Assembly: GCF_988243305.1 (NCBI RefSeq)
Contig: NZ_OZ547136.1
Length of the DNA: 64,000 nucleotides
Reading direction: 5' to 3' (one strand)
In this document: piece by piece, positions 1-64,000 of the stretch
Numbering within the stretch: position 1 is the first letter of the stretch
Layout of the letters: the number at the start of each line of letters is the position of its first letter
The notes under the pieces: generated by a model
Seen by the model: the letters and a program-made list of their open reading frames with translations, nothing else
Told to the model about the DNA's origin: nothing
Database searches by the model: none
Position numbers and translations under genes: made by a program

Positions 1-139
1 GGACAACGTCACAGAGAAGTACACATTTTAATTCAATGGCCAGAAGGGGAGTTATTGCTGAATGTTATGCGCAAAAAATAAGAAATTATTTGTAGACTGA
101 ACCGCCCCGGGTTTCCTGGAGAGTGTTTTATCTGTGAAC

Positions 140-640
<501 letters not shown>

Positions 641-663
641 CTATTTCCCTGCCTCTCCTCCCC

Positions 664-697
664 GAACCGGACGTGCACCTTTCAGCGCATCCGGCTC
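664..697 (-). ncRNA. Group II intron domain V (catalytic hairpin)
   Basis: Minus strand GAGCCGGATGCGCTGAAAGGTGCACGTCCGGTTC: 34 nt, GAGC...GAAA...GGTTC pattern with a perfectly paired stem, about 50 nt before the inferred 3' splice site. Confidence 0.7.
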
Positions 698-702
698 TCC
701 AT

Positions 703-2226
703 TTAAATGCTGGCGAACGCCATTGCCACTTCTGTAAAGCGCGATGTATACGTGTTTCTGGTCTCCGTCCTCAGATAGGGATTACCTTCGGGTAGCCGCC
801 AGCGGAACAGCTTCTTGCCTTGCCCCACCAACCGGTACAGTATTTCGCCGCTGAGCTTGCCGTGATTGGTTTTACCAAATAAAACCCACGTTTTGCTCTG
901 ACCCGGTTTCGGTGATTTACACCACCACCTCATCAGGGAAGCGATACCTGTACGGTATTTGCGGGCCAGCCAGTGAGCCAGCTTCCAGAACACGACACGG
1001 TCGATATAACTGAAGACTTTGGCCTTAAAATCAACGAACTGATAGAACATGGCCCAGCCTTTCAGTTTTCGGTTGAGTTGTTCAGCCATATCGACTTTGC
1101 TTTCACTGTAGTTGCCTGATAACAGTGCTGTCAGCGATGCGGCGAAGTTTCTGGCTTTCTCCTGCGGGATCGTTGAGACCACTCGCATCTCGCCATAACG
1201 ACTGCGTTTGCGAATGATCCTGTGCCCCAGAAAGATAAAGCCGTCATTAACATGGGTGATTTTAGTCTTATCCATGTTCAGCCTGAGTTTCAGACTGCCT
1301 TCGAGCACACCCCGACACTCCTCCCTGATGGCTTCCGCCTGTGCTTTGGTGCCTTTGACGATGAGGACAAAATCATCGGCATAGCGGCAGTACGCCACCG
1401 CGGGTTTCCACTGCCAGTTTTCTCTGACCGCCGTACTTCGGCCCCGTTGGATACTGTTATTCCAGTACCACCGATCTTTTCTGGCTTTCCCGCTCAGGTA
1501 GCGCTCATGCAGGTATTGATCGAACTCATTCAGCATGATGTTCGATAATAGCGGCGATATAGCACCGCCCTGTGGCACACCTTCACTGGCCGCCCGAAAG
1601 AGACCGACATCGATATGTCCCGTCTTGATGGTTTTCCACAGCAGAGTCATGAAACGTGCGTCACTGATCCTGCGGCGTACAGCCTTCATCAGCAGTCGAT
1701 GATGTACGGTGTCGAAGTAACTGGACAGGTCGCCTTCAATCACCCAGCGTCCCCGGGTTTCACCACAGTCTGTGAGCTGTAATTTCACCGTGCGGATCGC
1801 GTGGTGGACACTGCGCTCAGGCCGGAAGCCATATGAGAGCGTATGAAAATCACTCTCCCATATCGGCTCCATCGCCATCAGCATGGCCCGCTGAACAATA
1901 CGATCCCGCAACGCGGGGATACCCAGTGGTCGCAGTTTGCCGTTGCTTTTAGGGATGTAAACCCGTCTGGCGGGCAAGGGCTGGTAGTGGCCTGAGAGTA
2001 ATTCATCCCTGAGGATTTGCAGCTCAACAGCCAGTCTGGCCTGTAGCATTGTTTTGTTCACGCCATCAACGCCGGGGGTATGGGCCCCCTTTGATGAAAG
2101 CGTGATCCGCGCCGCTTCAGCCAGCCATTCTGGTTGTGTTATCAGACGCAGCAGCCGTTGAATCCGTAGGGACGGATCGGTGGCTGCCCATGTGGCAAGC
2201 TTGCGTTGCATTTCGCTGATTATCAA
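703..2226 (-). CDS. Group II intron-encoded protein (reverse transcriptase/maturase)
   Basis: 507-aa ORF with RT motifs (PGVDGV near N-terminus, YADDFV active-site box) and a C-terminal maturase (X) region. No obvious HNH endonuclease motif. Start codon uncertain. Confidence 0.85.
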   Translation of the reverse strand: MIISEMQRKLATWAATDPSLRIQRLLRLITQPEWLAEAARITLSSKGAHTPGVDGVNKTMLQARLAVELQILRDELLSGHYQPLPARRVYIPKSNGKLRPLGIPALRDRIVQRAMLMAMEPIWESDFHTLSYGFRPERSVHHAIRTVKLQLTDCGETRGRWVIEGDLSSYFDTVHHRLLMKAVRRRISDARFMTLLWKTIKTGHIDVGLFRAASEGVPQGGAISPLLSNIMLNEFDQYLHERYLSGKARKDRWYWNNSIQRGRSTAVRENWQWKPAVAYCRYADDFVLIVKGTKAQAEAIREECRGVLEGSLKLRLNMDKTKITHVNDGFIFLGHRIIRKRSRYGEMRVVSTIPQEKARNFAASLTALLSGNYSESKVDMAEQLNRKLKGWAMFYQFVDFKAKVFSYIDRVVFWKLAHWLARKYRTGIASLMRWWCKSPKPGQSKTWVLFGKTNHGKLSGEILYRLVGQGKKLFRWRLPEGNPYLRTETRNTYTSRFTEVAMAFASI

Positions 2227-2882
2227 AGGTCTTCACCTCGTTAGGTCAGTTAATTCACGTCGCAAACACATTCAAACTGCTTCCCTTCGCCATGTAATGG
2301 GCTTTCCCCATCGCGGACTACTACGGAAGCTCCGCCAGCCAGCGCGTCATCGGAGCCATGCCCCCTTAACATCCGTCGCTGACCTTCCCCGGTTTACCTG
2401 CCTGGACTCAGGCATACTGAGGAGGCTGCCCGTCGCACTCTTTATCCTTGCTTGCCGCAAGTTGGCAGAAGTCAGCAACGCAAGTGTGATAGACGCTGCT
2501 GCCCCGGTGTTTCGCATACATGTCAAAACACCTTCGACCGGCAGTGCTTACGTATCACTGCCAGTTCCTCCTGCACGGCCTGTCAGATCACGTAGGCCGT
2601 GGTGACGTTTTCAACCCACAGAGGCGGATTAACGGGTTCATGTTCTTCAGCCTTTCAGTACTTAACCTTGAGGATCATCTCGGCTTAGTGATCTCGCCTC
2701 AATCCCCGTTGTCAGCGGGTTACATCACCCTGCGGGCATGCCGCAGGTCACTGCCGCTCAGGCTCTCCACCGTCACACCCGGTGGGATTGTTGGGTTTCT
2801 CATCGTGAGTTACCGGTTCAATATTCCAGACAGACTCGCGGTTCATTTAAGCATCCATGCCCGCCCTGAACTCCGGGCACAC

Positions 2883-3300
2883 CGTAAGTAAAATCAGCCA
2901 CCCACAGCTGGTCAGGACGTTCTGCCACGCACTGACGGTTTACGCGGTCACCTGTGGCAACGGTTTTCCGGCTGACGGTAGTGCGGACCTTTTTACCCCG
3001 GAGAACACCGGCAAGTCCCATAACCGCCATGAGGCGCGCCACTGTACATCTGGCCACCCTGATTCCTTCCCGTAACAACTGACGCCAGACTTTACGCACA
3101 CCGTACACCTGATGATTTTCATCGTATACGCGCTGTATCTCTCTCTTCAGCCAGTCATCGTGCTGCGCACGGGCACTGCGTTTATCCGGATGATGTCGCT
3201 GTTGCTGACAATGGTAATACGTTGACGGGGCAATATGCAGTTCGCTGCATACCGGTCCGACCCCGTACTGCTCACGCAGCTTATCCAGCAGTGGCATCAT
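2883..3300 (-). CDS. IS3-family transposase OrfB, N-terminal (5' exon) part
   Basis: ORF 2818..3300 reads ...[11 protein letters not shown] then runs into intron sequence. Overlaps orfA 3' end as expected for the -1 frameshift OrfAB arrangement. Confidence 0.75.
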
Positions 3301-3623
3301 TTTTTCCAGAGGCGGTCGAACTCCGCCTTCGCAAAATAAGCGGAAGCCTGGCGAAGGATATCGTTACTGCGGCGCAGTTCACGATTTTCACGTTCCAGCT
3401 CTTTCAGACGCTGACGTTCAGCGGTGGTGAGCCCTCCATCACCGCCCCCGGTATCCCGCTCATGCTGGCGAACCCAGACACGCAGAGTCTCCGGCGTACA
3501 GCCAATCTTTGGGGCAATGGAACAAATTGCCGCCCACTGTGAGTCATACTCATCCTGACTTTCCAGAACCATACGAATCGCCCGCTGACGGACTTCGGGG
3601 GAAAAACGAGTATTTTTAGTCAT
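3297..3623 (-). CDS. IS3-family transposase OrfA (HTH/leucine-zipper)
   Basis: 108-aa [22 protein letters not shown]...[36 protein letters not shown]; recalled as IS629/IS1203-type OrfA. Confidence 0.85.
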
Positions 3624-4023
3624 CCTGTTTACCTCTTTCTCAGGGAGTTTAGTCTCCAGGATTCCCGGGACGGTTCAGTTTCCATTCATGCTTTTAATCT
3701 TTCCCAAAATAACTAAAGCCAGATGTAACAGGCGAACATGGTAAAGTGTCCGCATATTTGAACCTCGCTGATAACGCCTTCACCTGACAACATATTGTCA
3801 GTGCTTCAGCATGTTAAGCTGTTCTTCTGAAAGGTCGGTAAGCTCCAGGACCATATTCCGACTTATCCTGGAAGGATGGCTGGTTCAGACTTCAGGATAT
3901 GGTTGAGGGTTACCTAGTGATGAAGTCTCTTGATCAGGAGATCTGATCAAGAGACAGCACTGGGTGGGGGTGACCATCTCATATCTATGCCTCCATTTGG
4001 CAATCATCAATTTTGACAGAAAT

Positions 4024-4056
4024 AAAGCACAGGGGCTGTTCACATAGCCCCTGTGC
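4024..4056 (-). terminator. Putative rho-independent terminator downstream of MFS gene
   Basis: 10-bp perfect stem CACAGGGGCT / AGCCCCTGTG (4026-4053) followed on the minus strand by a U-rich stretch CTTTATTTCTG. Confidence 0.4.
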
Positions 4057-4138
4057 AGAGCAATTGATAACTCTTACTTTGTTGAAAATTCATTGCAGCT
4101 AAGGTCAATGCCACAACAACAAAGCAAATAAAGATTAA

Positions 4139-5425
4139 TCAGGCTTTATTAGGTAAAGTATTTACCGAATGTGAAATCTTCACTGTCAGTGTAACAACTG
4201 CTGAACACAATAGCGTGGCTATCATAAAGATGAATGCACTGTTGTAACTTCCGTCGCTGCTTTGGATCAACCAGCCAATGACAGGGGCAGAAATAACCCC
4301 AGCCATCTGACCGCCAAAGTTAACGATACCTGATGCTCGCCCCATGATATTACTGGGAATAGTATCCATCAAAATGCCCCAGAACATTGCCATAGCGAAG
4401 AACATAAACAACGCTGAAACACATTGATAAACAACAGCCATATCCGCACTACTTACGCTGAAAGTCAAGTACAGGAACCCTGCAGCAATTACGGAAGTCA
4501 AGACATATAGTGTTTTACGTTGTGGTTTTAATTTATCTGAGCAATAGCCACCTAATAATGTCCCCCCAGCTCCAAATAGAAAGGGGATCGCAGCCATTAC
4601 GCCAGTTTTGGCCAATGAGAATTCACGAACAGTAATTAGATAACTTGGCAACCAAGTTGAAAAGCCCCAGAACGTAATATCAAACAAAAACCAAATGCAG
4701 GCCATCTGCCAAAGTACAGGCATCTTAAGTACATCTTTAAATGCAATATTACTTTTGCCTTGCCCCCCGTCCTGGTTATCTGATGCTAGCTCAACCAGAT
4801 CCTGCTGCGTTATTGCTGGATGATCTTTTGGATTATCACGGGTAAATAACCAGATACCCGCAGCAATAAATAAACCTGGTATACCCAATACGATGAAGAC
4901 CATGTGCCAGCCAAATGCACCGATAATGCTCGCCGCTACAACAACCGCCAGTGCTGGCCCTAAGGTGTTCACCGTAGACTGAATGGCTGTTGCGCGTCCT
5001 CGCTCTTTCGATGGAAAATAGGTCGAAATCATCTTCCATGAAGCTGACGGGAAACAACCTTCCCCTATACCAAAGAAGAAACGAACAATCAGCATTAACG
5101 GCAGAGCAAGTACCGCACCAGTAAGGCTGGTAAATATGGACCACCATGCAATACCAATGGCCATAATTTTCCTTGAGCCAAACTTATCGGCTAACATTCC
5201 ACCGGGAATCTGAAATGCAGCATAACCAATAAAAAAAGCACTAATAATTAAACCTTGTTGTGTTGTATCAAGATTTAAATCTTTGCCAATATAAGGTAAT
5301 GAAACACTCATGACCATTCTGTCGAGAAAAGAGAGTAACCATGCTAACCAAATTAAGGTCAAGACGGTATATCTTGCTTTCCAAAGTTTTGGTTTACCTA
5401 AAGGTAAAGATGTTTGTAGATTCAT
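4139..5425 (-). CDS. MFS transporter, anion:cation symporter (ACS) family-like
   Basis: 428-aa ORF with about 12 hydrophobic segments and MFS signature region ...GGMLADKFGSRK...; last gene of a four-gene minus-strand operon. Confidence 0.75.
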   Translation of the reverse strand: MNLQTSLPLGKPKLWKARYTVLTLIWLAWLLSFLDRMVMSVSLPYIGKDLNLDTTQQGLIISAFFIGYAAFQIPGGMLADKFGSRKIMAIGIAWWSIFTSLTGAVLALPLMLIVRFFFGIGEGCFPSASWKMISTYFPSKERGRATAIQSTVNTLGPALAVVVAASIIGAFGWHMVFIVLGIPGLFIAAGIWLFTRDNPKDHPAITQQDLVELASDNQDGGQGKSNIAFKDVLKMPVLWQMACIWFLFDITFWGFSTWLPSYLITVREFSLAKTGVMAAIPFLFGAGGTLLGGYCSDKLKPQRKTLYVLTSVIAAGFLYLTFSVSSADMAVVYQCVSALFMFFAMAMFWGILMDTIPSNIMGRASGIVNFGGQMAGVISAPVIGWLIQSSDGSYNSAFIFMIATLLCSAVVTLTVKISHSVNTLPNKA

Positions 5426-5502
5426 TGTAATGTCCTTTGAGTGTAACTATCTATCGCGACTCTTTTGGTCGCGATAGATCAATAAGTATTTAACGTAATT
5501 TA

Positions 5503-7098
5503 TTAATATTCTTTTCTGATAACTTTACCGCTACAGGCATAACTTTCCGTACCATTAATTAAGGCGATACGTCCATTGACCATTACAAGTTCAATTCCTT
5601 CTGGATACTGATTTGGCTCTACAAATGTTCCCTTATCTGCAATGGTTTTGGGATCGAACATTACAATATCAGCCGCATACCCAACTTTAAGTAATCCCCT
5701 GTTTTGCAGACCTAATACTTCCGCAGGTTTGCCGGTCATTTTACGAATTGCATCCTCCCAACTTAGGCATCCCTCTTCACGCACATATTTGCCCAGTACA
5801 CGAGGAAAGGCTCCAAACACTCGAGGATGGGGTTTTCCTGCCCCCATTAAACCATCAGTACAGACGTTCTGCTCTGCACGACAGAGGAATTTAATAACGT
5901 GTTCTTCTGTCCCATAGAAATCAACCATTCCTACAGCGTTTTCTTCTTCAAGAAGCAAATCGAAAGTGGCGTTATAGGGATCTTTACCGCGTAATTCGCC
6001 TAACTGGACAAGATTCAAACCTACGGCATCCTGATTTTTGGCAGTTTTCACACTGGTGACAAAAATTTGGTCTAGACCAGCAAAGTCAATAAAGTTATCC
6101 CATCCTGGAATACCTTGCTGAATGTCGTCGATCATTTTTGCACGCAGTTCTGGCGAAGCTAGTCGTTTCAGCAATTTATCCGTTCCTCCGGAATGGACCC
6201 ACGGAGGTAGGATTACACCAAGCATAGTGCTACCTGCAACATACGGATATTGATCGTAAGAGATACGTATTCCCTCTTTCTGCGCCTGTTCCAACATGCC
6301 AAGCATTTGGTCAATAAGCCCCCAGTTTTTCTTCCCACATACTTTCATATGTGATATATGGAGCCACACACCACTAGCTTTGGCTATATCGATTAATTCT
6401 TGGGTTGAATTGATAATATCATCAGCTTCACTGCGCTGATGCACCACAAAGAGCCCATCATATTTCGCTGTGACTTTACATAATTCAATCAACTCAGCAG
6501 TATCGCCAAAGGCGCAGGGCATATAGATAAGCCCAGAGGAAAGACCAAATGCCCCAGCTTTTAACTCCCGCTCAAGGATTTCACACATCTTTGCGACGTC
6601 TTCACGGGTAGAAGGGCGACCATCAAGTCCCATCGCTTCCATACGTACATTACCATGCGGAACCAGATACGCTAGATTTGTTGCTGGATGGTGAGATTCC
6701 AATAGGTTTAGGTATCCATCGGTATTTTTATATTTCCAGTCTATTTTATCGGTATCACCGTCAAGTCCAGCAATATTTTTACGCCAAGCTGGAATATATT
6801 TCTCAGGTAGTGGAGCCAATGCGACACCATCCTGTCCAAGTAACTCAGTAGTAATACCTTGACGTATTTTTGCCGATAGTTCAGGATTTATAATGGCCGA
6901 TAAATCAGAATGTGTGTGTGTATCAATAAAACCAGGGCAAATAATTTTTCCGCTTGCATCAATAAATTGTTCATTCTTACCAACATCAACGTGGCCGATG
7001 GAAATAATATATCCATCATCAACTACCACGTCAGTAATTATGCCCGGACTTCCTGTTCCATCAATAACATTTCCATTTTTAAAAATTGTTTTCATCAT
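5503..7098 (-). CDS. N-acyl-D-amino-acid deacylase (D-aminoacylase) family amidohydrolase
   Basis: ORF with KNGNVIDGTG...FIDTHTHSDL metal-binding amidohydrolase motifs. Start placed at the ATG (7098) preceded by GGAGA on the minus strand. Confidence 0.75.
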   Translation of the reverse strand: MMKTIFKNGNVIDGTGSPGIITDVVVDDGYIISIGHVDVGKNEQFIDASGKIICPGFIDTHTHSDLSAIINPELSAKIRQGITTELLGQDGVALAPLPEKYIPAWRKNIAGLDGDTDKIDWKYKNTDGYLNLLESHHPATNLAYLVPHGNVRMEAMGLDGRPSTREDVAKMCEILERELKAGAFGLSSGLIYMPCAFGDTAELIELCKVTAKYDGLFVVHQRSEADDIINSTQELIDIAKASGVWLHISHMKVCGKKNWGLIDQMLGMLEQAQKEGIRISYDQYPYVAGSTMLGVILPPWVHSGGTDKLLKRLASPELRAKMIDDIQQGIPGWDNFIDFAGLDQIFVTSVKTAKNQDAVGLNLVQLGELRGKDPYNATFDLLLEEENAVGMVDFYGTEEHVIKFLCRAEQNVCTDGLMGAGKPHPRVFGAFPRVLGKYVREEGCLSWEDAIRKMTGKPAEVLGLQNRGLLKVGYAADIVMFDPKTIADKGTFVEPNQYPEGIELVMVNGRIALINGTESYACSGKVIRKEY

Positions 7099-7161
7099 AA
7101 TTCTCCATGACGATGTCACATGGTGACACCGCCTGTAAGGGAAGAGGTTTTATCTTTAAAT

Positions 7162-8346
7162 TTAACGGAGATATAGTGTCTGAATAATGCTGTAATAACC
7201 ACTGGCCGAACCGGTTAATTGCTCGATCTCAATGTACTCATCAATGGTGTGCGCCAAGTTTTCCCGTGAAGGTCCAAACCCAATAGTTTTGATCCCCGCT
7301 TCACCAGCATAGTGGCTTCCGTTTGTACAAAATGAGTACTGCGTGATGGTCGGTGAAAACCCTGCCTTACGAATACCAACCAACGCAGCTTGTACAAATT
7401 CATCAGATTCGTCAAACACCCACCCAGGGAAGAAACGCTCACCTTCAATAGTTGCTCCTGTGTAGCAGGACTCTTGGCCTACTGCGTACGAGACCCGCCC
7501 TTTAAACTGCGGATCGAGGATTGCGAACTCTGCCAGTACACGTTCCAGAGGTGCAATAACGTTTTCTTTCGTTTCTCCGACAAGCAAACGGCGATCGTAA
7601 GTTGCACGGCAGTAATCCGGCACTACTGATGCTCCCGGATATGGCGATGATTTAATGTCTGTTAACTCTAAAATTCCGGGGCCAAGTATCGGATGCATTG
7701 GTGGTACAATGGTACGAATTTTGTCAATTAATTGTGCCATTTTGTAGACAGCATTTATTCCTGCCTGTGGATTGGCTGAGTGAGCTGGTTTCCCAAATGT
7801 TTCGACAACAATTTCAGCGCGTCCACGCTGACCGATTTTCAGGTTTAATTCGGAAGCTTCACCGATAATTACGTAATCAGGTTTAAAACGTTCACTGACC
7901 AAGCGTGCCGCAACACCTTCAAAACACTCTTCATGGACAATACAGGCTACGTAAATTTTGCCGGAAAAATTACGCTGGTAATCCTGACCAAAAAAACCAA
8001 CGGCGGAGATCATAGCCGCAACAGCTCCCTTCATGTCGGTTGCCCCCCGACCATAAATTTTGCCTTCGTCAATATCACCGCCATATGGATTCCGAGTCCA
8101 CATATCTTCGTTTACAGGCACAGTATCAATATGCCCATCCAAAACGAGAGTTTTCCCTGGCTGATTGCCAATAATACCACCAATAATATTGCCATACTTA
8201 TCGATATGAATATCGTCAAACTGGTAATACTGCATCATATCTTTTATGGCATTCACTACATCCCCTTCCTGACCGGAATAGCTTTTTTGTTGGATCAATG
8301 TCTGACAATTTTTAATAACTTCTTTATAACGACTTGCAGATAACAT
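7162..8346 (-). CDS. M20-family peptidase (ArgE/DapE/YgeY-like)
   Basis: 394-aa ORF with HIDTVPV and GRGATDMKG metal-ligand motifs typical of M20 deacylases. Confidence 0.75.
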   Translation of the reverse strand: MLSASRYKEVIKNCQTLIQQKSYSGQEGDVVNAIKDMMQYYQFDDIHIDKYGNIIGGIIGNQPGKTLVLDGHIDTVPVNEDMWTRNPYGGDIDEGKIYGRGATDMKGAVAAMISAVGFFGQDYQRNFSGKIYVACIVHEECFEGVAARLVSERFKPDYVIIGEASELNLKIGQRGRAEIVVETFGKPAHSANPQAGINAVYKMAQLIDKIRTIVPPMHPILGPGILELTDIKSSPYPGASVVPDYCRATYDRRLLVGETKENVIAPLERVLAEFAILDPQFKGRVSYAVGQESCYTGATIEGERFFPGWVFDESDEFVQAALVGIRKAGFSPTITQYSFCTNGSHYAGEAGIKTIGFGPSRENLAHTIDEYIEIEQLTGSASGYYSIIQTLYLR

Positions 8347-8378
8347 GGTGTTCCTCCGTTATTATTTAAATTAGAAAA

Positions 8379-9593
8379 TTACTGCTGAAGTACCGGATAC
8401 TGAGTCCCCCAGACAATATTGCGATATGATTCTGGGTCAGTGTCACCTTCAGTGCTGATTAGCAAAACACGGGAATGTGAATCCAGCCCCAACTGTTCAC
8501 GGGTTTGCCTAAATGTAGGGGAGGTCATCAGTAACGCCAGAAGCCCTGTGGTTACTGCCCCTGACTCTCCAGAAATAATCTGCGGATCTCCTGCTAACGG
8601 ATTTCCCAAAATACGCATACCCAACATTGCAACCTCGTCAGGACAGGAGGCAAAGGCTGTAGCATAGTCACGTAGCAGCTTCCAGCCGATACTGTTAGCC
8701 TCGCCACAAGCCAGTCCTGCCATGAGTGTCTGCAAATCCCCCCCTACTGCCACGGCATTTCCATCTTTCGCCAAGGCTGAGCGGTAGAGGCAATCGGCAA
8801 TTAATGCTTCTACAACGATTACTTTTGGACGATTATCCCCCCAAGCAGCAGTCACCATTCCCTGGACCATACCCGCAAACGAACCAACCCCCGCTTGGAC
8901 AAAGATATGTGTTGGTGCTACCTGATGGAGTTGAGCCATAGCCTCCAGCATCAACGTGCTATAGCCCTGCATGATCCATAGAGGAATTTTTTCATACCCT
9001 TCCCAAGCGGTGTCCTGAACAACAATCCAGCCGGATTTATCTGCCTGCTCTGCGGTCATTCGAACAGCATCGTCATAGTTCATATTGACAATTTCAGCCG
9101 TAGCACCTTCATTGCGAATTGATGACAGGCGTTGTTGCGAAGACCCCTTTGGCATATAAACTACTGCATTTTGCTTTAGCTGACGCGCCATCCACGCTAC
9201 TCCCCGCCCGTGGTTACCGTCAGTAGTAGTAGCAAAGGTAACTGTTTTCAGATAATGGCGCACATCGTCACTAGTCATGATATCAAACGACAATTCATCA
9301 ATCTCTTTCCCTAGTAATTCTGCGATATGACATGCCATGGCATAGGCGCCACCCAGCACTTTGAAGGCTTTTAGGCCAAAACGCTGAGACTCATCTTTGA
9401 GATAGATCTTTTTTATCCCTAATTTTTGTGAAAGCGCAGGTAATGTATAGAGCGGCGTTGGCTCGTAGCCTGGTATTGTCCGATGAAAATTCAATGCTTT
9501 TACCAGCTCATTGTGACTAAATGAAGCTAGTGGTGCGCTAGGTTGCTGAGTAAATTGTGTCTGGTTAATAAAAAAGGATATTTTTTCCTGCAT
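8379..9593 (-). CDS. Diaminopropionate ammonia-lyase-like PLP enzyme (DpaL/YgeX family)
   Basis: 404-aa ORF, fold-type II PLP enzyme with lysine in ...QRFGLKAFKVLGG...; first gene of the operon. Confidence 0.75.
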   Translation of the reverse strand: MQEKISFFINQTQFTQQPSAPLASFSHNELVKALNFHRTIPGYEPTPLYTLPALSQKLGIKKIYLKDESQRFGLKAFKVLGGAYAMACHIAELLGKEIDELSFDIMTSDDVRHYLKTVTFATTTDGNHGRGVAWMARQLKQNAVVYMPKGSSQQRLSSIRNEGATAEIVNMNYDDAVRMTAEQADKSGWIVVQDTAWEGYEKIPLWIMQGYSTLMLEAMAQLHQVAPTHIFVQAGVGSFAGMVQGMVTAAWGDNRPKVIVVEALIADCLYRSALAKDGNAVAVGGDLQTLMAGLACGEANSIGWKLLRDYATAFASCPDEVAMLGMRILGNPLAGDPQIISGESGAVTTGLLALLMTSPTFRQTREQLGLDSHSRVLLISTEGDTDPESYRNIVWGTQYPVLQQ

Positions 9594-9675
9594 GATAAGA
9601 CCTCATTGTACTGGTATCTCGCACCCTGTAATCAGAGAAATCCAAAGATGCCTTCTGTATGACTATTCACTAAAA

Positions 9676-9691
9676 AGCAAAATGCGTACCA
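9676..9691 (-). promoter_or_regulatory. Candidate sigma-54 (-24/-12) promoter for the catabolic operon
   Basis: Minus-strand TGGTACGCATTTTGCT: GG and GC elements separated by 10 nt, near-consensus to TGGCACG-N4-TTGC. About 80 bp upstream of the operon ATG and adjacent to a divergent sigma-54 activator gene. Confidence 0.5.
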
Positions 9692-9973
9692 GTTTTTTAT
9701 TAGAGTTAGTAAAAAGTAACATATATTTCTTTAACCTTTTCATTTCAATGAATTAGGAAGTCATTGCGTCATAATGAATCCCCCTCCCTAGTATTGGCCT
9801 TATTTCAATGCCTGATAAATTCTCATTAATGAGAATTTATGTGATCAATCAAAAGAAAATAATAAAAACACAAATAAAACATATAGATATATTGATCTTT
9901 TTCAAGTAAATTTTTCCTAATATCATATAATTTCTCATTTTTCTGAGAATTTTATACTGACTGGAGGAGAACC

Positions 9974-11719
9974 ATGATTTCAGTACTGAGAAACATTCAG
10001 GATGATATATGTAATTATGCCGATGCTATCTCTGGCATAATCGGAACTGATGTAGAAATCATTGATGAGTCATTAATGCGCATAGCTGGTACAGGTCAAT
10101 ACAGGTATATGCTCAATGAGAGTGTGGTAAAAAATGGTTACATTTATCGGCATGTATTACAGGTACGAAAAACAGTTCTGATCACAAATCCAGGAGAACA
10201 TCCTCTCTGCCAGTTATGTGAGAAAAACCATTATTGCTCGGAAATGTTAGATTTGAACACACCCATTTTTCTCAATGAGCGTGTCATCGGAGTCATTGGA
10301 ATTATTTGCTCTACCCAGACACAGCGTAAAATCTTGTTGAACCAGATTGATAAATTTATTACCTTTATTGAGCAAATTGCTGCGATGATTTCCAGTAAAG
10401 TCTTCGAATGTCTGGAACGCCTGCGGGCCCAAGAAACTCTCAGTACATTTCGTCGATTGATTGATGCGATGGATCGCGGTGTTGTAGCTATTGATGGTAA
10501 GGGCCGAATCTGGCACGCTAACAACTCAGCCGATCGCATACTTAACCGCAAGGTTCAAGGTATTACGTTAACGATTGAAACAACCGGGGACATTCTATAT
10601 GGAGATGAAGAAGCATGGTTGACGCTGGAAGGAGAAAGATACCATGTGTTGTGCAAACAAATTTCTCTTTCCTCATTAGATAATGATCGACTCACCATGA
10701 TTATCTTTCGTGATGCACATGACTATCTGAGCACAATAGTTTATCCTTACGAATCTGATGCTCAAGTGCGATTAATTGGACATTCACCACTAATGGAACA
10801 ACTCAGAAGCACCGTTAGAAAAATCGCCAGTAGTTGTGCCAGCGTACTGATCACCGGAGAAAGTGGCTCAGGTAAAGAAGTTGTGGCATTTGCTATTCAT
10901 CAGAATAGTCCACGTAAATCCGCTCCTTTTGTAACAATCAACTGCGCTGCAATCCCAGAGCAACTGCTGGAAAGCGAGCTATTTGGCTACGTGAAGGGGG
11001 CATTTAGTGGGGCGAATCCTAAAGGACGTATAGGTAAATTTGAACTGGCCAATGGGGGAAGTCTCTTTCTCGATGAGATCGGAGATATGCCGCTCCATCT
11101 GCAGGCCAAGCTGCTTAGAGTTCTTCAGGAAAAAAACATTACCCGCGTTGGCTCTAATAATATTATCAATATTGATGTGCGCATTATTGCTGCGACCAAC
11201 AAAAACATCCGTGAAATGGTTGAGAGTAATCAGTTTCGAGAAGACCTTTATTATCGCCTGAATGTGGTTCCTCTAGTAATTCCTTCTTTACGGGAACGAC
11301 GGACTGATATTGCCCTCCTTGCACAATATTTTGCTGATGAGTTCTCTGAAAGCTATCAACGTCCAGTGAAAAAACTCCCCGATGATATAATTAACCATCT
11401 TTACGCTTGGCACTGGCCTGGTAACATCCGTGAATTACGTAATGTCATTGAGTATATTTTTGTTATGCGTGGTGAAACTACTGATATCAACGTCAGCCAT
11501 CTTCCCCCTTATCTGCTCAATGTAGTGGACAACAGCAAAACTGTTATGACAATCAACACCAAGCAGCTACTGAGTCAGGGAAGACAAGCGGAAAGGAGGG
11601 CAATTGAAACTGCATTACAACGATATAGCCCAAGTGGAGAGGGGAAAAAACAAGCTGCCGCTGAATTAGGAATAAGTATTGCTACACTATACCGAAAGAT
11701 AAAACAATATGGTTTATAG
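9974..11719 (+). CDS. Sigma-54-dependent transcriptional activator (bEBP, YgeV-like) with N-terminal sensor domain
   Basis: 581-aa ORF with Walker [15 protein letters not shown] loop, ELFGY motif and C-terminal HTH (...[17 protein letters not shown]). Divergent from the operon. Confidence 0.85.
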
Positions 11720-11889
11720 GCGAATTTTCTTTATCACACAATATTTAGATAAGCAAATTGAGTAATTATTCTGTAAAGCATTCAGCGAATGCCTGTTATG
11801 TCACAAAAATTATTTACAGATCACATAAGTCATTTTCAAATGGCTTTGACTCTGGAAAAATAAGGTGTGCACTACTGTACGGGGTGAGC

Positions 11890-12895
11890 AACACTGGTGA
11901 TGGCGGGGTATTGTTTCATGAAATGCTAAATAACTGCTCCTAATGCCGCTACACTTTAGCCAGCCCATGTTTTCCACCGGGAAATGGGCTGACGGTATCC
12001 ATAAAGTGACGAACCTTTTTCAACAACTGCCACATTGAACGGCACTGGTGATTTCGGGTTACTGTCTCATGAAGCGCCTGCCATAACCGTTCGATATGAT
12101 TGACCCACGGCGAGTAAACCGGCTGATAAATTATCCTGAACTTCGAGTTTGCTTTCAGCCAGCGCAACGTTTCACGGCTTTTGTGGATGATGTAGTTATC
12201 GACAATGAGTGTAATCGTTTTTGCCCGCCGGTATGTCGCTTTCAGGTGTTTTAACAGACTGATAAATAAGGACGAACCTTTACTGTTCCCACCAACGTAG
12301 CTGACTTTTCCCGTACCGCTGTGCAGCGCACCGGCAAGATAGTACTTTTCATTCTGACCCGGCGTGACAACGCGCTTTTGCTGCCCACGTAGCTGCCAGC
12401 CTGCACCAATTTTGGGATTGAGGTGAATATCCACTTCATCTTCGTAAAACACGGGGTTTTCCGCACAGCATTTCGCCAGTGCTTCATGAATAGCGACCAT
12501 TTTTTCTTCTTTGTGTGGGTCACGGATACGCAGTGTCGGCGCAGTTCTCCGCCATACCAGTCCGGCAGCAGGCAACCAGCGGCATATACACTCGGCAGGT
12601 AATGATTTGTCCATTAACACCCGACTGCGTGAACCAGTTAATCCAGGGTCCAACATAGGAACGGACTCAGCAGAGCATTCTAGCAACATCGCTGACACGG
12701 TGGAGCCATTGCAGTATCACCATAGCAGTCAGTCTGCGGGCATAATTTTTATCGTGTGTTTTGTGGATAGCTTTCTGTATCAGGTGTCGTTCGTTACAGG
12801 GAATTGGCTCTATGATTGGCATAGTTCAGTCCGGTTGGTGATTTGTTTTAATTTGTCGATTGAACAAACGCACAATCCGGGCTGAGTTCCCTCAA
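11890..12895 (-). mobile_element. IS630-family element, apparently defective (approximate ends)
   Basis: Transposase reading frame recognisable in two frames: N-terminus MPIIEPIPCNERHLIQKAIHKTHDKNYARRLTAM... from ATG at 12820-12822, ending at an in-frame TGA; C-terminal DDE part in ORF 11949..12698. Element ends not mapped. Confidence 0.6.
11949..12822 (-). pseudogene. IS630-family (Tc1/mariner-like) transposase, disrupted by premature stop/frameshift
   Basis: C-terminal 249-aa ORF ...DPHKEEKMVAIHEALAKCCAENPVFYEDEVDIHLNPKIGAGWQLRGQQKRVVTPGQNEKYYLAGALHSGTGK...DNYIIHKSRET... The N-terminal segment is in a different frame and stops at TGA. Confidence 0.6.
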
Positions 12896-15010
12896 AGTGA
12901 TCTACTATTCCGTGCAGCTATTTAGATCAAGGCTAAGGCAGGAATTTTATGTAATTAATGCTAGAGGTAAACGTTGTGGGTAAATGGTTTGCATGGTTAA
13001 TATTTAACCATAAGGAATAAGAGGTATTGCAGAATTAATTCCGTATAGTTATTCTTCTTGTAAGAAGATTTTTGGGTGCTAGTGATAAATTACAGAGCCT
13101 ATAGAAATGTAAAGTAACAAATCACAGAATAAGGATACAATAGCATAATTTATTGTCACACAAAGCCCCAAGACATTCTGTAATAAAAGGAATTTCCATA
13201 AGAAGAACCATTGACAATAATATGAGCACCACCATTGTAGAGATATTTATTTATGACTGAAAAGGAACTCCAAAATTTGGCTATTTCTATATATGAAAGG
13301 CAACGAGAGAAGTTATCACGTGAGACAGAGTGTAATAAATCTACCTCAATAAGATTTGCCCTAGAAGATTTCCTAAAGAATGCTCCGAAACGTATGCGAT
13401 CTGCGCGTGCTCGCCCCCCAGGGTAATAAATGTCGCAAACTCTGATAATATTTTTATGAAAACAAGCATATTTACAAACGTAAACTAATGATTCTAATTT
13501 GACAGAATATAAACTATAAGTATTAATAAATACCATACGGAGCAGAAAAAAATATCAAAATGAGTTAATTTGATTAGAAAGATTTATCCCATTTATAAAG
13601 ATAATTGTAGAAAGATTCATTGACTCTAAGAGCAAATAAGGAGAGGGCATACAGGATATAACTAGTACTCATAATAAAAATCCCTCTACCGATATAAGTA
13701 AAATTTATTTCCCAGACGAGTTTTTAATAATACATATCAGAAACAGTGCTAAACGATGGGCCGTAATCCTCATGAATAGTAACTCATGGTTATTTTACAC
13801 TGGATTATCGGTGGGGTAATTCTGATAATAGAAACACCTGAAAAACTAAAATCATTAATTTTAAAATACAACCATATACTCATCAAACTCTCGATACACC
13901 ATTCTTCTTTTAAAGTAAAGAAAAACTCTATCTGTGCTTATGTTCCACAACATAAATAGAATAAAAAAATTAAGGATTTATATATTAAGAGTGAATTTAC
14001 ATTTTAGGCTAACTTTAGTACATATTAATTATTGTTTCTTATTAATTTTAAACTTCAAAAGCTATATCAAGGGTTGCCACTTCTATCTGCGACTAACAGC
14101 ATATCTATCAGCAACAATTGATTAATTCCAGCACCTCATGTCGGCGCGATCTGGTGGAAAAGCCATTCCACCAAAACAACCCCAAGCGCTGGCACGTTGG
14201 GGAGATCTGCACTGTGAACCAGCTGGCAATGAGCCGCTTTATTATCGAGTTCGGTGACCGCCTAGACGGTCACTTCTGAGAAAAGGCATTTACACAGAAT
14301 CCTAAACCGGCTCGCAGGTTTCCCCCACTCCCCATCCGCACTCAAGTTCAGACGGCGAATAACATAGCTAATCAGCTCATTACGGAATGACTACCATCCA
14401 GATAGTGTGCCGCAGTTTAAGGTTCGGTCAACCGCTTTTTAACCATTCAGCATTGCCTACAATACAAATAAGGAGCCTTATATTATGCCTAATCTCTGTA
14501 TGCTGCATAGTGCCGGGTGCCTCCCGGTGAGTCCAGCCTGGTGTCTCTGAACCCGCATAGAAAGGATTAGGGTAATATAAAAACAAACACCTGTTACTGA
14601 TATGCTCCGCCGCTTAGGGGAGTTCACCATACATTTTTATTTTTAACAAAAAAGCTCAAGGCGACAATAATAAATACTATAAAATGTGAGCAGCATAACA
14701 TTTTAACTTAGTAACTAATATTCACTAAACTTACCAATTCACATACGCCCCACGGCATGGCAAAGCTTCGTTACGTTAGTTTATACCACATAGGTATTAT
14801 TACCAAACTAAATAATCACTTTACGCTCTGTATTTTGCCTGTTTTCACTGCGGTTTTTCTCAATACCCCGTCCAGAATAACGTTAACACATTATTAACTT
14901 AAATCCGGAGAACATGATGATGACTGGATTCAAACACACTTAACATGAATATCCTCTATCCATTAAAATAACTGTCATTGAGCCGGTTGAAAAAACGAGA
15001 TGAACTATAA

Positions 15011-15184
15011 ACAGATCTAGCAGTGGCATGGCTGGCGAATGGCGTTATCAATCCACTGCCTTTACTGAGTGCTGAATATCCCTTCACTGACCTGGAAGAG
15101 GTGCTACGTTTCGCCGGTGATAAAACCCAGGCATCAAAAGTCCAGCTTGTTTTCTTAGAGATAAATAAAGGAATAATACAATGA
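15011..15184 (+). pseudogene. idnD: 3'-terminal remnant of L-idonate 5-dehydrogenase gene
   Basis: Short in-frame stretch ...AWLANGVINPLPLLSAEYPFTDLEEVLRFAGDKTQASKVQLVF... resembles the IdnD C-terminus. Its stop overlaps the idnO ATG (ATGA). Everything upstream is replaced by AT-rich DNA. Confidence 0.45.
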
Positions 15185-15800
15185 ACAAGCAATTTTCACT
15201 GGCAGAAAAAATATCTTGATTACCGGATCAGCACAGGGCATTGGCTTTTTACTGGCAACCGGTCTGGGTAAATATGGCGCACAAATAATTATTAATAATA
15301 TTACTGCCGAACGCGCATAACTTGCTGTAGAAAAACTCCACCAGGTGGGTATTCAGGCCGTTGCCGCACCTTTTAATGTTACTCATAAACATGAAATTGA
15401 TGCCGCCGTTGAACATATCGAAAAGGACATCGGCCCCATTGATGTGCTGGTGAATAACGCCGGTATCCAGCGCCGTCATCCTTTTACTGAGTTCCCTGAA
15501 CAAGAGTGGAATGATGTGATCGCAGTAAACCAGACCGCCGTGTTCCTGGTGTCGCAAGCGGTAACCCGTCACATGGTTGAACGCAAGGCAGGTAAAGTTA
15601 TTAATATTTGCTCGATGCAAAGCGAACTGGGACGTGGCACCATCACCCCTTATGCCGCATCGAAAGGGGCGGTAAAAATGCTCACCCGCGGCATGTGCGT
15701 CGAGCTGGCGTGCCACAATATTCAGGTCAACGGTATTGCGCCGGGCTATTTCAAAACAGAAATGACTAAAGCACTGGTTGAGGACGAAGCCTTCACCGCC
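15181..15800 (+). pseudogene. idnO: 5-keto-D-gluconate 5-reductase (SDR) gene, inactivated
   Basis: ATG at 15181 reads MNKQFSLAEK then hits a stop after 12 codons. SDR frame resumes in another frame (ITGSAQGIGFLL...) and contains an in-frame TAA at 15318-15320. The SDR catalytic region is intact in ORF 15345..15863 but the 3' end diverges. Confidence 0.6.
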
Positions 15801-15805
15801 TGGTT

Positions 15806-16003
15806 GTGCAAGAACAAATTTCCATTGCGGGTTTTTATGGGCTGGAGATTGGCAGGCAAATGATCCCAAGCCTCGCCAGCGTAATTACTCCCCGTTTTGA
15901 TATTGGTCGGATGGCCGCCCAAATGTTGCTGAGCAAAATTAAGAATAACGATCACAACACTGTTGACCTCGGGTATCAGATTTATCACTGTAACACGCTT
16001 TAG
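15806..16003 (+). pseudogene. idnR: 3' remnant of LacI-family regulator gene, fused downstream of idnO remnant
   Basis: ORF ...[55 protein letters not shown] resembles a LacI/GntR-type C-terminus. The transporter gene expected between idnO and idnR is missing. Confidence 0.4.
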
Positions 16004-16080
16004 GTTATTTTCTCTTCATTACACGTATTCTCTTTGCCGGACGTTGCCTATACTCCAAGCAGGAAACTGGAGGAAATCTC

Positions 16081-16745
16081 ATGAGCGCCTCCCTGTTAAT
16101 TGCCCGCATGCCAATACGGTGGGGTGGGATATCTTTGGCGAGAAAGGCCATCCGGTGCGGGCAACGGTTTCAGACCTAGGGCCACTGTTGCTGGCGTGGC
16201 TGTTGAATCTCAACGATGTGCAGTCTGGCGTGCTGGATATCATTTTCCGCATTGCTGATGATCAGGGATTGTTGCTGCTCGACTTTAAAGATCTGCGGGC
16301 AATTACCCAGTACATCGGCGATAACGCCAAATCCTTCCAGAATCAGTACGGTAATATCAGTAGCGCATCGGTTGGTGCCATCCCGCGCGGATTACTGTCG
16401 CTGGAGCAACAAGGCGCAGAGCATTTCTTTGGCGAGCCGATGCTGGATATCAAAGACTGGATGCGCACCGATACCAACGGTAAAGGCGTTATTAATATCC
16501 TCAGCGCCGAGAAGCTTTATCAGATGCCGAAACTGTATGCAGCCAGTCTGCTGTGGATGCTCTCGGAGCTGTATGAACAATTGCCGGAAGCGGGCGATCT
16601 GGAGAAACCAAAACTGGTGTTTTTCTTCGACGAAGCGCATCTGCTGTTTAACGATGCAGCACTGGTACTGCTGGATAAGATTGAGCAGGTGATAAGGCTT
16701 ATTCGCTCAAAAGGCGTTGTCGTCAGAACGGCTTCCCCTGTGTGA
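16081..16745 (+). pseudogene. yjgR: DUF853/HerA-like ATPase gene with internal deletion and 3' truncation
   Basis: ATG at 16081 encodes MSASLLIAR then shifts frame. ORF 15963..16745 carries the central region (...[24 protein letters not shown]...[17 protein letters not shown]...) but ends prematurely with unrelated residues. Confidence 0.55.
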
Positions 16746-17258
16746 CAAAGCCATAGCTCAGGTGCGTGCGGTCCGCACGGCGCGGAGCCTGAGGGCTTCA
16801 CGGCGGAGGATATGCGGACCATCGGGCGCTACCTGCACTGCGAGGCGAATTGGAACATCGACTCGGACTTGAGCCTGTGAGGGGGGCCGTCCTCGGGAGA
16901 AGTTTTTCTGCGAAATAACTATGCGCCGACGGACGAACACTCGTTCGTGTGGCCTATGGCCCAGGGCAAAGGCTGGGGGGCCCCTATTAAGTTGTCAAGA
17001 ATGTTTATTACACCAGCGGGGTATAAAAAGTACCGTCACGCATCATGGCGAATAGAACGTCGCAGCGCCTTGTTCACAGTGTTTTCACTCGTGGTTATCT
17101 GTACCCGTGAATATCAGACCATTGTCACCAGCCCATGCCTGTAATTCTGTCAGAATGGCTACAGCCTGTTTGTTGGGTGGTACAAGATGCAGTGCCCTCT
17201 GGTTCCCTCTGATGAGAGTCCTGGCGGGGTGAACAAATAAAAAAGAAAACATAAATAA

Positions 17259-17296
17259 AACCATCCGGCTTTTGGGGCCGGATGGTTATTCATTAT
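17259..17296 (-). terminator. Hairpin terminator downstream of integrase gene
   Basis: CCATCCGGC / GCCGGATGG 9-bp stem (17264-17291) flanked by A/T runs on both sides. Confidence 0.5.
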
Positions 17297-17321
17297 TTCT
17301 GTGTCACTGAATTTTCATTCA

Positions 17322-18503
17322 TCAGGTCTGCTCAGAAAGTGAATCAATGTAGTCAGCGTACCATTGCATCATTTCACGGCGACCATCGAGATACTGTGCG
17401 TGGTTATAGGTACCGCGCATGATGTTTTTATCAACATGGGCAAGCTGGAGTTCAATCCAGGCAGAGCTGAAATCATGGTCATGGAGAATGGTACTGAAAG
17501 TATGCCGAAAACCATGAGCTGTAGTGAATGTATGCCAGCCAACTTGTTGAAGAAACTCATTGATGCAACCACGGCTACGAGGTTGATTACCCCTGTATAC
17601 ACCAGGAATAACCAGATCTGAGTTACGGGGATTTGTGATTATTTTTATATCTTTCAATAACATTTGAGCCTGATGAGAAAGAGGAACAACATGCGGCCTC
17701 CGCATTTTCATTCTCTCTTTTGGGATTACCCAGAGGGCATTGGTAAAATCAATTTCATCCCAAGTAGCCAGGCGTAATTCTCCCGTTCGAACAGCAGTCA
17801 GAACCAGTATCCGCGTTACCAGAGACATAAAATTTCCTGAAACTTTCATTTGGTACATGAAAGCTCCTAACTGTTCTTCAGATAGCATCCGTCTCTGCTG
17901 TTTTTCAGGATGCAGAACAACACTGCTGAGAGTCGATGCTGGGTTAATAGTGGCGCGCCCCGTCGCAATGGCATAATCAAATATTTGAGAACAGAGCTGA
18001 CGAGTCTTACGTAACGCTTCAAGTTTGCCATTCCTTTCAATAACCCTCAGTGCATTCAATATTTCCAAGGGGCGAATATCAGCCACAGGACGCTTCCCTA
18101 GCGTGGGATTAATATGATTCTCGAATCTTGCACGCTGGTCCGCTAAATAACCCGCAGTCCAACGACAAGCCATATGTGTGAACAACTCTTCTGCAAGAGT
18201 ACAAAATGTGCATGCAATACTTTCTCTTAGTGCATGTTTACTCGCCTGTTTTTCATATGAAGGATCTTTTCCTTCAGCCAGGAGTTTACGTGCGTCATCC
18301 CGTTTCTGACGCGCCAGAGCCAGTGATATGCCTGGATAGACACCAATCACCAATTTCTTTTCTTTACCCGCAAATCGATACTTCAGATTCCAGTAACGAG
18401 CGCCAGATTTCTTGATAAGAAGGTAAAGTCCTTGACCATCAGAAAGTTTGTAATCCTTGTCAGCGGGTTTGGCCGACTCAATTTGTCGAACAGTAAGTGG
18501 CAT
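17322..18503 (-). CDS. Tyrosine recombinase, P4-type phage/island integrase
   Basis: 393-aa ORF MPLTVRQIESAKPADKDYKLSDGQGLYLLIKKSGARYWNLKYRF... with C-terminal catalytic region ...HGFRHTFSTIL...LAHVDKNIMRGTYNHAQY (R..HxxR..Y). No tRNA gene adjacent. Confidence 0.85.
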   Translation of the reverse strand: MPLTVRQIESAKPADKDYKLSDGQGLYLLIKKSGARYWNLKYRFAGKEKKLVIGVYPGISLALARQKRDDARKLLAEGKDPSYEKQASKHALRESIACTFCTLAEELFTHMACRWTAGYLADQRARFENHINPTLGKRPVADIRPLEILNALRVIERNGKLEALRKTRQLCSQIFDYAIATGRATINPASTLSSVVLHPEKQQRRMLSEEQLGAFMYQMKVSGNFMSLVTRILVLTAVRTGELRLATWDEIDFTNALWVIPKERMKMRRPHVVPLSHQAQMLLKDIKIITNPRNSDLVIPGVYRGNQPRSRGCINEFLQQVGWHTFTTAHGFRHTFSTILHDHDFSSAWIELQLAHVDKNIMRGTYNHAQYLDGRREMMQWYADYIDSLSEQT

Positions 18504-18678
18504 GATGTTAACTCCGAAAAGTAGCCCCCAGAGTAGCCCCCAAAATCATCTTGATGCTCATGGAAGATGGTTTACATCCAGAGTAAAAGAATTTCTGATA
18601 ATACCTTATTTTAACGTGTGTTAAAGGGGATGAAGAGAGTTCTGTTGAAATCAGTCGAAATAAATAGGGCTTAATAAA

Positions 18679-19493
18679 TCCTCCCCGCCGGGGAGTGCTG
18701 GCTGGAACGCCTGCGACTGGCAAAAACGTTGGGCTTCGATTTTGTCGAGATGTCGGTAGATGAAACTGACGAGCGCCTGTCGCGCCTCGACTGGAGCCGC
18801 GAGCAGCGTCTGGCGCTGGTGAATGCGATTGTTGAAACCGGCGTGCGTGTGCCGTCCATGTGCCTTTCTGCCCATCGTCGTTTTCCGTTGGGCAGCGAAG
18901 ATGACGCGGTGCGGGCGCAGGGGCTGGAGATTATGCATAAAGCCATCCAGTTCGCCCAGGACGTTGGCATTCGCGTGATCCAGCTGGCGGGCTATGACGT
19001 TTACTATCAGGAAGTCAATAACGAAACGCGTCGTCGTTTCCGTGACGGCCTGAAAGAGAGCGTTGAGATGGCAAGCCGCGCGCAGGTGACGCTGGCGATG
19101 GAGATCATGGATTATCCGTTGATGAACTCCATCAGCAAGGCGCTGGGTTACGCGCACTATCTCAACAACCCGTGGTTCCAGCTCTACCCGGATATCGGCA
19201 ACCTGTCGGCGTGGGACAACGATGTGCAGATGGAGTTGCAGGCCGGAATCGGGCATATCGTCGCGGTACATGTGAAAGACACCAAACCTGGCGTCTTCAA
19301 AAACGTGCCGTTTGGCGAAGGTGTAGTGGATTTCGAACGTTGTTTCGAAACGCTCAAACAGAGTGGCTATTGCGGGCCGTACCTGATTGAGATGTGGAGC
19401 GAAACGGCGGAAGACCCGGCGGCAGAAGTGGCGAAAGCGCGTGATTGGGTGAAAGCGCGCATGGCGAAAGCGGGCATGGTGGAGGCGGCATAA
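18679..19493 (+). pseudogene. ulaE: L-ribulose-5-phosphate 3-epimerase gene, 5'-truncated
   Basis: Reading frame begins mid-protein (...[32 protein letters not shown]...). The first ~13 codons and upstream ula genes are absent; homology starts abruptly about 180 bp from the integrase start. No ATG. Confidence 0.65.
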
Positions 19494-20179
19494 TGCAAAA
19501 GCTAAAACAGCAGGTATTTGAAGCCAACATGGAGCTGCCGCGCTACGGGCTGGTGACCTTTACCTGGGGCAACGTCAGCGCTATCGACCGCGAACGCGGG
19601 CTGGTGGTGATCAAGCCCAGCGGCGTTGCCTACGAAACCATGAAAGCGGCCGATATGGTGGTGGTTGATATGAGCGGCAAGGTGGTGGAAGGGGAGTATC
19701 GCCCATCTTCCGACACTGCGACGCATCTCGAACTCTACCGTCGTTACCCGTCGCTTGGCGGCATTGTCCATACCCACTCCACTCATGCCACCGCATGGGC
19801 GCAGGCGGGGCTGGCAATTCCGGCGCTAGGCACCACGCACGCCGACTACTTCTTTGGCGATATCCCGTGCACGCGCGGATTAAGCGAAGAAGAGGTGCAG
19901 GGCGAGTATGAACTGAACACCGGCGAAGTGATTATCGAAACGCTGGGTGACGCCGAGCCGCTGCATACGCCGGGGATTGTGGTGTATCAGCACGGGCCGT
20001 TCGCCTGGGGGAAAGATGCTCACGATGCGGTGCATAACGCGGTAGTGATGGAAGAAGTGGCGAAAATGGCGTGGATTGCGCGCAGTATTAACCCACAACT
20101 GAATCACATCGACAGCTTCCTCATGAATAAACACTTCATGCGTAAGCACGGTCCTAACGCTTATTACGGGCAGAAGTAA
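19493..20179 (+). CDS. ulaF: L-ribulose-5-phosphate 4-epimerase
   Basis: 228-aa protein [34 protein letters not shown]...; ATG overlaps the ulaE stop (TAATG). Confidence 0.85.
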
Positions 20180-20307
20180 AACACGCGCTGCGGAAATTTC
20201 CTTCTTCGGGAGATAACTGGTCTAATTCCGCAGCCGTTTTTCAAAAAAAGCCCCCTGCGAAGGGGGCAAAGCAAACTATGGCAATGTTTCGTTGGTTATA
20301 CCTGGTG

Positions 20308-20583
20308 CTAGCGATAAATATCCGCGCTGGCGTGCATATTGCCGTTACTCCCCGGTTCCCGCATCAGAATTACGTGGTAGTACGTTGCGCCCTGCGCATC
20401 TGTTTCTTCATTTAATGCCTGACGTGCTTCACTTTCAGTGGCGAAATTATGATTGATATAAATCACGCCTAAGCTTTGCATATCGTCCATATTTCTGGCC
20501 TGGTGGTTATTGATTTCAATGGCTGCCCATGTATTTGCACTTAGCAAAAGCACAGCCAGAAGGGCTAAAACTCGACTGAACAT
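20308..20583 (-). CDS. yjfY: Small secreted protein YjfY (DUF1471)
   Basis: 91-aa product MFSRVLALLAVLLLSANTWAA... with signal peptide; start chosen at internal ATG 20581-20583. Confidence 0.75.
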   Translation of the reverse strand: MFSRVLALLAVLLLSANTWAAIEINNHQARNMDDMQSLGVIYINHNFATESEARQALNEETDAQGATYYHVILMREPGSNGNMHASADIYR

Positions 20584-20891
20584 AGATACCTCCTCGACGG
20601 CTGACTTTGTGTGCTCTCCTCTGTGATGATCTTCTGATTTAATTTTAATCAATGATAAAGAAGTTGATGGTGACCATTTCTGATGCAGTTGTTCAAAAAA
20701 ACACCATGATGAAGTGTGATGAACTCCAAATCAGCGGTTTAGAGGTTAATTGCGAAAGGGGAGATTTATTTCGGCTCTGCCCTTGAGTTTAGCGGGGCAT
20801 ACAAGTACTATAACGCGTCATTTTTCAGCCGACCTTTAACACGTTCCTTGCCTCCCCGGGATTCGGCTGACCCAGACAGGAGGCTGAATAA

Positions 20892-21305
<414 letters not shown>

Positions 21306-21311
21306 TTTCTG

Positions 21312-21858
<547 letters not shown>

Positions 21859-21887
21859 TCGGTCACGGTCCATTAATACGACTTTGA

Positions 21888-22349
<462 letters not shown>

Positions 22350-22371
22350 TTCGTTATTCAACGAGACGTAA

Positions 22372-22402
22372 AAACGCCGACCATTGGTCGGCGTTTTGCT
22401 TT
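22372..22402 (+). terminator. Rho-independent terminator of rpsF-priB-rpsR-rplI operon
   Basis: ACGCCGACC-ATTG-GTCGGCGT hairpin followed by TTTGCTTT. Confidence 0.7.
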
Positions 22403-22450
22403 ATAGCGAAAGCGTTACAACTGGTAGTATAACGCTCTGATATCTATTAA

Positions 22451-23267
22451 TTAGCTTGTCGCTAACTGTACTTGCGGTTCTTCATCTTTAACTTTGATAA
22501 GCGTCCACAGCGCAATGGCGCCAATAATGTCAAAGAAAGCCAGGGCAATAAAGAACGGCGCGAAGCCGATAATGTGAACGAATGCCCCGATAAACAGGTT
22601 GAAAATCAACTGACCGCTCCACGCACAGGCTCCTGCCATACCCACTGCGGTAGCTACTTCGTCTTTTTTGAACAGATCGCCACCCAGAGTTGCTGCTACA
22701 GTAGAAAGACATTGATGCGAGAACGCGCCAATACTAATCAGTAATACGGCAATGTAGGGATTTTCGACAATACTCACCAGGCCAATCGTCATCATAATGA
22801 CGGCTGCAATAGTGAAGGTAATTCTTCGTGAGTTAATTAAACTCACGCCGCGATCGTGGAAGAACTTCGCGACAAAACCACTGGCTAAACAGCCGAGATC
22901 GCCCAGCAGGAAAGGCAGCCAGACGAACATGGCAATTTCTTTCAGGCTAAAATGCAGCGTTTCGACGAAGAAAATCGGCACCCAGAAGTTAATGGTTCCC
23001 CATGCCGGGTCTGCGAGAAAACGCGCGATGCCAATCCCCCAGAAATTACGTTGGCTGAGGATATGCTTGATTGACGTTTTTTCTTTCTTATCTGTTTTAA
23101 GATGCTGTTCTTGTCCTGATTCAATATAGTGGCGCTCTTCATCAGAAAGGCGTTTGGCATCTTTCGGATCTTTATAACAAAAGAACCAAAATAAAGCCGC
23201 GAGCAAAGCAAGGCTACCTGAAACAATAAACGCAAATTGCCAGCTATGAAACATAATGCACCAGGCA
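22451..23267 (-). pseudogene. Polytopic membrane transporter-like gene (MFS C-terminal half), 5'-truncated by IS1
   Basis: Hydrophobic multi-TM ORF. Its apparent start codon lies inside the IS1 terminal repeat (23268-23281), so the N-terminal part of the gene is missing. Confidence 0.5.
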
Positions 23268-23282
23268 GGTAATGACTCCAAC

Positions 23283-23786
23283 TTATTGATAGTGTTTTAT
23301 GTTCAGATAATGCCCGATGACTTTGTCATGCAGCTCCACCGATTTTGAGAACGACAGCGACTTCCGTCCCAGCCGTGCCAGGTGCTGCCTCAGATTCAGG
23401 TTATGCCGCTCAATTCGCTGCGTATATCGCTTGCTGATTACGTGCAGCTTTCCCTTCAGGCGGGATTCATACAGCGGCCAGCCATCCGTCATCCATATCA
23501 CCACGTCAAAGGGTGACAGCAGGCTCATAAGACGCCCCAGCGTCGCCATAGTGCGTTCACCGAATACGTGCGCAACAACCGTCTTCCGGAGACTGTCATA
23601 CGCGTAAAACAGCCAGCGCTGGCGCGATTTAGCCCCGACATAGCCCCACTGTTCGTCCATTTCCGCGCAGACGATGACGTCACTGCCCGGCTGTATGCGC
23701 GAGGTTACCGACTGCGGCCTGAGTTTTTTAAGTGACGTAAAATCGTGTTGAGGCCAACGCCCATAATGCGTGCAGTTGCCCGGCAT
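23283..23786 (-). CDS. insB: IS1 transposase InsB frame
   Basis: 167-aa ORF ...[44 protein letters not shown]... Confidence 0.85.
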
Positions 23787-23980
23787 CCAACGCCATTCAT
23801 GGCCATATCAATGATTTTCTGGTGCGTACCGGGTTGAGAAGCGGTGTAAGTGAACTGCAGTTGCCATGTTTTACGGCAGTGAGAGCAGAGATAGCGCTGA
23901 TGTCCGGCAGTGCTTTTGCCGTTACGCACCACCCCGTCAGTAGCTGAACAGGAGGGACAGCTGATAGAAACAGAAGCCAC
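23705..23980 (-). CDS. insA: IS1 InsA (DNA-binding repressor)
   Basis: 91-aa [43 protein letters not shown]... Confidence 0.85.
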
Positions 23981-24099
23981 TGGAGCACCTCAAAAACACC
24001 ATCATACACTAAATCAGTAAGTTGGCAGCATCACCCTGGAAGCCAGACGTAAGGTCATCAAAGAGACAATCCTTAGCTGGCTTTTGGTTGACCCTTCAT

Positions 24100-24738
24100 C
24101 TACCGCGCACGAATAAAACTGCCATCCGGCTGGCGGGTGAACAGGACCTGTTGATTATTCCCCGTATCAATGGTTAAGCCCGTCACCACGCCGCTGGCGT
24201 TCTGGCGGATTTTCACCATTTGCCCGTTTTGCAAATTACTCAGCGGCTTACCCGCGCCTTCTACCTGCGCCATTGCATAGACATCGGTAGCGGGCAGTCC
24301 GTGGTCGCGGAACAGCTGCGCCATCGTTTTACCGGGTTCGACACGGTAAGAGCGCCATTGATTATCAATTCCGCTATCTGGCTGGAATGGTTGTGTTTGG
24401 GTAGTTTGCGGCTGTTCTTCTGGCTGGCCTTCCTGTATAGGTTCTGGAGCGACCGGAGCCACCTGATCAGGATCATTTTGTGGTGTGACTAATTGCGCCC
24501 GCAGCTGTTCTTCTGTCGGCGGTTGTGATTGCGACTGAATATCTAACTGCGCTTCACGCGTCACCACCGGCGCGTTGGGCGTATCATCAGATGGAAGCAG
24601 AAATCCGACCACCAATATAATGGCGGCAATAATGATCCCCCGACGATGCATCGGCGGCAGCGGGTCCATGAAGCGAAAATTGTCCGGCGCGTGCCAGACT
24701 TTCTCCAGGGTTGGTTTTAGTTCAAAGCGCCCGGGCAT
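24100..24738 (-). CDS. ytfB: Cell-division/OapA-like LysM-domain protein YtfB
   Basis: 212-aa [34 protein letters not shown]... with Q/P-rich linker. Confidence 0.8.
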
Positions 24739-24956
24739 GGTTTCCTCCTGCTCCGCGTCTTGTTCCTCAATCATAGCCTATGAATAAGCTAACGCTATGA
24801 TGTCCGTGGTAAACCCGCCTTTATTATATTCATACGGGATATTGCTATTGTTTCTTTTTCCCCGGGATTTGTCATCATTCCTGCGACAAAGTTTTACCCA
24901 AAGAAGTGTGGCTGATATGCTGCCCGCTACTTTTATACCCTAAGAAAGGAAATACG

Positions 24957-25577
24957 ATGACCACCCCAACTTTTGACACCATCGAAGCGCAAGCAAGCTA
25001 CGGCATTGGTTTACAGGTAGGCCAACAACTGAGTGAATCTGGCCTGCAAGGGCTGCTGCCGGAGGCGCTGGTGGCTGGTATTGCAGATGCGCTGGAAGGC
25101 AAACATCCGGCTGTTCCGGTTGATGTGGTGCATCGCGCGCTGCGTGAAATCCACGAACGCGCCGATGCCGTTCGTCGTCAGCGTTTCCAGGCGATGGCTG
25201 CCGAAGGTGTGAAATATCTTGAAGAAAATGCCAAAAAAGAAGGTGTGAACAGCACCGAATCTGGCCTGCAATTCCGCGTGATCAACCAGGGTGAAGGCGC
25301 AATTCCGGCACGTACTGACCGCGTTCGTGTTCATTACACCGGTAAACTGATCGACGGCACCGTGTTTGACAGCTCCGTTGCTCGTGGTGAACCCGCTGAA
25401 TTCCCGGTTAATGGCGTGATCCCTGGCTGGATTGAAGCACTGACTCTGATGCCGGTAGGTTCTAAATGGGAACTGACTATCCCGCAGGAACTGGCATATG
25501 GCGAGCGCGGCGCAGGCGCATCCATCCCTCCGTTCAGCACCCTGGTGTTTGAAGTCGAACTGCTGGAAATCCTCTAA
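24957..25577 (+). CDS. fklB: FKBP-type peptidyl-prolyl cis-trans isomerase
   Basis: 206-aa [20 protein letters not shown]... with FKBP domain (...[16 protein letters not shown]...). Confidence 0.9.
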
Positions 25578-25885
25578 GCAGCGCATTCTGTTCCCCTCGA
25601 ACCAGAGGGGAGCAGGCATTCAGCAATAAACCCTTCAGTTTGCCAAACGGCGCTATTTTGTGTTGCAAAGACCCCGTAAGCGTGTATTTTTGTGAGCTGT
25701 TTCGCGTTATCACCGTGATATGACACTCACTTTAAACATAAAATTAACATTAGATCTAAATCTTAGTATTCATCCCGCGTATTGTTACCTAATATCGATG
25801 AGTCCCGATACAGATTCGTCGTATCATAGACTGACTAAAGGCCGTAGAGCCTGAACAACACAGACAGGTACAGGAAGAAAAAAAC

Positions 25886-27298
25886 ATGGTAGATCAGGTA
25901 AAAGTCGTTGCCGATGATCAGGCTCCGGCTGAACAGTCGCTACGGCGCAATCTCACAAACCGACATATTCAGCTTATTGCCATTGGCGGTGCCATTGGTA
26001 CGGGGTTGTTTATGGGGTCTGGCAAAACGATTAGCCTTGCCGGGCCGTCGATCATTTTCGTTTATATGATCATCGGTTTTATGCTCTTTTTCGTGATGCG
26101 GGCAATGGGGGAATTGCTGCTTTCGAATCTGGAATACAAATCTTTTAGTGACTTCGCTTCCGATTTACTCGGGCCGTGGGCAGGATATTTCACCGGCTGG
26201 ACTTACTGGTTCTGCTGGGTTGTAACCGGTATGGCAGACGTGGTGGCGATCACTGCTTATGCTCAGTTCTGGTTCCCCGATCTCTCCGACTGGGTCGCCT
26301 CGCTGGCGGTGATAGTGCTGCTGTTGACGCTCAACCTTGCCACCGTGAAAATGTTCGGTGAGATGGAGTTCTGGTTTGCGATGATCAAAATCGTCGCCAT
26401 CGTGTCGCTGATTGTCGTCGGCCTGGTCATGGTGGCGATGCACTTTCAGTCACCGACCGGTGTGGAAGCGTCATTCGCGCATTTGTGGAATGACGGCGGC
26501 TGGTTCCCGAAAGGTTTAAGTGGCTTCTTTGCCGGATTCCAGATAGCGGTTTTCGCTTTCGTGGGGATTGAGCTGGTAGGTACAACAGCTGCGGAAACCA
26601 AAGATCCGGAGAAATCACTGCCACGCGCGATTAACTCCATTCCGATCCGTATCATTATGTTCTACGTCTTCGCGCTGATTGTGATTATGTCCGTGACGCC
26701 GTGGAGTTCGGTAGTCCCGGAGAAAAGCCCGTTTGTTGAACTGTTCGTGTTGGTAGGGCTGCCTGCTGCCGCAAGCGTGATCAACTTTGTGGTGCTGACC
26801 TCTGCGGCGTCTTCCGCTAACAGCGGCGTCTTCTCTACCAGCCGTATGCTGTTTGGTCTGGCGCAGGAAGGTGTGGCACCGAAAGCGTTCGCTAAACTTT
26901 CTAAGCGCGCAGTACCAGCGAAAGGGCTGACCTTCTCCTGCATCTGCCTGCTCGGTGGCGTGGTGATGCTGTATGTGAATCCTAGCGTGATTGGCGCGTT
27001 CACGATGATTACAACCGTTTCCGCGATTCTGTTTATGTTCGTCTGGACGATTATCCTTTGCTCGTACCTGGTTTACCGCAAACAGCGTCCTCATCTGCAT
27101 GAGAAGTCGATCTACAAGATGCCGCTCGGCAAGCTGATGTGCTGGGTATGTATGGCGTTCTTTGTGTTCGTGGTCGTGTTGCTGACACTGGAAGATGACA
27201 CTCGCCAGGCGCTGTTGGTCACCCCGCTGTGGTTTATCGCACTGGGGCTGGGCTGGTTGTTTATTGGTAAGAAGCGGGCTGCTGAACTGCGGAAATAA
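25886..27298 (+). CDS. cycA: D-serine/D-alanine/glycine:H+ symporter (APC family)
   Basis: 470-aa MVDQVKVVADDQAPAEQSLRRNLTNRHIQLIAIGGAIGTGLFMGSG... Confidence 0.9.
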   Translation: MVDQVKVVADDQAPAEQSLRRNLTNRHIQLIAIGGAIGTGLFMGSGKTISLAGPSIIFVYMIIGFMLFFVMRAMGELLLSNLEYKSFSDFASDLLGPWAGYFTGWTYWFCWVVTGMADVVAITAYAQFWFPDLSDWVASLAVIVLLLTLNLATVKMFGEMEFWFAMIKIVAIVSLIVVGLVMVAMHFQSPTGVEASFAHLWNDGGWFPKGLSGFFAGFQIAVFAFVGIELVGTTAAETKDPEKSLPRAINSIPIRIIMFYVFALIVIMSVTPWSSVVPEKSPFVELFVLVGLPAAASVINFVVLTSAASSANSGVFSTSRMLFGLAQEGVAPKAFAKLSKRAVPAKGLTFSCICLLGGVVMLYVNPSVIGAFTMITTVSAILFMFVWTIILCSYLVYRKQRPHLHEKSIYKMPLGKLMCWVCMAFFVFVVVLLTLEDDTRQALLVTPLWFIALGLGWLFIGKKRAAELRK

Positions 27299-27311
27299 CC
27301 GCATTATCATG

Positions 27312-27340
27312 CTGGATGGCGCAATGCCATCCAGCTTTTA
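27312..27340. terminator. Bidirectional hairpin terminator between cycA and ytfE
   Basis: CTGGATGGC-GCAAT-GCCATCCAG stem-loop followed by CTTTTA; convergent genes on either side. Confidence 0.6.
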
Positions 27341-27342
27341 GA

Positions 27343-28005
27343 TTACTCACCCGCCAACGCGCGTGGGAACAGTACATTGTTTTCCAGACTGATGTGATCC
27401 ATCAGGTCATCAATCAGTTCATTAATGCCGTTATACATCGCTTTCCAGGTGGTGCAGGCTTCTGGCGGCGGTGTGACGTTATTGGTAGTGTGTTTGATCA
27501 CTTCCAGCAGTTCGCCCGCTTCATCGTGCTCGCTTTCCATTACGCTGATTGGCCCCATTGCCTGGCTGCCCATGCCTTGTTTGATCATCGGGAAGAGGAT
27601 CTGCTCTTCTTTCATCATGTGGCTGGAAAGCTCTTCATGCAGCATGGTCAGGTATTTTGTCAGCCCTTTTGGCACGCTCGGTTTGTCGGCGTGAACGCGC
27701 TCGACTTTAGTCGCTTGCAGGATCAGCTCCGGCAGTTGCTCGCGGTGACGATCGTGGTAGCGCACGATGATATGGTCGATGATTTCTGCCAGCGGGGCGC
27801 TACGCCAGTCTTTCTCAATCGGTTGTTCAGCAAGCTTTGCCAGCTCAGCTTCAATGACCTCAACATCCAGTTCTTTACGTGCCGCCGCACGCGCCAGCGT
27901 TTGCTTACCGCCGCAGCAGTAATCCATATCATATTTACGAAACAGAGCCGAAGCGCGAGGGATAGAGAGCGCCAGTTCACCTAAAGGTTGGTCGCGATAA
28001 GCCAT
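27343..28005 (-). CDS. ytfE: Iron-sulfur cluster repair di-iron protein (RIC)
   Basis: 220-aa [33 protein letters not shown]... Confidence 0.9.
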
Positions 28006-28112
28006 AGCTGATACCTCATTCTTAATAAGATAAGATGTATTTTAAATGCATCTTTAAGGCAAATGCTATAACCCTTACGTAGCAGAGGCTTATTTAACTC
28101 ACTGCCAGTATG

Positions 28113-29087
28113 TCAACTTTCTGAGACAGATTCAGTTAAAGGCTTTTCCGGTTTTGCTCTGACTGCAATGACCACGCCAACCACTAACAGCGCGATACCG
28201 CTCAGCGTCATCAGCGGCGGCATTTGCTGGCGTATCAAAAAGGTGTACAGCAAACCTGCCAGTGTTTCGAAAACGATCAGCGGCCCGAGAATCACTGTCG
28301 GTAATCGCTGGCTGGCGACGTTCCAGCAGAGTGCGCCAACCCATGAGCAAAGCACGGCTATCGCAACCATCAGACTAATAAACACCAGCGGACGGGGGCC
28401 AAAAGGTAAGGAGAAGTCCGGCGTTTGTATATTCAGCCAGTAACAGGCGACGAGATAGCCGATGAGAGAAACCGGCAGCGTGACCAGCGCCTGCGCCGTC
28501 GCCCACATCATCGGATGTTTGTCGGGATTTTCCCGCAGCCAGCGGGCGTTGCGCAGGGCATACCATGCCCAGCAGACCACGGAAACTAACGCTAGCACGA
28601 TGCCAGAGGTATAACGTGCCCAGTCAAAATCGGGGAGTCCGTGGTTTAACTCAGCAATATTCACACACGCCAGGCCGATGCCAATACAAATCAGTGCCGG
28701 GGCGAGTTTTCCCCACGCGAGTTTGCCGTCGCGCTGGCTATAAAGCAGATTGGCAAAGACAGGAATGACCACCGGCAGGGTGCCAATAATCATCGTAGAA
28801 ACAGGCGCGCCAGTACGTTGAATGGCACTGGCAAGGCAGAAGTAATAGATGAGGTTGCCCATCATAGTGAGCATCAAGGCGGTAAGCCAGTCGCGACGCG
28901 CCAACTGACGCAGACGCACGCGTCCCAGCCAGGCAATGGGTAGCGCAATTAACCCTAACGCCAGATAACGCCCCATCGACTGCAACATCGCCGGGTATTC
29001 CGGCACGATCAACGGCCCGACAAAAATAAGCCCCCACATCAACCCTGCTAACAGGGCGTACAGCACGCCGCTAATCATTACTGGCAT
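28113..29087 (-). CDS. ytfF: EamA/DMT-family inner membrane transporter
   Basis: 324-aa hydrophobic ORF with two EamA-like repeats; K-12 position between ytfE and qorB. Confidence 0.8.
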   Translation of the reverse strand: MPVMISGVLYALLAGLMWGLIFVGPLIVPEYPAMLQSMGRYLALGLIALPIAWLGRVRLRQLARRDWLTALMLTMMGNLIYYFCLASAIQRTGAPVSTMIIGTLPVVIPVFANLLYSQRDGKLAWGKLAPALICIGIGLACVNIAELNHGLPDFDWARYTSGIVLALVSVVCWAWYALRNARWLRENPDKHPMMWATAQALVTLPVSLIGYLVACYWLNIQTPDFSLPFGPRPLVFISLMVAIAVLCSWVGALCWNVASQRLPTVILGPLIVFETLAGLLYTFLIRQQMPPLMTLSGIALLVVGVVIAVRAKPEKPLTESVSES

Positions 29088-29186
29088 CCATTGGTCTGTC
29101 AGAAGAAACGTTCAGGAAGCAGACATGATTGCTCCCGGCATCCCGTCATTATCAGAGAGGATGCGGGAGGATGCCACTTTAATTAA

Positions 29187-30047
29187 CTATTTATTAACAT
29201 TAAAAAGATGGCTTACGCTTTCGGCTAACGTTGTCGTTGGGCGGCCAATCAATTTGCTCAGCGTTTTGCTGTCATCAAACAGACCGCCTTTCGATGCGCC
29301 AACGTCAGAATCCGCCAGCATATCCGCCAGTCCGTCAGGCAGGCCAACGCTTTTCAGCGCCGCAGCGAAATCGGTTTCGCTCAGATTTTGATAGGTAACC
29401 TGTTTGCCGCTCTGTTTGGTCAGCTCTGCCGCTAACTGTGTCAACGTCCAGGCACTATCGCCCGCCAGCTCGTAAACCTTGCCTTCGTGACCGGCTTCGC
29501 TAATCACGCGTGCCGCAGCTGCCGCATAATCTGCCCGCGTTGCCGAGGCAATTTTGCCATCGCCCGCGGCACCGATAAATACGCCGTGCTCCAGTGCTGC
29601 CGGGGCGCTGGCGAGATAGTTTTCGGTGTACCAGCCGTTGCGCAGCAGGGTGTAAACGATGCCAGAATCAGCCAACATTTTCTCCGTCTCGATGTGCTCA
29701 TCGGCGAGGCCGAGCGGAGATTTATCCGCGTGAAGCAGACTGGTATAAGCGATAAATTTCACGCCAGCCGTCTTTGCGGCATTAATAACATTACGATGCT
29801 GCGGGGCACGTTGACCCACTTCGCTGGAAGAGATCAGCAGTAGTTTTTCCACTCCCTGAAGTGCAGATGTCAGTGCGGCTTCATCGCCGTAGTCAGCCTG
29901 ACGCACGGTAATGCCTTGTGCTGTCAGTGCCTGGGCTTTTGCCGGATTACGAACGATAGCCACTATTTGGCTGGCAGGAACCGTTTTCATCAAGGATTTA
30001 ATAACATAGTGACCAAGTTGGCCAGTGGCACCAGTAATAGCGATCAT
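29187..30047 (-). CDS. qorB: NAD(P)H:quinone oxidoreductase (NmrA-like)
   Basis: 286-aa MIAITGATGQLGHYVIKSLMKTVPASQIVAIVRNPAKAQAL... Confidence 0.9.
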   Translation of the reverse strand: MIAITGATGQLGHYVIKSLMKTVPASQIVAIVRNPAKAQALTAQGITVRQADYGDEAALTSALQGVEKLLLISSSEVGQRAPQHRNVINAAKTAGVKFIAYTSLLHADKSPLGLADEHIETEKMLADSGIVYTLLRNGWYTENYLASAPAALEHGVFIGAAGDGKIASATRADYAAAAARVISEAGHEGKVYELAGDSAWTLTQLAAELTKQSGKQVTYQNLSETDFAAALKSVGLPDGLADMLADSDVGASKGGLFDDSKTLSKLIGRPTTTLAESVSHLFNVNK

Positions 30048-30135
30048 GGGAAGTCTCCATCGTTTTGTCTTGTGTTTAAATACGCTAACACCTAAACTTA
30101 CTTTTAGTAAGTACGTACAAAAAGGTAAGTATGAA

Positions 30136-30516
30136 ATGAGTCAGGTTAGCCTGTCACAACAACTGAAAGAGGGTAATCTCTTTGCGGAACAGTGCCCGTC
30201 GCGCGAGGTGTTGAAACACGTCACCAGCCGTTGGGGGGTGTTGATTCTGGTGGCGCTACGCGAAGGTACTCATCGCTTTAGCGACCTGCGGCGCAAAATC
30301 GGTGGGGTGAGTGAAAAGATGCTTGCGCAGTCGTTACAGGCGTTAGAACAGGATGGTTTTCTTAACCGTATCGCGTATCCGGTGGTGCCGCCGCATGTGG
30401 AATATAGCCTCACGCCGCTGGGCGAGCAGGTGAGCGAAAAGGTTGCTGCACTGGCGGACTGGATTGAGTTGAATTTGCCCGAGGTGTTGGCGGTGCGGGA
30501 TGAACGTGCGGCATAA
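30136..30516 (+). CDS. ytfH: HxlR-family transcriptional regulator
   Basis: 126-aa MSQVSLSQQLKEGNLFAEQCPSREVLKHVTSRWGVLIL...; divergent from qorB. Confidence 0.85.
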   Translation: MSQVSLSQQLKEGNLFAEQCPSREVLKHVTSRWGVLILVALREGTHRFSDLRRKIGGVSEKMLAQSLQALEQDGFLNRIAYPVVPPHVEYSLTPLGEQVSEKVAALADWIELNLPEVLAVRDERAA

Positions 30517-30640
30517 CTGCCGGCTGCGCTTATCCGGCCTACGGTTCATGACTTGTAGGGCGGATAAGATGCGCCAGCATCGCATCCGACAAAAGTGCCG
30601 GATGCGGTTGATGATTTATAGGCCGAAAAAGAAGTGTATT
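30517..30640. repeat. REP/BIME palindromic units
   Basis: Tandem inverted REP consensus copies (...CTTATCCGGCCTACGG... / ...GTAGGGCGGATAAG... / GCCGGATGCGG...). Confidence 0.7.
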
Positions 30641-32582
30641 ACTTACTCAAATCCACCTGATAAATCGCAAACCCGATATCATCGGTCGCGACTTTATTCA
30701 TCGGATATTGCCCTTTCTCTTTAATAAACGCCGCGGCTTTATCTGATGGAGAGGTTTCGAAACGGATATCCAGTTTCTTATCGCCAGCTATCGGTGCTAA
30801 ACGCCAGTTGTTATCTGCCGCCGGGTGAATTTCCCCCGCACGTTTCGACTCATCAGCAATCCACGCTGCCAGCACCGAGCGGTTCTCATCCGGTGAAGCA
30901 AAAGCGATATGGCTGTCGCCCGTACCGGCAAATTTGCCGCCGTAAGCGCGATAGTTATTGGTGGCAACCAGGAACATGGCGTTCGGATCAATCGGCTTGC
31001 CATTAAAGGTCAGGTTCTTAATCCTTTCCGCATTGGCATTAACCATCTGGCACTCGCCGTCATAACGGGCAGGCTGGGTAACATCAATCTGATAATTCAC
31101 ACCATCAATCACATCAAAGTTATAGGTGCGGAAACCATCCCAGTTGATGAGTGACTGTGGTTTCGTGTTGTCAGGATCAATCTGGTTAAACTGTCCGGCG
31201 GAGCACTCCAGCCACTCTTTCACCTCTTTACCGCTGGCTTTCACCACAATCAGCGTATTGGGGTAGAGATAAAGATCGGCGGCATTACGGAAGGTCAACT
31301 GGCCTTTTTCCACCTCCACATAGCTTGCCGGATCATTTTTGCGACCACCAACTTTAAACGGTGCAGCAGCTGAAAGCACCGGCAGTTTTGCCAGATCCGG
31401 ATCGCCCTGAATGTAATGCTCGACATACGCTTTTTGCGCGTTGTTCACCACCTGCACGGTCGGATCGTCCTGCACCAGCGCCAGATAGCTATACATATTG
31501 TCGGCGGATTTACCGATTGGCTTGCTGACGAACTGGCGTGTGGCATCGTGATCGGCTTTGAGTGTTTCTACTAGCTTGCTGTCTTCCGCCGCGAGGGATT
31601 TTTTATTGGCGATGTCGTAAATCGGCCGTGCTTCCGCTTTCGCCTGCGTCACCTGCCATTTACCGCTGTTATTACTGAGTTGTAAGTCGACCACCCCAAG
31701 ATGATCGCCCCACATGCCCGGCATTACCGCCGGAACACCATTCAGCGTGCCTTTCGCGATATCAGCCCCTTCGATATCAGCAAAATCTTTACCTGGGAAA
31801 ACGGCGTGAGCATGGCCAAACATAATGGCGTTAACGCCAGGAATTTCACTGAGGTAATAAACTGAGTTTTCCGCCATCACTTTATACGGATCGGCAGATA
31901 GCCCGGAATGCGCCAGAACGACAACGACATCGGCACCTTTCTCGCGCATTTCAGGCACGTATTTGCGCACGGTTTCGGTAATATCATTCACCGTCACTTT
32001 TCCGGATAAATTAGCTTTATCCCAGCCCATGATTTGCGGCGGCACGACGCCAATATAGCCAATCTTCAGCGTCTGTTTTTTTCCGTCTTTATCGACCACT
32101 TCGGTATCTTTAATTAAATACGGTGTAAACATTGGCTGTTTGGTTCTGGCGTCAATGACGTTGGCATTTACATAAGGGAATTTCGCTCCCGCCAACGCAT
32201 TTTTCAGGTAATCCAGACCGTAGTTAAATTCATGATTGCCGAGTGTACCGACCGTATAATCCAGCGTATTCAGCGCCTTATAAACCGGATGAACATCACC
32301 TGCTTTTAATCCTTTCGCCGATATGTAATCGGCCAGCGGACTCCCCTGAATCAAATCGCCGTTATCGACCAGTACGCTGTTTTTCACTTCATTGCGGGCA
32401 TCGTTAATCAGGCTTGCCGTACGTACCAGTCCGAATTTTTCCGTGGCGGTGTCTTTGTAATAATCGAAATCCATCATGTTGCTATGCAGATCAGTGGTTT
32501 CCATGATACGTAGATCGACCGTCGCTGCATTCACACTGGCGGCAATCAGCGTGGCCAGGAGCGTTGCGCTAAACTTAATCAT
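30639..32582 (-). CDS. cpdB: 2',3'-cyclic-nucleotide 2'-phosphodiesterase/3'-nucleotidase (periplasmic)
   Basis: 647-aa [33 protein letters not shown]... with signal peptide and metallophosphatase motifs. Confidence 0.9.
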
Positions 32583-32771
32583 CAGGGACATCCTTTTATC
32601 ATCGGGAATACGAAAGAAAAGGGAGAATAAACGCCTTACTTATAGAACAGTGAAGAATGCCACAATTTTACGCTTTGAAAATGATGACACTATCACAGTT
32701 GGCGCATTCATTAACGATAGGGTATAAGTAAAACAATAAGTTAACACCGCTCACAGAGACGAGGTGGAGAA

Positions 32772-33512
32772 ATGTTAGATCAAGTATGCCAGCTTGCACG
32801 GAATGCAGGCGATGCCATTATGCAGGTCTACGACGGGACGAAACCGATGGACGTCGTCAGCAAAGCGGACAATTCTCCGGTAACGGCAGCGGATATTGCC
32901 GCTCACACCGTTATCATGGACGGTTTACGTACGCTGACACCGGATATTCCGGTCCTTTCTGAAGAAGATCCTCCCGGTTGGGAAGTCCGTCAGCACTGGC
33001 AGCGTTACTGGCTGGTAGACCCGCTGGATGGTACTAAAGAGTTTATTAAACGTAATGGCGAATTCACCGTTAACATTGCGCTCATTGACCATGGCAAACC
33101 GATTTTAGGTGTGGTGTATGCGCCGGTAATGAACATAATGTACAGCGCGGCAGAAGGCAAGGCCTGGAAAGAAGAGTGCGGTGTGCGCAAGCAGATTCAG
33201 GTCCGCGATGCGCGCCCGCCGCTGGTGGTTATCAGCCGTTCCCATGCAGATGCGGAGCTGAAAGAGTATCTGCAACAGCTTGGCGAACATCAGACCACGT
33301 CCATCGGCTCTTCGCTGAAATTCTGCCTGGTGGCGGAAGGGCAGGCGCAGCTGTACCCGCGCTTCGGACCAACGAATATTTGGGATACCGCCGCTGGTCA
33401 TGCTGTGGCTGCAGCTGCCGGAGCGCACGTTCATGACTGGCAGGGTAAACCGCTGGATTACACTCCGCGCGAGTCGTTCCTGAATCCGGGATTCAGAGTG
33501 TCTATTTATTAA
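32772..33512 (+). CDS. cysQ: 3'(2'),5'-bisphosphate nucleotidase
   Basis: 246-aa [22 protein letters not shown]...[13 protein letters not shown]... (inositol monophosphatase family motifs). Confidence 0.9.
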
Positions 33513-34059
33513 TTAATTTATGCAGCAGGTCCATCACTTGCTGCACCTCTTCCTGTGTGAGCGCCCCGTCTTTGGCCCATTGCACGCGACCATCCTTATC
33601 CAGCACCACTACAGCGGAACTTTCTTCATCCAGCTGCCAGGCACCGCGCGCGACGCCATTGCTATCGACAATAAACTGCGACCAGGGATAAAGCTTTTTA
33701 TTACTCTCCAGACTGCTGCGCACAAACATCCCTGAACCCGGAATCGCGTCGTCGGTGTTAACAATGGTGGTGGTCTGGTAGCGATCGTGCGGTAACTTCG
33801 CTGATTTAATCGCTTCAATCAGCGTCGCGTTTTTCTCTTTTGCAGAGGTGCGACCAGCAATATGTTGCAGTACTCGCACTTTTCCCACTAACTGTGCGCT
33901 GTTCCAGGTTTTGTAGCTAAACTGATCTTTATCAAGCACCAACTCGCCTCGATCGGTAATGCCAATCGGCGGCACTCGCTGACCGGTTTCGAACTGATGT
34001 GCGGAAGCCATCATCGGCAACAGCAGGCAGGTGAGTGCCAGAATCTTGCGTAGGGTCAT
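33502..34059 (-). CDS. ytfJ: Periplasmic protein YtfJ (DUF1107)
   Basis: 185-aa [31 protein letters not shown]... with signal peptide. Confidence 0.8.
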
Positions 34060-34383
34060 GGTGTTTCCTTCTTATGATATGCAGGTGATCCGACCACTTG
34101 GGTCTGAGTTTTAATCATATGTGCTATTTATCGAATTTCCCGCAAGTGTGATGCCAGTTTGCGGTCAAGCGCACAAATCATATGAAAAATGAATGCTTAT
34201 ACTGAAGACCGCGCTTCGGTAAAAAGATAATTCTGAATAATTGTAACCTTTAGGTAAAAAAAGTTATACGCGGTGGAAACATTGCCCGGATAGTCTATAG
34301 TCACTAAGCATTAAAATTTGCGCCTCATAATAGTTGGGCCGATTGTGGCACCGCACAGGCGTAATACTCAGCAGGAGATAACA

Positions 34384-34590
34384 ATGAAAATTTTCCAACG
34401 GTACAACCCACTTCAGGTGGCGAAGTACGTAAAGATCCTGTTCCGTGGACGGTTATACATCAAGGACGTTGGCGCTTTTGAATTTGATAAGGGTAAGATT
34501 CTTATCCCAAAAGTGAAGGATAAGCTGCATTTGTCAGTGATGTCCGAAGTTAACCGTCAGGTTATGCGTCTGCAAACAGAGATGGCTTAA
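34384..34590 (+). CDS. ytfK: Small protein YtfK (DUF1107)
   Basis: 68-aa [44 protein letters not shown]...; start at ATG 34384 preceded by AGGAGA. Confidence 0.8.
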
Positions 34591-34651
34591 CCAAAGTGCT
34601 ATGCAGTAATAAGACGGCTCCTGATTCAGGAGCCGTTGATGTTTCTGGGGG

Positions 34652-35995
34652 TTACGCGACGCTTTCTTCTTTATCTTTAGCGTCAGGCAGTTTTGGCGAA
34701 AGGGCGGTGGCCTTGCTGTCGATCCGGGTCACCAGCAGCTGGTCGATGCGGTAGTTATCGATATCCACCACTTCAAATTTGTAGCCGGCGAATTTCACCG
34801 AATCGGTGCGTTTCGGGATCTTACGCAGCATAAACATCATAAAGCCGCCGATGGTTTCGTAGTTGCCCGACTGCGGGAACTCGTCAATATCCAGCACGCG
34901 CATGACGTCGTCAATTGGGGTGCCGCCGTCAATCAGCCATGAGTTCTCATCACGGGCGACAATCTGCTCTTCCAGCCCCTGACCGACTAGATCGCCCATC
35001 AGCGTGGTCATCACGTCATTGAGGGTGATGATCCCCACCACCAGCGCGTACTCGTTCATGATCACCGCGAAGTCTTCACCTGCGGTTTTAAAACTTTCCA
35101 ACGCCTCTGAAAGGGTTAACGTATCCGGCACAATCAGCGTGTTGCGAATTTGTACGCCGCTGTTCAGTGCCAGGCTTTGGTTAGCCAGCACGCGGTTCAG
35201 CAGGTCTTTAGAATCGACATAGCCGATGATGTGGTCAATATCTTCATTACAGACGAGGAACTTAGAGTGCGGATGTTCCGCCACCTTATTCTTCAGGCTT
35301 TGCTCATCTTCGTGGAGATCAAACCAAATCACGTTTTCACGCGGTGTCATTGACGACGGAACGGTACGGGATTCCAGCTCAAAGACGTTTTCAATCAGCT
35401 CGTGTTCCTGTTTACGTAACACGCCCGCCAGCGCACCGGCTTCCACTACCGCGTAGATGTCATCAGAAGTGATGTCATCTTTACGTACCATTGGCAGTTT
35501 GAAAATACGGAAGATTATGTTCGCCAGTCCGTTGAAGAACCACACCAGCGGGGTGCAAACGTACAGGCAGAAGCGCATCGGGTTGATGATACGCAAAGCG
35601 ACAGCTTCTGGTGCAATCATACCGATGCGTTTCGGGGTTAAATCCGCAAACAGGATAAACATGCCAGTCACTAACGAGAAAGAGAGAATAAAGCTCAGTT
35701 GCTCAGAGAGCTCTGCCGACATATAGCGGGAGAACAGGCTGTGAAAAGCTGGAGAAAATGCCGCATCACCGACGATACCGCCGAGAATCGCCACTGCGTT
35801 CAGACCGATTTGGACCACGGTAAAGAACATGCCGGGATTTTCCTGCATATTCAGAACGCGTTGGGCATTTATATTGCCTTCATCAGCCAGCAGTTTAAGT
35901 TTGATTTTGCGTGAGGCGGCAAGTGAGATCTCGGACATCGAGAAGAACGCACTTACAGCGATCAAGCAGAGTATGACTAAAATACTGTTTAACAT
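34652..35995 (-). CDS. ytfL: CNNM/CorC-HlyC family membrane protein with CBS pair (polyamine/cation export)
   Basis: 447-aa MLNSILVILCLIAVSAFFSMSEISLAASRKIKLKLLADEGNINAQRVL... Confidence 0.85.
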   Translation of the reverse strand: MLNSILVILCLIAVSAFFSMSEISLAASRKIKLKLLADEGNINAQRVLNMQENPGMFFTVVQIGLNAVAILGGIVGDAAFSPAFHSLFSRYMSAELSEQLSFILSFSLVTGMFILFADLTPKRIGMIAPEAVALRIINPMRFCLYVCTPLVWFFNGLANIIFRIFKLPMVRKDDITSDDIYAVVEAGALAGVLRKQEHELIENVFELESRTVPSSMTPRENVIWFDLHEDEQSLKNKVAEHPHSKFLVCNEDIDHIIGYVDSKDLLNRVLANQSLALNSGVQIRNTLIVPDTLTLSEALESFKTAGEDFAVIMNEYALVVGIITLNDVMTTLMGDLVGQGLEEQIVARDENSWLIDGGTPIDDVMRVLDIDEFPQSGNYETIGGFMMFMLRKIPKRTDSVKFAGYKFEVVDIDNYRIDQLLVTRIDSKATALSPKLPDAKDKEESVA

Positions 35996-36194
35996 ATCTT
36001 ATCCGACCTTTCAGGCCAGATCCTCGGAAGGGGAAGTTGATTAATTTGTGTGAAATACACATTGAAAGCCGATTCGAAGAAAGTGAACCGGCATTTTCAG
36101 TGGCTAGTATAGCGTAAGGTACTGTAAAGTCGCCAGAGGGTTAAAATTCAGACTGCTGATAAATGCAATACTGCCTGATGCGCTATGCCAATCA

Positions 36195-37420
<1,226 letters not shown>

Positions 37421-37421
37421 C

Positions 37422-37480
<59 letters not shown>

Positions 37481-37596
37481 GCAGTCCTTGCAATATATTG
37501 AATTTGGACGATTTTGTAGGCCTGGTAAGGCGTTTACGCCGCATCTGGCATAAATAAAGCGCACTTTATCAACAATCTACATTTGTACCCGTAACG

Positions 37597-38235
37597 CTAT
37601 GCTTCCGGTGGCAGACAGACGCCAATTCCGCCAATTCCACAGTAACCATACGGGTTTTTATGCAGATATTGCTGGTGGTCATCTTCGGCATAATAAAACG
37701 GTGTGGCGTTAGCGATTTCCGTGGTGATGTGACGATCATCATCGGCGGCAAGCATCGCCGCCTGAAAACGTTCCAGACTGGCGCGAGCTGCGGCATCCTG
37801 TTCTGGGGTCAGCGGATAAATCGCTGAACGATACTGCGTGCCGTGGTCATTGCCCTGACGCATTCCCTGGGCGGGATCGTGATTCTCCCAAAATACCTGT
37901 AGCAACTGCTCATAGCTGATGACGGAAGGATCGTAAACAATGCGTACCGCTTCGGCATGACCCGTATCACCGGAGCACACTTCCCGATAAGTCGGATTTG
38001 GCGTATAGCCTCCGGTATAGCCTGCGGCGGTGCTGTAAACGCCGGGTAACTGCCAGAACAGACGCTCCACACCCCAGAAACAACCCATCGCAAAAATGGC
38101 AATCTCCATTCCGTCAGGTACATTGGTCATTGAGTGACCGTTGACCGCATGCAGCGTGGCTACGGGCATCGGGGTGTTACGTCCAGGCAGGGCATCGGCG
38201 GGGGAAACCAGATGCTTTTTATCAAATAAACTCAT
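37597..38235 (-). CDS. msrA: Peptide methionine sulfoxide reductase A
   Basis: 212-aa [55 protein letters not shown]... Confidence 0.9.
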
Positions 38236-38398
38236 GGTGTCGCTCTCCCGAAAATCGGTCATTGGGGTTAAGGTTGTAACAAGAGGCGTATTTGCACACA
38301 ATAACCACCGTGAATAGGTCTAAAGTAAAACATAAGAAATATTTGGGGTTTAGTCTGCTTTTTAATCCATATTACTGGATTTTTGTTAAGCCGTTTAA

Positions 38399-43950
<5,552 letters not shown>

Positions 43951-43952
43951 CA

Positions 43953-44294
43953 ATGCGAATATTTGTCTACGGCAGTTTACGCCACAAACAAGGCAACAGT
44001 CACTGGATGACCAATGCCCAGTTACTGGGCGATTTCAGTATCGATAACTACCAGTTGTATAGCCTGGGCCACTATCCAGGCGCAGTTCCGGGGAACGGAA
44101 CAGTACACGGTGAAGTTTATCGTATTGACAACGCCACGCTGGCCGAACTTGATGCCTTGCGCACCAGGGGCGGTGAATACGCGCGCCAGTTGATTCAGAC
44201 GCCGTACGGGAGTGCATGGATGTACGTTTATCAACGACCCGTCGATGGATTAAAGCTAATTGAAAGCGGCGACTGGTTAGACAGGGATAAGTAA
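43953..44294 (+). CDS. ytfP: Gamma-glutamylcyclotransferase-family protein
   Basis: 113-aa MRIFVYGSLRHKQGNSHWMTNAQLLGDF... Confidence 0.85.
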   Translation: MRIFVYGSLRHKQGNSHWMTNAQLLGDFSIDNYQLYSLGHYPGAVPGNGTVHGEVYRIDNATLAELDALRTRGGEYARQLIQTPYGSAWMYVYQRPVDGLKLIESGDWLDRDK

Positions 44295-44302
44295 TAATAA
44301 AA

Positions 44303-44330
44303 GCACGCCACCTTCGGGTGGCGTTGTTTT
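44303..44330 (+). terminator. Rho-independent terminator after ytfP
   Basis: ACGCCACC-TTCG-GGTGGCGT hairpin followed by TGTTTT. Confidence 0.7.
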
Positions 44331-44607
44331 ATGCGATGTATCTCGCGATTTTTTTTTGTAACTTTTCCATCTTTTGCTTTTCTCTCCGAGCCGCTTTCCA
44401 TATCTGCAATCGCATAAAAAACTCTGCTGGCGTTCACAAATGTGCAGGGGTAAAACGGGGGCACGCTTTGAACGGTGAGTATGAGTGAGGTCGGCTAACT
44501 TCCAGCAAGTGGCTATGAACAGCAAAATGGTGGTCGGGTTTGCTTGTTCTTACCGTTCAAGCCTTGCAACCGCTGAGAATAATGATGGTGGAATAGAGAG
44601 TTTATTT

Positions 44608-44648
44608 ATCGCGGGCATAAAAAAACCCTTACTAACCGAAGCCCGGCG
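44608..44648 (-). terminator. Rho-independent terminator after ppa
   Basis: Minus strand AACCCT...AGGGTT hairpin followed by TTTTTTT. Confidence 0.55.
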
Positions 44649-44673
44649 TTCAGGGTTATTGCGCTAGAAGAAC

Positions 44674-45204
44674 TTATTTATTCTTTGCGCGCTCGAAGGA
44701 AGCAACGATTTCAGCTTTAGCGGCTTCTGCGTTTTCCCAACCTTCAACTTTCACCCACTTGCCTTTTTCGAGGTCTTTGTAGTGCTCGAAGAAGTGAGCG
44801 ATCTGCGCTTTCAGCAGCTCTGGCAGATCGTTAACGTCTTTAATGTGATCGTATTCTTTGCTCAGCTTGGTGTGCGGAACAGCAATCAGTTTCGCATCTT
44901 CACCGGCTTCGTCGGTCATTTTCAGAACGCCAACCGGACGGCAACGGATCACAGAACCCGGCTGCAGCGGGTACGGAGTCGGGACCAGTACGTCAACCGG
45001 GTCACCGTCCAGAGACAGGGTGTGGTTGATGTAACCGTAGTTGCACGGATAGAACATCGCGGTGGACATGAAGCGGTCAACGAACAGTGCGCCGCTCTCT
45101 TTGTCGATTTCGTATTTGATCGGATCTGCGTTAGCCGGGATCTCAATAACAACGTAGATGTCTTCCGGCAGATCTTTACCCGCAGGGACGTTGAGTAAGC
45201 TCAT
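44674..45204 (-). CDS. ppa: Inorganic pyrophosphatase
   Basis: 176-aa [46 protein letters not shown]... Confidence 0.95.
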
Positions 45205-45513
45205 GTCTGTTTCCTTTAAAAATATGTGGCAAACAAGTGCCGAGTATTATAGCCAACTCGCGCCGAATGTCTTCGCTTGTTTTCGTCTTCATTTTCCTTT
45301 TTCGCCAATTTTAAGACGGTATACAGAGCAGGAAAATCCATAACCGTAGCCGCATTTTTCATAGTGAGATGAAAGCGATTACAAACTTGTGATTAACGTT
45401 TTATTTACTTCTTTGAAGTGTGATGTAACGCAATCCGTTACATAACGAATTGTCTATAGTTTTTTCGCGAACATCTTTTCACCAATAATAATTACCCCGA
45501 CGAGGACAACCCT

Positions 45514-46470
45514 ATGTGGAAACGCTTACTTGTAGTCTCTGCAGTCTCGGCAGCCATGTCGTCTATGGCGTTGGCCGCTCCATTAACCGTAGGATTTTCG
45601 CAGGTCGGATCGGAATCTGGCTGGCGCGCCGCAGAAACCAATGTGGCGAAAAGTGAGGCCGAAAAACGCGGAATTACGCTGAAAATTGCCGATGGTCAGC
45701 AAAAGCAGGAAAACCAGATTAAAGCGGTACGTTCCTTCGTCGCGCAAGGGGTGGATGCGATCTTTATCGCTCCGGTGGTTGCGACTGGTTGGGAACCGGT
45801 ATTAAAAGAGGCGAAAGATGCCGAAATCCCGGTCTTCTTGCTCGATCGTTCTATTGATGTGAAAGACAAATCTCTCTATATGACCACCGTCACTGCCGAC
45901 AACATTCTCGAAGGCAAGTTGATTGGTGACTGGCTGGTAAAAGAAGTGAATGGCAAACCATGCAACGTGGTGGAGCTGCAGGGCACTGTTGGGGCCAGCG
46001 TCGCCATTGACCGTAAGAAAGGCTTTGCCGAAGCCATTAAGAATGCGCCAAATATCAAAATTATCCGCTCGCAGTCAGGTGACTTCACCCGCAGTAAAGG
46101 CAAAGAAGTCATGGAGAGCTTTATCAAAGCGGAAAACAACGGCAAAAACATCTGCATGGTTTACGCCCATAACGACGACATGGTGATTGGTGCAATTCAG
46201 GCAATTAAAGAAGCGGGCCTGAAACCAGGCAAAGATATTCTGACAGGTTCTATCGACGGCGTACCGGATATCTACAAAGCGATGATTGATGGCGAAGCGA
46301 ACGCCAGTGTTGAACTGACGCCGAATATGGCAGGTCCCGCCTTCGACGCGCTGGAGAAATACAAAAAAGACGGCACCATGCCTGAAAAGCTGACGCTGAC
46401 CAAATCCACCCTTTATCTGCCTGATACCGCAAAAGAAGAGTTAGAGAAGAAGAAAAATATGGGGTATTGA
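45514..46470 (+). CDS. ytfQ: ABC transporter periplasmic sugar-binding protein (galactofuranose)
   Basis: 318-aa MWKRLLVVSAVSAAMSSMALAAPLTVGFSQVGSESGWRAAET... Confidence 0.9.
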   Translation: MWKRLLVVSAVSAAMSSMALAAPLTVGFSQVGSESGWRAAETNVAKSEAEKRGITLKIADGQQKQENQIKAVRSFVAQGVDAIFIAPVVATGWEPVLKEAKDAEIPVFLLDRSIDVKDKSLYMTTVTADNILEGKLIGDWLVKEVNGKPCNVVELQGTVGASVAIDRKKGFAEAIKNAPNIKIIRSQSGDFTRSKGKEVMESFIKAENNGKNICMVYAHNDDMVIGAIQAIKEAGLKPGKDILTGSIDGVPDIYKAMIDGEANASVELTPNMAGPAFDALEKYKKDGTMPEKLTLTKSTLYLPDTAKEELEKKKNMGY

Positions 46471-46600
46471 GGGTTGCTATGCCTGATGCCGATTCGTAGG
46501 CCGGATAAGGCGCTCGCGCCGCATCCGGCGGTGGTGCGCTGAAGCCTGATGCGACGCTTACCGCGTCTTATCATGCCTACTGGGAGCACGCTTTACACCG
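46471..46600. repeat. REP/BIME palindromic units
   Basis: GTAGGCCGGATAAGGCGCTCGCGCCGCATCCGGC and ...CTGATGCGACGCTTACCGCGTCTTATCATGCCTAC REP consensus copies. Confidence 0.7.
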
Positions 46601-46609
46601 GGGGAAACC

Positions 46610-48112
46610 ATGACGACTAACCAACACCAGGAGATCCTCCGCACCGAAGGATTAAGTAAATTTTTCCCCGGCGTCAAAGCGTTAGACAACGTTGATTTCA
46701 GCCTGCGCCGCGGCGAAATCATGGCGCTGCTCGGTGAAAACGGGGCAGGAAAATCAACGCTAATCAAAGCATTAACTGGTGTATACCACGCCGATCGCGG
46801 CACCATCTGGCTGGAAGGCCAGGCTATCTCACCGAAAAATACCGCCCATGCACAACAACTCGGTATCGGCACCGTCTATCAGGAAGTAAACCTGCTACCC
46901 AATATGTCGGTCGCTGATAATCTATTTATAGGCCGCGAACCCAAACGCTTCGGCCTTCTACGCCGCAAAGAGATGGAAAAGCGCGCCACCGAACTGATGG
47001 CATCTTACGGTTTCTCCCTCGACGTGCGCGAACCGCTCAACCGCTTTTCAGTCGCGATGCAGCAAATCGTCGCTATTTGCCGGGCTATCGATCTCTCTGC
47101 CAAAGTGCTGATCCTCGATGAACCCACCGCCAGTCTCGACACCCAGGAAGTGGAGTTACTGTTTGACCTGATGCGTCAGTTGCGCGATCGCGGCGTCAGC
47201 CTGATTTTTGTCACTCACTTTCTCGATCAGGTCTATCAGGTCAGCGATCGGATCACCGTCTTACGCAACGGCAGTTTCGTAGGCTGTCGGGAAACGTGCG
47301 AGCTACCGCAGATCGAACTGGTAAAAATGATGCTGGGGCGCGAGCTGGATACCCACGCGCTACAGCGTGCCGGGCGAACATTGTTGAGCGACAAACCCGT
47401 TGCCGCGTTCAAAAATTACGGCAAAAAAGGAACGATCGCACCGTTTGATCTCGAAGTACGCCCCGGCGAGATCGTCGGTCTGGCTGGATTGCTGGGATCA
47501 GGACGTACCGAAACCGCCGAAGTGATCTTCGGTATCAAACCTGCTGACAGCGGCACGGCGTTGATCAAAGGCAAATCGCAAAACCTGCGATCGCCACATC
47601 AGGCTTCGGTACTGGGCATTGGCTTCTGCCCGGAAGACAGGAAAACCGATGGCATCATCGCTGCCGCCTCGGTGCGGGAAAATATCATCCTCGCTCTCCA
47701 GGCCCAGCGCGGCTGGCTACGTCCCATTTCCCGCAAAGAACAGCAAGAGATTGCCGAACGCTTTATCCGCCAGCTTGGCATTCGCACACCTTCAACTGAA
47801 CAACCGATTGAATTTCTCTCTGGCGGCAATCAGCAAAAAGTGTTGCTTTCACGTTGGCTACTGACCCGACCGCAATTTCTGATCCTTGATGAGCCAACTC
47901 GCGGCATTGATGTTGGTGCCCACGCCGAGATCATCCGCCTGATTGAAACGCTATGCGCCGATGGTCTGGCGCTGCTGGTGATCTCCTCCGAACTGGAAGA
48001 ACTGGTGGGCTATGCCGACCGGGTGATCATCATGCGCGATCGCAAACAGGTGGCGGAGATCCCGCTGGCAGAGCTTTCCGTTCCGGCGATCATGAACGCC
48101 ATTGCGGCGTAA
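46610..48112 (+). CDS. ytfR: ABC transporter ATP-binding protein (tandem ATPase domains)
   Basis: 500-aa ORF with two Walker A boxes (GENGAGKST and GLLGSGRTE) and signature motifs. Confidence 0.9.
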   Translation: MTTNQHQEILRTEGLSKFFPGVKALDNVDFSLRRGEIMALLGENGAGKSTLIKALTGVYHADRGTIWLEGQAISPKNTAHAQQLGIGTVYQEVNLLPNMSVADNLFIGREPKRFGLLRRKEMEKRATELMASYGFSLDVREPLNRFSVAMQQIVAICRAIDLSAKVLILDEPTASLDTQEVELLFDLMRQLRDRGVSLIFVTHFLDQVYQVSDRITVLRNGSFVGCRETCELPQIELVKMMLGRELDTHALQRAGRTLLSDKPVAAFKNYGKKGTIAPFDLEVRPGEIVGLAGLLGSGRTETAEVIFGIKPADSGTALIKGKSQNLRSPHQASVLGIGFCPEDRKTDGIIAAASVRENIILALQAQRGWLRPISRKEQQEIAERFIRQLGIRTPSTEQPIEFLSGGNQQKVLLSRWLLTRPQFLILDEPTRGIDVGAHAEIIRLIETLCADGLALLVISSELEELVGYADRVIIMRDRKQVAEIPLAELSVPAIMNAIAA

Positions 48113-48125
48113 GGAGAACAGTGTG

Positions 48126-49148
48126 ATGCCTCAATCTCTCCCGGACACTACGCCGCCGAAAAGGCGCTTTCGCTGGCCAACGGGAATGCCGCAGCTGGCG
48201 GCACTGTTGCTGGTGCTGCTGGTCGATAGCCTGGTGGCCCCGCATTTCTGGCAGGTGGTGCTCCAGGATGGGCGTTTATTCGGTAGCCCCATAGACATTC
48301 TTAACCGTGCGGCCCCCGTTGCGCTGTTGGCTATCGGAATGACGCTGGTGATCGCAACAGGTGGGATTGATCTCTCCGTGGGGGCGGTGATGGCTATCGC
48401 CGGAGCCACAACGGCTGCGATGACGGTCGCGGGATTCAGCCTGCCGATTGTTTTGTTAAGCGCCCTGGGCACTGGCATCCTGGCGGGATTGTGGAACGGC
48501 ATACTGGTAGCGATCCTCAAAATTCAGCCGTTTGTTGCCACCCTGATCCTGATGGTCGCCGGGCGCGGCGTGGCGCAACTGATCACCTCCGGACAGATCG
48601 TCACGTTTAACTCGCCGGATCTCTCATGGTTTGGCAGTGGATCGCTGTTGTTCCTGCCAACGCCGGTCATTATCGCGGTGCTGACGCTTATCCTGTTCTG
48701 GCTGTTGACCCGCAAAACGGCGCTGGGGATGTTTATCGAAGCCGTTGGTATCAACATTCGGGCGGCAAAAAATGCCGGGGTAAACACGCGGATCATCGTC
48801 ATGCTTACCTACGTGTTGAGCGGGCTGTGTGCGGCGATTGCGGGCATTATCGTGGCGGCGGATATTCGCGGTGCCGATGCCAATAACGCCGGGTTATGGC
48901 TGGAGCTGGACGCCATTCTCGCGGTGGTTATTGGCGGCGGATCGCTGATGGGCGGACGTTTTAACCTACTGCTTTCGGTGGTGGGGGCGCTGATTATTCA
49001 GGGGATGAACACCGGAATTTTGCTTTCGGGCTTTCCGCCAGAGATGAACCAGGTTGTAAAAGCGGTGGTGGTTCTTTGCGTGCTGATTGTCCAGTCGCAA
49101 CGCTTTATCAGTCTGATTAAAGGAGTACGTAGCCGTGATAAAACGTAA
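48126..49148 (+). CDS. ytfT: ABC transporter permease
   Basis: Hydrophobic ORF MPQSLPDTTPPKRRFRWPTGMPQLAALLLV...; start at ATG 48126. Confidence 0.85.
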   Translation: MPQSLPDTTPPKRRFRWPTGMPQLAALLLVLLVDSLVAPHFWQVVLQDGRLFGSPIDILNRAAPVALLAIGMTLVIATGGIDLSVGAVMAIAGATTAAMTVAGFSLPIVLLSALGTGILAGLWNGILVAILKIQPFVATLILMVAGRGVAQLITSGQIVTFNSPDLSWFGSGSLLFLPTPVIIAVLTLILFWLLTRKTALGMFIEAVGINIRAAKNAGVNTRIIVMLTYVLSGLCAAIAGIIVAADIRGADANNAGLWLELDAILAVVIGGGSLMGGRFNLLLSVVGALIIQGMNTGILLSGFPPEMNQVVKAVVVLCVLIVQSQRFISLIKGVRSRDKT

Positions 49149-50130
49149 TTTGCCACTGATGATCACCATCGGCGTCTTTGTGTTGGGTTATCTTTACTGC
49201 CTGACCCAGTTTCCCGGTTTTGCTTCCACAAGAGTGATCTGCAATATCCTGACCGATAACGCCTTTCTTGGGATCATTGCCGTTGGCATGACCTTTGTGA
49301 TCCTCTCCGGTGGGATCGATCTCTCCGTCGGTTCGGTGATCGCCTTTACTGGCGTGTTTCTGGCAAAAGTGATTGGCGATTTCGGCCTCTCGCCGCTACT
49401 GGCGTTTCCGCTAGTGCTGGTGATGGGCTGTGCCTTCGGCGCATTTATGGGGCTTTTGATCGACGCCCTGAAGATCCCGGCATTTATCATTACCCTGGCG
49501 GGGATGTTCTTTTTGCGCGGTGTCAGCTATCTCGTTTCGGAAGAGTCGATTCCGATAAACCATCCCATTTATGACACGCTCTCAAGCCTTGCGTGGAAAA
49601 TCCCTGGCGGCGGTCGCTTAAGTGCGATGGGACTGCTGATGTTGGCGGTGGTGGTTATCGGTATTTTCCTCGCGCATCGTACCCGTTTTGGTAATCAGGT
49701 ATACGCCATTGGCGGCAACGCAACGTCGGCGAACCTGATGGGGATTTCCACTCGCAGCACCACTATTCGCATTTATATGCTCTCCACCGGACTGGCAACG
49801 CTGGCGGGGATTGTCTTCTCGATTTATACCCAGGCCGGATATGCGCTGGCGGGCGTAGGTGTGGAACTGGATGCTATCGCCTCAGTGGTAATTGGCGGTA
49901 CGCTTCTGAGCGGTGGCGTTGGAACGGTATTAGGGACGCTTTTTGGCGTGGCGATTCAGGGACTGATTCAGACTTACATAAACTTTGATGGCACGCTGAG
50001 CTCATGGTGGACGAAAATCGCCATCGGTATTTTGTTGTTTATTTTTATAGCATTACAGCGTGGATTAACGGTGCTGTGGGAGAATCGTCAGAGTTCGCCA
50101 GTGACAAGAGTCAACATTGCGCAGCGATAA
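49135..50130 (+). CDS. yjfF: ABC transporter permease
   Basis: 331-aa MIKRNLPLMITIGVFVLGYLYCLTQ...; overlaps ytfT stop. Confidence 0.85.
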   Translation: MIKRNLPLMITIGVFVLGYLYCLTQFPGFASTRVICNILTDNAFLGIIAVGMTFVILSGGIDLSVGSVIAFTGVFLAKVIGDFGLSPLLAFPLVLVMGCAFGAFMGLLIDALKIPAFIITLAGMFFLRGVSYLVSEESIPINHPIYDTLSSLAWKIPGGGRLSAMGLLMLAVVVIGIFLAHRTRFGNQVYAIGGNATSANLMGISTRSTTIRIYMLSTGLATLAGIVFSIYTQAGYALAGVGVELDAIASVVIGGTLLSGGVGTVLGTLFGVAIQGLIQTYINFDGTLSSWWTKIAIGILLFIFIALQRGLTVLWENRQSSPVTRVNIAQR

Positions 50131-50162
50131 AAACGCCTCTCCGTGTGGAGAGGCGCAGGAGA

Positions 50163-51161
50163 TTACGCGTCCGGGAACTCACGGATAAAGCGTTCGACAT
50201 CTTCAACCATATGGTCGTTGCCGACAAAGAACGAACGGCGCTGGTGCAGAGTTTCCGGGATGATATCCAGAATACGCTCTTTGCCATCGCTCGCTTTACC
50301 GCCCGCTTGTTCCGCCAGGAATGCCATCGGGTTGCACTCATAAAGCAAACGCAGTTTGCCGTCCGGGTGGCTGGCGGTGCTTGGGTAGAGATAAATACCG
50401 CCTTTCAGCAGGTTACGGTGGAAATCCGCGACCAGTGAACCGATATAACGTGAGGTATACGGGCGGTTGGTGGATTTATCTTCTTCCTGGCAGAATTTAA
50501 TGTACTTCTTCACCCCGTTCGGAAACTTAATGTAGTTTCCTTCGTTGATGGAGTAGGTTTTGCCTTTCTCCGGGAAGCGCATCCGTTCCTGGCACAGGCA
50601 GAAAACGCCGAGCGAAGGATCGTAAGTAAAGGCGTGAACACCGCATCCGGTGGTGTAAACCAGCATGGTAGAGGAGCCGTATACCACGTAACCTGCCGCA
50701 ACCTGTTTGTTACCAGGCTGGAGGAAATCTTCTTCCGTTACCGGCGTGCCGACGGGCGTAACGCGGCGGTAGATGGAGAAAATGGTACCGACAGAGACGT
50801 TAACATCGATGTTGGACGAGCCATCCAGTGGGTCCATCAGCACCACGTATTTTGCATGTTCACAGCCTTCAAAGACGACAATCTCATCTTCTTCTTCAGA
50901 GGCAATGCCCGCAACGATATCGCGTGCTTTCAGTGCGGCTTTCAGTTTTTCATTAGCGAACAAGTCGAGTTTTTGCTGAACCTCGCCCTGCACGTTCTCA
51001 GCACCGCTGGCACCCAGGATATCAACCAGTCCTGCTTTGTTGATATCGCGATGGATAATCTTGGCGCCCAGTTTTATTGCCGACAGCAAAGCAGTGAGCT
51101 CACCGGTAGCATGAGAAAACTCGTGCTGCTTTTCGACAATAAATTCACCTAACGTTTTCAT
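50163..51161 (-). CDS. fbp: Fructose-1,6-bisphosphatase class 1
   Basis: 332-aa [45 protein letters not shown]...; start at internal ATG 51159-51161. Confidence 0.9.
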
Positions 51162-51336
51162 AAAACTTTCCCTGCAATGTTTATGGAGTAAAGCGACCGT
51201 AACAATCTTAACAAATAATCGGAATGTTGCGCTCAGGTGAATCGCGCCAGCAAATTGCGGATTATCCTGAAATGCGTTTCTCACTTGCCCGACATATGCG
51301 TAAAATGAGCGGCAGATTAAAAAAGGATAGTGACGT

Positions 51337-52710
51337 ATGCGCATTCATATTTTAGGAATTTGTGGCACGTTTATGGGCGGTCTGGCGATGCTGGCGCGCC
51401 AGTTAGGCCATGAAGTAACGGGTTCGGACGCCAATGTGTATCCGCCGATGAGCACCTTACTTGAGAAGCAAGGCATTGAACTGATTCAGGGTTACGATGC
51501 CAGCCAGCTCGATCCGCAGCCGGATCTGGTGATTATTGGCAACGCCATGACCCGTGGAAATCCGTGTGTGGAAGCGGTACTGGAAAAAAACATCCCTTAT
51601 ATGTCAGGTCCACAGTGGCTGCACGATTTTGTGCTGCGCGACCGCTGGGTGCTGGCCGTTGCCGGTACACATGGCAAAACCACCACCGCGGGAATGGCGA
51701 CCTGGATTCTGGAACAGTGCGGTTACAAACCGGGATTTGTGATCGGCGGTGTGCCGGGGAACTTTGAGGTTTCGGCGCGTCTGGGCGAAAGCAACTTCTT
51801 TGTTATCGAAGCGGATGAGTATGACTGCGCCTTCTTCGACAAACGCTCTAAATTTGTTCATTACTGCCCGCGTACGCTGATCCTCAACAACCTTGAGTTC
51901 GATCACGCCGATATCTTTGACGACCTGAAAGCGATCCAGAAACAGTTCCACCATCTGGTGCGTATCGTTCCGGGGCAGGGCCGTATTATCTGGCCAGAAA
52001 ACGACATCAACCTGAAACAGACCATGGCGATGGGCTGCTGGAGCGAGCAGGAGCTGGTGGGCGAGCAAGGTCACTGGCAGGCGAAAAAGCTGACCACCGA
52101 TGCTTCCGAATGGGAAGTCTTGCTGGATGGCGAAAAAGTGGGCGAAGTGAAATGGTCGCTGGTAGGCGAACATAATATGCACAATGGCCTGATGGCGATT
52201 GCGGCGGCTCGCCATGTTGGTGTAGCGCCGGCAGATGCCGCTAACGCGCTGGGTTCGTTTATTAACGCTCGCCGCCGTCTGGAGTTGCGTGGTGAAGCGA
52301 ATGGCGTAACGGTATATGACGATTTTGCCCATCACCCGACGGCGATTCTGGCAACGCTTGCGGCGCTGCGTGGCAAAGTTGGCGGTACGGCGCGCATTAT
52401 TGCTGTGCTGGAACCGCGCTCGAATACCATGAAAATGGGGATCTGCAAAGACGATCTGGCACCTTCATTAGGTCGTGCCGATGAAGTCTTCCTGCTGCAA
52501 CCAGCGCATATTCCGTGGCAGGTGGCAGAAGTGGCAGAAGCCTGCGTTCAGCCTGCACACTGGAGTGGCGATGTGGATACGCTGGCAGATATGGTGGTGA
52601 AAACCGCTCAGCCTGGCGACCATATTCTGGTGATGAGCAACGGCGGTTTTGGTGGGATCCATCAGAAACTGCTGGATGGTCTGGCGAAGAAGGCGGAAGC
52701 TGCGCAGTAA
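51337..52710 (+). CDS. mpl: UDP-N-acetylmuramate:L-alanyl-gamma-D-glutamyl-meso-diaminopimelate ligase
   Basis: 457-aa [38 protein letters not shown]... (Mur ligase family). Confidence 0.9.
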
Positions 52711-52865
52711 TTCGGCCTCAGCCTGATATAGTGTGCGTAGGCCGGATAAGGCGTTCACGCCGCATCCGGCATTTGAGCATAGTGCCTGATGCGACGCTTG
52801 ATGCGTCTTATCAGGCCTACAGGTGCACCGCATCCGGCAAACCATACTCACATCAACAACGAAAA
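52711..52865. repeat. BIME/REP cluster
   Basis: Several REP units: GTAGGCCGGATAAGGCGTTCACGCCGCATCCGGC, GCCTGATGCGACGCTTGATGCGTCTTATCAGGCCTAC, ACCGCATCCGGC. Confidence 0.75.
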
Positions 52866-53417
52866 TTACCCTTCATTCTCCGCCAGTTCGCGCAGATACT
52901 GGAAAATCTGGCGTGCGGATTTCGGCGGCTTATTCCCTTCTTTCTCTTTCTTCGCGTTACGGATCAGAGTACGCAGTTGCTGACGATCGGCATCGGGCCA
53001 CAGATTTAATACCTCAGCGATGGCGTCATCACCTTGATCGATCAGGCGATCGCGCAGGTTTTCCAGTTTATGGAACAGCACCACCTGCTGGTTGTGACGG
53101 TTTTTCAGCTTATCCAGCGCCTGACGGATCGGTTCTACATCGCGCTGGCGCAGCATCTTACCGATGAGCTGCAACTGGCGGCGGCGACCTTCCATCTTAA
53201 TACGCTGGGCGAGCTCAATAGCCGCGCGCAGATCCGCATCTAACGGGATCTTATCCAGCGCGTTTTTCCCCAGATCAACAATTTCCGCGCCAAGGCGTTT
53301 TAGCTCCTCGGCATCACGTTTAATTTCACTTTTACTGACCCAGATAATTTCATCGTCTTCGTCTTCGATGTCATCACCGGGAACGTCGTCGAGCCAGTCT
53401 TCGGGCTGCTTAGTCAT
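52866..53417 (-). CDS. yjgA: Ribosome-associated DUF615 protein
   Basis: 183-aa [43 protein letters not shown]... Confidence 0.85.
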
Positions 53418-53510
53418 CTCAGGCTCCTTAAAAAAAGAGGCTAATGTTACCAGTTAAGATGCGCACTGAAAAACGGTTCTCTGTTAGACTTCAGAGAAAC
53501 TCTCTACATT

Positions 53511-54863
53511 ATGGCACTTGCAATGAAAGTAATCTCTCAAGTTGAAGCGCAGCGCAAGATTCTGGAAGAAGCAGTTTCCACTGCGCTGGAGTTGGCCTCA
53601 GGCAAATCGGACGGTGCGGAAGTTGCCGTCAGCAAGACCACCGGCATTAGCGTAAGCACGCGTTATGGTGAAGTGGAGAATGTTGAATTCAATAGCGATG
53701 GCGCGCTGGGGATCACTGTTTATCACCAGAACCGCAAAGGTAGCGCATCATCCACCGATTTAAGCCCGCAGGCCATTGCCCGCACCGTACAGGCGGCGCT
53801 GGATATTGCCCGTTATACCTCGCCAGATCCCTGTGCCGGCGTGGCAGACAAAGAGCTGCTGGCCTTTGAGGCACCGGATCTCGATTTGTTCCACCCTGCG
53901 GAAGTTTCCCCGGATGAAGCCATTGAACTGGCGGCCCGCGCAGAACAGGCAGCATTACAGGCGGACAAACGTATCACCAATACCGAAGGTGGCAGCTTTA
54001 ACAGCCACTACGGTGTCAAAGTTTTTGGCAACAGCCACGGCATGTTGCAGGGTTACTGCTCTACGCGTCATTCGCTCTCCAGCTGTGTAATTGCCGAAGA
54101 AAATGGCGATATGGAGCGTGATTACGCCTACACCATTGGTCGTGCGATGAGCGATCTGCAAACGCCAGAGTGGGTTGGGGCCGACTGTGCTCGCCGTACT
54201 TTATCGCGCCTGTCACCGCGTAAACTCTCCACCATGAAAGCGCCGGTCATTTTTGCCAATGAAGTGGCAACCGGGCTTTTTGGGCATCTGGTGGGGGCGA
54301 TAGCGGGTGGAGCGGTTTACCGTAAATCTACCTTCCTGCTGGATTCGCTGGGTAAACAAATTCTGCCGGACTGGCTGACCATTGAAGAGCATCCGCATCT
54401 GCTGAAAGGGCTGGCATCGACGCCATTTGACAGCGAAGGTGTGCGCACCGAGCGTCGCGATATTATTAAAGATGGCATCCTGACTCAGTGGCTGCTGACC
54501 AGCTATTCGGCGCGAAAACTGGGGCTGAAAAGCACCGGACATGCGGGCGGTATTCACAACTGGCGGATTGCCGGACAAGGGCTAAGCTTCGAACAAATGC
54601 TCAAAGAGATGGGCACCGGGCTGGTGGTGACGGAGCTGATGGGCCAGGGCGTGAGTGCAATTACCGGTGATTATTCCCGTGGTGCGGCGGGCTTCTGGGT
54701 AGAAAACGGCGAAATTCAGTATCCGGTTAGCGAAATCACCATCGCAGGTAATTTAAAAGATATGTGGCGCAATATTGTCGCCGTCGGTAACGATATTGAA
54801 ACACGCAGTAATATACAGTGTGGTTCTGTGCTGTTGCCGGAGATGAAAATCGCCGGGCAGTAA
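53511..54863 (+). CDS. pmbA: Metalloprotease PmbA/TldE
   Basis: 450-aa [40 protein letters not shown]... Confidence 0.9.
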
Positions 54864-54914
54864 AAAACTGGCGCGACCTGCCGCGCCAAATCTTCATAAT
54901 AAAAAAGGAAGTGA

Positions 54915-55304
<390 letters not shown>

Positions 55305-55348
55305 TTCCTCATTTCCCTGTTGCCTGCACTCAGGTAACAGGGAACTTA

Positions 55349-55813
55349 TCATCGCAAATGATGCACCACCTGATTGCTGCTGCCGCGCCAGATCAGGGAA
55401 GGGTCTTTTAAATCCTGCACAAATTTGCCGTCGACCAGTACGTTAATCAAATCAACAACCTGCATTTGCGCAGCGTTGAGATCGTCGAGTTTATAGCCTG
55501 TCCACACCCAGATGTCTTTATCCGGACACTCGGCGCGGATGCGTTTTACCAGTTTCAGAATATCCGGCACGTTTTGCGGATGCAGCGGATCGCCGCCGGA
55601 GAGGGAAATCCCCTGGCGTTTGATACGAGTGTCATTCAGATCGTTAATGATCTGGTCTTCCATTGCTTTGGTAAATGGCTGACCAGAATTTACCCGCCAT
55701 GTGCTTTTGTTATAGCAACCGGGGCATTCATGAACACACCCGGAGACAAACAGGGTGCAGCGAGTGCCGGGGCCGTTGACGATGTCGACAGGATAGTACT
55801 GATGATAATTCAT
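55349..55813 (-). CDS. nrdG: Anaerobic ribonucleotide reductase activating protein (radical SAM)
   Basis: 154-aa MNYHQYYPVDIVNGPGTRCTLFVSGCVHECPGCYNKSTW... with CxxxCxxC cluster motif. Confidence 0.9.
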   Translation of the reverse strand: MNYHQYYPVDIVNGPGTRCTLFVSGCVHECPGCYNKSTWRVNSGQPFTKAMEDQIINDLNDTRIKRQGISLSGGDPLHPQNVPDILKLVKRIRAECPDKDIWVWTGYKLDDLNAAQMQVVDLINVLVDGKFVQDLKDPSLIWRGSSNQVVHHLR

Positions 55814-55849
55814 TATTTCGCCTGGCTTATCAGTCCGCGTGTAGGCTGC

Positions 55850-55965
<116 letters not shown>

Positions 55966-55972
55966 GTGAAGA

Positions 55973-58111
55973 TTAACCTATCTGCCCATTCCCCAAATGT
56001 TTAACGCGGCGCTTAACTTCTTCCTGCTTACCAGCGTTAAACGGACGTGCATCCGGGCTACCTAAATATCCGCACACGCGGCGAGTTACCGACACACGGG
56101 AGGCGTCATGGTTACCACATTTCGGGCAAGTGAAGCCTTTGCTGGTGCACTCGAACTCACCGGTAAAGCCACACTCGTAGCACTCATCAATCGGTGTATT
56201 GGTGCCGTAATACGGTACATGCTGATAGCTGTAATCCCAGACATCTTCCAGCGCTTTCAGGTTGTGCTGAATGTTTGGATACTCGCCGTAGCAAATGAAA
56301 CCACCGTTCGCCAGCGGCGGGTAAGGCGCTTCAAAGTCGATCTTGTCGTACGGGTTCACCTTCTTCTCCACATCAAGGTGGAAACTGTTGGTGTAGTAAC
56401 CTTTATCGGTCACGCCCGGCACCACGCCAAACTCAGCAGTATCGAGACGGCAGAAGCGGTCGCACAGGTTTTCACTCGGCGTGCTGTAGAGACTGAAACC
56501 ATAACCCGTTTCTTCTTTCCACTGATCCACTGCCTGACGCAGACGTTCAACAATCGCGATACCTTTCGCGCGGAGCTGCTCGTTGTCGTAAACATGCTCG
56601 CCGCCGAACAGCGCGTTAATGGTTTCGTGGATGCCGATGTAACCCAGCGAAATAGACGCACGACCGTTTTTGAAGATTTCAGAAACATCATCGTCAGCAT
56701 TCAGACGCACGCCACAAGCACCTTCCATATAAAGGATCGGGGCCACGCGCGCTTTCACGCCTTCCAGACGAGCGATACGGGTCATCAGCGCCTTACGTGC
56801 CAGCACCAGACGTTCATCCAGCAGCTTCCAGAAGGTGGCTTCATCGCCTTTTGCTTCCAGAGCAATACGCGGCAGGTTCAGGCTGATCACGCCGAGGTTG
56901 TTACGACCATCGTGGATCTGCTCGCCGTTTTCATTTTCCCACACGCCGAGGAAGCTGCGGCAGCCCATCGGGGTTTTAAACGAACCGGTGACTTTCACTA
57001 CCTGATCGTAGTTCAGGATATCCGGATACATGCGCTTGCTTGCGCACTCCAGCGCCAGCTGTTTGATGTCGTAGTTCGGATCGCCTTTTTTATGGTTCAG
57101 ACCATCGCGAATCGCAAACACCAGTTTCGGGAACACCGCAGTTTTACGGTTTTTACCGAGACCTGCGATACGGTTACGCAGGATAGATTCCTGAATCAGG
57201 CGCGATTCCCAGCTGGTGCCCAGACCAAAACCAAAAGTTACAAACGGCGTTTGACCGTTGGCGGTATGCAGGGTGTTTACTTCGTACTCCAGCGACTGGA
57301 AGGCATCGTAGCACTCTTTAATGGTACGAGAGTTAGCGTAGCCTTCTGCGTCCGGGATGTTCCACTCTTCTGCGGTCTTGCGATGTTTGTTGTAGCTGGC
57401 GGTGACAAACGGTGCCAGCACTTCATCGATACGGTTAATGGTGGTGCCGCCATAAATATGGCTGGCAACCTGAGCAATAATCTGCGCAGTTACCGCGGTT
57501 GCCGTTGAGATCGACTTCGGCGGTTCAATCTCGGCGTTCCCCATTTTAAAGCCCTGGGTCAGCATGCCTTTCAGGTCGATCAACATGCAGTTGAACATCG
57601 GGAAAAACGGTGAGTAATCGAGATCGTGATAGTGAATATCGCCACGCTCATGTGCCTGCACCACGTCACGCGGCAGCAGGTGCTGACGTGCATAGTGTTT
57701 AGCCACGATCCCGGCCAGCAGGTCGCGCTGGGTTGGAATCACCTTGCTGTCTTTGTTGGCGTTTTCGTTGAGTAACGAGGCGTTGGTCTGCTCGACCAGA
57801 CCACGGATCTCCTGGTTCAGGCGACCGCGTTTTTCACGTTCAATGTCGCGATCGTGACGGTACTCGATGTAAGCGCGAGCCAGTTGTTTGTATGGACCCG
57901 ACATCAGCTGGTTTTCAACTGCGGTCTGGATCTCGTTGATATCCACCTGGTTGCGGCCCTGCATCTGCTCGCTGACAACCGCGGCAACAGTGGCGCAATA
58001 ATCGGCATCATCGACTTCCGCTGCTTTAGCTGCACGCAGAATCGCTTCTTTGATGCGCTCTGATTTAAACGGCACTTTGCAGCCGTCTCGTTTCATCACA
58101 TGCGGTGTCAT
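55973..58111 (-). CDS. nrdD: Anaerobic ribonucleoside-triphosphate reductase
   Basis: 712-aa MTPHVMKRDGCKVPFKSERIKEAI... with C-terminal glycyl-radical motif (...RVCGYLG...). Confidence 0.9.
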   Translation of the reverse strand: MTPHVMKRDGCKVPFKSERIKEAILRAAKAAEVDDADYCATVAAVVSEQMQGRNQVDINEIQTAVENQLMSGPYKQLARAYIEYRHDRDIEREKRGRLNQEIRGLVEQTNASLLNENANKDSKVIPTQRDLLAGIVAKHYARQHLLPRDVVQAHERGDIHYHDLDYSPFFPMFNCMLIDLKGMLTQGFKMGNAEIEPPKSISTATAVTAQIIAQVASHIYGGTTINRIDEVLAPFVTASYNKHRKTAEEWNIPDAEGYANSRTIKECYDAFQSLEYEVNTLHTANGQTPFVTFGFGLGTSWESRLIQESILRNRIAGLGKNRKTAVFPKLVFAIRDGLNHKKGDPNYDIKQLALECASKRMYPDILNYDQVVKVTGSFKTPMGCRSFLGVWENENGEQIHDGRNNLGVISLNLPRIALEAKGDEATFWKLLDERLVLARKALMTRIARLEGVKARVAPILYMEGACGVRLNADDDVSEIFKNGRASISLGYIGIHETINALFGGEHVYDNEQLRAKGIAIVERLRQAVDQWKEETGYGFSLYSTPSENLCDRFCRLDTAEFGVVPGVTDKGYYTNSFHLDVEKKVNPYDKIDFEAPYPPLANGGFICYGEYPNIQHNLKALEDVWDYSYQHVPYYGTNTPIDECYECGFTGEFECTSKGFTCPKCGNHDASRVSVTRRVCGYLGSPDARPFNAGKQEEVKRRVKHLGNGQIG

Positions 58112-58504
58112 GATCGCTCCATATTTTTAAGAACAGGTTATCCACAGAAATTGGGAAAGGCGTTTTCCGGTTTTTTCGTTTCGTTTTCCGGTGCTTTCCG
58201 CAATCGCCATCCGCTTATCCACAACGCCGCACCTTTTTCGTGGGGAGCTGTAGTAGCAATTATAGTCGATTAATACAACATATTGGGTTGGGACGCATTT
58301 TAAAGTCTATATATAGTGCTTTGCATCAAGGATGTTTTAACTTTTTTTGATGTAGCTCAAAGTAAAAAGCAGAGCGTACGGATGACGGGCGCTACAGCGT
58401 TATGTAAATTTTTTAATGAATTTGCTGGTTGAAAAATCAACAAAAACAACATGCTGACAGACAAAACCCCGGAATGACCGGCATTACCGGGGCTTAGGGA
58501 AGAT

Positions 58505-60160
58505 TTACTTCTGTAACCACCAGACAGCCTCAAAAGGCCGTAAATTCATGGCACAGGGTTGTGGTGAGGCTTCTTCGTAGTTATGCATCACAAGCTGCCA
58601 GTTGCCGCGCATTTGCCCTGGCTGCCAGGGTTGGATCTCACGGCTAAGGTTGGCAATGACCAGCAAGGTTTGCCCCTTCCATTCACGGCGATAGCACCAC
58701 AATACAGGGCTGTTTGGCAGCAGATCCTGGTAATTGCCCCATGTCAGGATGGCTTCTTGCTTACGCAGTGCGATTAACTTTTGGTAGGTGTAAAACACCG
58801 AGGACTCATCGGCCAGCGCGGCTTCTACGTTGATTTGTTGATAGTTATCGCCCAGGCCAATCCACGGTTCGCCAGCCGTAAACCCGGCATTATCGCCGTT
58901 GCTCCATTGCATGGGCGTGCGGCTGTTGTCACGGGATTTACTGGCGAGGATTGCCAATAACTCGTCGGCATCACGACCATCGTTGCGCAGCTCGGCAAAC
59001 ATATTGAGGCTCTCCACGTCGCGATAGTCAGTAATGCGCGTGAAATGCGGGTTGGTCATGCCAATCTCTTCGCCCTGGTAGATATACGGCGTTCCCTGCA
59101 TGCCATGCAGCACCATCGCCAGCATTTTTGCCGCAGGCACGCGGTATTCACCTTCATCACCAAAGCGAGAAATAATGCGCGGCTGATCGTGGTTACACCA
59201 GAACAAGGCATTCCATGCCACGTTGTGCATTCCTTGTTGCCAGTGGCGGAACAATGTTTTCAACGCCACAAAGTCAGGTTTAGCCAGCGTCCATTTTTCA
59301 CCACCGGGATAATCGACCTTCAGGTGATGAAAATTAAAGGTCATCGACAATTCACTGCCTGTCAGTGCCGCGTATCGCTGGCAATGCTCAAGGCTGGTGG
59401 AGGACATTTCACCTACGGTCATTAACCCGCGTGGCGTAAACACATCGCGGTTCATCTCGTGCAAAAACTCGTGTGCTCGTGGCCCGTCGGTGTAGAAGCG
59501 ACGCCCGTCGCCATCCAGGTCATCAGGGAAACGTGGGTCTTTGGAGATCAGATTCACCACATCCAGGCGCAACCCGTCGACCCCACGATCGGCCCAGAAC
59601 TCACAGACTTTTTTCAGCTCTGCGCGTACCGCTGGATTCTCCCAGTTGAGATCCGCCTGCTCTGGTGCAAAGAGATGCAAATAGTACTGTTCGCTTTCCG
59701 CATGCCAGCGCCACGCACTACCGCCAAATTTTGAACGCCAGTTGTTCGGTGGCGTTTCTGGTTCGCCATCGCGCCAGATATAAAACTGGCGGTAAGGGCT
59801 TTCTTTGTTCAGCGCCTCGCGAAACCAGGCATGTTGGGTAGAGGTATGGTTAAACACCATATCGAGAATGATACGAATCCCGCGCGATTTTGCCTGCGTC
59901 ACCAGTTCGTCAAAATCGTCCAGCGTGCCGTAGGTGGGATCAATCGCCGTATAGTTCGCTACATCGTAACCGTTATCGACCTGGGGAGAGACATAAAAGG
60001 GGGTTAGCCAGATGGCATCAACGCCCAGTTTATGCAGATAGTCCAGGCGTTGGATAACGCCACGTAAATCGCCGGTGCCGCTACCCGTGGTGTCCTGAAA
60101 ACTCTTTGGATAAATCTGGTAGATAACGCCGTTTTGCCACCAGTGGGGAAGATTAGTCAT
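58505..60160 (-). CDS. treC: Trehalose-6-phosphate hydrolase (GH13)
   Basis: 551-aa MTNLPHWWQNGVIYQIYPKSFQDTTGSGTGDLRGVIQRLDYL...; start at ATG 60158-60160. Confidence 0.9.
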   Translation of the reverse strand: MTNLPHWWQNGVIYQIYPKSFQDTTGSGTGDLRGVIQRLDYLHKLGVDAIWLTPFYVSPQVDNGYDVANYTAIDPTYGTLDDFDELVTQAKSRGIRIILDMVFNHTSTQHAWFREALNKESPYRQFYIWRDGEPETPPNNWRSKFGGSAWRWHAESEQYYLHLFAPEQADLNWENPAVRAELKKVCEFWADRGVDGLRLDVVNLISKDPRFPDDLDGDGRRFYTDGPRAHEFLHEMNRDVFTPRGLMTVGEMSSTSLEHCQRYAALTGSELSMTFNFHHLKVDYPGGEKWTLAKPDFVALKTLFRHWQQGMHNVAWNALFWCNHDQPRIISRFGDEGEYRVPAAKMLAMVLHGMQGTPYIYQGEEIGMTNPHFTRITDYRDVESLNMFAELRNDGRDADELLAILASKSRDNSRTPMQWSNGDNAGFTAGEPWIGLGDNYQQINVEAALADESSVFYTYQKLIALRKQEAILTWGNYQDLLPNSPVLWCYRREWKGQTLLVIANLSREIQPWQPGQMRGNWQLVMHNYEEASPQPCAMNLRPFEAVWWLQK

Positions 60161-60209
60161 TACGTTATTCCTGCAAATGCGAGGGGGCGCAATTGCGCCC
60201 CGAAGAAAA

Positions 60210-61631
60210 TTAAACAATGTCCAGCGTGCCCAGGCGGTATTTCCGCTGATAGATAAACGAGGTGAGTACAATCGGGATGATGATGGCGATAGCCATTGCC
60301 AGCGCAAACACCTGCCAGTAGCTCGGTTGAATCGAGAGAATTCCCGGCAGGCCGCCTACGCCGATACCATTCGCCATAACGCCGTTCAGGCCGCATAGCA
60401 ATCCTGCCAGACCAGAACCAATCATCGCGCACAGCATCGGGAAGCGATATTTCAGGTTGATGCCGTACATTGCAGGCTCAGTGACCCCAAGCCAGGCGGA
60501 GATAGCGGCAGGCACGGAGATCTCGCGCTCATTGTGCTTGCGGCTGGAAATGATAATGCCTATTACGGCGGAGCCCTGAGCGATATTCGACAGCGCAATC
60601 AGCGGCCACACTGGCGTGCCACCCATGCTTTGAATCATCTGCAAATCAATAGCAAGGGTGGTCTGGTGTACGCCGGTGATCACCAGCGGCGCGTACAGGA
60701 AGCCAAACAATGCCGCACCAATCGGAGCAAAGCTGCCGGTCATCAGGTGACGTACCGCAAAGGCAACGCCATCGCCAATCATGCGACCAAACGGACCAAT
60801 CAGCGCATGGGCGAGGAACACCGCGAGGATCAGCGAACAGACGGGTACCACCACCAGATAGAGGTAATCCGGCACGATGCGTTTAAGGCGAGTTTCAATA
60901 ACGCCCAGCGCCAGTCCGGCTAACAGTGCCGGGATCACCTGCGCCTGATAGCCTACTTTGGCGATGCTGAACATGCCAAAGTCCCACACTTCCGGCAGCT
61001 GCTGCCCGAGCAGATAAGCGTTCATCAGCTGTGGAGAAACCAGTGTCACGCCAAGCACGATACCAAGGATCGGCGTGCCGCCCATTTTTTTCACCGCTGA
61101 CCAGCAAATACCGACCGGCAGGTAGAAGAAGATCGCTTCACCGATCAACCACAGAAAATCGTAGATCGTTTGCAGGGAAGGGTACATTTGCGCCAGCGTC
61201 TGACCGTTGCTCATGGGCAAATCGCCGATCACATTGCGAAAACCGAGGATCAAACCGCCGCTGATCAACGCGGGCAGCAACGGGAAGAAGATCTCCGCGA
61301 AATGAGAGATCAACTGCTCATGCCATTTCATATTCTGCCGGGCGGCTTTTTTTACCTGCTCTTTATCAACCTGCGCCTGTCCGGTTGACGCAATCAGTGC
61401 TTGATAGTAATCACCCACGTTGGTGCCAATCACCACCTGAAATTGCCCGGCATTGGTGAAACAGCCTTTCACCATGGGGAGTTGCTCAATTTCTTTCGGT
61501 CTGGCATTGGCCGGTTGGTTGAGGACAAAGCGCAGGCGAGTAATACAGTGGCTCACCGTCGCAATATTGCCGCGCCCGCCGACCAGTTCAATCAACCGAT
61601 CGATATCCGTTTGGTTTATTTTGCTCATCAT
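60210..61631 (-). CDS. treB: PTS trehalose-specific EIIBC component
   Basis: 473-aa MMSKINQTDIDRLIELVGGRGNIATVSHCITRLRF... Confidence 0.9.
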   Translation of the reverse strand: MMSKINQTDIDRLIELVGGRGNIATVSHCITRLRFVLNQPANARPKEIEQLPMVKGCFTNAGQFQVVIGTNVGDYYQALIASTGQAQVDKEQVKKAARQNMKWHEQLISHFAEIFFPLLPALISGGLILGFRNVIGDLPMSNGQTLAQMYPSLQTIYDFLWLIGEAIFFYLPVGICWSAVKKMGGTPILGIVLGVTLVSPQLMNAYLLGQQLPEVWDFGMFSIAKVGYQAQVIPALLAGLALGVIETRLKRIVPDYLYLVVVPVCSLILAVFLAHALIGPFGRMIGDGVAFAVRHLMTGSFAPIGAALFGFLYAPLVITGVHQTTLAIDLQMIQSMGGTPVWPLIALSNIAQGSAVIGIIISSRKHNEREISVPAAISAWLGVTEPAMYGINLKYRFPMLCAMIGSGLAGLLCGLNGVMANGIGVGGLPGILSIQPSYWQVFALAMAIAIIIPIVLTSFIYQRKYRLGTLDIV

Positions 61632-61749
61632 AAAGCCCCATGGCAGATGACATTTTTGGTTGGCTGCAGAATATATTGCGCGGAAAAATTTAAAAACGGG
61701 AACGTTCCCGAAACGCAGCGAAGATCACAATTTATCGTTCAGGAAACGA

Positions 61750-62697
61750 TCAGGACAGGGTGGCGGGGATGATGATTTGTTGCGGTTCGCTGCGCCCGGT
61801 TACCTGCGCGATCAACTGGCAGGCCGCCTGGCGTCCAGCTTCGGCGTAACCGGGATCTACGGTGACGATCTCCGGATGGAGGAATTTCATTAACGGTGTA
61901 TTACCGACGCTCGCCAGTTGCAAGGTGTCGATGCGTTGCTCTTGCAGGTATTTACTTGCGCCAAGTGCCAGCGTGTCGGTTGCGCACAGTAACGCAGTAG
62001 TTTCAGGCGTAATCACTTTTGCCACGTTCTCATAGCCTTGCTTCATAGCAAGCCCTGGCAGAGCGGCAACGGGATGCAGTTTATGCGCTTTGCAGAACGC
62101 CAGGTAGGCTTCGTGACGTCGCTTACCGGTTGTCACGTCACTATGCGGCACGCCGAGATAACTGATATTACGATGCCCCTGGTCATACAGCCGTTGCATC
62201 AGGATCTTGATTGCCCCTTCGTCGTCATAACAGACCGAAGCAAAGCCTTTTGCGTCACGCGCCAGCAGAACCAGCGATGACTGCCAGTGGGCTAACATTT
62301 CTTCTGTTATGCCAGTAAAACCGAACAGCACTACGCCGTCGATATTACGCCGTTTCAGCACCCCCAAATGTTCGGCAACTAATTGCGGGGAAAACTGACT
62401 TTCCATCATGATTGGGTCGTAACCTTGTTCATAGAACGCTGGCAGCATGGTTTGAACGGCGAGATTTTCTGACAACGAATCCAGGCGGGTAACAATGATG
62501 GCGACCACTTTATCGCTTTGCCCACGCATAGCGCGCGCAGAGCGGGAAGGGGAAAATCCATGCTGATTCATCACTGCTTCAACACGCTCGCGGGTGCGCT
62601 GGCTCACGCCGCTTTCGTTATTCAGCACCCGGGAAACTGTAGATTTCCCCACGCCGCTTAAGCGTGCGATGTCTTTGATGGTCAGCCGATTTTGCAT
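61750..62697 (-). CDS. treR: LacI-family trehalose operon repressor
   Basis: 315-aa MQNRLTIKDIARLSGVGKSTVSRVLNNESGVSQRTRERVEAVMNQHGF... Confidence 0.9.
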   Translation of the reverse strand: MQNRLTIKDIARLSGVGKSTVSRVLNNESGVSQRTRERVEAVMNQHGFSPSRSARAMRGQSDKVVAIIVTRLDSLSENLAVQTMLPAFYEQGYDPIMMESQFSPQLVAEHLGVLKRRNIDGVVLFGFTGITEEMLAHWQSSLVLLARDAKGFASVCYDDEGAIKILMQRLYDQGHRNISYLGVPHSDVTTGKRRHEAYLAFCKAHKLHPVAALPGLAMKQGYENVAKVITPETTALLCATDTLALGASKYLQEQRIDTLQLASVGNTPLMKFLHPEIVTVDPGYAEAGRQAACQLIAQVTGRSEPQQIIIPATLS

Positions 62698-62699
62698 CC

Positions 62700-63075
62700 T
62701 GTTGTCCTGTAACGTGTTGTTTAATTATTTGAGCCTAACTTTACCCGTGCATTCAGCAATGGGTAAAGTCTGGTTTATCGTTGGTTTAGTTGCCAGCAGG
62801 TATTATATCGCCATAGATGCTACGAATATTATTGGATTCTCCTTATTATTTGCGGCGCTTTTTTCACTTACCGGAGGTTATATGGAACCTGATCCCACGC
62901 CTCTCCCTCGACGGAGATTAAAACTTTTCCGGTAAGCCCGTCTTTTCACGGCGTTACCGGATGCGTAAGGCCGTGACGTTTTAACGTCCCTGCTCAGCTT
63001 TATTACCTTCAGGTAAGGCTTCGCCACGCCTGAAGACATTTCTGTACTGTTTCAGACAGTGCGGAGGGACTCCTT
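62700..63075 (+). promoter_or_regulatory. mgtA promoter and Mg2+/proline-sensing leader region
   Basis: Long 5' leader between treR and mgtA containing the short proline-rich mgtL ORF. Confidence 0.6.
62882..62935 (+). CDS. mgtL: mgtA leader peptide
   Basis: 17-codon [20 protein letters not shown] ending about 140 nt upstream of mgtA. Confidence 0.7.
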
Positions 63076-64000
63076 ATGTTTAAAGAAATTTTTACCCGGC
63101 TCATTCGCCATTTACCTTCCCGTCTGGTTCATCGCGATCCATTGCCTGGCGCGCAGCAGACAGTGAATACGGCGGTCCCGCCGTCCTTAAGTGCGCATTG
63201 CCTGAAAATGGCGGTGATGCCCGAAGAAGAATTATGGAAAACGTTCGACACCCATCCGGAAGGGTTAAATCAGGCGGAAGTGGAATCTGCCCGCGAACAA
63301 CATGGTGAAAATAAATTACCCGCACAACAACCGTCGCCGTGGTGGGTACATTTATGGGTCTGCTATCGCAACCCCTTTAATATTTTACTCACCATTCTCG
63401 GCGCTATTTCTTACGCCACGGAAGATTTATTTGCCGCGGGCGTTATCGCGCTAATGGTCGCTATTTCAACGTTGCTGAACTTTATTCAGGAAGCACGTTC
63501 CACTAAAGCGGCAGATGCCCTGAAAGCGATGGTCAGCAATACCGCGACGGTGCTGCGCGTAATTAACGACAAAGGCGAAAATGGCTGGCTGGAGATCCCG
63601 ATCGACCAGCTGGTGCCCGGCGATATTATAAAACTGGCGGCGGGAGATATGATCCCGGCAGATTTACGTATCTTGCAGGCGCGGGATCTGTTCGTCGCTC
63701 AGGCGTCGTTAACCGGTGAGTCTCTGCCCGTAGAAAAAGCCGCTACCACTCGCCAGCCGGAGCACAGCAATCCGCTGGAGTGCGATACCCTGTGTTTTAT
63801 GGGCACCACCGTGGTGAGCGGCACGGCACAAGCAATGGTGATTGCTACAGGAGCCAACACCTGGTTTGGTCAACTGGCGGGGCGTGTTAGTGAGCAGGAA
63901 AGCGAGCCGAATGCCTTTCAGCAGGGGATCAGCCGCGTCAGTATGCTGCTGATTCGCTTTATGCTGGTGATGGCTCCGGTGGTGTTGCTTATCAACGGTT
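63076..64000 (+). CDS. mgtA: Mg2+-importing P-type ATPase (5' partial; runs off window)
   Basis: MFKEIFTRLIRHLPSRLVHRDPLPGAQQTVNTAVPPSLSAHCLKMAV... continuing to the window end. Confidence 0.9.
   Translation, partial: MFKEIFTRLIRHLPSRLVHRDPLPGAQQTVNTAVPPSLSAHCLKMAVMPEEELWKTFDTHPEGLNQAEVESAREQHGENKLPAQQPSPWWVHLWVCYRNPFNILLTILGAISYATEDLFAAGVIALMVAISTLLNFIQEARSTKAADALKAMVSNTATVLRVINDKGENGWLEIPIDQLVPGDIIKLAAGDMIPADLRILQARDLFVAQASLTGESLPVEKAATTRQPEHSNPLECDTLCFMGTTVVSGTAQAMVIATGANTWFGQLAGRVSEQESEPNAFQQGISRVSMLLIRFMLVMAPVVLLING

Follow-up and report, generated by a model that had tools for sequence, protein, structure and literature searches.

The window, meaning here the whole 64-kb stretch of DNA that was analysed, contains a pile-up of mobile DNA in which an IS629/group II intron composite, a scrap of integrase and Rpn-family pseudogene sequence and the tail of an ISEc13 element follow one another and are succeeded by cargo genes. 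The interval 98-3677 is occupied by an IS629-family element (IS3 family) with a group II intron, and the IS3 transposase frame is broken; at least 80% of a query taken from this composite is covered in 1401 E. coli genomes. The cargo stretches from 3959 to about 17,230 (roughly 13 kb), with E. coli homology resuming near 17,230, and its part 3960-9000 had no match in 5426 complete E. coli genomes or in PLSDB plasmids. Elsewhere the window is E. coli core genome (99.9%), and a host other than E. coli, considered because 3960-9000 had no match, was rejected on these grounds. The features referred to below are as follows.

613-699, minus strand: Intron_gpII domain (Rfam)
706-2226, minus strand: reverse transcriptase (RT)/maturase gene of the 98-3677 composite
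3226-3342, minus strand: ALIL frameshift pseudoknot (Rfam)
3678-3873, plus strand: integrase pseudogene fragment and 3' end of an Rpn-family pseudogene, 92% identical to the E. coli 'integrase / Rpn family' region
3874-3958, plus strand: ISEc13 relic (IS4 family, IS50/Tn5 group), element positions 1467-1550 of 1550, the right-hand 84-85 bp
3875-3946, plus strand: remnant of the transposase gene, the last 23 codons and TGA (3944-3946), translated as DGWFRLQDMVEGYLVMKSLDQEI followed by the stop
3925-3937, plus strand: left (inner) arm of the palindrome, within the transposase-tail codons K-S-L-D-Q
3938-3942, plus strand: loop GAGAT (codons E and I), forming the middle GATC together with C3943
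3943-3955, plus strand: right (outer) arm, corresponding to terminal inverted repeat positions 4-16 when numbered from the tip at 3958 inward, and holding the TGA at 3944-3946
3940-3958, minus strand: 19-bp terminal inverted repeat of the inside-end type, CTGTCTCTTGATCAGATCT from the tip inward
3959-3977, plus strand: CACTGGGTGGGGGTGACCA, the flank beyond the ISEc13 tip, rich in G as are the right flanks of other copies
4139-5425, minus strand: MFS transporter, cargo island
5503-7119, minus strand: amidohydrolase-family protein, cargo island
7162-8346, minus strand: YgeY-family hydrolase, cargo island

An earlier note on this DNA had reported a perfect 12-bp inverted repeat at 3925-3955, and the repeat is indeed present. 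The sequence reads GTCTCTTGATCA-GGAGATC-TGATCAAGAGAC, and the repeat finder adds one further pair, giving arms of 13 nt (3925-3937 and 3943-3955) that are 100% complementary and separated by a 5-nt gap. The GATC sites reported in both arms and in the loop were also found, three in total, the middle one running from the loop one base into the right arm. The distance of about 250 bp given for the end of the IS3-family element agrees with the 248 bp that separate the beginning of the palindrome from the IS629-type end near 3677. With arms of at least 13 bp and a loop of at most 10, a perfect inverted repeat of the hairpin type occurs only three times in the 64-kb window, and 20 first-order-Markov randomisations contained none under the same arm and loop criteria. 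The 13-mer itself occurs within the window only as the two arms of the palindrome. The predicted folding energy is -34 kcal/mol over 71 nt for RNA (z = -5.6 versus shuffles) and -13.7 kcal/mol over 41 nt for DNA (z = -5.35). The palindrome is real and non-random, far beyond chance. The stability of the DNA hairpin makes a cruciform physically possible, and the role of a cruciform-prone site, one of the options raised previously, is unsupported.

Several other structures of this kind are present in the window. A palindrome with 13-bp arms and no loop lies at 9815-9840 (ATAAATTCTCATT directly followed by AATGAGAATTTAT), another with 13-bp arms at 22371-22397 (AAAACGCCGACCA-T-TGGTCGGCGTTTT) resembles a bidirectional terminator, and a third, at 5449-5479, has 12-bp arms (ATCTATCGCGAC-7 nt-GTCGCGATAGAT). 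On the minus strand, a terminator-like hairpin at 4027-4056, GCACAGGGGCT-8 nt-AGCCCCTGTGC followed by TTTATTTCTG, is located just downstream of the MFS transporter gene.

The nature of the palindrome is revealed by its homology to ISEc13. An intact copy of this element (L004:1427-2976), compared with the window by blastn, produced a single match, in which element positions 1467-1550 correspond to 3874-3957 with 98.8% identity (83/84); the terminal base, the palindrome, the stop codon and the GATC sites are all shared. ISEc13 is 1550 bp long and has the terminus ...AAGAGACAG, with unrelated flanks immediately beyond it in three intact copies; the window copy ends at the same base as these three, and the DNA beyond diverges. 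The terminal ISEc13 sequence is ...TGATCAAGAGACAG. A 501-bp query around the palindrome splits into independent pieces across public genomes, and the piece from 3874 to about 3977 corresponds to a segment of its own, present in roughly 2000 plasmids and in thousands of chromosomes. A longer open frame, ending ...GWFRLQDMVEGYLVMKSLDQEI before the stop, has this segment as its 3' tail in the matching records, and the matches in other genomes begin at the ISEc13 boundary. A place covering at least 80% of the 1.5-kb ISEc13 query was found in 874 E. coli genomes, and EPEC E2348/69 has about 30 places with ISEc13-related DNA. RefSeq names the intact copies 'IS4-like element ISEc13 family transposase' (WP_000244358.1). 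The papers found to mention ISEc13 name it only in lists of mobile elements and contain no functional work on it.

Nothing was found against the ISEc13 identity of 3874-3958. Judged by sequence homology, the palindrome makes up the final 31 bases of an ISEc13 leftover of 85 bases and is ordinary genomic debris at this place; the feature is already known, being a fragment of a catalogued element. Among the options of the earlier note, a fragment of another element's end was thus the right one, since the palindrome is the right terminus of ISEc13. Its position just outside an IS3-family element was described correctly, but it has no association with that neighbour. Likewise, the term non-coding DNA is appropriate in that the gene is lost, although 3875-3946 still reads the last 23 transposase codons and the stop. 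Far from being a single-copy sequence lacking conservation, it ends three of the three intact ISEc13 copies examined, a related hairpin exists in distant relatives, and ISEc13-related DNA is present in 3204 of 5426 complete E. coli genomes. The idea of a protein-binding palindrome holds for the outer arm, which lies within a terminal repeat of the kind bound by Tn5-type transposases (19/19 with the IS50 inside end), but there is no sign of an operator-like, dimer-bound site. More generally, a host regulatory palindrome unrelated to mobile DNA, whether an operator or a cruciform site, could be imagined from the perfect dyad symmetry and the GATC sites. However, ISEc13 accounts for every base, promoter-like sites nearby on either strand are only weak, chance-level matches, and the flanks are pseudogene debris. 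This explanation is effectively refuted by homology and can be regarded as extremely improbable. A dispersed extragenic palindrome (REP/BIME or MITE) was also considered and rejected: the sequence occurs once in the window and is contiguous with ISEc13 in every inspected copy.

The remnant translation DGWFRLQDMVEGYLVMKSLDQEI agrees in every residue with the C-terminus of WP_000244358.1, the ISEc13 transposase, and the sole difference from the E2348/69 copy is a synonymous replacement of CTG by CTA. The full ISEc13 transposase is homologous over its full length to the Tn5 transposase (PDB 1MUH and others, E 6e-84) and includes the NCBIfam transpos_IS4_3 model, the IS4/Tn5 N-terminal DNA-binding domain, and the Pfam domains Tnp_DNA_bind, DDE_Tnp_1 and Dimer_Tnp_Tn5. 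Compared with intact ISEc13, the window copy keeps 5% of the element, lacks the transposase gene and the left end, shows no recognisable duplication of a target site and is joined to pseudogene DNA that is unrelated to it. The window contains no intact Tn5-type DDE transposase gene, only its last 23 codons, whereas such a gene is present in intact ISEc13 elsewhere. The left-end motif CTGTCTCTTATACACA, searched with up to 3 mismatches, is absent from the 64-kb window, and neither a motif search nor a blast of the whole element found a second right end there. Because it has no transposase gene and no partner end in 64 kb, the window copy is an inert relic. The possibilities of a functional IS4-family insertion sequence and of a part of a composite transposon were rejected, the former because the combination of a transposase gene with two inverted terminal repeats is missing in the window and the latter because no partner end lies within it.

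The scrap 3678-3873 has the IS629 end on its left and the ISEc13 relic on its right, and the Rpn-family nuclease pseudogene of the matching E. coli region is frameshifted. The junction of the scrap with the relic, ...CTTATCCTGGAA joined to GGATGGCTGG..., sets the truncation point. The left boundary of the relic is, as it reads, an illegitimate join, by which the other 1466 bp of ISEc13 were lost. This junction was found in no complete E. coli genome, as no place covers 80% of the 501-bp query. On the other side, plasmid matches extend about 17-19 bp past the element tip, and the right flanks in relatives show a G-run or stem-half pattern. The flank 3959-3977, compared with L001:4088-4110 and L003:4086-4110, is similar (G-run, ...GGGTGGGGG...) to that of copies on the E. 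coli F-type plasmid pRHB11-C13_2 and on Shigella pINV. The similarity suggests either a shared ancestral insertion site or a preference of the clade for G/C hairpin halves. An IS110-family element (ISSfl4/ISEc20) follows the ISEc13 tip within tens of bases in the Shigella plasmids.

The 19-bp end of the relic is intact, identical to that of functional copies, and is situated exactly at the border of the cargo, roughly 13 kb that other E. coli genomes lack. It might be supposed that this solo inside-type end is still in use, the transposase of an intact ISEc13 in the same cell pairing it with a further end and so mobilising adjacent DNA such as the rare island. However, the 64-kb window contains no second ISEc13/IS50-type end of either kind, and the end faces away from the island, so that the body of the element would lie leftward and the island on the donor-flank side. 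Besides, Tn5-type transposases are known to act mainly in cis. Continued use of the solo end is therefore very improbable. That 3874-3958 is a dead, 5'-truncated ISEc13 relic, the palindrome being the way in which this element ends, can be stated with high confidence.

The annotated IS50R beside aph(3')-IIa in Tn5 on plasmid pMAK2 (L007) served as the IS50 reference. The terminal repeat of ISEc13, CTGTCTCTTGATCAGATCT, equals the IS50 inside end at 19 of 19 positions, including both GATC (Dam) sites, while the left end of ISEc13 (CTGTCTCTTATACACAAAT) and the IS50 outside end (CTGACTCTTATACACAAGT) agree at 17 of 19. The relic thus resembles the inside end of IS50/Tn5 in having the identical 19-mer, an embedded stop codon and two GATC sites. 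In the literature, this 19-mer was met only within Tn5/nptII primers. The transposases of IS50 and ISEc13 are homologous, with about 39-41% identity (E 6e-84). Unlike ISEc13, IS50 continues as ...TGATCCCCTGCGCC and has no 13-bp inverted copy of its own end. The transposase tail of ISEc13 (KSLDQEI before the stop) is shorter than that of IS50 (KDLMAQGIKI), and a hairpin at the left end, absent from IS50, is present in the ISEc13 clade. In the Tn5 end, positions beyond 12 matter, and elements of the Tn5 type duplicate 9 bp of the target. It is likely that in live elements the outer arm acts as it does in IS50, being bound by the transposase and cleaved at the tip. Transposase binding in live ISEc13 would probably be damped when the GATC sites are fully Dam-methylated. 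The attention paid in the earlier note to Dam sites was apt: a passage of PMC3347997, citing Roberts et al. 1985 and Yin et al. 1988, describes methylation of transposon-end GATC as inhibiting transposase binding, an effect established, according to the same passage, for Tn5/IS10 ends.

Eighty loci encoding relatives with 38-57% protein identity were collected from Photorhabdus, Xenorhabdus, Vibrio, Photobacterium, Alishewanella, Pseudoalteromonas, Shewanella, Legionella and other genera and were supplemented with copies of ISEc13 and copies from Vibrio and Photobacterium plasmids. In 48 distinct relatives with 38-100% protein identity, the terminal TGATCAAGAGACAG hardly varies. Perfect stems anchored at the terminal GAC and 9-13 bp long occur in 24 of 48 distinct right ends, mostly at 49-53% protein identity, and the longest stems (13 bp) belong to ISEc13 and an element of a Vibrio parahaemolyticus plasmid. 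IS50, the Photorhabdus-type elements (56% identity, among the closest sampled), the Legionella-type elements and other distant elements have no such hairpin. The loop varies in relatives from 5 to 16 nt. It is GAGCT in the Shigella plasmid copies, where the middle GATC is destroyed, and the innermost pair differs by a compensatory swap, from G-C in ISEc13 to C-G in the Vibrio pVP128-1 element. In most clade members the inner arm copies only positions 3-11 of the end.

Synonymous codon usage in the inner arm was assessed in a codon alignment of 52 distinct relatives, which are phylogenetically related, so that the statistics are descriptive and the sequences not independent. Ser452 is encoded by TCT in 77% and Leu453 by CTT in 82% of these genes, versus 17% and 16% gene-wide. 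Ordered from the lowest codon entropy, the two columns rank fourth and fifth of 130 conserved degenerate-codon columns; Leu codons near the inner arm rank 68, 120 and 129. In an alignment of 39 sequences the pairing is register-specific, 88% of the alignment cells being paired versus 33-49% with the partner slid. Covariation in the same alignment is nearly absent, with one double change in helix 2; it is near-uninformative here because the 3' arm is the invariant terminal repeat. RNAalifold, applied to these 39 sequences, did not recover the terminal helix and gave only 4 bp of a different, upstream helix. The Rfam covariance models had no match at 3874-3958 at E<=1, and only ALIL and the group II intron were matched in 1-6000.

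Vibrio-type elements possess a second conserved hairpin, GGATGGTT-9 nt-AACCATCC, about 25 nt upstream of the terminal one (alignment columns 21-45; for example L008:1918-1942), which is absent from ISEc13 and from the window. In three elements (L028, L051 and L052) it carries a compensatory change from T-A to C-G that alters two residues (F to L and T to A), and its codons T442 (ACC) and G436 (GGA) rank first and seventh of 130 for synonymous freezing.

At the opposite end, as seen among the relatives L004-L090, the left terminal repeat of the ISEc13/Vibrio-type clade runs directly into a canonical intrinsic terminator of the form AAATCCCnnnn-loop-nnnnGGGATTTTTTTT or AAATCCC...GGGATTTTTTTT (for example L008:505-560, L009:480-530 and L004:1427-1490). 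Its stem shows abundant compensatory variation among relatives, and 28 of the 37 distinct left ends carry a T-run of at least 5. Lying upstream of the transposase gene, this terminator faces into the element, an orientation that would stop transcription coming in from outside. ISEc13 keeps the left hairpin, CACAAATCCCC-ACCC-GGGGATTTGTG (-18.6 kcal/mol), with a degenerate T-run; the Photorhabdus-type, Legionella-type and IS50 elements have neither hairpin nor terminator at this end. Among 39 distinct elements, which are phylogenetically related so that the counts are descriptive, 26 have both the left and the right hairpin, six have neither and seven are discordant.

Protective terminators and hairpins inside IS ends block read-in transcription. 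The right-end hairpin is like them in being stable, placed just inside the terminal repeat and conserved in the clade; unlike protective terminators, it has no U-tract in either direction and lies inside coding sequence, and for these two reasons it is not a canonical intrinsic terminator. An intrinsic terminator was accordingly rejected for the palindrome of the window, whose stem is followed by the tails AGCACTGG (plus strand) and TTCATCAC (minus strand) and is passed over by a pattern scan that flags only 4056-4027 on the minus strand.

The frozen inner-arm codons, the conservation of the hairpin and its co-occurrence with the left terminator suggest that a nucleic-acid structure is under selection, an RNA stem-loop being the most plausible one. 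The proposal that selection in the ISEc13/Vibrio-type clade has favoured an inner arm complementary to the terminal repeat, and that this pairing works at the level of RNA, is a tentative one, plausible but short of probable. The stem-loop (about -20 kcal/mol) would form at the extreme 3' end of the transposase mRNA, around the stop codon, and would give this mRNA a defined, nuclease-resistant end whatever DNA surrounds the insertion. The 3' ends of the message would then be expected just past ...GAUCAAGAGAC, and the structure would be the counterpart of the intrinsic terminator inside the left end. A role of REPs in stabilising mRNA is cited in PMC1525189. The ISEc13 structure is comparable to REP/BIME stabilisers in that a message ends in a stem-loop that has no U-tract and is a proposed barrier to 3' exonucleases, its stabilising role being hypothetical; unlike REP/BIME, it is not dispersed independently and exists only as the tip of one IS. 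The evident viability of the hairpin-less IS50, Photorhabdus-type and Legionella-type elements counts against a function of the RNA stem-loop.

Alternatively, and this is the main rival, the hairpin may be a by-product, the outer arm being kept for transposase binding and the inner one for the K-S-L-D/E dimerisation tail, with the complementarity an accident inherited by the clade. This is consistent with the outer arm being invariant throughout the group with or without a hairpin, with the essential lack of covariation and with the ability of IS50 and several lineages to manage without the structure. The K-S-[LV]-[DE] tail, too, is conserved even in the Photorhabdus type, where the codons TCA GTT are non-complementary. 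However, protein constraint cannot explain the freezing of TCT CTT (ranks 4-5 of 130), given that the adjacent Leu and Ala codons vary freely. Moreover, pairing reaches 11-13 bp in several independent lineages with different loops, and the co-occurrence with the left-end terminator is left unexplained. An accidental origin of the complementarity seems rather unlikely, though it retains some weight.

At the DNA level, the inner arm could be a second, inverted transposase-binding site, a decoy or auxiliary one, modulating the right end. In ISEc13 it repeats end positions 3-15 in the left-end orientation (AAGTCTCTTGATCAG versus CTGTCTCTTGATCAG), and the overlap of two sites could make binding to them mutually exclusive. 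Nevertheless, most clade members reproduce only positions 3-11 and differ in the rest, the terminal CT of the real tip is replaced by AA, AT or CA, and the legend to Fig. 1 of PMC3347997 places the Tn5 binding determinants across the whole 19-bp end. Positions 3-11 alone are too few for a second transposase site, and it is therefore pairing that forms the common denominator of the clade. A second binding site is thus improbable, and a selected RNA stem-loop is the reading followed below.

The insertion sites of the relatives were reconstructed from the flanks of the copies; stable hairpins with the duplication centred on the loop came, for example, from L005, L008, L009, L020, L034, L039, L041, L042, L048, L049, L055, L058, L064, L087 and L088. 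A fixed 9-bp duplication rule failed in most relatives, and a flexible search gave apparent duplications of 8-10 bp; the duplication was missing at 17 of the relatives' 46 sites, owing to recombination between copies or to errors of automated end-calling. At 17 of 29 reconstructed empty sites, a hairpin with a 5-12 bp stem has its loop at the centre of the duplication, and many sites possess A- and/or T-runs, which marks them as rho-independent terminators, for example AAAAGGCCACCTTCGGGTGGCCTTTTTTT. It seems that the Tn5-like clade of the ISEc13/Vibrio type targets the loops of terminator hairpins. A preference for palindromic targets is known for Tn5, and targeting of REPs for the IS4-family element ISRm22 (PMC1525189); insertion into terminator loops is therefore a variation on a known theme.

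Taken together with the proposed RNA stem-loop, these observations could describe a 'terminator-dwelling' lineage, which inserts at the apex of terminators, carries its own replacement terminator at the left end and a selected RNA stem-loop at the right end, and of which the palindrome of the window would be a fossil. This broader picture is speculative and rather doubtful at present. Within it, the second, upstream hairpin of the Vibrio-type members may also define or stabilise the 3' end of the mRNA.

For the annotation of this genome, the palindrome is appropriately labelled 'ISEc13 right-end remnant (solo IS50-type inside end)' and not a regulatory site, and the relic is a scar bordering a rare accessory island. 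If the hairpins at both ends and the strong preference of the clade for terminator loops are confirmed, the clade would be an example of insertion sequences adapting their ends to a specific genomic niche, a finding of modest interest, mainly to transposon specialists.

Follow-up and report, generated by a model that had tools for sequence, protein, structure and literature searches.

We identified, in a 64-kb window of an Escherichia coli genome (the whole stretch of DNA analysed), a five-gene cassette that, with a probability we put at about 0.6, is a detached hydrolytic lower branch, of the C. difficile type, of the anaerobic reductive (2,8-dioxopurine) uric-acid pathway, with its own importer and regulator. 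The enzymology is of a known kind; no description of a stand-alone, importer-linked cassette was found in the searchable literature. Two 2025 papers (PMC12507026; bioRxiv 10.1101/2025.04.24.650524) describe an enzyme set that runs from 2,3-diureidopropionate through ureido-diaminopropionate and diaminopropionate to pyruvate. The C. difficile trio of amidohydrolase (UacY), M20 hydrolase and diaminopropionate ammonia-lyase (DpaL) forms the lower, hydrolytic arm of the reductive pathway, with pyruvate and ammonia as final products. Albizziin is what C. difficile UacY makes from the HyuA product of ureidomethylhydantoin, and E. coli YgeY and YgeX together take albizziin on to pyruvate (PMC12507026). 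The two studies differ as to which of the ureido groups goes first (PMC12507026; bioRxiv 10.1101/2025.04.24.650524). Intermediates of the pathway have been reported in the supernatants of cell suspensions and of mutants blocked in it.

The cassette comprises five intact open reading frames (Table 1), four of them co-directional and separated by gaps of 77, 66 and 32 nt, with the activator gene lying divergently across a 380-nt intergenic region, as the original prediction had described. Its description of an AT-rich block between insertion sequences was likewise borne out: the block has 42.6% GC, falling to 29.7% between the divergent genes, compared with 52.2% for the core part of the window, and IS3 and IS630 fragments flank it. 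An intrinsic terminator is located 83 nt beyond the MFS stop codon. For four of the five genes, tens of recorded E. coli contigs encode exactly the same protein; the amidohydrolase, read from ATG 7095, has a database match at 100% identity, and its translation is identical across all six E. coli loci compared. The entire cassette is also conserved outside Escherichia, in other genera. Because the exact proteins recur in E. coli contigs and the cassette is conserved across genera, the five genes are genuine and not chance reading frames. The open reading frame list starts the amidohydrolase at GTG 7119 (5503-7119), but ATG 7095 is likely the true start, since GGAGA lies 6 nt upstream and this start agrees with homologue N-termini.

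Table 1. Features of the cassette and its surroundings, in window coordinates.
Feature	Position	Strand	Details
Group II intron	613-2226	-	RT/maturase 703-2226, intron RNA domain 613-699
IS3 ORF fragments	2818-3623	-	left flank, context only
ALIL frameshift pseudoknot in IS3 fragments	3226-3342	-	left flank
Intrinsic terminator, operon end	4027..4056	-	11-bp stem with 8 G-C pairs, then TTTATTTCTG
MFS transporter	4139-5425	-	428 aa
UacY-family amidohydrolase	5503..7095	-	530 aa from ATG 7095
M20 metallo-hydrolase	7162-8346	-	394 aa
DpaL/YgeX-family diaminopropionate ammonia-lyase	8379-9593	-	404 aa
Sigma-54 type -24/-12 promoter	9676..9691	-	TGGTACGCATTTTGCT; begins 98 nt, ends 82 nt upstream of dpaL ATG
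Candidate upstream activator site	9815..9840	.	26-nt perfect palindrome, halves ATAAATTCTCATT and AATGAGAATTTAT
Second related dyad	9929..9952	.	AATTTCTCA-N6-TGAGAATTT; beside activator gene start
YgeV-type sigma-54 enhancer-binding protein	9974-11719	+	581 aa
IS630-family transposase fragment	11949-12698	-	right flank; context, outside operon
Tyrosine integrase	17322-18503		

The cassette proteins were assigned to families with NCBIfam, Pfam and the PDB. The amidohydrolase falls in the D-aminoacylase-like class (Amidohydro_3). It aligns over its full length, with one gap, to C. difficile UacY at 59% identity and 78% similarity; that protein, P0210, was taken as UacY (UniProt Q181U6) by cluster context and family, not by accession match, and is the product of the sole PF07969 D-aminoacylase-like gene in that urate cluster. 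Copies embedded in complete urate clusters are 57-68% identical, those of Clostridium tanneri and Sporomusa carbonis reaching 64-68%, and K-12 HyuA gave no BLAST match to the enzyme at E <= 1e-5. Its predicted reaction is the hydrolytic removal of one of the two ureido groups from 2,3-diureidopropionate.

The original prediction had called this protein a D-aminoacylase. Its best PDB matches are classical enzymes, the D-aminoacylase 1M7J of Alcaligenes faecalis DA1 (E 9e-79) and the Bordetella N-acyl-D-glutamate deacylase 3GIP/3GIQ (E 3e-74 for 3GIP), with which it shares the fold family, the HxH motif, two His and the catalytic Asp; H60-x-H62, H219, H249 and D414 are conserved in the alignment. 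Lys251, Tyr283 and Arg425 align with residues that we take to bind the D-amino-acid carboxylate in the classical enzymes. However, GQDG replaces GNCG, as it does in C. difficile UacY, and the family-invariant Asp89 stands where the classical enzymes have the metal ligand Cys96. A conserved insertion of ~40 residues between positions 293 and 358 also sets the cassette enzyme apart, and the NCBIfam model scores 218 bits against a cut-off of 340. We rejected a generic N-acyl-D-amino-acid deacylase on the basis of UacY-family membership and the invariant Asp in place of the Cys ligand; we predict that the enzyme acts on an N-carbamoyl (ureido) compound, not on an N-acyl one.

The cassette's M20 enzyme shares 63% identity with the M20 protein adjacent to UacY in C. 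difficile but only 31% with K-12 YgeY, and its metal-ligand motifs are visible in the alignment with the latter. It scores 476 bits with NF009555 (cut-off 321) and 264 with TIGR03526, under the 321.5 cut-off, a pattern like that of the C. difficile enzyme (538 and 263) and unlike that of K-12 YgeY (714 and 722). By these measures, the cassette M20 belongs with the C. difficile-type 'YgeY', and it is predicted to strip the remaining ureido group to yield 2,3-diaminopropionate. The M20 assayed in the 2025 papers was E. coli YgeY, only 31-34% identical to the type found here. The lyase exceeds the equivalog cut-off of TIGR03528 (589.5 against 532.25 bits), matches the E. coli enzyme DAPAL in the PDB (4D9G, E 5e-126), shares 52% identity with K-12 YgeX and 54% with its C. 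difficile counterpart, and conserves the positions that align with Lys77 and Asp120. It is thus probably a PLP enzyme converting diaminopropionate to pyruvate and 2 NH3, and the pyruvate and ammonia originally proposed as end products remain the best reading.

The operon could also be read as generic catabolism of N-acyl-D-amino acids, D-serine or free diaminopropionate, in which a broad D-aminoacylase and an M20 peptidase/deacylase feed DpaL and no link to urate exists; we regard this as distinctly improbable. The solved relatives of the amidohydrolase, database names of the form 'N-acyl-D-amino-acid deacylase family' and the lack of upper-pathway genes in the window agree with it, and DpaL enzymes, as the YgeX literature has it, also act on D-serine and on both diaminopropionate isomers. 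Yet the amidohydrolase departs from the generic family in score, metal ligand and insertion, it is closely related to the full-cluster copies, with the two contexts intermixed in the tree described below, and two ureido/amide hydrolases with a diaminopropionate lyase better suit a doubly N-substituted diaminopropionate than a mono-N-acyl amino acid. The N-acyl-D-amino-acid role first suggested was close in its chemistry, since the proposed substrate is an N-carbamoyl-D-amino acid, but too generic.

Gene order was surveyed in 80 species-level loci, 61 of which had enough sequence for order counts. The M20 gene lies <=3.5 kb upstream of the amidohydrolase gene in 52 of these 61 loci, and DpaL is present in 46; the DpaL–M20–amidohydrolase trio is a conserved core over the 80 species. 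It is found within complete urate clusters or as an independent unit accompanied by an importer: the full urate-degradation clusters of many anaerobes contain the three genes in unchanged order, SsnA-, XdhD-, UacX- or YgfK-like genes occur within 10 kb in 23/80 loci, and a neighbour-joining tree intermixes the amidohydrolases of full clusters and stand-alone modules. Clostridium cavendishii has YgeW/YgeY/YqeA as well as a cassette-type M20/amidohydrolase pair. The substrate had been considered not deducible; the 2025 papers and the gene order in full urate clusters now suggest ureido-diaminopropionates.

All stand-alone trio loci carry an importer, which is of the MFS or SSS type or an NCS1 permease with a hydantoinase. 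The NCS1 allantoin/hydantoin-type permease and a HyuA-like hydantoinase occur together in 5/5 loci, and this hydantoinase is found in none of the 26 SSS-only (19) and MFS (7) loci, so distributed that the importer type appears to fit the pathway entry point. In our cassette the importer is an MFS anion:cation symporter, with TIGR00893 (D-galactonate-transporter subfamily) as best model at 254 bits, below the 395 cut-off, and DgoT and sialin as best PDB relatives. Homologues 54-83% identical are neighbours of this trio in Citrobacter, Budvicia, Proteus penneri, Propionivibrio, Desulfovibrio sp. MES5 and Pelosinus propionicus, and we predict that the transporter imports the ureido-acid substrate. 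Against this prediction, the closest MFS representative outside the known loci (62% identity) adjoins RidA, with no trio within 7 kb, and a transporter at 40% identity is partnered, in an unrelated cluster, with a D-aminoacylase of another subfamily (36% identity, Cys ligand kept).

The same chemistry might serve a substrate from outside urate degradation, such as plant albizziin, N-oxalyl-diaminopropionate or diaminopropionate antibiotic or siderophore fragments, or the cassette might, for example in Citrobacter, work inside the cell as the lower half of a urate pathway whose genes are split, the transporter then having a different role. We consider this unlikely, though it deserves to be taken seriously. 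Upper-pathway genes are missing within 10 kb of many stand-alone modules, and Desulforamulus aeronauticus carries a stand-alone copy apart from its full cluster (L021, L061), suggesting distinct roles. Among the 120 best K-12 YgeY relatives listed (down to 82% identity), Salmonella and more distant genera do occur, but Citrobacter, Proteus, Providencia and Budvicia do not, so that in hosts from these four genera the cassette may supply the sole DpaL/M20 set. Nothing positive was found for any alternative substrate, however, and the pairing of NCS1 permease with hydantoinase mirrors the order of urate-pathway intermediates.

Under the urate-derived reading that we prefer, the symporter would bring in a ureido-substituted diaminopropionate, with (R)-2,3-diureidopropionate as top candidate and either mono-ureido form, e.g. 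albizziin, as a possible alternative. The UacY-like amidohydrolase would cleave one ureido group to NH3 and CO2, the M20 hydrolase would take the second, and DpaL would complete the conversion, for a net yield of one pyruvate, four NH3 and two CO2 per molecule. With four NH3 per molecule, the compound would be a rich nitrogen source. This scheme assumes that the cassette enzymes retain the specificities of their characterised homologues, as we infer from their sequences, although identities of 59-63% are no guarantee of a shared substrate.

Regulation would follow the sigma-54 mode, with the promoter upstream of dpaL switched on by the divergent YgeV-type activator bound at the upstream dyad. 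The activator aligns with K-12 YgeV from end to end, sensor domain included, at 38% identity, and is 37% identical to its C. difficile counterpart. It combines a GAF-like N-terminal sensor with an invariant C79-x2-C82-x5-C88 (the PAS match is weak), an AAA+ domain (Walker A 295-302, GAFSGA 342-347, Walker B D367-E368) and a Fis-type HTH; the sensor presumably responds to the substrate or to a metabolite akin to it. The -24/-12 element, off consensus with TGGTAC instead of TGGCAC, is one of only two one-mismatch matches in the window and the sole one in the intergenic region, and its position is conserved in Citrobacter, Budvicia and Proteus. Where an activator gene is adjacent, 22 of 28 species loci have such a match ahead of dpaL, compared with 6.4% of random windows; in C. 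difficile, too, a match (TGGCATAGTAATTGCT) begins 84 nt upstream of the dpaL start codon. The palindrome is centred ~137 nt upstream of the -24 element and is kept in Enterobacterales with paired arm changes (TTCTCA/TGAGAA here, TTATCA/TGATAA in Budvicia). The second dyad is less conserved in the alignment and is tentatively a possible second binding or autoregulatory site. From these elements we infer that operon expression depends on rpoN and the activator.

The cassette sits between insertion-sequence and group II intron debris, within an integrase-bearing island, and homology to Citrobacter DNA (79% nucleotide identity) is restricted to positions 4133-11717. It has no match in 5,426 complete RefSeq E. 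coli genomes or among PLSDB plasmids, and other E. coli assemblies carry it at 99.8-99.9% identity. The cassette is foreign, horizontally acquired and rare in this species. It could be silent cargo that arrived on a decaying island and is unexpressed and without phenotype, a reading to which its rarity, the surrounding IS fragments, group II intron and gene remnants, and functional overlap with native ygeW-ygeX-ygeY would lend themselves. We consider this very improbable: all five reading frames, promoter, dyad and terminator are intact, the cassette is nearly identical between independent E. coli assemblies, and E. coli possesses rpoN, which this promoter type needs.

Compared with known systems, the C. 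difficile lower branch (locus L096) agrees with the cassette in these four protein families and in their order: activator, DpaL, M20, amidohydrolase. The surrounding C. difficile urate cluster holds RidA, EBP, PALP, M20, AH3, SsnA-like, xanthine permease, DHO_dh (UacX-type), HyuA-like, XdhD-like and rpoN genes. In contrast, upper urate-pathway genes, a xanthine/urate permease and RidA are absent from the 64-kb window, an MFS anion symporter is present instead, the host is a facultative anaerobe and the location is a mobile island.

The K-12 theme (ygeV–ygeX–ygeY–hyuA) invoked in the original prediction holds for the regulator family, with its Cys-x2-Cys-x5-Cys sensor motif, and for the lyase, but not for HyuA, of which the cassette has no homologue, and scarcely for the distant M20. 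The K-12 cluster (ygeV / ygeW-ygeX-ygeY-hyuA-yqeA) shares the divergent layout and the ending from diaminopropionate to pyruvate. It takes off one ureido group by phosphorolysis with ATP yield (YgeW carbamoyltransferase and YqeA carbamate kinase), a step replaced in the cassette by an irreversible hydrolase of unrelated family. The cassette also lacks YqeA, has its own dedicated importer, and its M20 fails the TIGR03526 cut-off. That E. coli already has a native YgeW/YgeY/YgeX counts against our preferred reading, since a second set may bring little benefit.

Stepwise removal of ureido groups by amidohydrolase-superfamily and M20 enzymes, with release of NH3 and CO2, is also the logic of hydantoinase/N-carbamoyl-amino-acid amidohydrolase and allantoate (diureidoacetate) systems, and the proposed substrate is an allantoate analogue one carbon longer. 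The cassette differs from these in its enzyme subfamilies and in ending, via a PLP lyase, in pyruvate rather than in glyoxylate or an amino acid.

We conclude that the cassette encodes the lower branch of the reductive urate pathway in its hydrolytic form, detached from the rest and linked to an importer. Its anatomy is as the original prediction drew it: ORFs were found for all four co-directional genes and for the divergent activator (see table), the gaps within the co-directional set are short (77, 66 and 32 nt), the block is AT-rich (42.6% GC against 52.2% in the window's core part), and IS remnants flank it, namely IS3 ORF fragments on the left and an IS630 transposase fragment on the right. 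The 380-nt divergent intergenic region has a GC content of 29.7%. The amidohydrolase most likely begins at ATG 7095, giving 530 aa, rather than at the GTG chosen by the ORF finder, since GGAGA lies 6 nt upstream, gene calls elsewhere are 530-531 aa long, and the N-terminus then aligns residue-for-residue with those of homologues.

Genes and predicted regulatory elements of the cassette
Feature	Coordinates	Strand	Basis or remark
MFS transporter gene	4139-5425	-	ORF
Amidohydrolase gene	5503-7119	-	ORF; finder start GTG 7119
M20 hydrolase gene	7162-8346	-	ORF
DpaL gene	8379-9593	-	ORF
Sigma-54 activator gene	9974-11719	+	ORF
Putative sigma-54 -24/-12 element, TGGTACGCATTTTGCT	9676-9691	- (operon strand)	ends 82 nt ahead of dpaL start
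Perfect 26-nt palindrome, candidate activator site	9815-9840	.	centre ~137 nt upstream of -24 element
Related dyad	9929-9952	.	beside activator gene start
Strong terminator after MFS gene	4056-4027	-	sequence prediction

Two studies published in 2025 solved the anaerobic reductive, or 2,8-dioxopurine, urate pathway, in which urate is reduced and both rings are opened by SsnA and HyuA to give 2,3-diureidopropionate; both ureido groups are then lost, and YgeX converts diaminopropionate to pyruvate (PMC12507026; bioRxiv 10.1101/2025.04.24.650524). One ureido group is removed in E. coli by the carbamoyltransferase YgeW, according to these 2025 studies, and C. difficile instead uses UacY (PF07969), a D-aminoacylase homologue, with albizziin produced in vitro (PMC12507026). 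Together, E. coli YgeY and YgeX convert albizziin to pyruvate (PMC12507026). The papers conflict on which ureido group is removed first (PMC12507026 vs bioRxiv 10.1101/2025.04.24.650524).

Over 527 aligned residues with a single gap, the amidohydrolase in the window is 59% identical and 78% similar to a C. difficile protein (P0210), which we recovered by searching for homologues of a Clostridium copy. We take P0210 as UacY (UniProt Q181U6) by cluster composition, not by accession match, since the published composition was matched and P0210 is the sole PF07969 D-aminoacylase-like gene product of the C. difficile cluster. Among solved structures, the window enzyme is closest to D-aminoacylase 1M7J (E 9e-79) and N-acyl-D-glutamate deacylase 3GIP. 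Nevertheless, the D-aminoacylase label in the original prediction does not hold in its classical sense (EC 3.5.1.81 type), because the Cys96-type metal ligand of 1M7J (GNCG) is replaced by Asp89 in a GQDG motif, and because the score for the amidohydrolase subfamily NF006560 falls short of the cut-off (218.4 bits against 340). All 15 family members compared have the GQDG Asp, as does C. difficile UacY, which itself gave zero NCBIfam matches at E <= 1e-60, and the window enzyme also has a conserved insertion of ~40 residues. Full urate clusters in Sporomusa carbonis and Clostridium tanneri include homologues of 64-68% identity. The enzyme is predicted to hydrolyse one ureido group of 2,3-diureidopropionate.

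The M20 hydrolase passed the 'YgeY family' equivalog NF009555 (476.3 bits against 321) and failed TIGR03526, the model of the selenium-linked YgeY proper (264.2 bits against 321.5). The UacY-adjacent M20 protein of C. difficile, which is 63% identical to it, shows the same pattern (538 and 263 bits), and K-12 YgeY scores 714 and 722 bits on the two models. M20 hydrolases of this kind thus fall into two distant types; the partner of one is YgeW, that of the other UacY. Both pairs occur in one cluster of Clostridium cavendishii, as YgeW with a K-type YgeY and YqeA, and as a UacY-type amidohydrolase with its own M20. The shared name 'YgeY' for two distant types has consequences for annotation and for marker-gene surveys of metagenomes by identity cut-off.

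DpaL passed the diaminopropionate ammonia-lyase equivalog TIGR03528 (589.5 bits, cut-off 532.25) and scored 559.8 bits against 276 on NF006058. Alignments to 4D9G and K-12 YgeX show that the residues corresponding to Lys77 and Asp120 are kept (AFK and TTDGNHGRG motifs); from the structural work on 4D9G, we take these to be the PLP-binding and the acid/base residue of E. coli YgeX, respectively. DpaL is thus predicted to convert D/L-2,3-diaminopropionate to pyruvate and ammonia. The likeness to the K-12 ygeV-ygeX-ygeY-hyuA set seen in the original prediction stands for two of the four genes: K-12 YgeX is 52% identical to DpaL and YgeV is 38% identical to the activator over its full length, but YgeY is only 31% identical to the M20 hydrolase, and a HyuA-like identity of the amidohydrolase was rejected for lack of any BLAST match to K-12 HyuA.

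The C. difficile cluster reads RidA, sigma-54 activator, PALP, M20, amidohydrolase, SsnA-like, xanthine permease, DHO_dh (UacX type), HyuA-like, XdhD-like and rpoN, so that the order DpaL-M20-amidohydrolase equals that of the window; its PALP is 54% identical to DpaL and its activator 37% identical to the window activator. The rpoN (sigma-54) gene, at 20173-21519 of the fetched locus (L096), ends the cluster; it is co-directional with the XdhD-like gene and follows it immediately. We put the probability that the enzyme trio is orthologous to the C. difficile set at about 0.85 from these comparisons. The original prediction had called the substrate not deducible; the orthology of the trio narrows the function considerably, probably to ureido-diaminopropionate catabolism. 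The importer would take up 2,3-diureidopropionate or a mono-ureido-diaminopropionate, two successive de-ureidation steps would follow uptake, a final deamination would yield pyruvate, and a YgeV-type sigma-54 activator would serve as the switch of the operon. For the identity of the imported substrate and this physiological role, we consider the odds somewhat better than even. If the substrate differs, the cassette would represent a new catabolic route for diaminopropionate conjugates.

A tblastn search for the upper-pathway proteins SsnA, HyuA, XdhD, UacX and YgfK found no homologue in the whole 64-kb window. Scanning one genome per species, we surveyed 80 loci with a UacY-type amidohydrolase, most of which belong to anaerobes (Clostridia, Lachnospiraceae, Negativicutes, Fusobacteria, Desulfovibrionia, Synergistetes and others). 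Where sufficient upstream sequence was available, 52 of 61 loci have a window-type M20 gene immediately upstream in the same orientation, and 46 of the 61 have DpaL upstream of the amidohydrolase. SsnA-, XdhD-, UacX- or YgfK-like genes occur within 10 kb in 23 of the 80 loci; the remaining loci are stand-alone, and every classifiable one has an importer. Linkage to upper-pathway genes is thus a trait of the full cluster, not of the UacY-type enzyme. The amidohydrolases of full clusters and of stand-alone loci are intermixed in a neighbour-joining tree without support values, which is suggestive at most. Desulforamulus aeronauticus has both forms; apart from its full urate cluster, it carries a stand-alone module that includes an NCS1 permease and a hydantoinase. 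The module is frequently followed by RidA, which fits the enamine or imine that a PLP lyase releases.

Three kinds of importer accompany the stand-alone modules. An SSS sodium/solute symporter is encoded between M20 and the amidohydrolase in 19 loci, an NCS1 allantoin/hydantoin-type permease occurs in five, and an MFS importer in seven, named as those of four Citrobacter species, Budvicia, Proteus penneri, Desulfovibrio sp. MES5 and Pelosinus propionicus; an additional MFS locus, in Propionivibrio, came from a separate look-up. A HyuA-like hydantoinase is present in all five NCS1 loci, compared with none of the 26 SSS-only and MFS loci, as expected if the modules import successive intermediates, the neutral hydantoin in the one case and the acidic ring-opened product in the other. 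The MFS protein in the window failed TIGR00893, the D-galactonate-transporter subfamily (254.5 bits against 395), and its best solved relatives are DgoT (E 2.5e-32) and sialin; by homology, it is best placed in an uncurated, anion:cation-symporter (ACS)-like subfamily. Only about three representatives of this subfamily were found at 55% identity or above, and one of them, the closest relative outside the known loci, has no trio nearby. In an unrelated cluster (L100, 5368-8230), a 40%-identical MFS gene is paired with a D-aminoacylase of a different subfamily, which is 36% identical and retains the Cys ligand; that cluster also holds a formiminotransferase and flavoproteins. Pairs of a D-aminoacylase-like enzyme and an ACS-type MFS transporter may recur in other pathways that are as yet uncharacterised.

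The activator carries PF00158 (Sigma54_activat, E 1.3e-72), AAA_lid_14 and a Fis-type HTH_8 domain (7e-07) in Pfam, with a Walker A motif, a GAFSGA loop (T to S of the GAFTGA type) and the Walker B DE visible in the alignment. Its N-terminal 270 residues align in nine homologues from Proteobacteria and Firmicutes, in which C79-x2-C82-x5-C88 of the sensor is invariant (residues 79-88, window 10208-10237, sensor-domain alignment A2). The three cysteines are kept in E. coli YgeV and in the homologues of C. difficile, C. tanneri, Acidaminococcus, Propionivibrio and Enterobacterales, and their pattern hints at a metal or cluster site.

We predict that this activator switches on the operon. The -24/-12 element upstream of dpaL matches TGGCAC-N5-TTGCW with one mismatch, as does just one other site in the window, and the element keeps its position in Citrobacter, Budvicia and Proteus. 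Among species loci with an adjacent activator, 22 of 28 have such a match within 400 nt upstream of dpaL, against a background of 6.4% of random windows from the same loci; in C. difficile, the match starts 84 nt upstream of the dpaL start codon. The dyad of the palindrome is kept in Enterobacterales and its arms co-vary (TTCTCA/TGAGAA in the window, TTATCA/TGATAA in Budvicia). Other kinds of control were also considered. A riboswitch or known RNA within the operon was rejected, all Rfam matches at the gathering threshold lying outside it (ALIL, group II intron, STnc100), and inspection by eye of the intergenic region revealed no convincing CRP site (TGTGA-N6-TCACA). A sigma-70 scan gave 19 matches against 20.7 expected by chance, and we claim no sigma-70 promoter for the operon; a weak match, TTTTCA-16-TATCAT, lies on the + strand upstream of the activator gene (9899-9926). 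The ygeV-ygeW intergenic region of K-12 (L011, 7788-8262) holds TGGCACACTTATTGTT ~105 nt upstream of ygeW, a -24 match with GT rather than GC at -12. In the same region, ATCACATTTCTATATCAATATGAGAAT is similar to the block ATCACA...TTCTCA...TGAGAAT in the upstream site of the window. A TGAGAAT half-site may be common to YgeV-family activators.

The cassette is a real but rare accessory element of E. coli. For four of its five proteins, the exact sequence is recorded in some 56-73 contigs of E. coli per protein, and that of DpaL is indexed in 132 blocks of the collection. Identity among the fetched E. coli loci is 99.8-99.9%, and all of them have the cassette in the same island setting. Neither the 5,426 complete E. 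coli genomes of RefSeq nor the PLSDB plasmids gave a near or distant DNA match to the cassette, except for 65-68% matches to native dpaL and sigma-54 regulators. An origin from a plasmid or from common E. coli was accordingly rejected, as the near match was missing from both collections and 4100-8000 had no distant match either. The five-gene unit is regular on chromosomes of the Citrobacter freundii complex (85-94% amino-acid identity) and was also found in Budvicia aquatica, Proteus penneri and Propionivibrio; in Providencia, the amidohydrolase matches at 82% identity. DNA homology between E. coli and Citrobacter is confined to window 4133-11717, at 79% identity; the five genes therefore moved together, and their donor lies outside the sampled Citrobacter species. 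No Citrobacter protein was among the best 120 relatives of K-12 YgeY, which suggests that the genus is without a K-12-type YgeY. Kasahara et al. list C. youngae among their tested strains.

The anaerobic urate pathway is relevant to gout and hyperuricaemia and was solved as recently as 2025. Its enzymology has been known since then, and the detached, mobile, transporter-equipped form with its three importer variants appears to be undescribed: we found no mention in the searchable literature of the stand-alone modules, of their transporters, or of Citrobacter in such a role. The locus suggests that the last three steps of urate breakdown circulate as an independent, mobile, importer-equipped module, and it raises the idea that gut species exchange intermediates of the pathway. 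For E. coli, the cassette is a rare accessory trait, and it would provide a ready-made hydrolytic alternative to YgeW for engineering uricolytic probiotics. More speculatively, urate intermediates (ureidomethylhydantoin, 2,3-diureidopropionate and ureido-diaminopropionates) might be shared in gut and sediment communities and harvested by widespread scavenger cassettes. Such cassettes would, on this tentative reading, consist of the trio, a YgeV-type sigma-54 switch and an importer matched to the point of entry. It is equally conjectural that the matching pairs NCS1 and a hydantoinase with hydantoin, and SSS or MFS with the acids. If this scavenging holds, the MFS cassette of E. coli and Citrobacter would be a mobile nitrogen-scavenging trait, and enterobacteria could feed on leakage from uricolytic anaerobes.

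The island around the intact cassette looks degraded. On the left, the IS3 fragments (2818-3623) adjoin a group II intron (613-2226), with a reverse transcriptase/maturase at 703-2226 (337 bits to TIGR04416) and an Rfam intron domain at 613-699, and they keep the ALIL programmed-frameshift pseudoknot (3226-3342, 121 bits in Rfam). In another E. coli assembly (L007), the alignment across the intron/IS3 region is broken by ~160 nt, and no RT gene is called there. Within the island, the AT-rich sequence that separates the IS630 fragment from gene remnants contains a full-length Rfam match to the sRNA STnc100 (14464-14662, minus strand, 103 bits against a gathering score of 47). These remnants cover 15345-16745, where Pfam adh_short and HerA_C fragments are tabulated in the identical E. 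coli locus L009; the overlapping ORFs 15249-15869 and 15963-16745 gave no NCBIfam match. A tyrosine integrase of 393 aa lies ~5.6 kb to the right of the cassette, and window 17322-19493 comprises the integrase and the neighbouring ulaE ORF. The latter covers only profile positions 29-278 of 279 and looks 5'-truncated by the island. Integration at a tRNA gene was rejected, since ARAGORN found zero tRNA genes in the window and the integrase instead abuts the apparently truncated ulaE. This integrase-ulaE junction is common to many other E. coli genomes with different island cargo, whose matches begin at window 17229. Outside the island, the window is ordinary E. coli chromosome, with 28000-44000 matching the tamAB-cpdB region in several strains at 100% identity; in the equivalent region of matching genomes, an IS110-family IS621 transposase is annotated among tamA, tamB, cpdB and paeA.

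Follow-up and report, generated by a model that had tools for sequence, protein, structure and literature searches.

The element TGGTACG-CATT-TTGCT, on the minus strand at positions 9676 to 9691 of the window (the whole stretch of 64,000 nucleotides analysed here, from contig NZ_OZ547136.1 of assembly GCF_988243305.1), is very probably a functional sigma-54 (RpoN) promoter. It would drive a four-gene operon and would be served by the YgeV-family activator encoded divergently beside it.

Read directly from the window, the minus strand carried TGGTACGCATTTTGCT at 9691 to 9676, in the context 5'-CTGGTACGCATTTTGCTTTTT-3'. The GG lay at 9690-9689 and the GC at 9678-9677, with a separation of exactly 10 nt. 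Eleven of the 12 specified positions fitted TGGCACG-N4-TTGCW, and the sole mismatch was a C to T change at the fourth base. The five bases upstream of the element, AAAAC, also fitted mrNrY, the extended consensus of published compilations. The element was intergenic and pointed at the operon, with 82 nt from its end to the A of the dpaL ATG at 9593, and the ATG of the divergent activator (9974) lay 282 nt away on the opposite side. An earlier note on this DNA had described a near-consensus -24/-12 element about 80 bp upstream of the first gene and next to a divergent activator gene. This description held in each part, as the sequence and the GG-N10-GC spacing were exact and the neighbouring gene was a complete sigma-54 activator reading frame with all its motifs present. 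From standard sigma-54 geometry, transcription is predicted to start at 9663 to 9667 on the minus strand, about 12 nt past the C (9677) of the GC, which would give a leader of about 72 nt. A Shine-Dalgarno sequence, GAGG, was found on the same strand at 9601 to 9604, 7 nt before the ATG, and both GAGG and ATGCAGGA were kept in alignments A1 and A2. E. coli carries rpoN.

We examined how often such a match arises by chance. One match with at most one mismatch to TGGCACG-N4-TTGCW was found in the 64-kb window against 1.07 expected, and 59 of 100 shuffles of the window held at least one. Allowing two mismatches gave 12 matches against 13.5 expected, which is the chance rate. The looser pattern of the earlier note occurred once in the window, with 0.14 expected. 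Within the 380-nt spacer, on the operon strand only, the score of 11 out of 12 was reached by 1 of 2000 dinucleotide-preserving shuffles. The T in place of C at the fourth base counts against the promoter reading, as does the lack of significance of the match alone at the scale of the window. Taken without comparison, the sequence match is suggestive. It is the position of the element and its conservation in orthologous loci that take it beyond chance.

The same five-gene cassette, comprising the operon and the activator gene, was present in 10 other genomes, so that 11 copies including the window were compared. Relatives of the regulator showed 62-85% identity in Citrobacter werkmanii, Entomohabitans, Salmonella Oranienburg, an E. 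coli assembly, Pragia, Budviciaceae, Leminorella and Proteus, and 55-61% identity in two Betaproteobacteria. A regulator-based scan of genome contigs was swamped by the generic AAA+ pattern FLDEIGDM and yielded L001 as the only close locus, along with a few distant YgeV-family loci; the other orthologous cassettes (L081-L088 and L090) were found by exact-protein look-ups. The five genes were linked in every genome examined and the neighbouring genes differed in each, and therefore the cassette moves as a unit.

A GG-N10-GC element was located upstream of dpaL in all 11 cassettes, covering Enterobacterales and the two Betaproteobacteria. Its distance to the dpaL ATG ranged from 70 to 83 nt, with 112 nt in the betaproteobacterial locus L090, and the best elements of the 11 copies matched 9-12 of the 12 consensus positions. 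In A1, the alignment of the nine enterobacterial spacers, TGG.A......TTGC was invariant. Eight of the 12 consensus-specified positions were thus fixed, against none of the four positions of the N4 spacer. The stretch between the enhancer and the promoter had only 2 invariant columns out of 134, and its identity to the window was 33-49%, which is near-random. Fixed consensus bases amid drifting flanks, as seen in this alignment, are what recognition by sigma-54 should leave behind. A T at the fourth base (TGGTA) was common to four cassettes, namely the window, Citrobacter, Entomohabitans and Salmonella copies, and is therefore an inherited and tolerated variant.

The first gene of the operon (8379 to 9593, minus strand, 404 aa) encodes a 2,3-diaminopropionate ammonia-lyase of the DpaL/YgeX type. 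It scored 589.5 bits to TIGR03528 against a cut-off of 532, and was 52% identical to K-12 YgeX. The second gene (7162 to 8346, minus strand, 394 aa) encodes a YgeY-family M20 hydrolase with the Pfam M20 and dimer domains; its score to NF009555 was 476 bits against a cut-off of 321, with 31% identity to K-12 YgeY. The third gene (5503 to 7119, minus strand, 538 aa from a GTG) encodes a D-aminoacylase-family amidohydrolase (Amidohydro_3), for which the PDB matches were D-aminoacylase 1M7J (E = 8e-79) and 3GIP/3GIQ (E = 3e-74). With orthologues of 528-533 aa, translation may in fact begin a few codons after the GTG. C. difficile UacY, as PMC12507026 describes it, is a member of the same amidohydrolase family. 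The fourth gene (4139 to 5425, minus strand, 428 aa) encodes an MFS transporter of the anion:cation symporter type, with 236.7 bits to MFS_1; the match to TIGR00893 (E = 1.6e-75) was below the cut-off of that model and indicates a subfamily resemblance only. The gaps between the four genes were 32-77 nt. A strong intrinsic-terminator-like hairpin with a T-rich tail followed on the minus strand at 4017 to 4056, 83 nt after the MFS stop; the hairpin itself occupied 4056-4027 and had an 11-bp stem containing 8 G-C pairs. This hairpin is likely the end of the operon. The short gaps and the hairpin after the transporter make the four genes look like one operon, and all five reading frames of the cassette were intact and of full length.

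The divergent gene (9974 to 11719, plus strand) encodes a sigma-54 activator (bEBP) of 581 aa, a paralogue of YgeV. The Sigma54_activat domain (PF00158) scored 244 bits and was accompanied by an AAA lid and a C-terminal Fis-type helix-turn-helix (HTH_8). The Walker A (GESGSGKE) and Walker B (FLDEIGDM) motifs were present, and the sigma-54 contact loop read GAFSGA, with T replaced by S relative to GAFTGA. Each of the 12 relatives examined had the same GAFSGA loop, an argument for purifying selection. The N-terminal sensor region contained a conserved CxxCx6C at residue 79 and a weak PAS match, and homologues showed GAF-like Pfam matches in this region. Full-length alignment with K-12 YgeV gave 38% identity over 596 aligned positions (E = 1e-138). 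No NCBIfam equivalog model reached its cut-off for the activator; the best was PrdR, with 407 bits against 795, and this match covered only the C-terminal 334 residues.

The spacer between the two transcription units also contained conserved palindromes. A proximal enhancer block, GATCACATAAATTCTCATTAATGAGAATTTATCA, at 9813 to 9846 is a predicted activator site on account of its perfect inverted repeat and its conservation. Within it, a perfect 26-bp palindrome at 9815-9840, centred at about -162 from the predicted start, has the core TTCTCA-TTAA-TGAGAA at 9820-9835. The block was invariant at 21 of 39 columns in A1, and nine of the 11 loci had a TT[A/C]TCA-N4-TGA[T/G]AA palindrome between -150 and -164. 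It was missing there from Proteus (L087) and from the betaproteobacterial locus L090, in which the only palindrome of this type had an N7 spacer and lay at about -120. A distal palindrome, TTCTCA-N6-TGAGAA, was found at 9932 to 9949. Its centre is at about -275 and it precedes the ATG of the regulator by 24 nt; this distance was 23-28 nt in each of the nine Enterobacterales loci. From its sequence and placement it is probably a second activator site, and it likely serves autoregulation. Apart from these two, the 64-kb window contained no perfect palindrome of this type. Most orthologues had a third site at about -132 to -146, which was degenerate or undetected in the window. This degenerate second proximal palindrome is a further point against the promoter reading.

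The third base of the half-site was A or C, often on both arms, giving TTCTCA/TGAGAA or TTATCA/TGATAA. Such mirrored changes are as expected for a dimer-bound operator. On this comparison, the conserved palindromes at -162 and -275, both within the usual enhancer range of about 100-300 bp, are likely binding sites of the activator. We also noted an invariant GATCACA within the conserved proximal block in A1, which may be read as a further ATCA-type half-site. A full CRP site at GATCACA was considered and rejected: the left half expected 6 nt upstream was absent and the position was unconserved in A1.

The other features of the spacer were less distinct. An IHF-like site, TTTCAATGAATTA, matching 8 of 9 positions of WATCAANNNNTTR, was seen on the plus strand at 9743 to 9755 (about -84), within a stretch of 69% A+T between the enhancer and the promoter, and is a weak candidate. 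Homologous sites with 8 of 9 matches were present in L083 and L084, and a 9 of 9 match was located at -60 in Proteus. Four loci had no site of at least 8 of 9, so these candidates were weak and inconsistent across copies. The DNA between enhancer and promoter was 61-78% A+T across loci. None of the 11 spacers contained an NtrC-like site, defined as 9 or more of 12 matches to TGCACC-N5-GGTGCA. In the predicted leader, an imperfect inverted repeat (9624 to 9647, minus strand) may form an RNA hairpin. In this hand-drawn pairing 71% of cells were paired, compared with 33-47% in slid controls, with covariation not above that of shuffles. RNAalifold gave no consensus structure for the leaders, and a search of 9400-10100 against Rfam returned nothing with E of 1 or less; the leader is therefore not a known riboswitch or leader family.

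A scan for sigma-70-like sequences gave 19 matches against 19.6 expected, which is the chance rate. The candidate sigma-70 promoter of the regulator gene, TTTTCA-16-TATCAT (9899 to 9926, plus strand, 9 of 12), is therefore only a weak one. The predicted start from it would fall in the distal palindrome. A second pair, ATTACA-16-TACAAT (9 of 12), was located at 9632-9605, inside the predicted leader; matches of this quality likewise occur at the chance rate. Its presence counts to some degree against the sigma-54 reading. A start from this pair would sit on the ribosome-binding site and leave almost no leader.

Taken together, these features suggest the following mechanism. Sigma-54 RNA polymerase would bind the GG and GC at 9690-9677 in a closed complex that could not open alone. 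The YgeV-family activator would bind as dimers at the palindrome at about -162 and at the second one at about -275. A ligand would act on its N-terminal sensor and trigger assembly of the ATPase ring. The activator would then reach the polymerase by looping of the A+T-rich spacer DNA, possibly with the help of IHF, and the GAFSGA loop together with ATP hydrolysis would open the promoter. Transcripts would begin near 9665 and terminate at the hairpin around 4027-4056. The distal palindrome would lie across the promoter or leader of the regulator gene itself and would probably give autoregulation.

The arrangement closely resembles the ygeV locus of E. coli K-12, which also has a divergent sigma-54 activator of the same full-length architecture and an operon with YgeX and YgeY homologues. 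The K-12 ygeV/ygeW spacer contains a -24/-12 element, TGGCACACTTATTGTT, about 90 nt before the ygeW ATG, and ATCACA...ATATCA-ATA-TGAGAAT upstream of that element. Sigma-54 promoters upstream of ygeWXY were predicted by Reitzer and Schneider 2001, as cited in PMC10602906, and in genomic SELEX the K-12 spacer between ygeV and ygeW is bound by RpoN holoenzyme (PMC8743547). Under laboratory conditions there is hardly any expression of the K-12 YgeV regulon (PMC10602906), which is a point against the promoter reading proposed here. However, the two loci differ in several respects. The cassette lacks the ygeW carbamoyltransferase, hyuA and yqeA of the K-12 operon and has the amidohydrolase and the MFS transporter instead, and its first operon gene is dpaL. 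The contact loop is GAFSGA in the window and GAFTGA in K-12, the -12 box is TTGC in the window and TTGT in K-12, and the cassette is located on a mobile island of 42% G+C. The palindrome spacer is N4 in the window, in contrast to N3 in YgeV-proper and Firmicute loci. Searches by tblastn with K-12 YgeW and HyuA gave no match in any cassette locus, and profile searches found no carbamate kinase family among the four operon genes. The cassette is thus a paralogous variant and not the ygeV locus itself.

More distant YgeV-family loci showed a related organization. Sigma-54 elements matching 10-11 of 12 positions were found in L006 (Enterobacter sp. Bisph1), L089 (a metagenomic ygeW locus), L004 (Sedimentibacter) and L002 (Ruthenibacterium), in each case just upstream of the first diaminopropionate-pathway gene. 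Palindromes of the TTATCA-N3-TGATAA type were also present in L002, L004 and L006, and none was found in L089. The K-12 xdhA upstream region had neither a sigma-54 element nor a palindrome by the criteria used.

Textbook pairs of a divergent activator and a sigma-54 operon include prpR-prpBCDE, atoC-atoDAEB and NtrC-glnAp2. Their anatomy comprises a GG-N10-GC core, palindromic enhancers more than 100 bp upstream, and an activator gene beside the target, with an A+T-rich or IHF-type bend between the enhancer and the promoter. The locus in the window is built on the same plan. Its activator differs from these in its sensor, which combines a Cys-motif GAF-like region with a PAS match, and in its operator sequence. 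Otherwise the promoter is ordinary, a standard sigma-54 promoter of known type. A search of the literature on dpaL with rpoN or sigma-54 returned nothing on this cassette.

The cassette sits on a mobile island. The G+C content from 4,000 to 16,000 was about 42%, compared with about 52% elsewhere in the window. Flanking the cassette are IS3 fragments with a group II intron at one end and IS630 at the opposite end. Beyond about 17,230 the window consists of ordinary E. coli chromosome, with an integrase next to ulaEF-rpsF, followed by the tamAB/cpdB/cycA region. No tRNA was found at the island edge. In 5,426 complete E. coli genomes and in PLSDB plasmids, searches with the cassette (4000-12000) and its spacer matched only the IS630 end; the cassette itself was absent.

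Other explanations of the element have to be weighed against a working sigma-54 promoter with its own activator. A chance resemblance in A+T-rich intergenic DNA, with no function, would be in line with the roughly one match of this quality expected per 64 kb. However, both the position and the consensus bases are conserved in 11 loci whose surroundings have drifted to near-random identity, and the shuffles of the spacer equalled the match once in 2000. On this comparison chance may be excluded for practical purposes, and we regard it as hardly credible. Decay is a more substantial concern, given that an island so crowded with IS elements could hold a decaying copy: the promoter might be ancestral and real in the family, yet dead in this particular acquisition. 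The C to T change in the -24 box, the degenerate enhancer palindrome at the second proximal position, the IS3, group II intron and IS630 elements flanking the cassette, and the absence of the island from the complete E. coli genomes and PLSDB would all fit such a history. Against this, the five reading frames are undamaged, both remaining palindromes are perfect, and TGGTA recurs in the Citrobacter, Entomohabitans and Salmonella copies as an inherited and tolerated form. A dead promoter is therefore very improbable.

It is also conceivable that sigma-54 polymerase binds the element and that a different enhancer-binding protein of the host, for example its resident YgeV or NtrC, is the main activator of the operon, or that the operon is mostly transcribed from a sigma-70 promoter. 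YgeV-family loci have half-sites of the TTATCA/TGAGAA type in common, and with such related half-sites cross-talk with the host YgeV is conceivable; the spacing of the palindrome, N4 here and N3 in YgeV-proper and Firmicute loci, nonetheless speaks against the host protein as the main activator. The release of ammonia by the pathway might suggest NtrC, but the 11 spacers lack an NtrC-like site. More generally, the regulator and the operon are co-inherited in every genome, including hosts with different neighbours, which speaks against control by an outside activator. As for sigma-70, the 9 of 12 pair at 9632-9605 could be invoked, but A1 does not preserve its -10 hexamer as such, and its start would hit the ribosome-binding site. 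We consider this group of explanations improbable. The preferred reading, a sigma-54 promoter with the divergent YgeV-family protein as cognate activator, agrees with what the earlier note had proposed. Its promoter reading was upheld by the orientation toward the operon, the same placement in all 11 cassettes and the invariant TGG.A......TTGC, and the tie of regulator to operon by their constant linkage across differing neighbourhoods and by the conserved palindromes at enhancer distance. Its term catabolic operon was also justified by the profile and homology assignments of dpaL, the YgeY-family hydrolase, the D-aminoacylase-type amidohydrolase and the MFS transporter.

In gene content, the cassette is similar to the terminal steps of reductive uric-acid degradation. 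These steps are carried out by YgeX and YgeY together with YgeW or the D-aminoacylase homologue UacY, along the route from 2,3-diureidopropionate via albizziin and diaminopropionate to pyruvate (PMC12507026). Along this route 2,3-diureidopropionate loses its 2-ureido group to the D-aminoacylase homologue (PF07969), the YgeY M20 enzyme takes the 3-ureido group off albizziin, and YgeX converts diaminopropionate to pyruvate (PMC12507026). The cassette contains the same three enzyme families as the UacY-YgeY-YgeX lower branch of C. difficile and E. coli (PMC12507026), but it is a separate unit that brings its own transporter and regulator. Genes for SsnA, XdhD, YgfK/UacX and HyuA were found neither in the island of the window nor beside any orthologous cassette. 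UacY-, YgeY- and YgeX-type enzymes with a transporter, in the absence of the upstream genes, point to a stand-alone module for ureido- or acyl-diaminopropionate. The compound taken up by means of the operon is probably a 2,3-diaminopropionate that carries an N-carbamoyl (or N-acyl) group at position 2 and/or 3, with 2,3-diureidopropionate and albizziin as candidates. The imported derivative would probably be stripped to diaminopropionate, which would then be converted to pyruvate and ammonia.

These observations can be combined into a wider proposal, which we put forward as tentative and rather doubtful. In it, the cassette would be a self-contained salvage module for ureido-diaminopropionate that spreads horizontally, the YgeV-type protein would be the sensor of that metabolite, and the palindrome would be a YgeV-family operator. 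The substrates, 2,3-diureidopropionate or albizziin, would be end products leaked by reductive uric-acid degraders. Albizziin is also a plant amino acid. The sequence TT[A/C]TCA-N3-4-TGA[T/G]AA would be the operator, hitherto undefined, that is used throughout the YgeV family, from Proteobacteria to Firmicutes. If this were true, cross-talk with the resident YgeV uric-acid regulon would be possible in an E. coli host.

Apart from that proposal, the analysis allows the regulation of an unannotated five-gene cassette to be assigned with confidence, as a probable sigma-54 promoter, its cognate YgeV-type activator and a candidate operator. The enzyme set suggests a scavenging route for ureido-diaminopropionate and links the cassette to the recently described reductive uric-acid pathway. 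With four target genes and its own transporter, it is a simpler system than the large and nearly silent ygeV cluster of E. coli, both for finding what YgeV-type sensors detect and for finding which DNA they bind. Most of its value lies in the clean annotation of a regulatory unit and in a candidate operator motif for YgeV-type regulators, a family that is poorly understood.

The cassette was housed in a low-G+C island (4000-17230 of the window, about 42% G+C), whose borders are formed by IS elements and by a P4-type integrase gene (17322-18503) adjoining ulaEF/rpsF. The cassette was found neither in PLSDB nor in any of 5,426 complete E. coli genomes, and a search of the window for tRNA genes found none. 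Matches of E. coli genomes and plasmids to 4000-12000 were limited to the end of the IS630-family transposase gene (11949-12698), a gene that lies 230 nt past the stop codon of the regulator gene. On the other flank, 613-3623 was occupied by an IS3-family element with a group II intron inserted. The intron was represented by an RT/maturase ORF on the minus strand (703-2226) and an Rfam Intron_gpII domain (613-699), and the IS3 element by an rve core (140-586), transposase pieces (2818-3623) and an ALIL frameshift pseudoknot (3226-3342).

Elsewhere inside the island, the sRNA family STnc100 gave a full-length match of 103 bits on the minus strand (14464-14662), surrounded by short ORFs without a family match. 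A HerA-like helicase gene fragment on the plus strand (15963-16745) is probably a remnant, because its match to the profile extends over no more than positions 92-295 of 502. Outside the island, in the core part of the window, the RNA elements were ordinary E. coli ones: the RpsF leader (20828-20912), ES239 (32583-32705), STnc450 (36057-36114), two copies of naRNA4 (46499-46577 and 52740-52817) and an Mg riboswitch (62867-62982).

Besides the palindromes, the spacer between the regulator gene and the operon retained two blocks. GATCACA (9840-9846), which was invariant and contains a Dam GATC site, adjoins the proximal palindrome, and a conserved AATCAAT.TATC block lies closer to the regulator gene (about 9881-9897). 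Neither block is a complete match to the CRP or the IHF consensus. In the predicted leader, an inverted repeat at 9624-9647 on the minus strand could fold into a hairpin in the RNA, some 20-40 nt from the start of the transcript. Inverted repeats of differing sequence are present in the leaders of most orthologues. Pairing in the hairpin reached 71%, against 33-47% in slid controls, while covariation was not higher than in shuffles.

We examined the regulator motifs in 12 proteins, 11 of them cassette-linked, including the regulator of the window (9974-11719), and one from the metagenomic ygeW locus (L089). All 12 have GAFSGA in place of the canonical GAFTGA, whereas the paralogous YgeV of K-12 has GAFTGA. 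A CxxCx6C motif at residue 79, in the sensor region, was likewise common to the whole set and is also found in K-12 YgeV. This motif may serve as a metal or redox site.

Both betaproteobacterial cassettes have an added RidA-family (Ribonuc_L-PSP) gene 3' of the transporter gene (386-763 in L088 and 6772-7152 in L090), an arrangement consistent with clearance of the reactive enamine that the ammonia-lyase produces. Among more distant YgeV-family loci, those of Firmicutes and Enterobacter carry TTATCA-N3-TGATAA-type palindromes 5' of near-consensus sigma-54 elements, as seen in Sedimentibacter (locus L004, 8860-9030), Ruthenibacterium (L002, 1730-1770) and Enterobacter sp. Bisph1 (L006). These palindromes suggest a candidate operator motif that may be common to the whole YgeV family.

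Follow-up and report, generated by a model that had tools for sequence, protein, structure and literature searches.

The 64-kb stretch of DNA analysed here (64,000 nucleotides; referred to below as the window) contains what we read, with a probability of roughly 93%, as a non-functional, vertically inherited, chimeric IS630-family relic of an E. coli lineage, where it lies within a genomic island that is decaying. The relic is located on the minus strand at 11929-12922 (994 bp without flanks), or at 11926-12925 (1000 bp) when the C-TA...TA-G flanks are counted. It is unable to produce a transposase for three reasons: codon 52 is a TGA at a position that is Cys in relatives, a 2-nt deletion about 60 nt past this TGA shifts the frame, and a 156-nt deletion between CGNCGCTGG repeats has taken out 52 codons of the N-terminal helix-turn-helix (HTH) region, which in this family recognises the element ends.

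Limits, ends and family assignment

The ends of the relic were set by alignment to four intact copies: an E. coli plasmid copy with a 343-aa transposase (L001), an ISSpu2-like copy adjoining blaNDM-1 (L002), the canonical 'IS630-like element IS630' of an S. flexneri plasmid (L017; NZ_CP020337.1:23820-24978, 1159 bp with flanks and 1153 bp without) and an intact chromosomal copy of strain 2013C-3033 (L019). Together with a copy from E. coli Nissle 1917 (L018), these were the five references fetched. Intact relatives, including canonical IS630, measure 1152-1153 bp by the convention that gives 994 bp for the relic. When 5,426 complete E. coli genomes and 72,556 plasmids were searched by megablast, hundreds of IS630-family elements were found, and every top-ranked near-full-length match was about 1158-1170 bp long and aligned to the relic in two pieces. 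The first-pass annotation had placed the element at 11890-12895; by the alignment and the terminal repeats, these limits lie some 30-35 bp too low on either side, and the coding strand is corrected to minus.

A pattern search of the window for the terminal repeat gave exactly two sites, in inverted orientation. The left terminal inverted repeat, CTAAATAGCTGC, lies at 12914-12925 (minus strand), and the right one, CTAAATAACTGC, at 11926-11937 (plus strand), the CTA flank being included in both. The left repeat is the same as the canonical IS630 end at all 12 nt, and the right repeat agrees with the left at 11 of 12 positions. Both sequences also form the ends of the other intact copies, so that the relic carries the terminal repeats of the family.

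Direct reading of the sequence places a C-TA flank at the 3' end of the element (11926-11928, with TA at 11927-11928) and a TA-G flank at its 5' end (12923-12925, with TA at 12923-12924), the two TAs being the putative target duplication. According to the Tenzen references, as they are cited in PMC2170065, IS630 prefers to insert at TA within CTAG, and the flanks of the relic match the CTAG/TA preference expected of IS630. The check for TA duplication proposed in the first-pass annotation had a divided outcome: TA is present at both ends within C-TA...TA-G, but the predicted empty site (...GAAATGCTAGATCAAGG...), which would prove the duplication, had no matches in genome or metagenome collections. 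The TA flanks are consistent with IS630-type insertion and do not amount to proof of target duplication.

The C-terminal catalytic part of the transposase is encoded in a 249-codon ORF (11949-12698, minus strand, stop codon at 11949-11951), which was identified from the ORF list together with Pfam and NCBIfam matches and whose transposase-homologous part runs from about 12608 to 11952. With the NCBIfam model NF033545 'IS630 family transposase' this ORF scored 168.6 bits (cut-off 100), covering model positions 97-298 of 299 only, whereas intact relatives cover 1-298. The DDE_3 catalytic domain (Pfam PF13358, E 6.7e-24) spans residues 83-222 of the 249-aa product (12033-12452, minus strand). The D...D...E residues are readable, and the second D (in LIVDNY) and the E (in NHIERLW) are 35 residues apart, which we take to be the IS630-type catalytic spacing. 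At the DNA level, overall identity to annotated IS630-family elements was 84-89%, far beyond chance, and the range of matches to such elements was 84-95%. The NF033545 and DDE_3 matches, this DNA identity and the presence of both terminal repeats bear out the earlier identification of an IS630-family element.

The N-terminal side of the protein gave a different picture from that of intact relatives. The canonical IS630 transposase matches HTH_23 (28-73), HTH_29, HTH_28, HTH_32 (56-136) and HTH_33 (108-157) in addition to DDE_3; for the conceptually repaired 291-aa protein of the relic, DDE_3 was the only Pfam match, and none of the Pfam HTH models matched. Members of the IS630 family bind their inverted repeats through an N-terminal region that contains two helix-turn-helix motifs (PMC2170065). 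The relic does not have a single intact ORF of about 343 aa with an N-terminal HTH, and, judged from its sequence, it belongs to the IS630 family as a remnant, not as a functional member.

Lesions in the transposase gene

Lesions were called from alignments to the four intact single-ORF copies and to the Nissle IS630 copy, which has a 43-bp deletion of its own. Four were found: a gap of 1 nt in the 5' leader when compared with the intact copies (12868-12869, in the multiple alignment), a TGT-to-TGA change, a 2-nt deletion and a 156-nt deletion. The relic is 159 nt shorter than the intact relatives (1158-1159 bp with flanks), canonical Shigella IS630 included.

As had been noticed from the sequence, the two halves of the transposase lie in different frames, a 51-codon ORF (12822 to 12670) and the 249-codon ORF (12698 to 11949), both on the minus strand, and an in-frame TGA is indeed present after ...VSDVARMLC (12669-12667). 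The N-terminal remnant, codons 1-51 (MPIIEPIPCNERHLIQKAIHKTHDKNYARRLTAMVILQWLHRVSDVARMLC, 12670-12822), was recognised in the ORF list and by alignment to intact transposases. The TGA at codon 52 (12667-12669) stands where all eight of the compared relatives have Cys (TGT). Beyond it, the original frame is still homologous by alignment and translation over a stretch reading VRSYVGPWINWFTQSGVNG (12609-12666), with VRSYVGPWINWFTQSGV (WINWFTQSGV) legible up to the 2-nt deletion. This deletion lies at 12608-12609, minus strand, and appears as a gap at columns 319-320 of the MAFFT alignment. Because homology persists in the original frame after the TGA, the change of frame is due to the 2-nt deletion and not to the stop codon.

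The main lesion, which the first-pass annotation did not contain, is the 156-nt internal deletion, with its junction at 12587-12588. It leaves the frame unchanged and takes 52 codons out of the N-terminal DNA-binding region. Its endpoints fall on the direct repeat CGNCGCTGG (Arg-Arg-Trp codons), whose copies are exactly 156 bp apart in intact elements. The exact endpoints of the deletion, and also the mosaic breakpoint described below, depend on the alignment within about 20 nt.

Stops and frameshifts can arise from single-base errors, and the element could on that account be intact, its frame breaks being mistakes of sequencing or assembly. The relic sequence was present in 13 other, independent assemblies (NCBI isolates, ENA metagenomes and Logan runs), each time at this locus and with all of the lesions and none with an intact ORF, so the interrupted frame described from the letters alone stands in 13 of 13. 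Twelve of these copies are identical across the 1000 bp and the thirteenth differs at one base; the relic sequence is therefore not an assembly error. A deletion of 156 nt is, moreover, atypical of base-calling error, and the chance that the breaks are artefacts is in our estimate practically nil.

The first-pass annotation had left two readings of the interrupted frame, a dead copy or a copy needing recoding. In the latter, the two-ORF layout would work through programmed recoding, that is, by readthrough, by selenocysteine at the TGA and/or by ribosomal or transcriptional frameshifting. Frameshifting or transcriptional realignment is documented in some members of the IS630 family (PMC5009743), the two ORFs of the relic overlap by 50 nt, and the TGA is aligned to a Cys codon, as at Sec/Cys pairs. 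Against this, the transposase of relatives at 84-95% DNA identity is encoded in one unbroken ORF of 343 aa. No slippery X XXY YYZ heptamer and no homopolymer of four or more bases was found in the 50-nt ORF overlap or between the TGA and the following stop codon, and the predicted RNA structure of the 68 nt from the TGA onwards was no better than that of shuffled sequences (z = -0.77). Neither a slippery overlap nor a two-ORF layout kept in close relatives, as would be looked for in an IS that depends on frameshifting or slippage, was thus observed. A frameshift within the ORF overlap would not restore the protein, because homology stays in the original frame past the TGA; both readthrough and a later +1 shift would be required. 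Even then, the repaired product would still be without 52 residues and, as given above, would match no HTH model. The N-terminal substitutions also look neutral (6 synonymous to 18 non-synonymous). Selenocysteine at the Cys-aligned TGA was considered separately and rejected, as no notable hairpin was seen and the reading frame is in any case lost 58 nt further on.

Recoding is accordingly rejected as extremely unlikely, and of the two readings it is the dead copy that the lesions support: the relic is dead because it combines a TGA at codon 52, a 2-nt frameshift and the deletion of 52 N-terminal codons, and no HTH match is recovered after repair. The 249-codon C-terminal ORF is still open, and a truncated DDE-only protein may be expressed from it. 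The label for the locus should be an IS630-family pseudogene or relic and not a recoded transposase, with the strand and the limits corrected as above.

Chimeric origin of the relic

Alignment to the Shigella IS630, which the first-pass annotation had suggested as a check, gave 83.6% overall identity and also revealed that the two sides of the relic have different affinities. On the 5' side of the deletion, identity is 88.8% to canonical IS630 (338 nt) and 89.3% to the Nissle copy, but only 75.7-80.8% to L001, L002 and L019. On the 3' side the order is reversed, with 92.6-94.9% to these three copies and 80.9% to IS630. Informative sites were defined as those at which IS630 and L001 differ and the window equals one of them. 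On the 5' side, 40 of them matched IS630 and 7 matched L001; the corresponding counts on the 3' side were 15 and 100. The mosaic breakpoint was placed at 12570-12573 (minus strand), the sequence being IS630-like at higher coordinates and like the L001/2013C-3033 lineage at lower ones, and it lies about 15 nt from the junction of the 156-nt deletion. The Fisher p value at the best breakpoint was 2e-18; this is the best of about 150 candidate positions and is therefore somewhat optimistic, yet the signal is still overwhelming. The mosaic was confirmed with two further references. When each part was searched separately by megablast among E. coli records, different sets of best records were returned. 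Those for the 5' part were chromosomal copies of the canonical type (89.0%), and those for the 3' part were mostly of the plasmid type, with identities of up to 94.9%. By these comparisons the relic is a chimera of two IS630-family lineages, a detail that is new in this analysis.

With canonical IS630 of Shigella, the relic shares the terminal sequence CTAAATAGCTGC, the C-TA/TA-G flanks, the gene order and the N-terminal motifs HKTHDKNYARR, VSDVAR and WINWFTQSGV. It differs from that element in length and integrity, canonical IS630 having 1153 bp and one 343-aa ORF where the relic has 994 bp with a nonsense codon, a frameshift and the 156-nt deletion, and in its 3' two-thirds, where identity is only the 80.9% given above. 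Examples of the other, mostly plasmid-borne lineage of E. coli are WP_065224993.1 (pCFSAN004181P) and WP_106894605.1 (2013C-3033), and the ISSpu2-like element adjoining blaNDM-1 is compared along with them. These elements resemble the relic in its 3' two-thirds and share its right end and the context of its stop codon; the differences in the catalytic domain are mostly synonymous. They are intact (1158-1159 bp with flanks, 343 aa), unlike the relic, whose 5' third is the part with only 75.7-80.8% identity to them.

The two parts also differ in their codon changes. The N-terminal part shows 6 synonymous to 18 non-synonymous changes relative to IS630, whereas intact copies compared among themselves give 18:8 or 18:9 in this region (Fisher p = 0.005 versus the relic). 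The C-terminal part shows 24:11 relative to L001, and intact-copy pairs give 21:7. Because its codon changes are mostly non-synonymous, the 5' third looks long dead. In our reading, the 5' piece is old and has been decaying neutrally, and the 3' piece joined to it is younger.

From these patterns, the 5' third derives from a canonical IS630-type element and the 3' two-thirds from the other, mostly plasmid-borne lineage, the latter retaining an open DDE domain with mostly synonymous differences. We infer that recombination between two members of the family brought these parts together, which could have happened in either of two ways: by one unequal crossover at the Arg-Arg-Trp repeats, or by a slippage deletion together with a separate gene-conversion event. 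If the crossover were unequal, the two TAs of the relic could derive from two different insertions. The full form of this scenario, in which a single unequal crossover at misaligned Arg-Arg-Trp repeats made both the chimera and the deletion and left a hybrid that is perhaps trans-mobilisable as a non-autonomous element, is considered improbable. An intact parent with the same mosaic was not found by protein search and cluster look-up, and the best full-length proteins were 80-89% identical to the relic over aligned residues. A repeat-bounded deletion and a two-lineage chimera are routine IS biology; together they give a small example of recombination between related ISs and of decay in E. coli islands.

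Other damaged copies of the family were seen in the course of the comparison. The Nissle 1917 copy (CIW80_RS18715; L018:1101-2216, NZ_CP022686.1) is 99% identical to canonical IS630, has a 43-bp internal deletion and is annotated as 'frameshifted'; it is among the closest E. coli relatives of the relic 5' part (89.0%). Protein P0002, from a Logan contig of 4903 bp, is a 293-aa IS630-family transposase in which 50 residues between two 'RW' motifs of the N-terminal region are deleted in frame. L008:7953-8447, in a related E. coli assembly (GCA_028130695.1), corresponds to window 11926-12421 and holds a different IS630-family fragment at the relic's own chromosomal junction. This fragment is a truncated mosaic, 98% identical to the relic over the terminal ~100 bp and then only 71-88%; it is frameshifted and is interrupted at L008:8447 by IS3-like sequence. 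Its identification as canonical IS630 was rejected, since its best plasmid match was 85% and it is roughly equidistant from all references. Like the relic, these three copies are internally deleted or frameshifted, and the Nissle and P0002 lesions are independent of those of the relic. The three copies show decay of this type to be common in the family, and deletions bounded by short repeats in the N-terminal region of the transposase seem to recur (the relic and P0002).

A single locus in a decaying island

Both terminal repeats of the relic are present and nearly the same as those of intact copies, family transposases work through the inverted repeats (PMC2170065), and intact family members occur in other E. 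coli strains. The relic might on these grounds be a non-autonomous deleted derivative that is still mobile when a full-length IS630-family transposase is supplied in trans. Its distribution argues against this. The exact 235-aa C-terminal ORF product was found only adjoining the same sigma-54 regulator gene, in one genomic context (24 contigs read, 37 collection blocks). The deletion-junction pattern had no matches in about 100,000 species-representative genomes, and by megablast the deleted form was in no plasmid or complete E. coli record. The 64-kb window holds one copy, and several deleted copies at different loci, as in MITE-like spread, were seen neither in the window nor by ORF-product look-up or junction search. 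In addition, the two ends come from different lineages, and one transposase may not recognise both. Because the context is single, the junction is absent from the species-representative genomes and the window has one copy, there is no sign of spread as a non-autonomous element, and mobility in trans is judged very unlikely. The relic is fixed at a single locus, and is neither a sequencing error nor a spreading element. It could serve to mark strain lineages carrying the island; beyond annotation, it matters very little.

The host is E. coli: over its right-hand 24 kb, the window matches core genes of this species (tamB, nrdD, treBC) at 100% identity. The gene adjoining the relic encodes a sigma-54 activator (9974-11719), which NCBI names as an E. 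coli protein. It lies divergent to an operon of an MFS transporter, an amidohydrolase, an M20 peptidase and a PALP enzyme, the whole segment occupying 3974-11925. None of the 5,426 complete RefSeq E. coli genomes contained this segment, and at least 63 contigs that bear the name E. coli did.

The surroundings of the relic are those of a decaying genomic island, with a group II intron, IS3/IS629 fragments, truncated genes, a P4-type integrase and an IS1. The earlier remark that the relic adds a third IS family to the left part of the window is broadly right, IS3/IS629 fragments and the group II intron occupying 1-3961 and the IS1 lying at 23283-23786. No tRNA gene was found by ARAGORN in the whole window, and an island attachment site was not apparent. 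The region next to the relic, 12926-15200, is AT-rich (about 30-35% GC over 12.9-14.2 kb), and a Pfam search of its ORFs gave no match, a 126-aa ORF at 13156-13536 included.

Several further features of the island were observed. A group II intron reverse transcriptase/maturase (RVT_1 and GIIM; ltrA) is encoded at 703-2226 (minus strand) and 2180-3300, among fragments of the IS3/IS629 family, and copies of this region on E. coli chromosomes and plasmids share 98% identity with it. At 15345-18503, truncated adh_short and HerA_C fragments adjoin the P4-type integrase (17322-18503, minus strand). Within 22451-23786 (minus strand), the IS1 transposase ORF (23283-23786) abuts a partial MFS transporter ORF (22451-23281), which suggests that this transporter gene was disrupted by IS1.

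Follow-up and report, generated by a model that had tools for sequence, protein, structure and literature searches.

Integrase, attachment site and ulaE junction

The window, i.e., the whole 64 kb stretch of DNA that was analysed, is occupied at positions 1..18680 by part of a genomic island that continues past the window start towards its far end, and collinearity with K-12 is found only from 18681 onward. The island portion contains a group II intron, IS3 and IS630 elements, AT-rich DNA, gene remnants and an integrase gene, together with a sigma-54-regulated amino-acid catabolic operon (diaminopropionate ammonia-lyase). The integrase gene (17322..18503, minus strand) is an intact reading frame of 393 aa, a length shared by its RefSeq homologues, and the domains PF13356, PF22022 and PF00589 that Pfam records for an identical protein identify a three-domain tyrosine recombinase, in agreement with the P4-type integrase named in the sequence-only reading. 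P4-like integrases combine an N-terminal arm-binding domain, a SAM-like middle domain and a C-terminal catalytic domain. The protein matches PHROG 1 (integrase) at 1e-64, scores 254 bits against NCBIfam PRK09692, which is under the 434-bit cut-off of that model, and is 33% identical to K-12 IntB. The candidate catalytic residues R239, H330, R333, H356 and Y366, assigned by motif position in the translation and not by profile alignment, are all present, and from its sequence the enzyme is predicted to be active. A hairpin and T-run terminator (17244..17300, minus strand; -16.8 kcal/mol, z = -5.7) lies downstream of the gene.

The island has been inserted into a palindrome inside ulaE, CTCCCCGCCGGGGAG, which is perfect except for its central base pair. 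This 15-bp att core (CTCCCCG-C-CGGGGAG, 18681..18695) covers ulaE codons 15-19 and occurs as a sole copy in the window; the crossover probably takes place within it. The core hairpin is thermodynamically ordinary and folds no better than shuffled sequence (z = -0.85), and a special hairpin at the att core was rejected on this basis. Between the integrase start codon and ulaE' lies the integrase-proximal att arm, 177 bp of island DNA (18504..18680) that sets the spacing from core to integrase; the 5' side of the integrase, previously described as abutting ulaE, does have ulaE' as its neighbour, but across this arm. Tandem TAGCCCCCA repeats in the arm, at 18522-18530 and 18534-18542, are candidate arm-type Int sites, and the far arm of complete islands carries the same tandem repeat.

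The truncated gene ulaE' (18678..19493, plus strand), devoid of codons 1-14, is an open frame that starts at an ATC within the island end, and RefSeq annotates the same 271-codon ORF. The 5' truncation noticed earlier is real; since homology starts at 18681, which corresponds to K-12 ulaE nt 43, the loss amounts to 14 codons and not approximately 13. The first backbone gene past the junction is ulaF (19493..20179, plus strand), intact by its K-12 match, and in the BLAST comparison the window to the right of ulaE' is collinear with K-12 up to mgtA. ARAGORN found no tRNA in the 64 kb window, and Rfam (E<=0.1) found no tRNA or tmRNA fragment in 12000-21000, which supports the earlier remark that no tRNA adjoins the integrase; a degraded tRNA att site was rejected because neither program found a tRNA or a fragment. 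The junction is located in ulaE codons 15-19, and not at the 3' end of a tRNA or tmRNA gene.

Gene remnants between the AT-rich DNA and the integrase

Breakpoints relative to K-12 were mapped by BLAST of the window against that genome, which verified that the idn/yjgR and ula segments are non-contiguous in K-12 and recovered each of the remnants that had been recognised by eye: a 3' stub of idnD, an inactivated idnO, the tail of idnR and an internally deleted yjgR, all on the plus strand. The idnD stub (15020..15157) comprises nt 895-1032, the last 138 bp of the gene, and is 97.8% identical to K-12. It is followed by an idnO pseudogene (15181..15811) that retains nt 1-632 of 765, is 3'-truncated and 98% identical to K-12, with mismatches spread evenly over codon positions (4/3/5), and in which a 1-bp deletion after codon 8 leads to a stop at codon 13. 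The idnR tail (15806..16003) corresponds to the final 204 bp of the gene, nt 796-999, with 6 bp deleted, and meets idnO at 5-6 bp of microhomology, so that idnT is wholly and idnR mostly gone. Two pieces of yjgR, the 5' end (16081..16112, nt 1-32) and an internal piece (16104..16724, nt 268-891), are joined at a microhomology of ~9 bp, while nt 33-267 and 892-1503 are absent from the window.

The internal yjgR piece has 44 mismatches to K-12 (92.9% identity), of which 31 affect third codon positions; 35 of the differences are synonymous and 9 non-synonymous. The backbone adjoining the island, by contrast, is 98-99.98% identical to E. coli. Since this 7% divergence is mostly synonymous, and since none of the 5,426 complete E. 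coli genomes exceeds 94% identity over the idnR-yjgR block, the piece is a foreign allele and not the host's own gene.

The remnants had been placed directly beside the integrase; they are in the same region, with ~600 bp of other scraps in between. A fragment of a T6SS Tle1-like phospholipase gene (16713..16977, plus strand), recognised by sequence match, is joined to yjgR through ~12 bp of imperfect microhomology; its intact counterpart, 92% identical, is carried by the DETEC-P1056 ula island. Beyond it lies the remnant of a second tyrosine integrase, a 59-aa ORF (17085..17264, minus strand) with a DNA match spanning 17104-17330, which aligns at 87% identity with integrase genes that occur in tandem in other E. 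coli. These scraps may have been assembled elsewhere through illegitimate recombination at microhomologies of 5-12 bp, part of the DNA possibly coming from a donor that was not E. coli-like, and the idn/yjgR, Tle1-like and second-integrase scraps are presumably non-functional fossils.

The sequence-only reading had interpreted this arrangement as a scar, in which the native idn-yjgR locus near leuX was brought to ula by a deletion or inversion mediated by an island or by IS elements. The geometry lends this some weight, for the idn/yjgR segment runs opposite in K-12 direction to the ula segment, as at an inversion breakpoint; several IS elements (IS630, IS1, IS110 and IS3 family) are present in the window, and idnD and idnO are 98% identical to K-12. 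The same opposite directions led to the rejection of a simple deletion between idn and ula, and imprecise excision from leuX, as a simple model, was rejected because leuX would fall on the wrong side of the remnants. The flanks speak against such a scar, however, since neither native neighbours nor a reciprocal junction accompany the remnants. The idnD stub is preceded on its left not by idnK, ahr or leuX but by AT-rich DNA without an E. coli match; right of the yjgR remnant is the Tle1-like scrap and not the yjgR 3' end followed by lptG; and the reciprocal junction is absent within the window, which stops ~20 kb short of the expected native yjgR-idnRTOD locus. The foreign yjgR allele also counts against it, the idnR-yjgR remnants not being near-identical to the host lineage.

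The ula island in other genomes

The cargo of the island in the window is absent from the 5,426 RefSeq complete E. coli genomes, whereas other assemblies carry the island block at 99.7-99.9% identity. At least seven other assemblies, representing no fewer than three backbone types, contain the identical remnant block together with a 100% identical integrase; the integrase is next to ulaE' in six of these loci (L005-L009 and L012, the contig of the last ending at the remnant block) and next to ulaD in two (L010 and L011). The backbones next to rplI differ among L005-L012, with yjfZ, an MFS/CoA-transferase cluster or IS605-family elements in that position. Beyond the shared module the cargo varies as well, comprising a two-component system with uhpC and afuABC, a kps capsule cluster with Tle1, or the set seen in the window. 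The integrase module itself, from the core to 93 bp beyond the integrase stop (17229-18695), is 96-99% identical across ula islands, so that a conserved integration module is combined with variable cargo. The presence of the same island on different backbones is indirect evidence of its mobility.

In complete genomes of the same family, the island is 44-68 kb long, is flanked at both ends by a 14-bp direct repeat of the core, and has the missing ulaD-ulaE(1-42) at its other end; the ulaE site is empty in K-12 and in most of the 5,426 genomes, as is characteristic of a site-specific island. At its far end, the island in the window would presumably form the same ulaD junction.

Taken together, 14130-18700 is very probably the integrase-proximal end of a large island with a P4-like integrase, inserted site-specifically at the ulaE palindrome; insertion split ulaE and left ulaE(43-end)-ulaF beside the integrase end. 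The truncation of ulaE is the normal product of such an insertion, and thus no local chromosome scar is needed: as island junctions go this one is ordinary, its palindromic site being what is unusual. Sequence comparison shows that three sets of scraps travel with the island as cargo: the idn/yjgR block, the Tle1-like fragment and the remnant of the second integrase. The earlier interpretation was therefore right to hold an integrase-bearing island responsible, but a scar of this chromosome is unsupported: the remnants lie inside the island and recur unchanged with the identical integrase in those other assemblies, on different backbones and in both orientations relative to ula, the ulaE break coincides exactly with the att core of 60-odd further islands, and the joining of the idn-yjgR segment to ula was seen in no RefSeq complete E. 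coli genome. We regard rearrangement of the native idn-yjgR locus as very improbable. The abundance of repeats and IS elements in the region could also raise the suspicion that the junction is chimeric, unrelated contigs having been joined at repeats during assembly; with the identical arrangement in many independent assemblies from different projects, and the ulaE junction in 53 complete genomes, the likelihood of this is negligible. The K-12 alignment proposed earlier as a check confirms the breakpoints and leaves the DNA to the right of ulaE' in its K-12 order.

The same site is known from uropathogenic E. coli, in which papGII pathogenicity islands integrate 'into the ula operon (ulaE-ulaD)' (Biggel et al. 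2020, PMC7686366), and this paper was the only one retrieved in a literature search on integration at ulaE, ulaD or sgaU. As far as the relevant passages of that paper describe them, papGII islands resemble the island in the window in their ulaD-ulaE site, in being flanked by an integrase and in being absent from related isolates, but differ in cargo, the diaminopropionate ammonia-lyase operon and the idn/yjgR fossils being features of the present island; these passages name the locus only, with no mention of an att core, a palindrome or two orientations (PMC7686366). Just past the left end of the window, a sialate-esterase/NanM/KdgM cluster is shared with otherwise unrelated CFT073-type islands.

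The island also resembles the P4-like (CP4-type) islands of tRNA genes (IntB/leuX in K-12, pheV/pheU) in the three-domain architecture of its integrase, in the integrase gene at one end ~175 bp from the att core, in its variable cargo and in a far-end module of GTPase, antirestriction, RadC, CbtA/CbeA and DUF4942 genes. Unlike in those islands, the target is a palindrome in a protein-coding gene and not a tRNA gene, insertion truncates the target gene without restoring it, and both orientations occur. In a protein scan of GTDB representatives (one genome per species), the closest integrase relatives in other species were 43-55% identical, and 18 of their 20 loci had a tRNA gene ~175 bp upstream of the integrase; the exact core-plus-arm pattern gave 0 matches in such representatives. 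Since the scan returned relatives of at most 55% identity, the lineage of the integrase is traced only within E. coli and relatives.

Orientation of the island at the palindrome

Both orientations are represented by complete genomes. Strain 2452 has the order ulaE' / int ... 47 kb ... DUF4942 / ulaD, while DETEC-P1056 is exactly inverted, with ulaE' / DUF4942 ... 68 kb ... int / ulaD. Across the 5,426 complete E. coli genomes, the integrase side is joined to ulaE' in 53 and the far side to ulaD in 57, whereas in the inverted arrangement the integrase side is joined to ulaD in 9 and the far side to ulaE' in 7, all of the latter within those 9 strains; the orientation ratio of natural islands is roughly 55:8. 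The same integrase family, and even identical proteins, are found in both orientations (WP_021513337.1 in strain 2452 and CE0026a; WP_001131670.1 in CP55_Sichuan and DLI.5a), since only the central base pair of the core departs from palindromic symmetry. All of the 20 junctions read fall inside the palindrome, and each has C as its central base when read in the ulaE sense.

The att site owes its polarity to this one central base pair. Int bound to the tandem TGGGGGCTA arm sites would exchange strands within the palindrome, and the central base pair alone would set the polarity of insertion: an attP centre of G in the integrase sense would place the integrase next to ulaE', and a centre of C would place it next to ulaD. 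The constant central C would fit strict homology with two attP centre variants, whereas a flip model tolerant of mismatches would not predict C at 20 of 20 junctions.

The two orientations could also arise by inversion in place: following a normal insertion, an antiparallel pairing of attL and attR, permitted by the palindromic core, would let Int turn the entire island around. In both orientations each end has an exact core junction, and identical integrase and far-end proteins occur, as expected of this process, whose products are alike in sequence to those of reverse integration. However, an antiparallel attL x attR synapse would have a central C/G mismatch, yet all junctions carry the chromosomal C; the geometry of the arm sites in attL and attR normally favours excision, and no close pair of genomes differing in orientation alone was identified. 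Flipping in place is therefore possible but rather unlikely as the source of the two orientations. Chances are about even for the broader proposal of a natural one-nucleotide polarity switch, in which the attP base (G or C) decides which way an island of 45-70 kb enters ulaE, or whether it is able to flip in place.

Engineered self-complementary sites for tyrosine recombinases include symmetric lox and FRT spacers. In vitro, recombination at a symmetric overlap region likewise proceeds in both orientations (IntDOT, PMC2817482), and as in the symmetric attB of IntDOT, self-complementarity of the crossover region at ula would remove polarity so that both orientations form. In contrast to the IntDOT, lox and FRT laboratory constructs, the ula site is natural and palindromic but for one central base pair; a search of the literature on natural palindromic attB sites used in both orientations found in-vitro work only.

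For the host, the insertion cuts ulaE'F off from the ulaA promoter and deprives UlaE of its first 14 codons, and because of these two losses L-ascorbate fermentation should be impaired, unless sgb paralogues compensate. For the reading of genomes, a 5'-truncated ulaE beside an integrase marks the ula att site as occupied, a pattern found in ~1% of complete E. coli genomes; the apparent 'rearrangement' seen here requires no chromosome-scale event, and fossil genes borne by islands can mimic synteny breaks in genome annotation. As the ula site is occupied in either orientation by islands with one and the same integrase protein, the two polarities being separated by one base pair alone, it provides a natural experiment on how the directionality of tyrosine recombinases is set by the overlap region. 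If true, the one-nucleotide switch would be a natural counterpart of engineered symmetric lox, FRT and att sites.

Origin of the idn/yjgR remnants

A BLAST comparison of the window with K-12 MG1655 and a codon-aware realignment confirmed the four gene remnants that the sequence-only reading had described: a stub of idnD (its last 138 bp, 15020-15157), an inactivated idnO (nt 1-632 of 765, 15181-15811, in which a 1-bp deletion after codon 8 leads to a stop at codon 13), a tail of idnR (the last 204 bp with a 6-bp deletion, 15806-16003), and an internally deleted yjgR, represented by nt 1-32 (16081-16112) and nt 268-891 (16104-16724). Compared with K-12, the region lacks idnT altogether, most of idnR and the final 612 bp of yjgR. 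That reading placed the remnants, the integrase and ulaE directly side by side; the junction is real, but ~600 bp of other scraps, comprising a Tle1-like phospholipase gene fragment (16713-16977) and the remnant of a second integrase (~17085-17330), lie between yjgR' and the intact integrase, and 177 bp of island DNA separate the integrase start codon from ulaE'. All three internal joints (idnO/idnR, yjgR/yjgR and yjgR/Tle1-like) carry microhomologies of 5-12 bp, which are typical of illegitimate deletion.

The idnD', idnO' and idnR' pieces are ~98% identical to K-12; because their changes are spread evenly across codon positions and include a frameshift, the pattern, judged from sequence comparison, points to decay once the genes had been inactivated. 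In the yjgR piece, 44 of 621 sites differ from K-12, 31 of them third codon positions (35 synonymous and 9 non-synonymous differences), a pattern typical of an allele that was functional while diverging in a different lineage. The idnR-yjgR block reaches at most 94% identity in every one of the 5,426 RefSeq complete E. coli genomes, in contrast to the backbone right of ulaE', which is 98-99.98% identical to E. coli.

A deletion or inversion scar joining the idn-yjgR locus to ula, as had been proposed, is supported by neither flank. On the left, the idnD stub is preceded not by idnK, ahr or leuX but by AT-rich DNA that matches nothing in E. coli, and on the right, collinearity with K-12 runs from ulaE' up to mgtA. 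Furthermore, an exact look-up of the integrase protein recovered independent assemblies (L005-L011) with the same open reading frames behind the integrase at equal distances, namely yjgR' (HerA_C, 208 aa), idnO' (adh_short, 172 aa), an IS630 element, a sigma-54 activator and a PALP enzyme; the block is also present in L012, whose contig stops soon beyond it. The carriers are 98.7-99.8% identical to the window in DNA and represent at least three backbone types beside rplI (yjfZ, an MFS/CoA-transferase cluster, and IS605-family insertions). Among the 5,426 complete genomes, the remnant block was found in none, the best coverage of 14100-17320 being 29%, and its neighbouring cargo is likewise absent. 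The idn/yjgR remnants are island cargo, probably fossil passenger genes, and the region is explicable without any chromosome-scale deletion or inversion.

Further features were observed on either side of ulaE. A full-length match to the STnc100 sRNA family (Rfam RF02076, 103 bits, 14464-14662, minus strand) sits on a ~59-bp repeat at 14498-14556; since every other carrier has an extra 1,036 bp there, between two imperfect repeat copies, the window appears to have lost this segment by repeat-mediated deletion. The ~2 kb at 12900-15020 are AT-rich (28-44% GC), and their only match in the 5,426 E. coli genomes is a 95-bp IS256/IS1414 scrap at 14224-14322. A low-GC cargo operon at 4139-11719 (MFS transporter, amidohydrolase, YgeY-like M20 hydrolase, diaminopropionate ammonia-lyase and a divergent sigma-54 activator) has no counterpart among the 5,426 RefSeq complete E. 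coli genomes; assembly L019 carries it close to a different integrase, itself beside an amino-acid decarboxylase gene, so that it behaves as a portable module. At 703-3300, a group II intron reverse transcriptase/maturase (507 aa) adjoins an IS3-family transposase fragment, with its closest DNA matches in pAA-type and other E. coli plasmids. Within 22403-24035, an IS1 copy (23268-24035) adjoins a 5'-truncated MFS transporter gene (22451-23281) and replaces ~7.4 kb that strain 2452 carries between rplI and ytfB (an enoyl-CoA hydratase/CoA-transferase/FAD oxidoreductase cluster), which looks like an IS1-mediated deletion. Relative to K-12, a 1.28-kb insertion between paeA and msrA (36200-37476) encodes a 326-aa IS110-family transposase, and ytfI with its flanks (~1.2 kb in K-12) is missing between cysQ and ytfJ (33512-33517).

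The insertion site in ulaE

Homology to K-12 ulaE begins at 18681, which corresponds to ulaE nt 43; hence 14 codons are missing, one more than the ~13 estimated earlier for a truncation that is itself real. The interval 17229-21000 is 96-98% identical to many complete E. coli genomes, all annotated integrase/ulaE/ulaF/yjfY/rpsF. The island of strain 2452 is ~47 kb long and runs from ulaF-ulaE' through the integrase, a two-component system, uhpC, an afuABC-like transporter, lactate genes and type I R-M genes to a far end with antirestriction, RadC, CbtA/CbeA and DUF4942 genes, followed by ulaD-ulaCBA. In ulaE sense, the empty K-12 site reads GAAAAAGCG-CTCCCCGCCGGGGAG-TGCTGGCTGG, the ulaD-side junction GCG-CTCCCCGCCGGGGA-TGAACTTAATC and the ulaE-side junction GGGCTTAATAAATC-CTCCCCGCCGGGGAG-TGCTGG; a comparison of the junctions with the empty site therefore reveals a 14-bp direct repeat of the core bounding the island. 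The core itself is a 7-1-7 palindrome, of which the window holds a single copy, at 18681-18695, exactly matching the ulaE-side junction. Thus, an island had been correctly suspected, and the integrase came to lie beside ulaE by site-specific insertion; the junction is no scar. The ula operon (ulaE-ulaD) is listed among integration sites of papGII pathogenicity islands in uropathogenic E. coli (PMC7686366), so that the site itself, going by that list, was already known.

Integrase lineage and the two orientations

The intact integrase (393 aa, 17322-18503, minus strand) has a P4-like three-domain architecture with conserved active-site motifs; it is only 33% identical to IntB, the leuX integrase, and at most 55% identical to any protein in a one-genome-per-species scan. 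As noted from the sequence alone, it has no adjacent tRNA: ARAGORN found no tRNA gene in the whole 64 kb, and Rfam no tRNA fragment near the integrase. Of its closest relatives, 18 of the 20 checked have a tRNA gene (Phe, Arg, Asn or Thr) ~175 bp upstream, a distance matched by the 177 bp between core and integrase here. Given these neighbours and this spacing, the lineage looks like a P4-like one whose target has shifted from a tRNA gene to a palindromic site within a coding gene. The enzyme differs from its P4-like relatives in lacking a tRNA target and would otherwise work alike. E. coli AR_0085 and PK8276 carry an integrase of 397 aa that has diverged further (88-89% identity to the others) and whose arm sequence differs (GATCTATTGATATC...); the ulaE palindrome is again the target, and the integrase sits beside ulaD.

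Two carriers, L010 and L011, have the identical integrase and the same remnant block beside ulaD-ulaE(1-42) instead of ulaE'. The complete genome of DETEC-P1056 has the whole island inverted within a collinear backbone (ulaF-ulaE' / DUF4942 ... Ag43 ... kps capsule genes ... int / ulaD), both junctions falling exactly within the palindrome. When 201-bp junction-spanning queries were run against the 5,426 complete E. coli genomes, the integrase side was joined to ulaE' in 53 and the far side to ulaD in 57; the integrase side was joined to ulaD in nine, which include all seven genomes with the far side at ulaE'. Integrase WP_021513337.1 lies next to ulaE' in strain 2452 and next to ulaD in CE0026a, as does WP_001131670.1 in CP55_Sichuan and DLI.5a, respectively; therefore, the integrase sequence does not decide orientation. 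The switch reflects either reverse integration or a flip in place, between which the sequence does not discriminate.

The reconstructed attP, in integrase sense, is ...AAGTTCA-TCCCCG(S)CGGGGA-GGATTTATT.... The central base is C in ulaE sense at all 20 junctions read, which implies a far-side centre, in integrase sense, of G when the integrase lies at ulaE' and of C in inverted islands. The core centre would fall in the homology-checked overlap region, and on the simplest reading two attP variants differing by one base at the centre would specify the two orientations. With IntDOT in vitro, a symmetric overlap gives recombinants of both orientations (PMC2817482). Tandem TGGGGGCTA pairs, located ~80-95 bp inside the far arm and ~140-165 bp inside the integrase arm, are plausible arm-type sites for the PF13356 domain. 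Additionally, both att arms carry tandem TAGCCCCCA motifs with 12 bp spacing in the same orientation (window 18522-18542; far arms of L013 and L015) and a common TTTCAACAGA motif, which may be bound by the arm domains of Int or by accessory proteins. In the inverted island of DLI.5a, the far-side junction (L113, 1600-1615) bears a core point change, TCTCCG versus TCCCCG, which might hinder excision.

The ulaE' reading frame, 271 codons starting at an ATC within the end of the island, remains open, and ulaF is intact; both genes are separated from the ulaA promoter, and UlaE lacks its first 14 residues, so that a loss of function would be expected. What goes beyond the routine here is limited to the palindromic att core and the occurrence of two natural orientations.

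Follow-up and report, generated by a model that had tools for sequence, protein, structure and literature searches.

The segment from 14130 to 14950 of the window (the whole 64,000-nucleotide stretch of DNA that was analysed) is very probably a graveyard of mobile elements, which lies at the edge of a lineage-specific island in a chromosome of the E. coli/Shigella type and has no function of its own. Judged by homology, every component belongs to a family already described, namely RF02076, IS1414 of the IS256 family, IS4 and IS3, and nothing in the segment appears to be new in kind. Homology searches, of which the first-pass annotation of this DNA had proposed BLASTN as a check, gave a known relative for each block of the segment. 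The features are listed here in order of position, where L004 denotes the locus of ETEC H10407 at which a frameshifted gene annotated 'IS4 family transposase' adjoins silE.

14126-14226, minus strand: IS4-family element, part 1, from within the region of the transposase gene that encodes the N-terminus (101 nt, 72.3% identical to L004 2548-2646)
14224-14322, plus strand: right (3') end of IS1414, IS256 family (94-98% identity)
14314-14387, minus strand: IS4-family element, part 2 (80.3% identity over 76 nt to L004 2642-2717)
14407-14457, minus strand: IS4-family element, part 3, upstream of the transposase gene and including the terminal inverted repeat (84.3% identity over 51 nt to L004 2944-2994)
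14464-14662, minus strand: STnc100-family sRNA gene (Rfam RF02076), a chimeric copy in which the IS4-family end takes the place of the 3' end and terminator
14663-14847, minus strand: upstream flank of STnc100, prophage-remnant DNA with blocks conserved among copies
14866 to about 15030, plus strand: left end of an IS3-family element, with the terminal repeat and the start of orfA
15020-15158, plus strand: 3' end of idnD, 96.1-97.9% identical to K-12 idnD/idnO and starting exactly at 15020

The first-pass annotation had described the segment as free of open reading frames of 60 aa or more on either strand, and the ORF listing bears this out. The longest ORFs that overlap the segment have 53 aa (14118-14279, plus strand), 52 aa (14428-14586, minus strand) and 50 aa (14478-14630, minus strand), the closest ORFs of at least 60 aa end at 14125 or begin at 14956, and none of the small ORFs of the segment has a match in Pfam. 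The region 14150-14560 had also been called richer in GC than its surroundings. This agrees with our measurements, which give 0.503 GC in 14150-14449, as compared with 0.28-0.31 in 13400-14149 and 0.35-0.39 in 14450-15049. Counted by homology block, GC is 0.515 in 14126-14457 and 0.307 in 12958-14125. Three explanations had been offered for the segment: a degraded gene, an island border, or a non-coding RNA.

The first of these describes the GC-rich block 14126-14457, which consists of degraded transposase DNA of IS4-family and IS1414 origin, but not the segment as a whole. Aligned with a complete copy of IS1414 (L003), 14224-14322 corresponds to the final 98 bp of the element; similarity vanishes entirely to the left of 14224. 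The transposase gene is represented in it by its final 18 codons (...MSRFIIEFGDRLDGHF*), which run to the stop at 14277-14279 and are followed by the terminal non-coding tail. Over these 98 bp, including the C-terminus MSRFIIEFGDRLDGHF* and the tail, it shares 96-98% of its nucleotides with IS1414, but it retains about 8% of the element, without a transposase or a left end, and its left break abuts IS4-family sequence at the original insertion point. Ends of IS1414 or IS256-family transposases that match 14224-14322 are found in 1706 of the 5426 complete E. coli genomes.

The hairpin to which attention had first been drawn does exist, at 14254-14273, but its stem (GTGACCG/CGGTCAC) has seven perfect pairs, not eight. 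Since 14254-14273 falls within the final codons of IS1414, this hairpin is transposase coding sequence; the GC bump, too, is coding sequence for transposase, and the hairpin is part of the end of IS1414. A further hairpin, TGGTGGAA/TTCCACCA, is found at 14152-14173. The predicted folding of 14130-14463 has z = -1.85 relative to shuffled sequence, and two of 100 shuffles fold equally well. That is, the region does not fold convincingly better than shuffled sequence, and its hairpins are true but unremarkable. An Rfam scan, likewise suggested by the first-pass annotation, was run over 12500-16500 at a permissive E-value and returned STnc100 as its sole match, with no family for the GC-rich hairpin region, which is therefore not a known RNA. 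Homology to a pseudogene had been named in advance as the result that would speak against a structured RNA, and it was found for 14126-14457, which is no RNA gene.

The sequence on either side of the IS1414 fragment comes from an element related to the one that lies between copM and silE in H10407 and ATCC 8739. Parts 1 and 2 join directly across the IS1414 insertion point in the H10407 alignment; because both flanks match one and the same element, IS1414 would have inserted into a diverged IS4-family element. The junctions were searched for a target-site duplication, and the pair CCAGCTGG / ... / CAGGTT is suggestive, though ambiguous at such divergence. The IS4-family element has lost about 226 bp between parts 2 and 3 and more than 1 kb to the left of 14126, so that about 330 bp are left here of an element whose H10407 counterpart has about 1.45 kb. 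The H10407 element carries a 32-nt terminal inverted repeat, with arms at L004 1550-1581 and 2975-3006; part 3 overlaps this repeat, but the outermost 12 nt of it are unrecognisable in the window. The three collinear matches to L004 thus include similarity to both the transposase gene and the terminal inverted repeat, and no intact DDE transposase ORF accompanies them (no ORF reaches 60 aa). The assignment to the IS4 family is made at 72-84% DNA identity over short segments, and it is convincing solely through the collinearity of the three pieces. At this identity the window copy, split as it is by IS1414, is a diverged relative of the H10407 and ATCC 8739 element and a different IS.

The third explanation, a non-coding RNA, turns out to be right in that a member of the STnc100 family is present, but this member sits in the AT-richer 14464-14662, on the minus strand, and has lost its 3' end. 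STnc100 is a family of sRNAs of lambdoid and Stx prophages. In Stx2 phages it sits 75 nt downstream of stx2B (PMC12370729), and it overlaps the Hfq-bound sRNA EcOnc27/sRNA103 of E. coli O157:H7, over-expression of which leads to higher fimZ and espA transcripts (PMC12711010). EDL933 has 11 copies, transcribed in lysogens, one of which has been verified by Northern blot (PMC5331693). PasD and STnc100 are thought to be of common ancestry (bioRxiv 10.64898/2026.05.13.724894).

The window copy scores 103.2 bits in cmscan, against a gathering score of 47 (E = 1.4e-22), and the match extends over the whole model (positions 1-206). Both cmscan and the alignments of copies show the 5' CCCCU...GGGG hairpin in the window copy, with a few non-standard pairs flagged by cmscan, and also the pair of core hairpins, GGGUUCAG...CUGAACUC and CCGGGAGGCACCCGG. 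Neither core hairpin is damaged, and the 5' region and the blocks conserved upstream are likewise intact. With the rest of the family the window copy has in common the 5' block, made up of ATGGTGAA and the CCCCU...GGGG hairpin, as well as GGGUUCAG...CUGGACUC and CCGGGAGGCACCCGG, the two hairpins of the core; its core segments are 75-88% identical in nucleotides to those of copies from E. coli prophage remnants and from lambdoid phages, Stx phages included. Similarity extends upstream of the gene: 14487-14847 is 74.6% identical over 366 nt to one of the four STnc100 copies of E. coli 550 together with its flank, and the alignment of STnc100 copies (six or seven other copies compared) contains invariant columns in the upstream region. 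The differences from the family lie in the 3' end, where a Rho-independent terminator is lacking, in the IS fragments on both sides, and in a sequence that appears to be a recombinant of two neighbouring copies. The surroundings also differ from the usual site of the family, the late region of a lambdoid prophage, where it follows Q, tRNAs or stx and precedes the esterase and lysis genes. In phage 1720a-02, for example, the STnc100 copy lies between stx2A and a 1.9-kb gene upstream of S and R; around the window copy there are no prophage late genes (no Q, stx, nanS-p esterase or lysis genes), and it is bordered by idnD, by fragments of IS elements and by AT-rich orphan DNA. Because its sequence and structure score as STnc100 while the terminator and the prophage context are missing, the window copy would best be filed as a truncated, recombinant member of the family.

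The four copies of E. coli 550 form an array in their own right (L001, NZ_CP058223.1 4304800-4307800): they score 103-128 bits and lie within 3 kb on one strand, interspersed with IS200/STnc490 and a group II intron fragment and adjacent to a phage-type tRNA-Ile. The degenerate prophage remnant around them holds this phage-type tRNA-Ile, DUF3927, tail-assembly pseudogenes and several IS elements.

Close relatives of the window were collected by means of exact matches to the 126-aa ORF at 13156-13536 and to the sigma-54 activator gene at 9974-11719. The same locus is present, at 98.5-99.9% identity, in eight metagenome contigs (L007-L014) and seven NCBI assemblies (L015-L021). All 12 relatives that span the site (L007-L014, L015-L017 and L021; 99.3-99.9% identity) carry a pair of STnc100 copies 1099 nt apart, at 1788-2007 (copy 1) and 2887-3073 (copy 2) in L007 and likewise in L008-L017 and L021. 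In these relatives copy 1 has a terminator, and copy 2 abuts the end of the IS4-family element and lacks 7 nt of the conserved CCGGGAGGCACCCGG hairpin. Their 880-nt spacer is in part homologous to DNA adjacent to an STnc100 copy in E. coli 550, and that E. coli 550 DNA contains a fragment of group II intron domains D1-D4. The window has one chimeric copy instead of two, and its affinity alternates along the gene as follows.

14720-14557: matches copy 1 (77 informative sites)
14546-14537: matches copy 2 (7 informative sites)
14533-14502: matches copy 1 (10 informative sites)
14497-14440: matches copy 2 (76 informative sites)

The simplest reading of this pattern is that the two copies recombined within the core of about 60 nt that they share, with patchy repair and with the deletion of about 1.04 kb. 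It is also conceivable, although we consider it rather unlikely, that the single copy is an artefact of assembly, and that the real genome has two copies 1099 nt apart which were collapsed into a mosaic. Two copies are, after all, what every one of the 12 relatives has, and three template switches inside 60 nt are unusual for a single crossover, although a heteroduplex with patchy mismatch repair would give such mosaics too. The products of the ORFs that span the chimera are not on record elsewhere, and a 69-mer and a 45-mer specific to it are absent from metagenome_contigs and genome_contigs, but the collections searched hold no strain diversity of Shigella or E. coli (genome_contigs has one genome per species). 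Furthermore, the shared core of about 60 nt, outside which the copies differ strongly, is short for a repeat collapse, and the contig passes through several complete or partial IS elements. A 47-mer over the junction of the IS4-family element and STnc100 is absent from the species-representative genomes, and the arrangement of the window occurs in none of the 5426 complete E. coli genomes.

The 3' end of the chimera is that of a truncated gene. In the other copies (those of phage 1720a-02, the four of E. coli 550, and copy 1 of the relatives) a GC stem is followed by a run of T, as in CCCCCTGTGTATTTTTACAGGGGGTTTTTT of L007 copy 1. In the window, homology to other STnc100 copies ends at about 14487 and the repeat of the IS4-family element begins by 14457; of the terminal hairpin of RF02076 the window copy has 1 nt, as against 18 in the consensus. 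The 29 nt at 14458-14486 are ambiguous, and are either a vestige of the 5' half of the terminator or the tip of the IS. A promoter and terminator scan, in which site counts were the same as in shuffled sequence, gave no terminator-like site in 13900-15200 on either strand. This simple scan also gave no sigma-70-like promoter upstream of the copy on the minus strand, a result that carries little weight, and the folding of the copy relative to shuffled sequence (z = -1.28) is uninformative. Hfq-dependent sRNAs need the terminator hairpin and the U-tail for Hfq binding and stability; since the surviving copy has neither, it is most likely non-functional, or at best a crippled relic. We infer its silence from this loss, and a transcript could still arise and either end or be processed elsewhere.

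Suppose, alternatively, that the copy is still a working trans-acting sRNA gene with its own promoter, as are prophage copies in uninduced lysogens (those of EDL933 are transcribed without induction; PMC5331693). Processing, or else read-through into the IS remnant, would then generate the 3' end of the RNA, and the recombination would have restored an intact core hairpin to the copy next to the IS. In keeping with this, the full-length Rfam match is far over threshold (103 versus 47 bits), the upstream flank is identical to that of the relatives' copy 1 and has the invariant blocks common to all other copies, and the chimera has an intact CCGGGAGGCACCCGG hairpin where the relatives' copy 2 has suffered its deletion. 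What is missing, however, is the main module by which such RNAs bind Hfq and are stabilised, as is well established. No prophage genes or late promoter remain nearby, and the surroundings are decaying, with idnD, idnO, idnT and idnR truncated or deleted. On balance we judge a working gene to be improbable. Still less probable, in our view, is that transcription of the terminator-less chimera starts in the conserved upstream region and continues into the IS remnants, yielding a new RNA extended at its 3' end. If this were true, such an RNA would have the seed region of copy 1 with altered stability and Hfq dependence, and the locus would be a natural case of sRNA remodelling through recombination of neighbouring prophage-derived copies. 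On the same improbable view, clusters of STnc100 outside intact prophages (two copies in this lineage, four in E. coli 550) could have been kept as functional units and not as debris.

The relic reading of the STnc100 copy must also be weighed against the suggestion that the locus codes for a small protein, with as its start codon the invariant ATGGTGAA that opens the conserved core. The 50-aa ORF at 14478-14630 (minus strand) matches phrog_35554 with E = 2e-8, phage records carry annotations of a 'hypothetical protein' beneath the match, and there is sizeable ribosome-footprint coverage on some of the EDL933 copies (PMC5331693). However, translations from the ATG agree for about 8 residues and then diverge, with lengths of 30-50 aa, and indels of 1-7 nt between copies disrupt the frame. 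One copy has GTGTGGTGAA, without an ATG, and no Shine-Dalgarno sequence lies upstream; Pfam gives no match, and conservation tracks the RNA helices of the Rfam model. We regard a coding function as highly improbable, and we reject the coding signal of the phrog_35554 match because neither start codon nor frame is conserved among STnc100 copies. Since the frame is not conserved, phrog_35554, a family of 'unknown function', probably owes its existence to spurious ORF calls on top of the sRNA gene in phage genomes.

Upstream of the sRNA gene lies the stump of the IS3-family element, whose match to the 5' ends of transposases annotated as IS3-family spans 157-171 nt at 82.5-83.4% identity. What it has in common with such elements is the left terminal repeat together with the opening codons of orfA, the gene for a helix-turn-helix protein (82-83% over about 160-170 nt). 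The frameshift site and orfB are absent, orfA has its ATG at about 14895 and an early stop, and the element is cut after about 165 nt and fused to idnD. From 15020 onward the sequence is that of the E. coli core: the last 138 nt of idnD are followed by idnO, with 97.9% identity to K-12 over 15020-15811. The idn locus (15020-16745) is itself damaged. idnO starts at 15181 and is frameshifted, with a stop at codon 13; its 3' end has been deleted, as have the whole of idnT and the 5' part of idnR, 15806-15869 being the stretch that matches idnR. The yjgR-like gene that follows (HerA_C domain) is partial. The remaining explanation, an island border, is therefore sound as to the border but not as to its place, which is at about 15020, 70 bp past the right-hand coordinate first given. 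Here the deletion junction between the IS3-family fragment and idnD forms the right border of the island.

To the left of the segment, the orphan DNA of 12958-14125 (1.17 kb, 31% GC) lies between an IS630-family copy and the IS4-family fragment. When it was compared by blastn with 5426 complete E. coli genomes, 72,556 plasmids and 50,697 phage records, nothing matched. For the 126-aa ORF within it (13156-13536, minus strand), a database of 5.8 billion proteins yields only identical copies, for which the assembly collection lists 65 blocks, and no Pfam family matches the ORF over threshold. The IS630-family copy itself (11926-12957) carries a DDE_3 ORF of 249 aa, seemingly short by the standard of transposases. 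This copy shares 78% identity with an IS630-family pseudogene adjoining the STnc100 array of E. coli 550, and its end is 81-90% identical to IS630 copies in other E. coli.

The cluster at 4139-11719 encodes an MFS transporter, an amidohydrolase, an M20 peptidase, a PLP-dependent enzyme and the sigma-54 activator. It is absent among the best places of an E. coli genome search with 4000-24000, and it occurs at 98.5-99.9% identity in NCBI draft and complete assemblies outside the E. coli collection; it probably belongs to the same lineage-specific island. Near the beginning of the window, Rfam reports a group II intron (Intron_gpII, 613-699) adjoining a 507-aa ORF (703-2226), and an element at 2818-3623 has an ALIL frameshift pseudoknot (3226-3342), further signs of a high load of mobile elements. 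Across the tamAB-ytfR-mpl-pmbA core the window is 99.7% identical to E. coli, and the heavy decay around the segment fits a Shigella-like or otherwise IS-laden lineage of E. coli.

The homologies, the missing terminator and the chimeric sequence described above are direct observations, and from the nesting of the fragments we infer an order of events. The locus would have begun as a piece of the late region of a lambdoid prophage with STnc100 sRNA genes. An IS4-family element would then have inserted at the 3' end of one STnc100 copy, removing or replacing its Rho-independent terminator, and IS1414 would have jumped into this element, after which deletions would have reduced both to fragments. 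About 200 bp upstream of the sRNA gene, a further deletion would have truncated an IS3-family element and also taken away the 5' part of idnD. Finally, in this genome, both STnc100 copies would have recombined within their core of about 60 nt, losing about 1.04 kb. The resulting chimera would have taken its 5' part and promoter side from copy 1, and its 3' part from the already truncated copy 2.

The importance of these results lies mainly in annotation, as the segment can now be labelled in full (IS4-family, IS1414, IS3-family, truncated STnc100 and the idnD junction). There is no case for pursuing the 'GC-rich structured' part as a new RNA, and automatic annotation based on Rfam will call the STnc100 copy a full sRNA gene despite its lost terminator. 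For the family, clustered arrays of STnc100 outside an intact prophage, such as that of E. coli 550, may serve as substrates for recombination. The locus suggests that closely spaced STnc100 copies can recombine, and it would offer a concrete case for work on the diversification of PasD and STnc100.

Follow-up and report, generated by a model that had tools for sequence, protein, structure and literature searches.

A mosaic of three pseudogene remnants beside a P4-type integrase, very probably a scar inside a decayed genomic island at ulaE

The interval between the yjgR-like remnant and the integrase

The window, by which we mean the whole 64-kb stretch of DNA that was analysed, contains a 513-bp interval (16746-17258) that sits where the original prediction had placed it, between a truncated yjgR-like ORF (15963-16745) and the hairpin of an integrase terminator (17259-17287). 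This interval had been described as an ORF-poor patch of markedly higher GC content, which could be either a fragment of foreign coding sequence or an island-end/attachment remnant. As far as composition is concerned, the description applies to the left part only. The GC content of 16713-16977 is 62.3%, which is in the top 0.1% of 265-bp windows in the 64 kb, while that of 16978-17258 is 46.3%, and the interval as a whole is unremarkable at 53.6%, since ~32-34% of equal-length windows are as GC-rich or richer. The patch is indeed essentially devoid of genuine ORFs: three small ones of 59, 60, and 65 aa are present, but all of them are chimeric or antisense, and they stay below the Pfam family thresholds. 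The left boundary of the foreign DNA is at 16713-16718 rather than 16746, i.e., ~30 bp further to the left than predicted, and the last nine codons of the yjgR-like ORF are read-through into the first of the fragments described below.

To the left, the yjgR-like remnant consists of the first ~10 codons of the gene, a 236-bp internal deletion, and then codons ~90-297, and it matches the Pfam family HerA_C over profile positions 92-295 only. When compared to K-12, most of idnR and all of idnT are missing. Further upstream, the first 13 kb of the window are largely mobile-element DNA. Positions 1-15000 mix such debris with a metabolic cluster (MFS transporter, amidohydrolase, M20 peptidase, PLP enzyme, and sigma-54 activator), and parts of this region match 75-kb E. 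coli O104:H4 plasmids. To the right, an intact integrase gene is followed by the boundary with the chromosome, where homology to K-12 ulaE begins at 18681, which is nucleotide 43 of that gene. The features are listed in Table 1.

Table 1. Features in and around the patch (coordinates are positions in the window)
Feature	Coordinates	Strand	Evidence or remark
Group II intron reverse transcriptase/maturase	703-2226		
IS3-type HTH ORF	within 1-15000		
IS630-type DDE_3 ORF	11949-12698		
AT-rich stretch	12900-14100		26-35% GC
idnR' 3' end and yjgR-like remnant	15806-16717	+	BLAST vs K-12; cut at 16717
yjgR'/Tle1-like joint	16713-16717		5-bp microhomology GGCGT; three-way alignment of window, K-12 yjgR, and Tle1-like gene
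Tle1-like/DUF2235 internal 3' fragment	16713-16977	+	91.4-92.5% nt identity over 265 bp to annotated CDSs
ORF, 60 aa	16758-16940	-	antisense to pseudogene fragment
ORF, 65 aa	16947-17144	+	chimeric across all three fragments
IS110-family right end	16976-17069	-	last 94 bp of ~1.45-kb element (~6%)
Second tyrosine integrase fragment	17067-17228	-	82.7-87% nt identity to E. coli 90-1 partial integrase
ORF, 59 aa	17085-17264	-	integrase remnant read from fortuitous ATG
Integrase 3' UTR and intrinsic terminator	17229-17321	-	hairpin 17259-17287 (terminator scan, inverted repeat)
Intact P4-type tyrosine integrase, 393 aa	17322-18503	-	Pfam Arm-DNA-bind_3, Phage_int_M, Phage_integrase
Tandem 11-bp repeat AGTAGCCCCCA x2	18520-18542	.	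just upstream of int start
att core CTCCCCGCCGGGGAG	18681-18695	.	15-bp 7-1-7 palindrome = ulaE nt 43-57; island/chromosome boundary

Three abutted gene remnants

When 16700-17320 was compared by BLAST, as had been proposed with the original prediction, to 5,426 complete E. coli genomes and 72,556 plasmids, there were three non-overlapping sets of matches. No record in these collections covers most of the query, and no homology to an intact intergenic region was found. The 516 bp at 16713-17228 are a mosaic of three unrelated and abutted pseudogene remnants: fragments of a Tle1-like gene and of a second integrase, with the end of an IS110-family element between them. This three-part make-up had been missed, as had the probable status of the flanking "yjgR" as foreign cargo.

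The GC-rich part is a 3' internal piece of a gene annotated as a T6SS phospholipase effector (Tle1-like/DUF2235), which bears out the suggestion of a fragment of foreign coding sequence. Over its 265 bp, it is 92.5% identical to a gene in the ula island of the E. coli DETEC-P1056 chromosome (NZ_CP116169) and 91.4-91.7% identical to genes on E. coli and E. albertii plasmids, both small ColE1-like and large. The fragment retains about residues 447-535 of the 563-aa parent (~88 codons), collinear at the protein level, and displays two lesions: 1 bp has been lost near 16780, and TGG has become a TGA stop at 16878-16880, where the parent has a Trp. Upstream of the deletion, the parent-like frame is still readable. 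After it, the fragment reads GFTAEDMRTIGRYLHCEANWNIDSDLSL, a stop, and then GGPSSGEVFLRNNYAPTDEHSFVWPMAQGKGWG, where the parent reads ...HCSANWNIDSDLSLWVSPSSGEVFLRNNYAPTDERSFVWPMAPGKGW. The short frame that had been noticed in the patch is therefore real, being encoded at 16794-16880 as GFTAEDMRTIGRYLHCEANWNIDSDLSL*, and 27 of its 28 residues are identical to the Tle1-like protein. The parent protein matches PF09994, with residues 237-333 as the best-scoring stretch; with only residues ~447-535 left, frameshifted and interrupted by a stop, the fragment has neither the catalytic alpha/beta-hydrolase domain nor an intact ORF. Since the 3' part of the parent gene itself has a GC content of 61-62%, it accounts for the GC spike of the patch. 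No other part of Tle1 or of DUF2931, its partner elsewhere, is found anywhere in the window.

The second remnant comprises ~32 bp of the non-coding right end and the last ~20 transposase codons (..RCDVLFAMMRDGTFYTPLV*) of an IS110-family element. The full element is ~1.44-1.46 kb long, with a non-coding left end of ~210-230 bp and an intact transposase of 398 aa that matches PF01548 and PF02371. Here, 94 of ~1450 bp have been kept, which do not include the DEDD transposase (PF01548 and PF02371) flanked by both ends, and the window contains no other piece of this element. Identity is 94.7% to the copy in E. coli C5, 92.6% to those in E. coli 550 and RM10410, and 87.5% to an intact copy on a Salmonella Poona plasmid. 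When four independent copies were aligned with the window, similarity was seen to begin at one shared point, a G-run followed by CCCCTATTAAG, i.e., homology ends at the natural terminus of the element. Since this terminus is shared by all of them, the Tle1/IS boundary (~16976) is a true junction of IS insertion. On its other side, within the transposase C-terminus, the IS remnant ends at a deletion breakpoint.

Two further IS110-family sequences were compared with this remnant. A pseudogene in the CP55 ula island that lacks its C-terminus, considered as the missing part of the element, has no nucleotide similarity to it and was rejected. The window also harbors an intact copy of IS621 (326-aa IS110-family recombinase, ORF 36391-37371 on the + strand) at ~36200-37500, upstream of msrA, which shows no nucleotide-level relationship to the remnant either. 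For the segment 36000-37600 (IS621 plus the end of msrA), the complete E. coli genomes that match best show 100% identity, and in 1,622 genomes a single place accounts for at least 80% of its length. The sRNA STnc450 was detected beside IS621 at 36057-36114.

The third remnant is a fragment of a tyrosine integrase that reads ..RALHLVPPNKQAVAILTELQAWAGDNGLIFTG.. and then, past an 11-bp frame-shifting deletion, SENTVNKA. It has lost both the N-terminus and the catalytic C-terminus, with ~50 codons left. Its reference is a 150-aa partial integrase that sits just downstream of the full selC-island integrase in E. coli 90-1 and 17 other genomes and that matches PF00589 over profile positions 61-170. 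The fragment aligns with the first ~45 residues of this protein, with 26 of 35 aa identical (E=1e-16). On its own, it has no Pfam match, and a complete PF00589 catalytic domain is absent from 17067-17228, the rest having been deleted. Because BLASTP against the intact integrase of the window gave no significant alignment, its identity rests on the selC-island partial integrase. More broadly, window 17093-17522 has a nucleotide identity of 82.7-87% to the integrase 3' end, terminator, and partial integrase of the selC island in E. coli 90-1. The module downstream of int appears to have been exchanged between ula-type and selC-type island families.

Two other joints delimit the fragments. The one between yjgR' and the Tle1-like gene, with its short microhomology (Table 1), is a product of illegitimate recombination. 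That between the IS and the integrase fragment lies within ~17066-17078 and is not placeable to the base because the closest relative of the integrase fragment is only ~87% identical.

The integrase, its att core, and islands at the ula site

The intact integrase is 99.2% identical in amino acids to the one encoded by the DETEC-P1056 ula island and 97.2% identical to that of CP55, and nucleotide identity of 97-99% to E. coli ula islands begins at 17229 or 17242 and runs rightward. The tandem AGTAGCCCCCA repeat upstream of its start is a candidate arm-type binding site for this integrase; the DETEC-P1056 island has similar TGGGGGCTA repeats near its far end. The window has a single occurrence of the att core CTCCCCGCCGGGGAG, and the same 14-15 bp form a direct repeat at both ends of the ~68-kb DETEC-P1056 ula island (NZ_CP116169 4184100-4251990). 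In this island, an intact Tle1-like/DUF2931 pair is accompanied by Rop and by remnants of plasmid replication, which makes a plasmid-derived Tle1-like gene a documented cargo of this island family. The patch is on the cargo side of the integrase, in the island interior. In the literature, we found only two points of reference, namely, Biggel et al. 2020 (PMC7686366), who list the ula site (ulaD-ulaE) among those at which PAIs integrate, and, in Streptomyces, the precedent of PAISt for island integration at a palindrome (PMC4057263).

The mosaic is absent from all 5,426 complete RefSeq E. coli genomes. It is present in eight other public contigs (seven NCBI assemblies and one ENA metagenome assembly), which were picked as encoding the identical integrase, annotated as E. 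coli in the sources. Only two singleton SNPs are seen across the mosaic in these contigs, and since this invariance equals that of the flanks, it reflects clonality rather than constraint. Contigs encoding the UlaF of the window were found to contain only standard ula operons plus one ordinary ula island, this UlaF being common to thousands of genomes. As a side observation, the eight contigs (L009-L016) have at about 10005-11042 an extra ~1 kb relative to window 14498-14556, flanked by a ~58-bp overlap and with no obvious transposase ORF.

The eight contigs differ in how the remnant is joined to the chromosome. In two of them (L014 and L015), the block of int and mosaic is joined via the palindrome to ulaD-ulaE5' and not to ulaE'-ulaF (at about 5805-5830 of these two contigs). 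Near-clonal genomes thus contain one and the same decayed remnant in both orientations, at 99.6-99.7% identity and with the mosaic junctions unchanged. Among complete genomes with a ula island, int lies beside ulaE' in 63 and beside ulaD in 9. This orientation polymorphism suggests that islands may enter or flip in either orientation at the palindromic core. Tentatively, and with rather more doubt than conviction, we would extend this to the present remnant: its lone intact integrase may still act on the CTCCCCG-C-CGGGGAG core, inserting or flipping the island either way, in which case the patch would be a passenger of a segment of at least 18 kb that site-specific recombination can invert. 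A palindromic ulaE core with islands in both orientations, including one decayed island in both, merits a separate look.

Alternative readings, history, and known relatives of the scar

We are highly confident that the patch is a scar without function, located inside a decayed genomic island that had inserted into ulaE at its 5' end. The alternative that survives best, which we nevertheless regard as unlikely, is that a large inversion or deletion in the chromosome had its breakpoint at the patch and joined the native yjgR locus to the ulaE island, so that yjgR would not be cargo. The order idnD'-idnO'-idnR'-yjgR' is as in K-12, idnO' is 97.9% identical to K-12, and in K-12 only ~66 kb separate yjgR from ulaE; a single inversion would yield the observed order. 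Yet among 5,425 complete E. coli genomes, none exceeds 94.3% identity to the yjgR'/idnR' allele, in contrast to 97-99% on the ulaE-rpsF side. Relative to K-12, yjgR' has 41 differences in 591 nucleotides, of which 30 fall at third codon positions; 30 codons change synonymously and 7 non-synonymously, and such mostly synonymous differences argue that yjgR' diverged as a working gene in some other lineage. Moreover, the junction to the ulaD side in L014 and L015 is easily explained when the island comprises all that lies left of the core, whereas a native yjgR would there require the loss or relocation of 66 kb of essential genes. The yjgR-like remnant is probably a xenologous allele, carried as island cargo rather than being the native locus. 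A search for its donor with a yjgR'-specific 25-mer gave 0 matches in 100,044 species-representative genomes.

That the patch might instead encode a functional small protein or a non-coding RNA, e.g., an element like the bridge RNA of IS110, is very improbable. IS110-family elements reportedly encode a structured guide RNA, ORFs of 59-65 aa are present, and the sequence is nearly invariant in nine genomes. However, this invariance is the clonality already described, the ORFs are chimeric or antisense without family matches, and what has been kept of the IS is its transposase-distal right end, without the ~210-230 bp of non-coding left end in which the guide RNAs of the IS110 group lie. The covariance models of Rfam 15 gave no match with E<=1 in 16000-19000, the promoter scan revealed no excess of promoter-like sites in the patch, and these scans together with those for direct and inverted repeats detected nothing beyond the int terminator.

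Least probable of all, and largely refuted, is the reading, also considered originally, that the patch is left over from an island end or attachment site, as an attL/attR scar whose partner would be sequence upstream of the integrase: although the patch adjoins the integrase in a region of changed composition, there is no direct repeat of at least 12 nt between 16600-17300 and 18504-18760 and no convincing one linking it to 18504-18690, it contains no direct repeat of the core or of ulaE sequence, the core palindrome is at the chromosomal boundary only, its second copy in complete genomes is tens of kb off at the far island end, and gene fragments account for all of the patch.

A plausible history of the scar within a decayed ulaE island, in which the order of events is our reconstruction, would be as follows. 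First, an island with a P4-type integrase would have had part of an older integrase immediately downstream of its int, as a scar of tandem accretion similar to those in selC islands. Second, the same island would have borne plasmid-derived Tle1-like cargo, as the DETEC-P1056 ula island still does. Third, an IS110-family element would have inserted into the Tle1-like gene, its natural right terminus being at ~16976. Fourth, deletions and inversions, with at least one inversion among them, would have eliminated the bulk of the IS and whatever else was left of the old integrase, and would have trimmed the Tle1-like gene by its 5' 80% and its ~30 final codons. Fifth, the same events would have fused the IS interior to the integrase fragment (~17066-17078) and, on the left side, the Tle1-like fragment to the xenologous yjgR remnant via the GGCGT microhomology. 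A simple deletion from a DETEC-P1056-like island is ruled out because the orientation of the Tle1-like gene relative to int is opposite in DETEC-P1056 and in the window. No precursor with an intact IS110 element inside a Tle1-like gene was found in the E. coli genomes, plasmids, or species-representative genomes that were searched, and the Tle1/IS110 junction GGCTGGGGGGCCCCTATTAAGTTGTC has 0 exact matches in the 100,044 species-representative genomes.

The patch is ordinary debris of known gene families within a known type of island and is neither an attachment site nor a new gene. It is predicted to yield no functional product and to be carried as neutral DNA in a clonal lineage. While of little importance in itself, it documents a genomic island decaying into a patchwork of gene fragments and warns that a local GC spike beside an integrase can be a pseudogene shard instead of an att site or a new gene. 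In annotation, 16713-17228 should receive three pseudogene/remnant features and no CDS, and the yjgR-like ORF should be flagged as foreign and truncated.

Each part of the mosaic has a counterpart in a known system. The likeness to the Tle1-like/DUF2931 pair of ColE1-like and large E. coli/E. albertii plasmids and of the DETEC-P1056 island amounts to 91-92.5% nucleotide identity over 265 bp in the same reading frame, but only ~88 codons are left here, all of them C-terminal to the catalytic domain, frameshifted and with a stop, and the DUF2931 partner is absent. The ~1.45-kb IS110-family element is represented by its right terminus and last ~20 codons, which are 87-95% identical, whereas the DEDD/Transposase_20 body and the non-coding left end are missing. 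The tandem-integrase scar at selC in E. coli 90-1 has the same layout, with int, terminator, and an N-terminally truncated second int on the same strand. There, however, the full integrase is only ~44% identical in protein to the one in the window, and the partial int has been trimmed further here, to ~50 codons, by the IS110 joint. Finally, the mosaic is seen in 0 of 72 complete E. coli genomes with a ula island, and in the window gene debris takes the place of the cargo that usually adjoins int in such islands (response regulator/uhpC/afu-type module or capsule genes), yet the window shares with them an orthologous integrase (97-99% aa identity), the identical ulaE core, and an int, terminator, and att arm that are 97-99% identical over 17229-18680.
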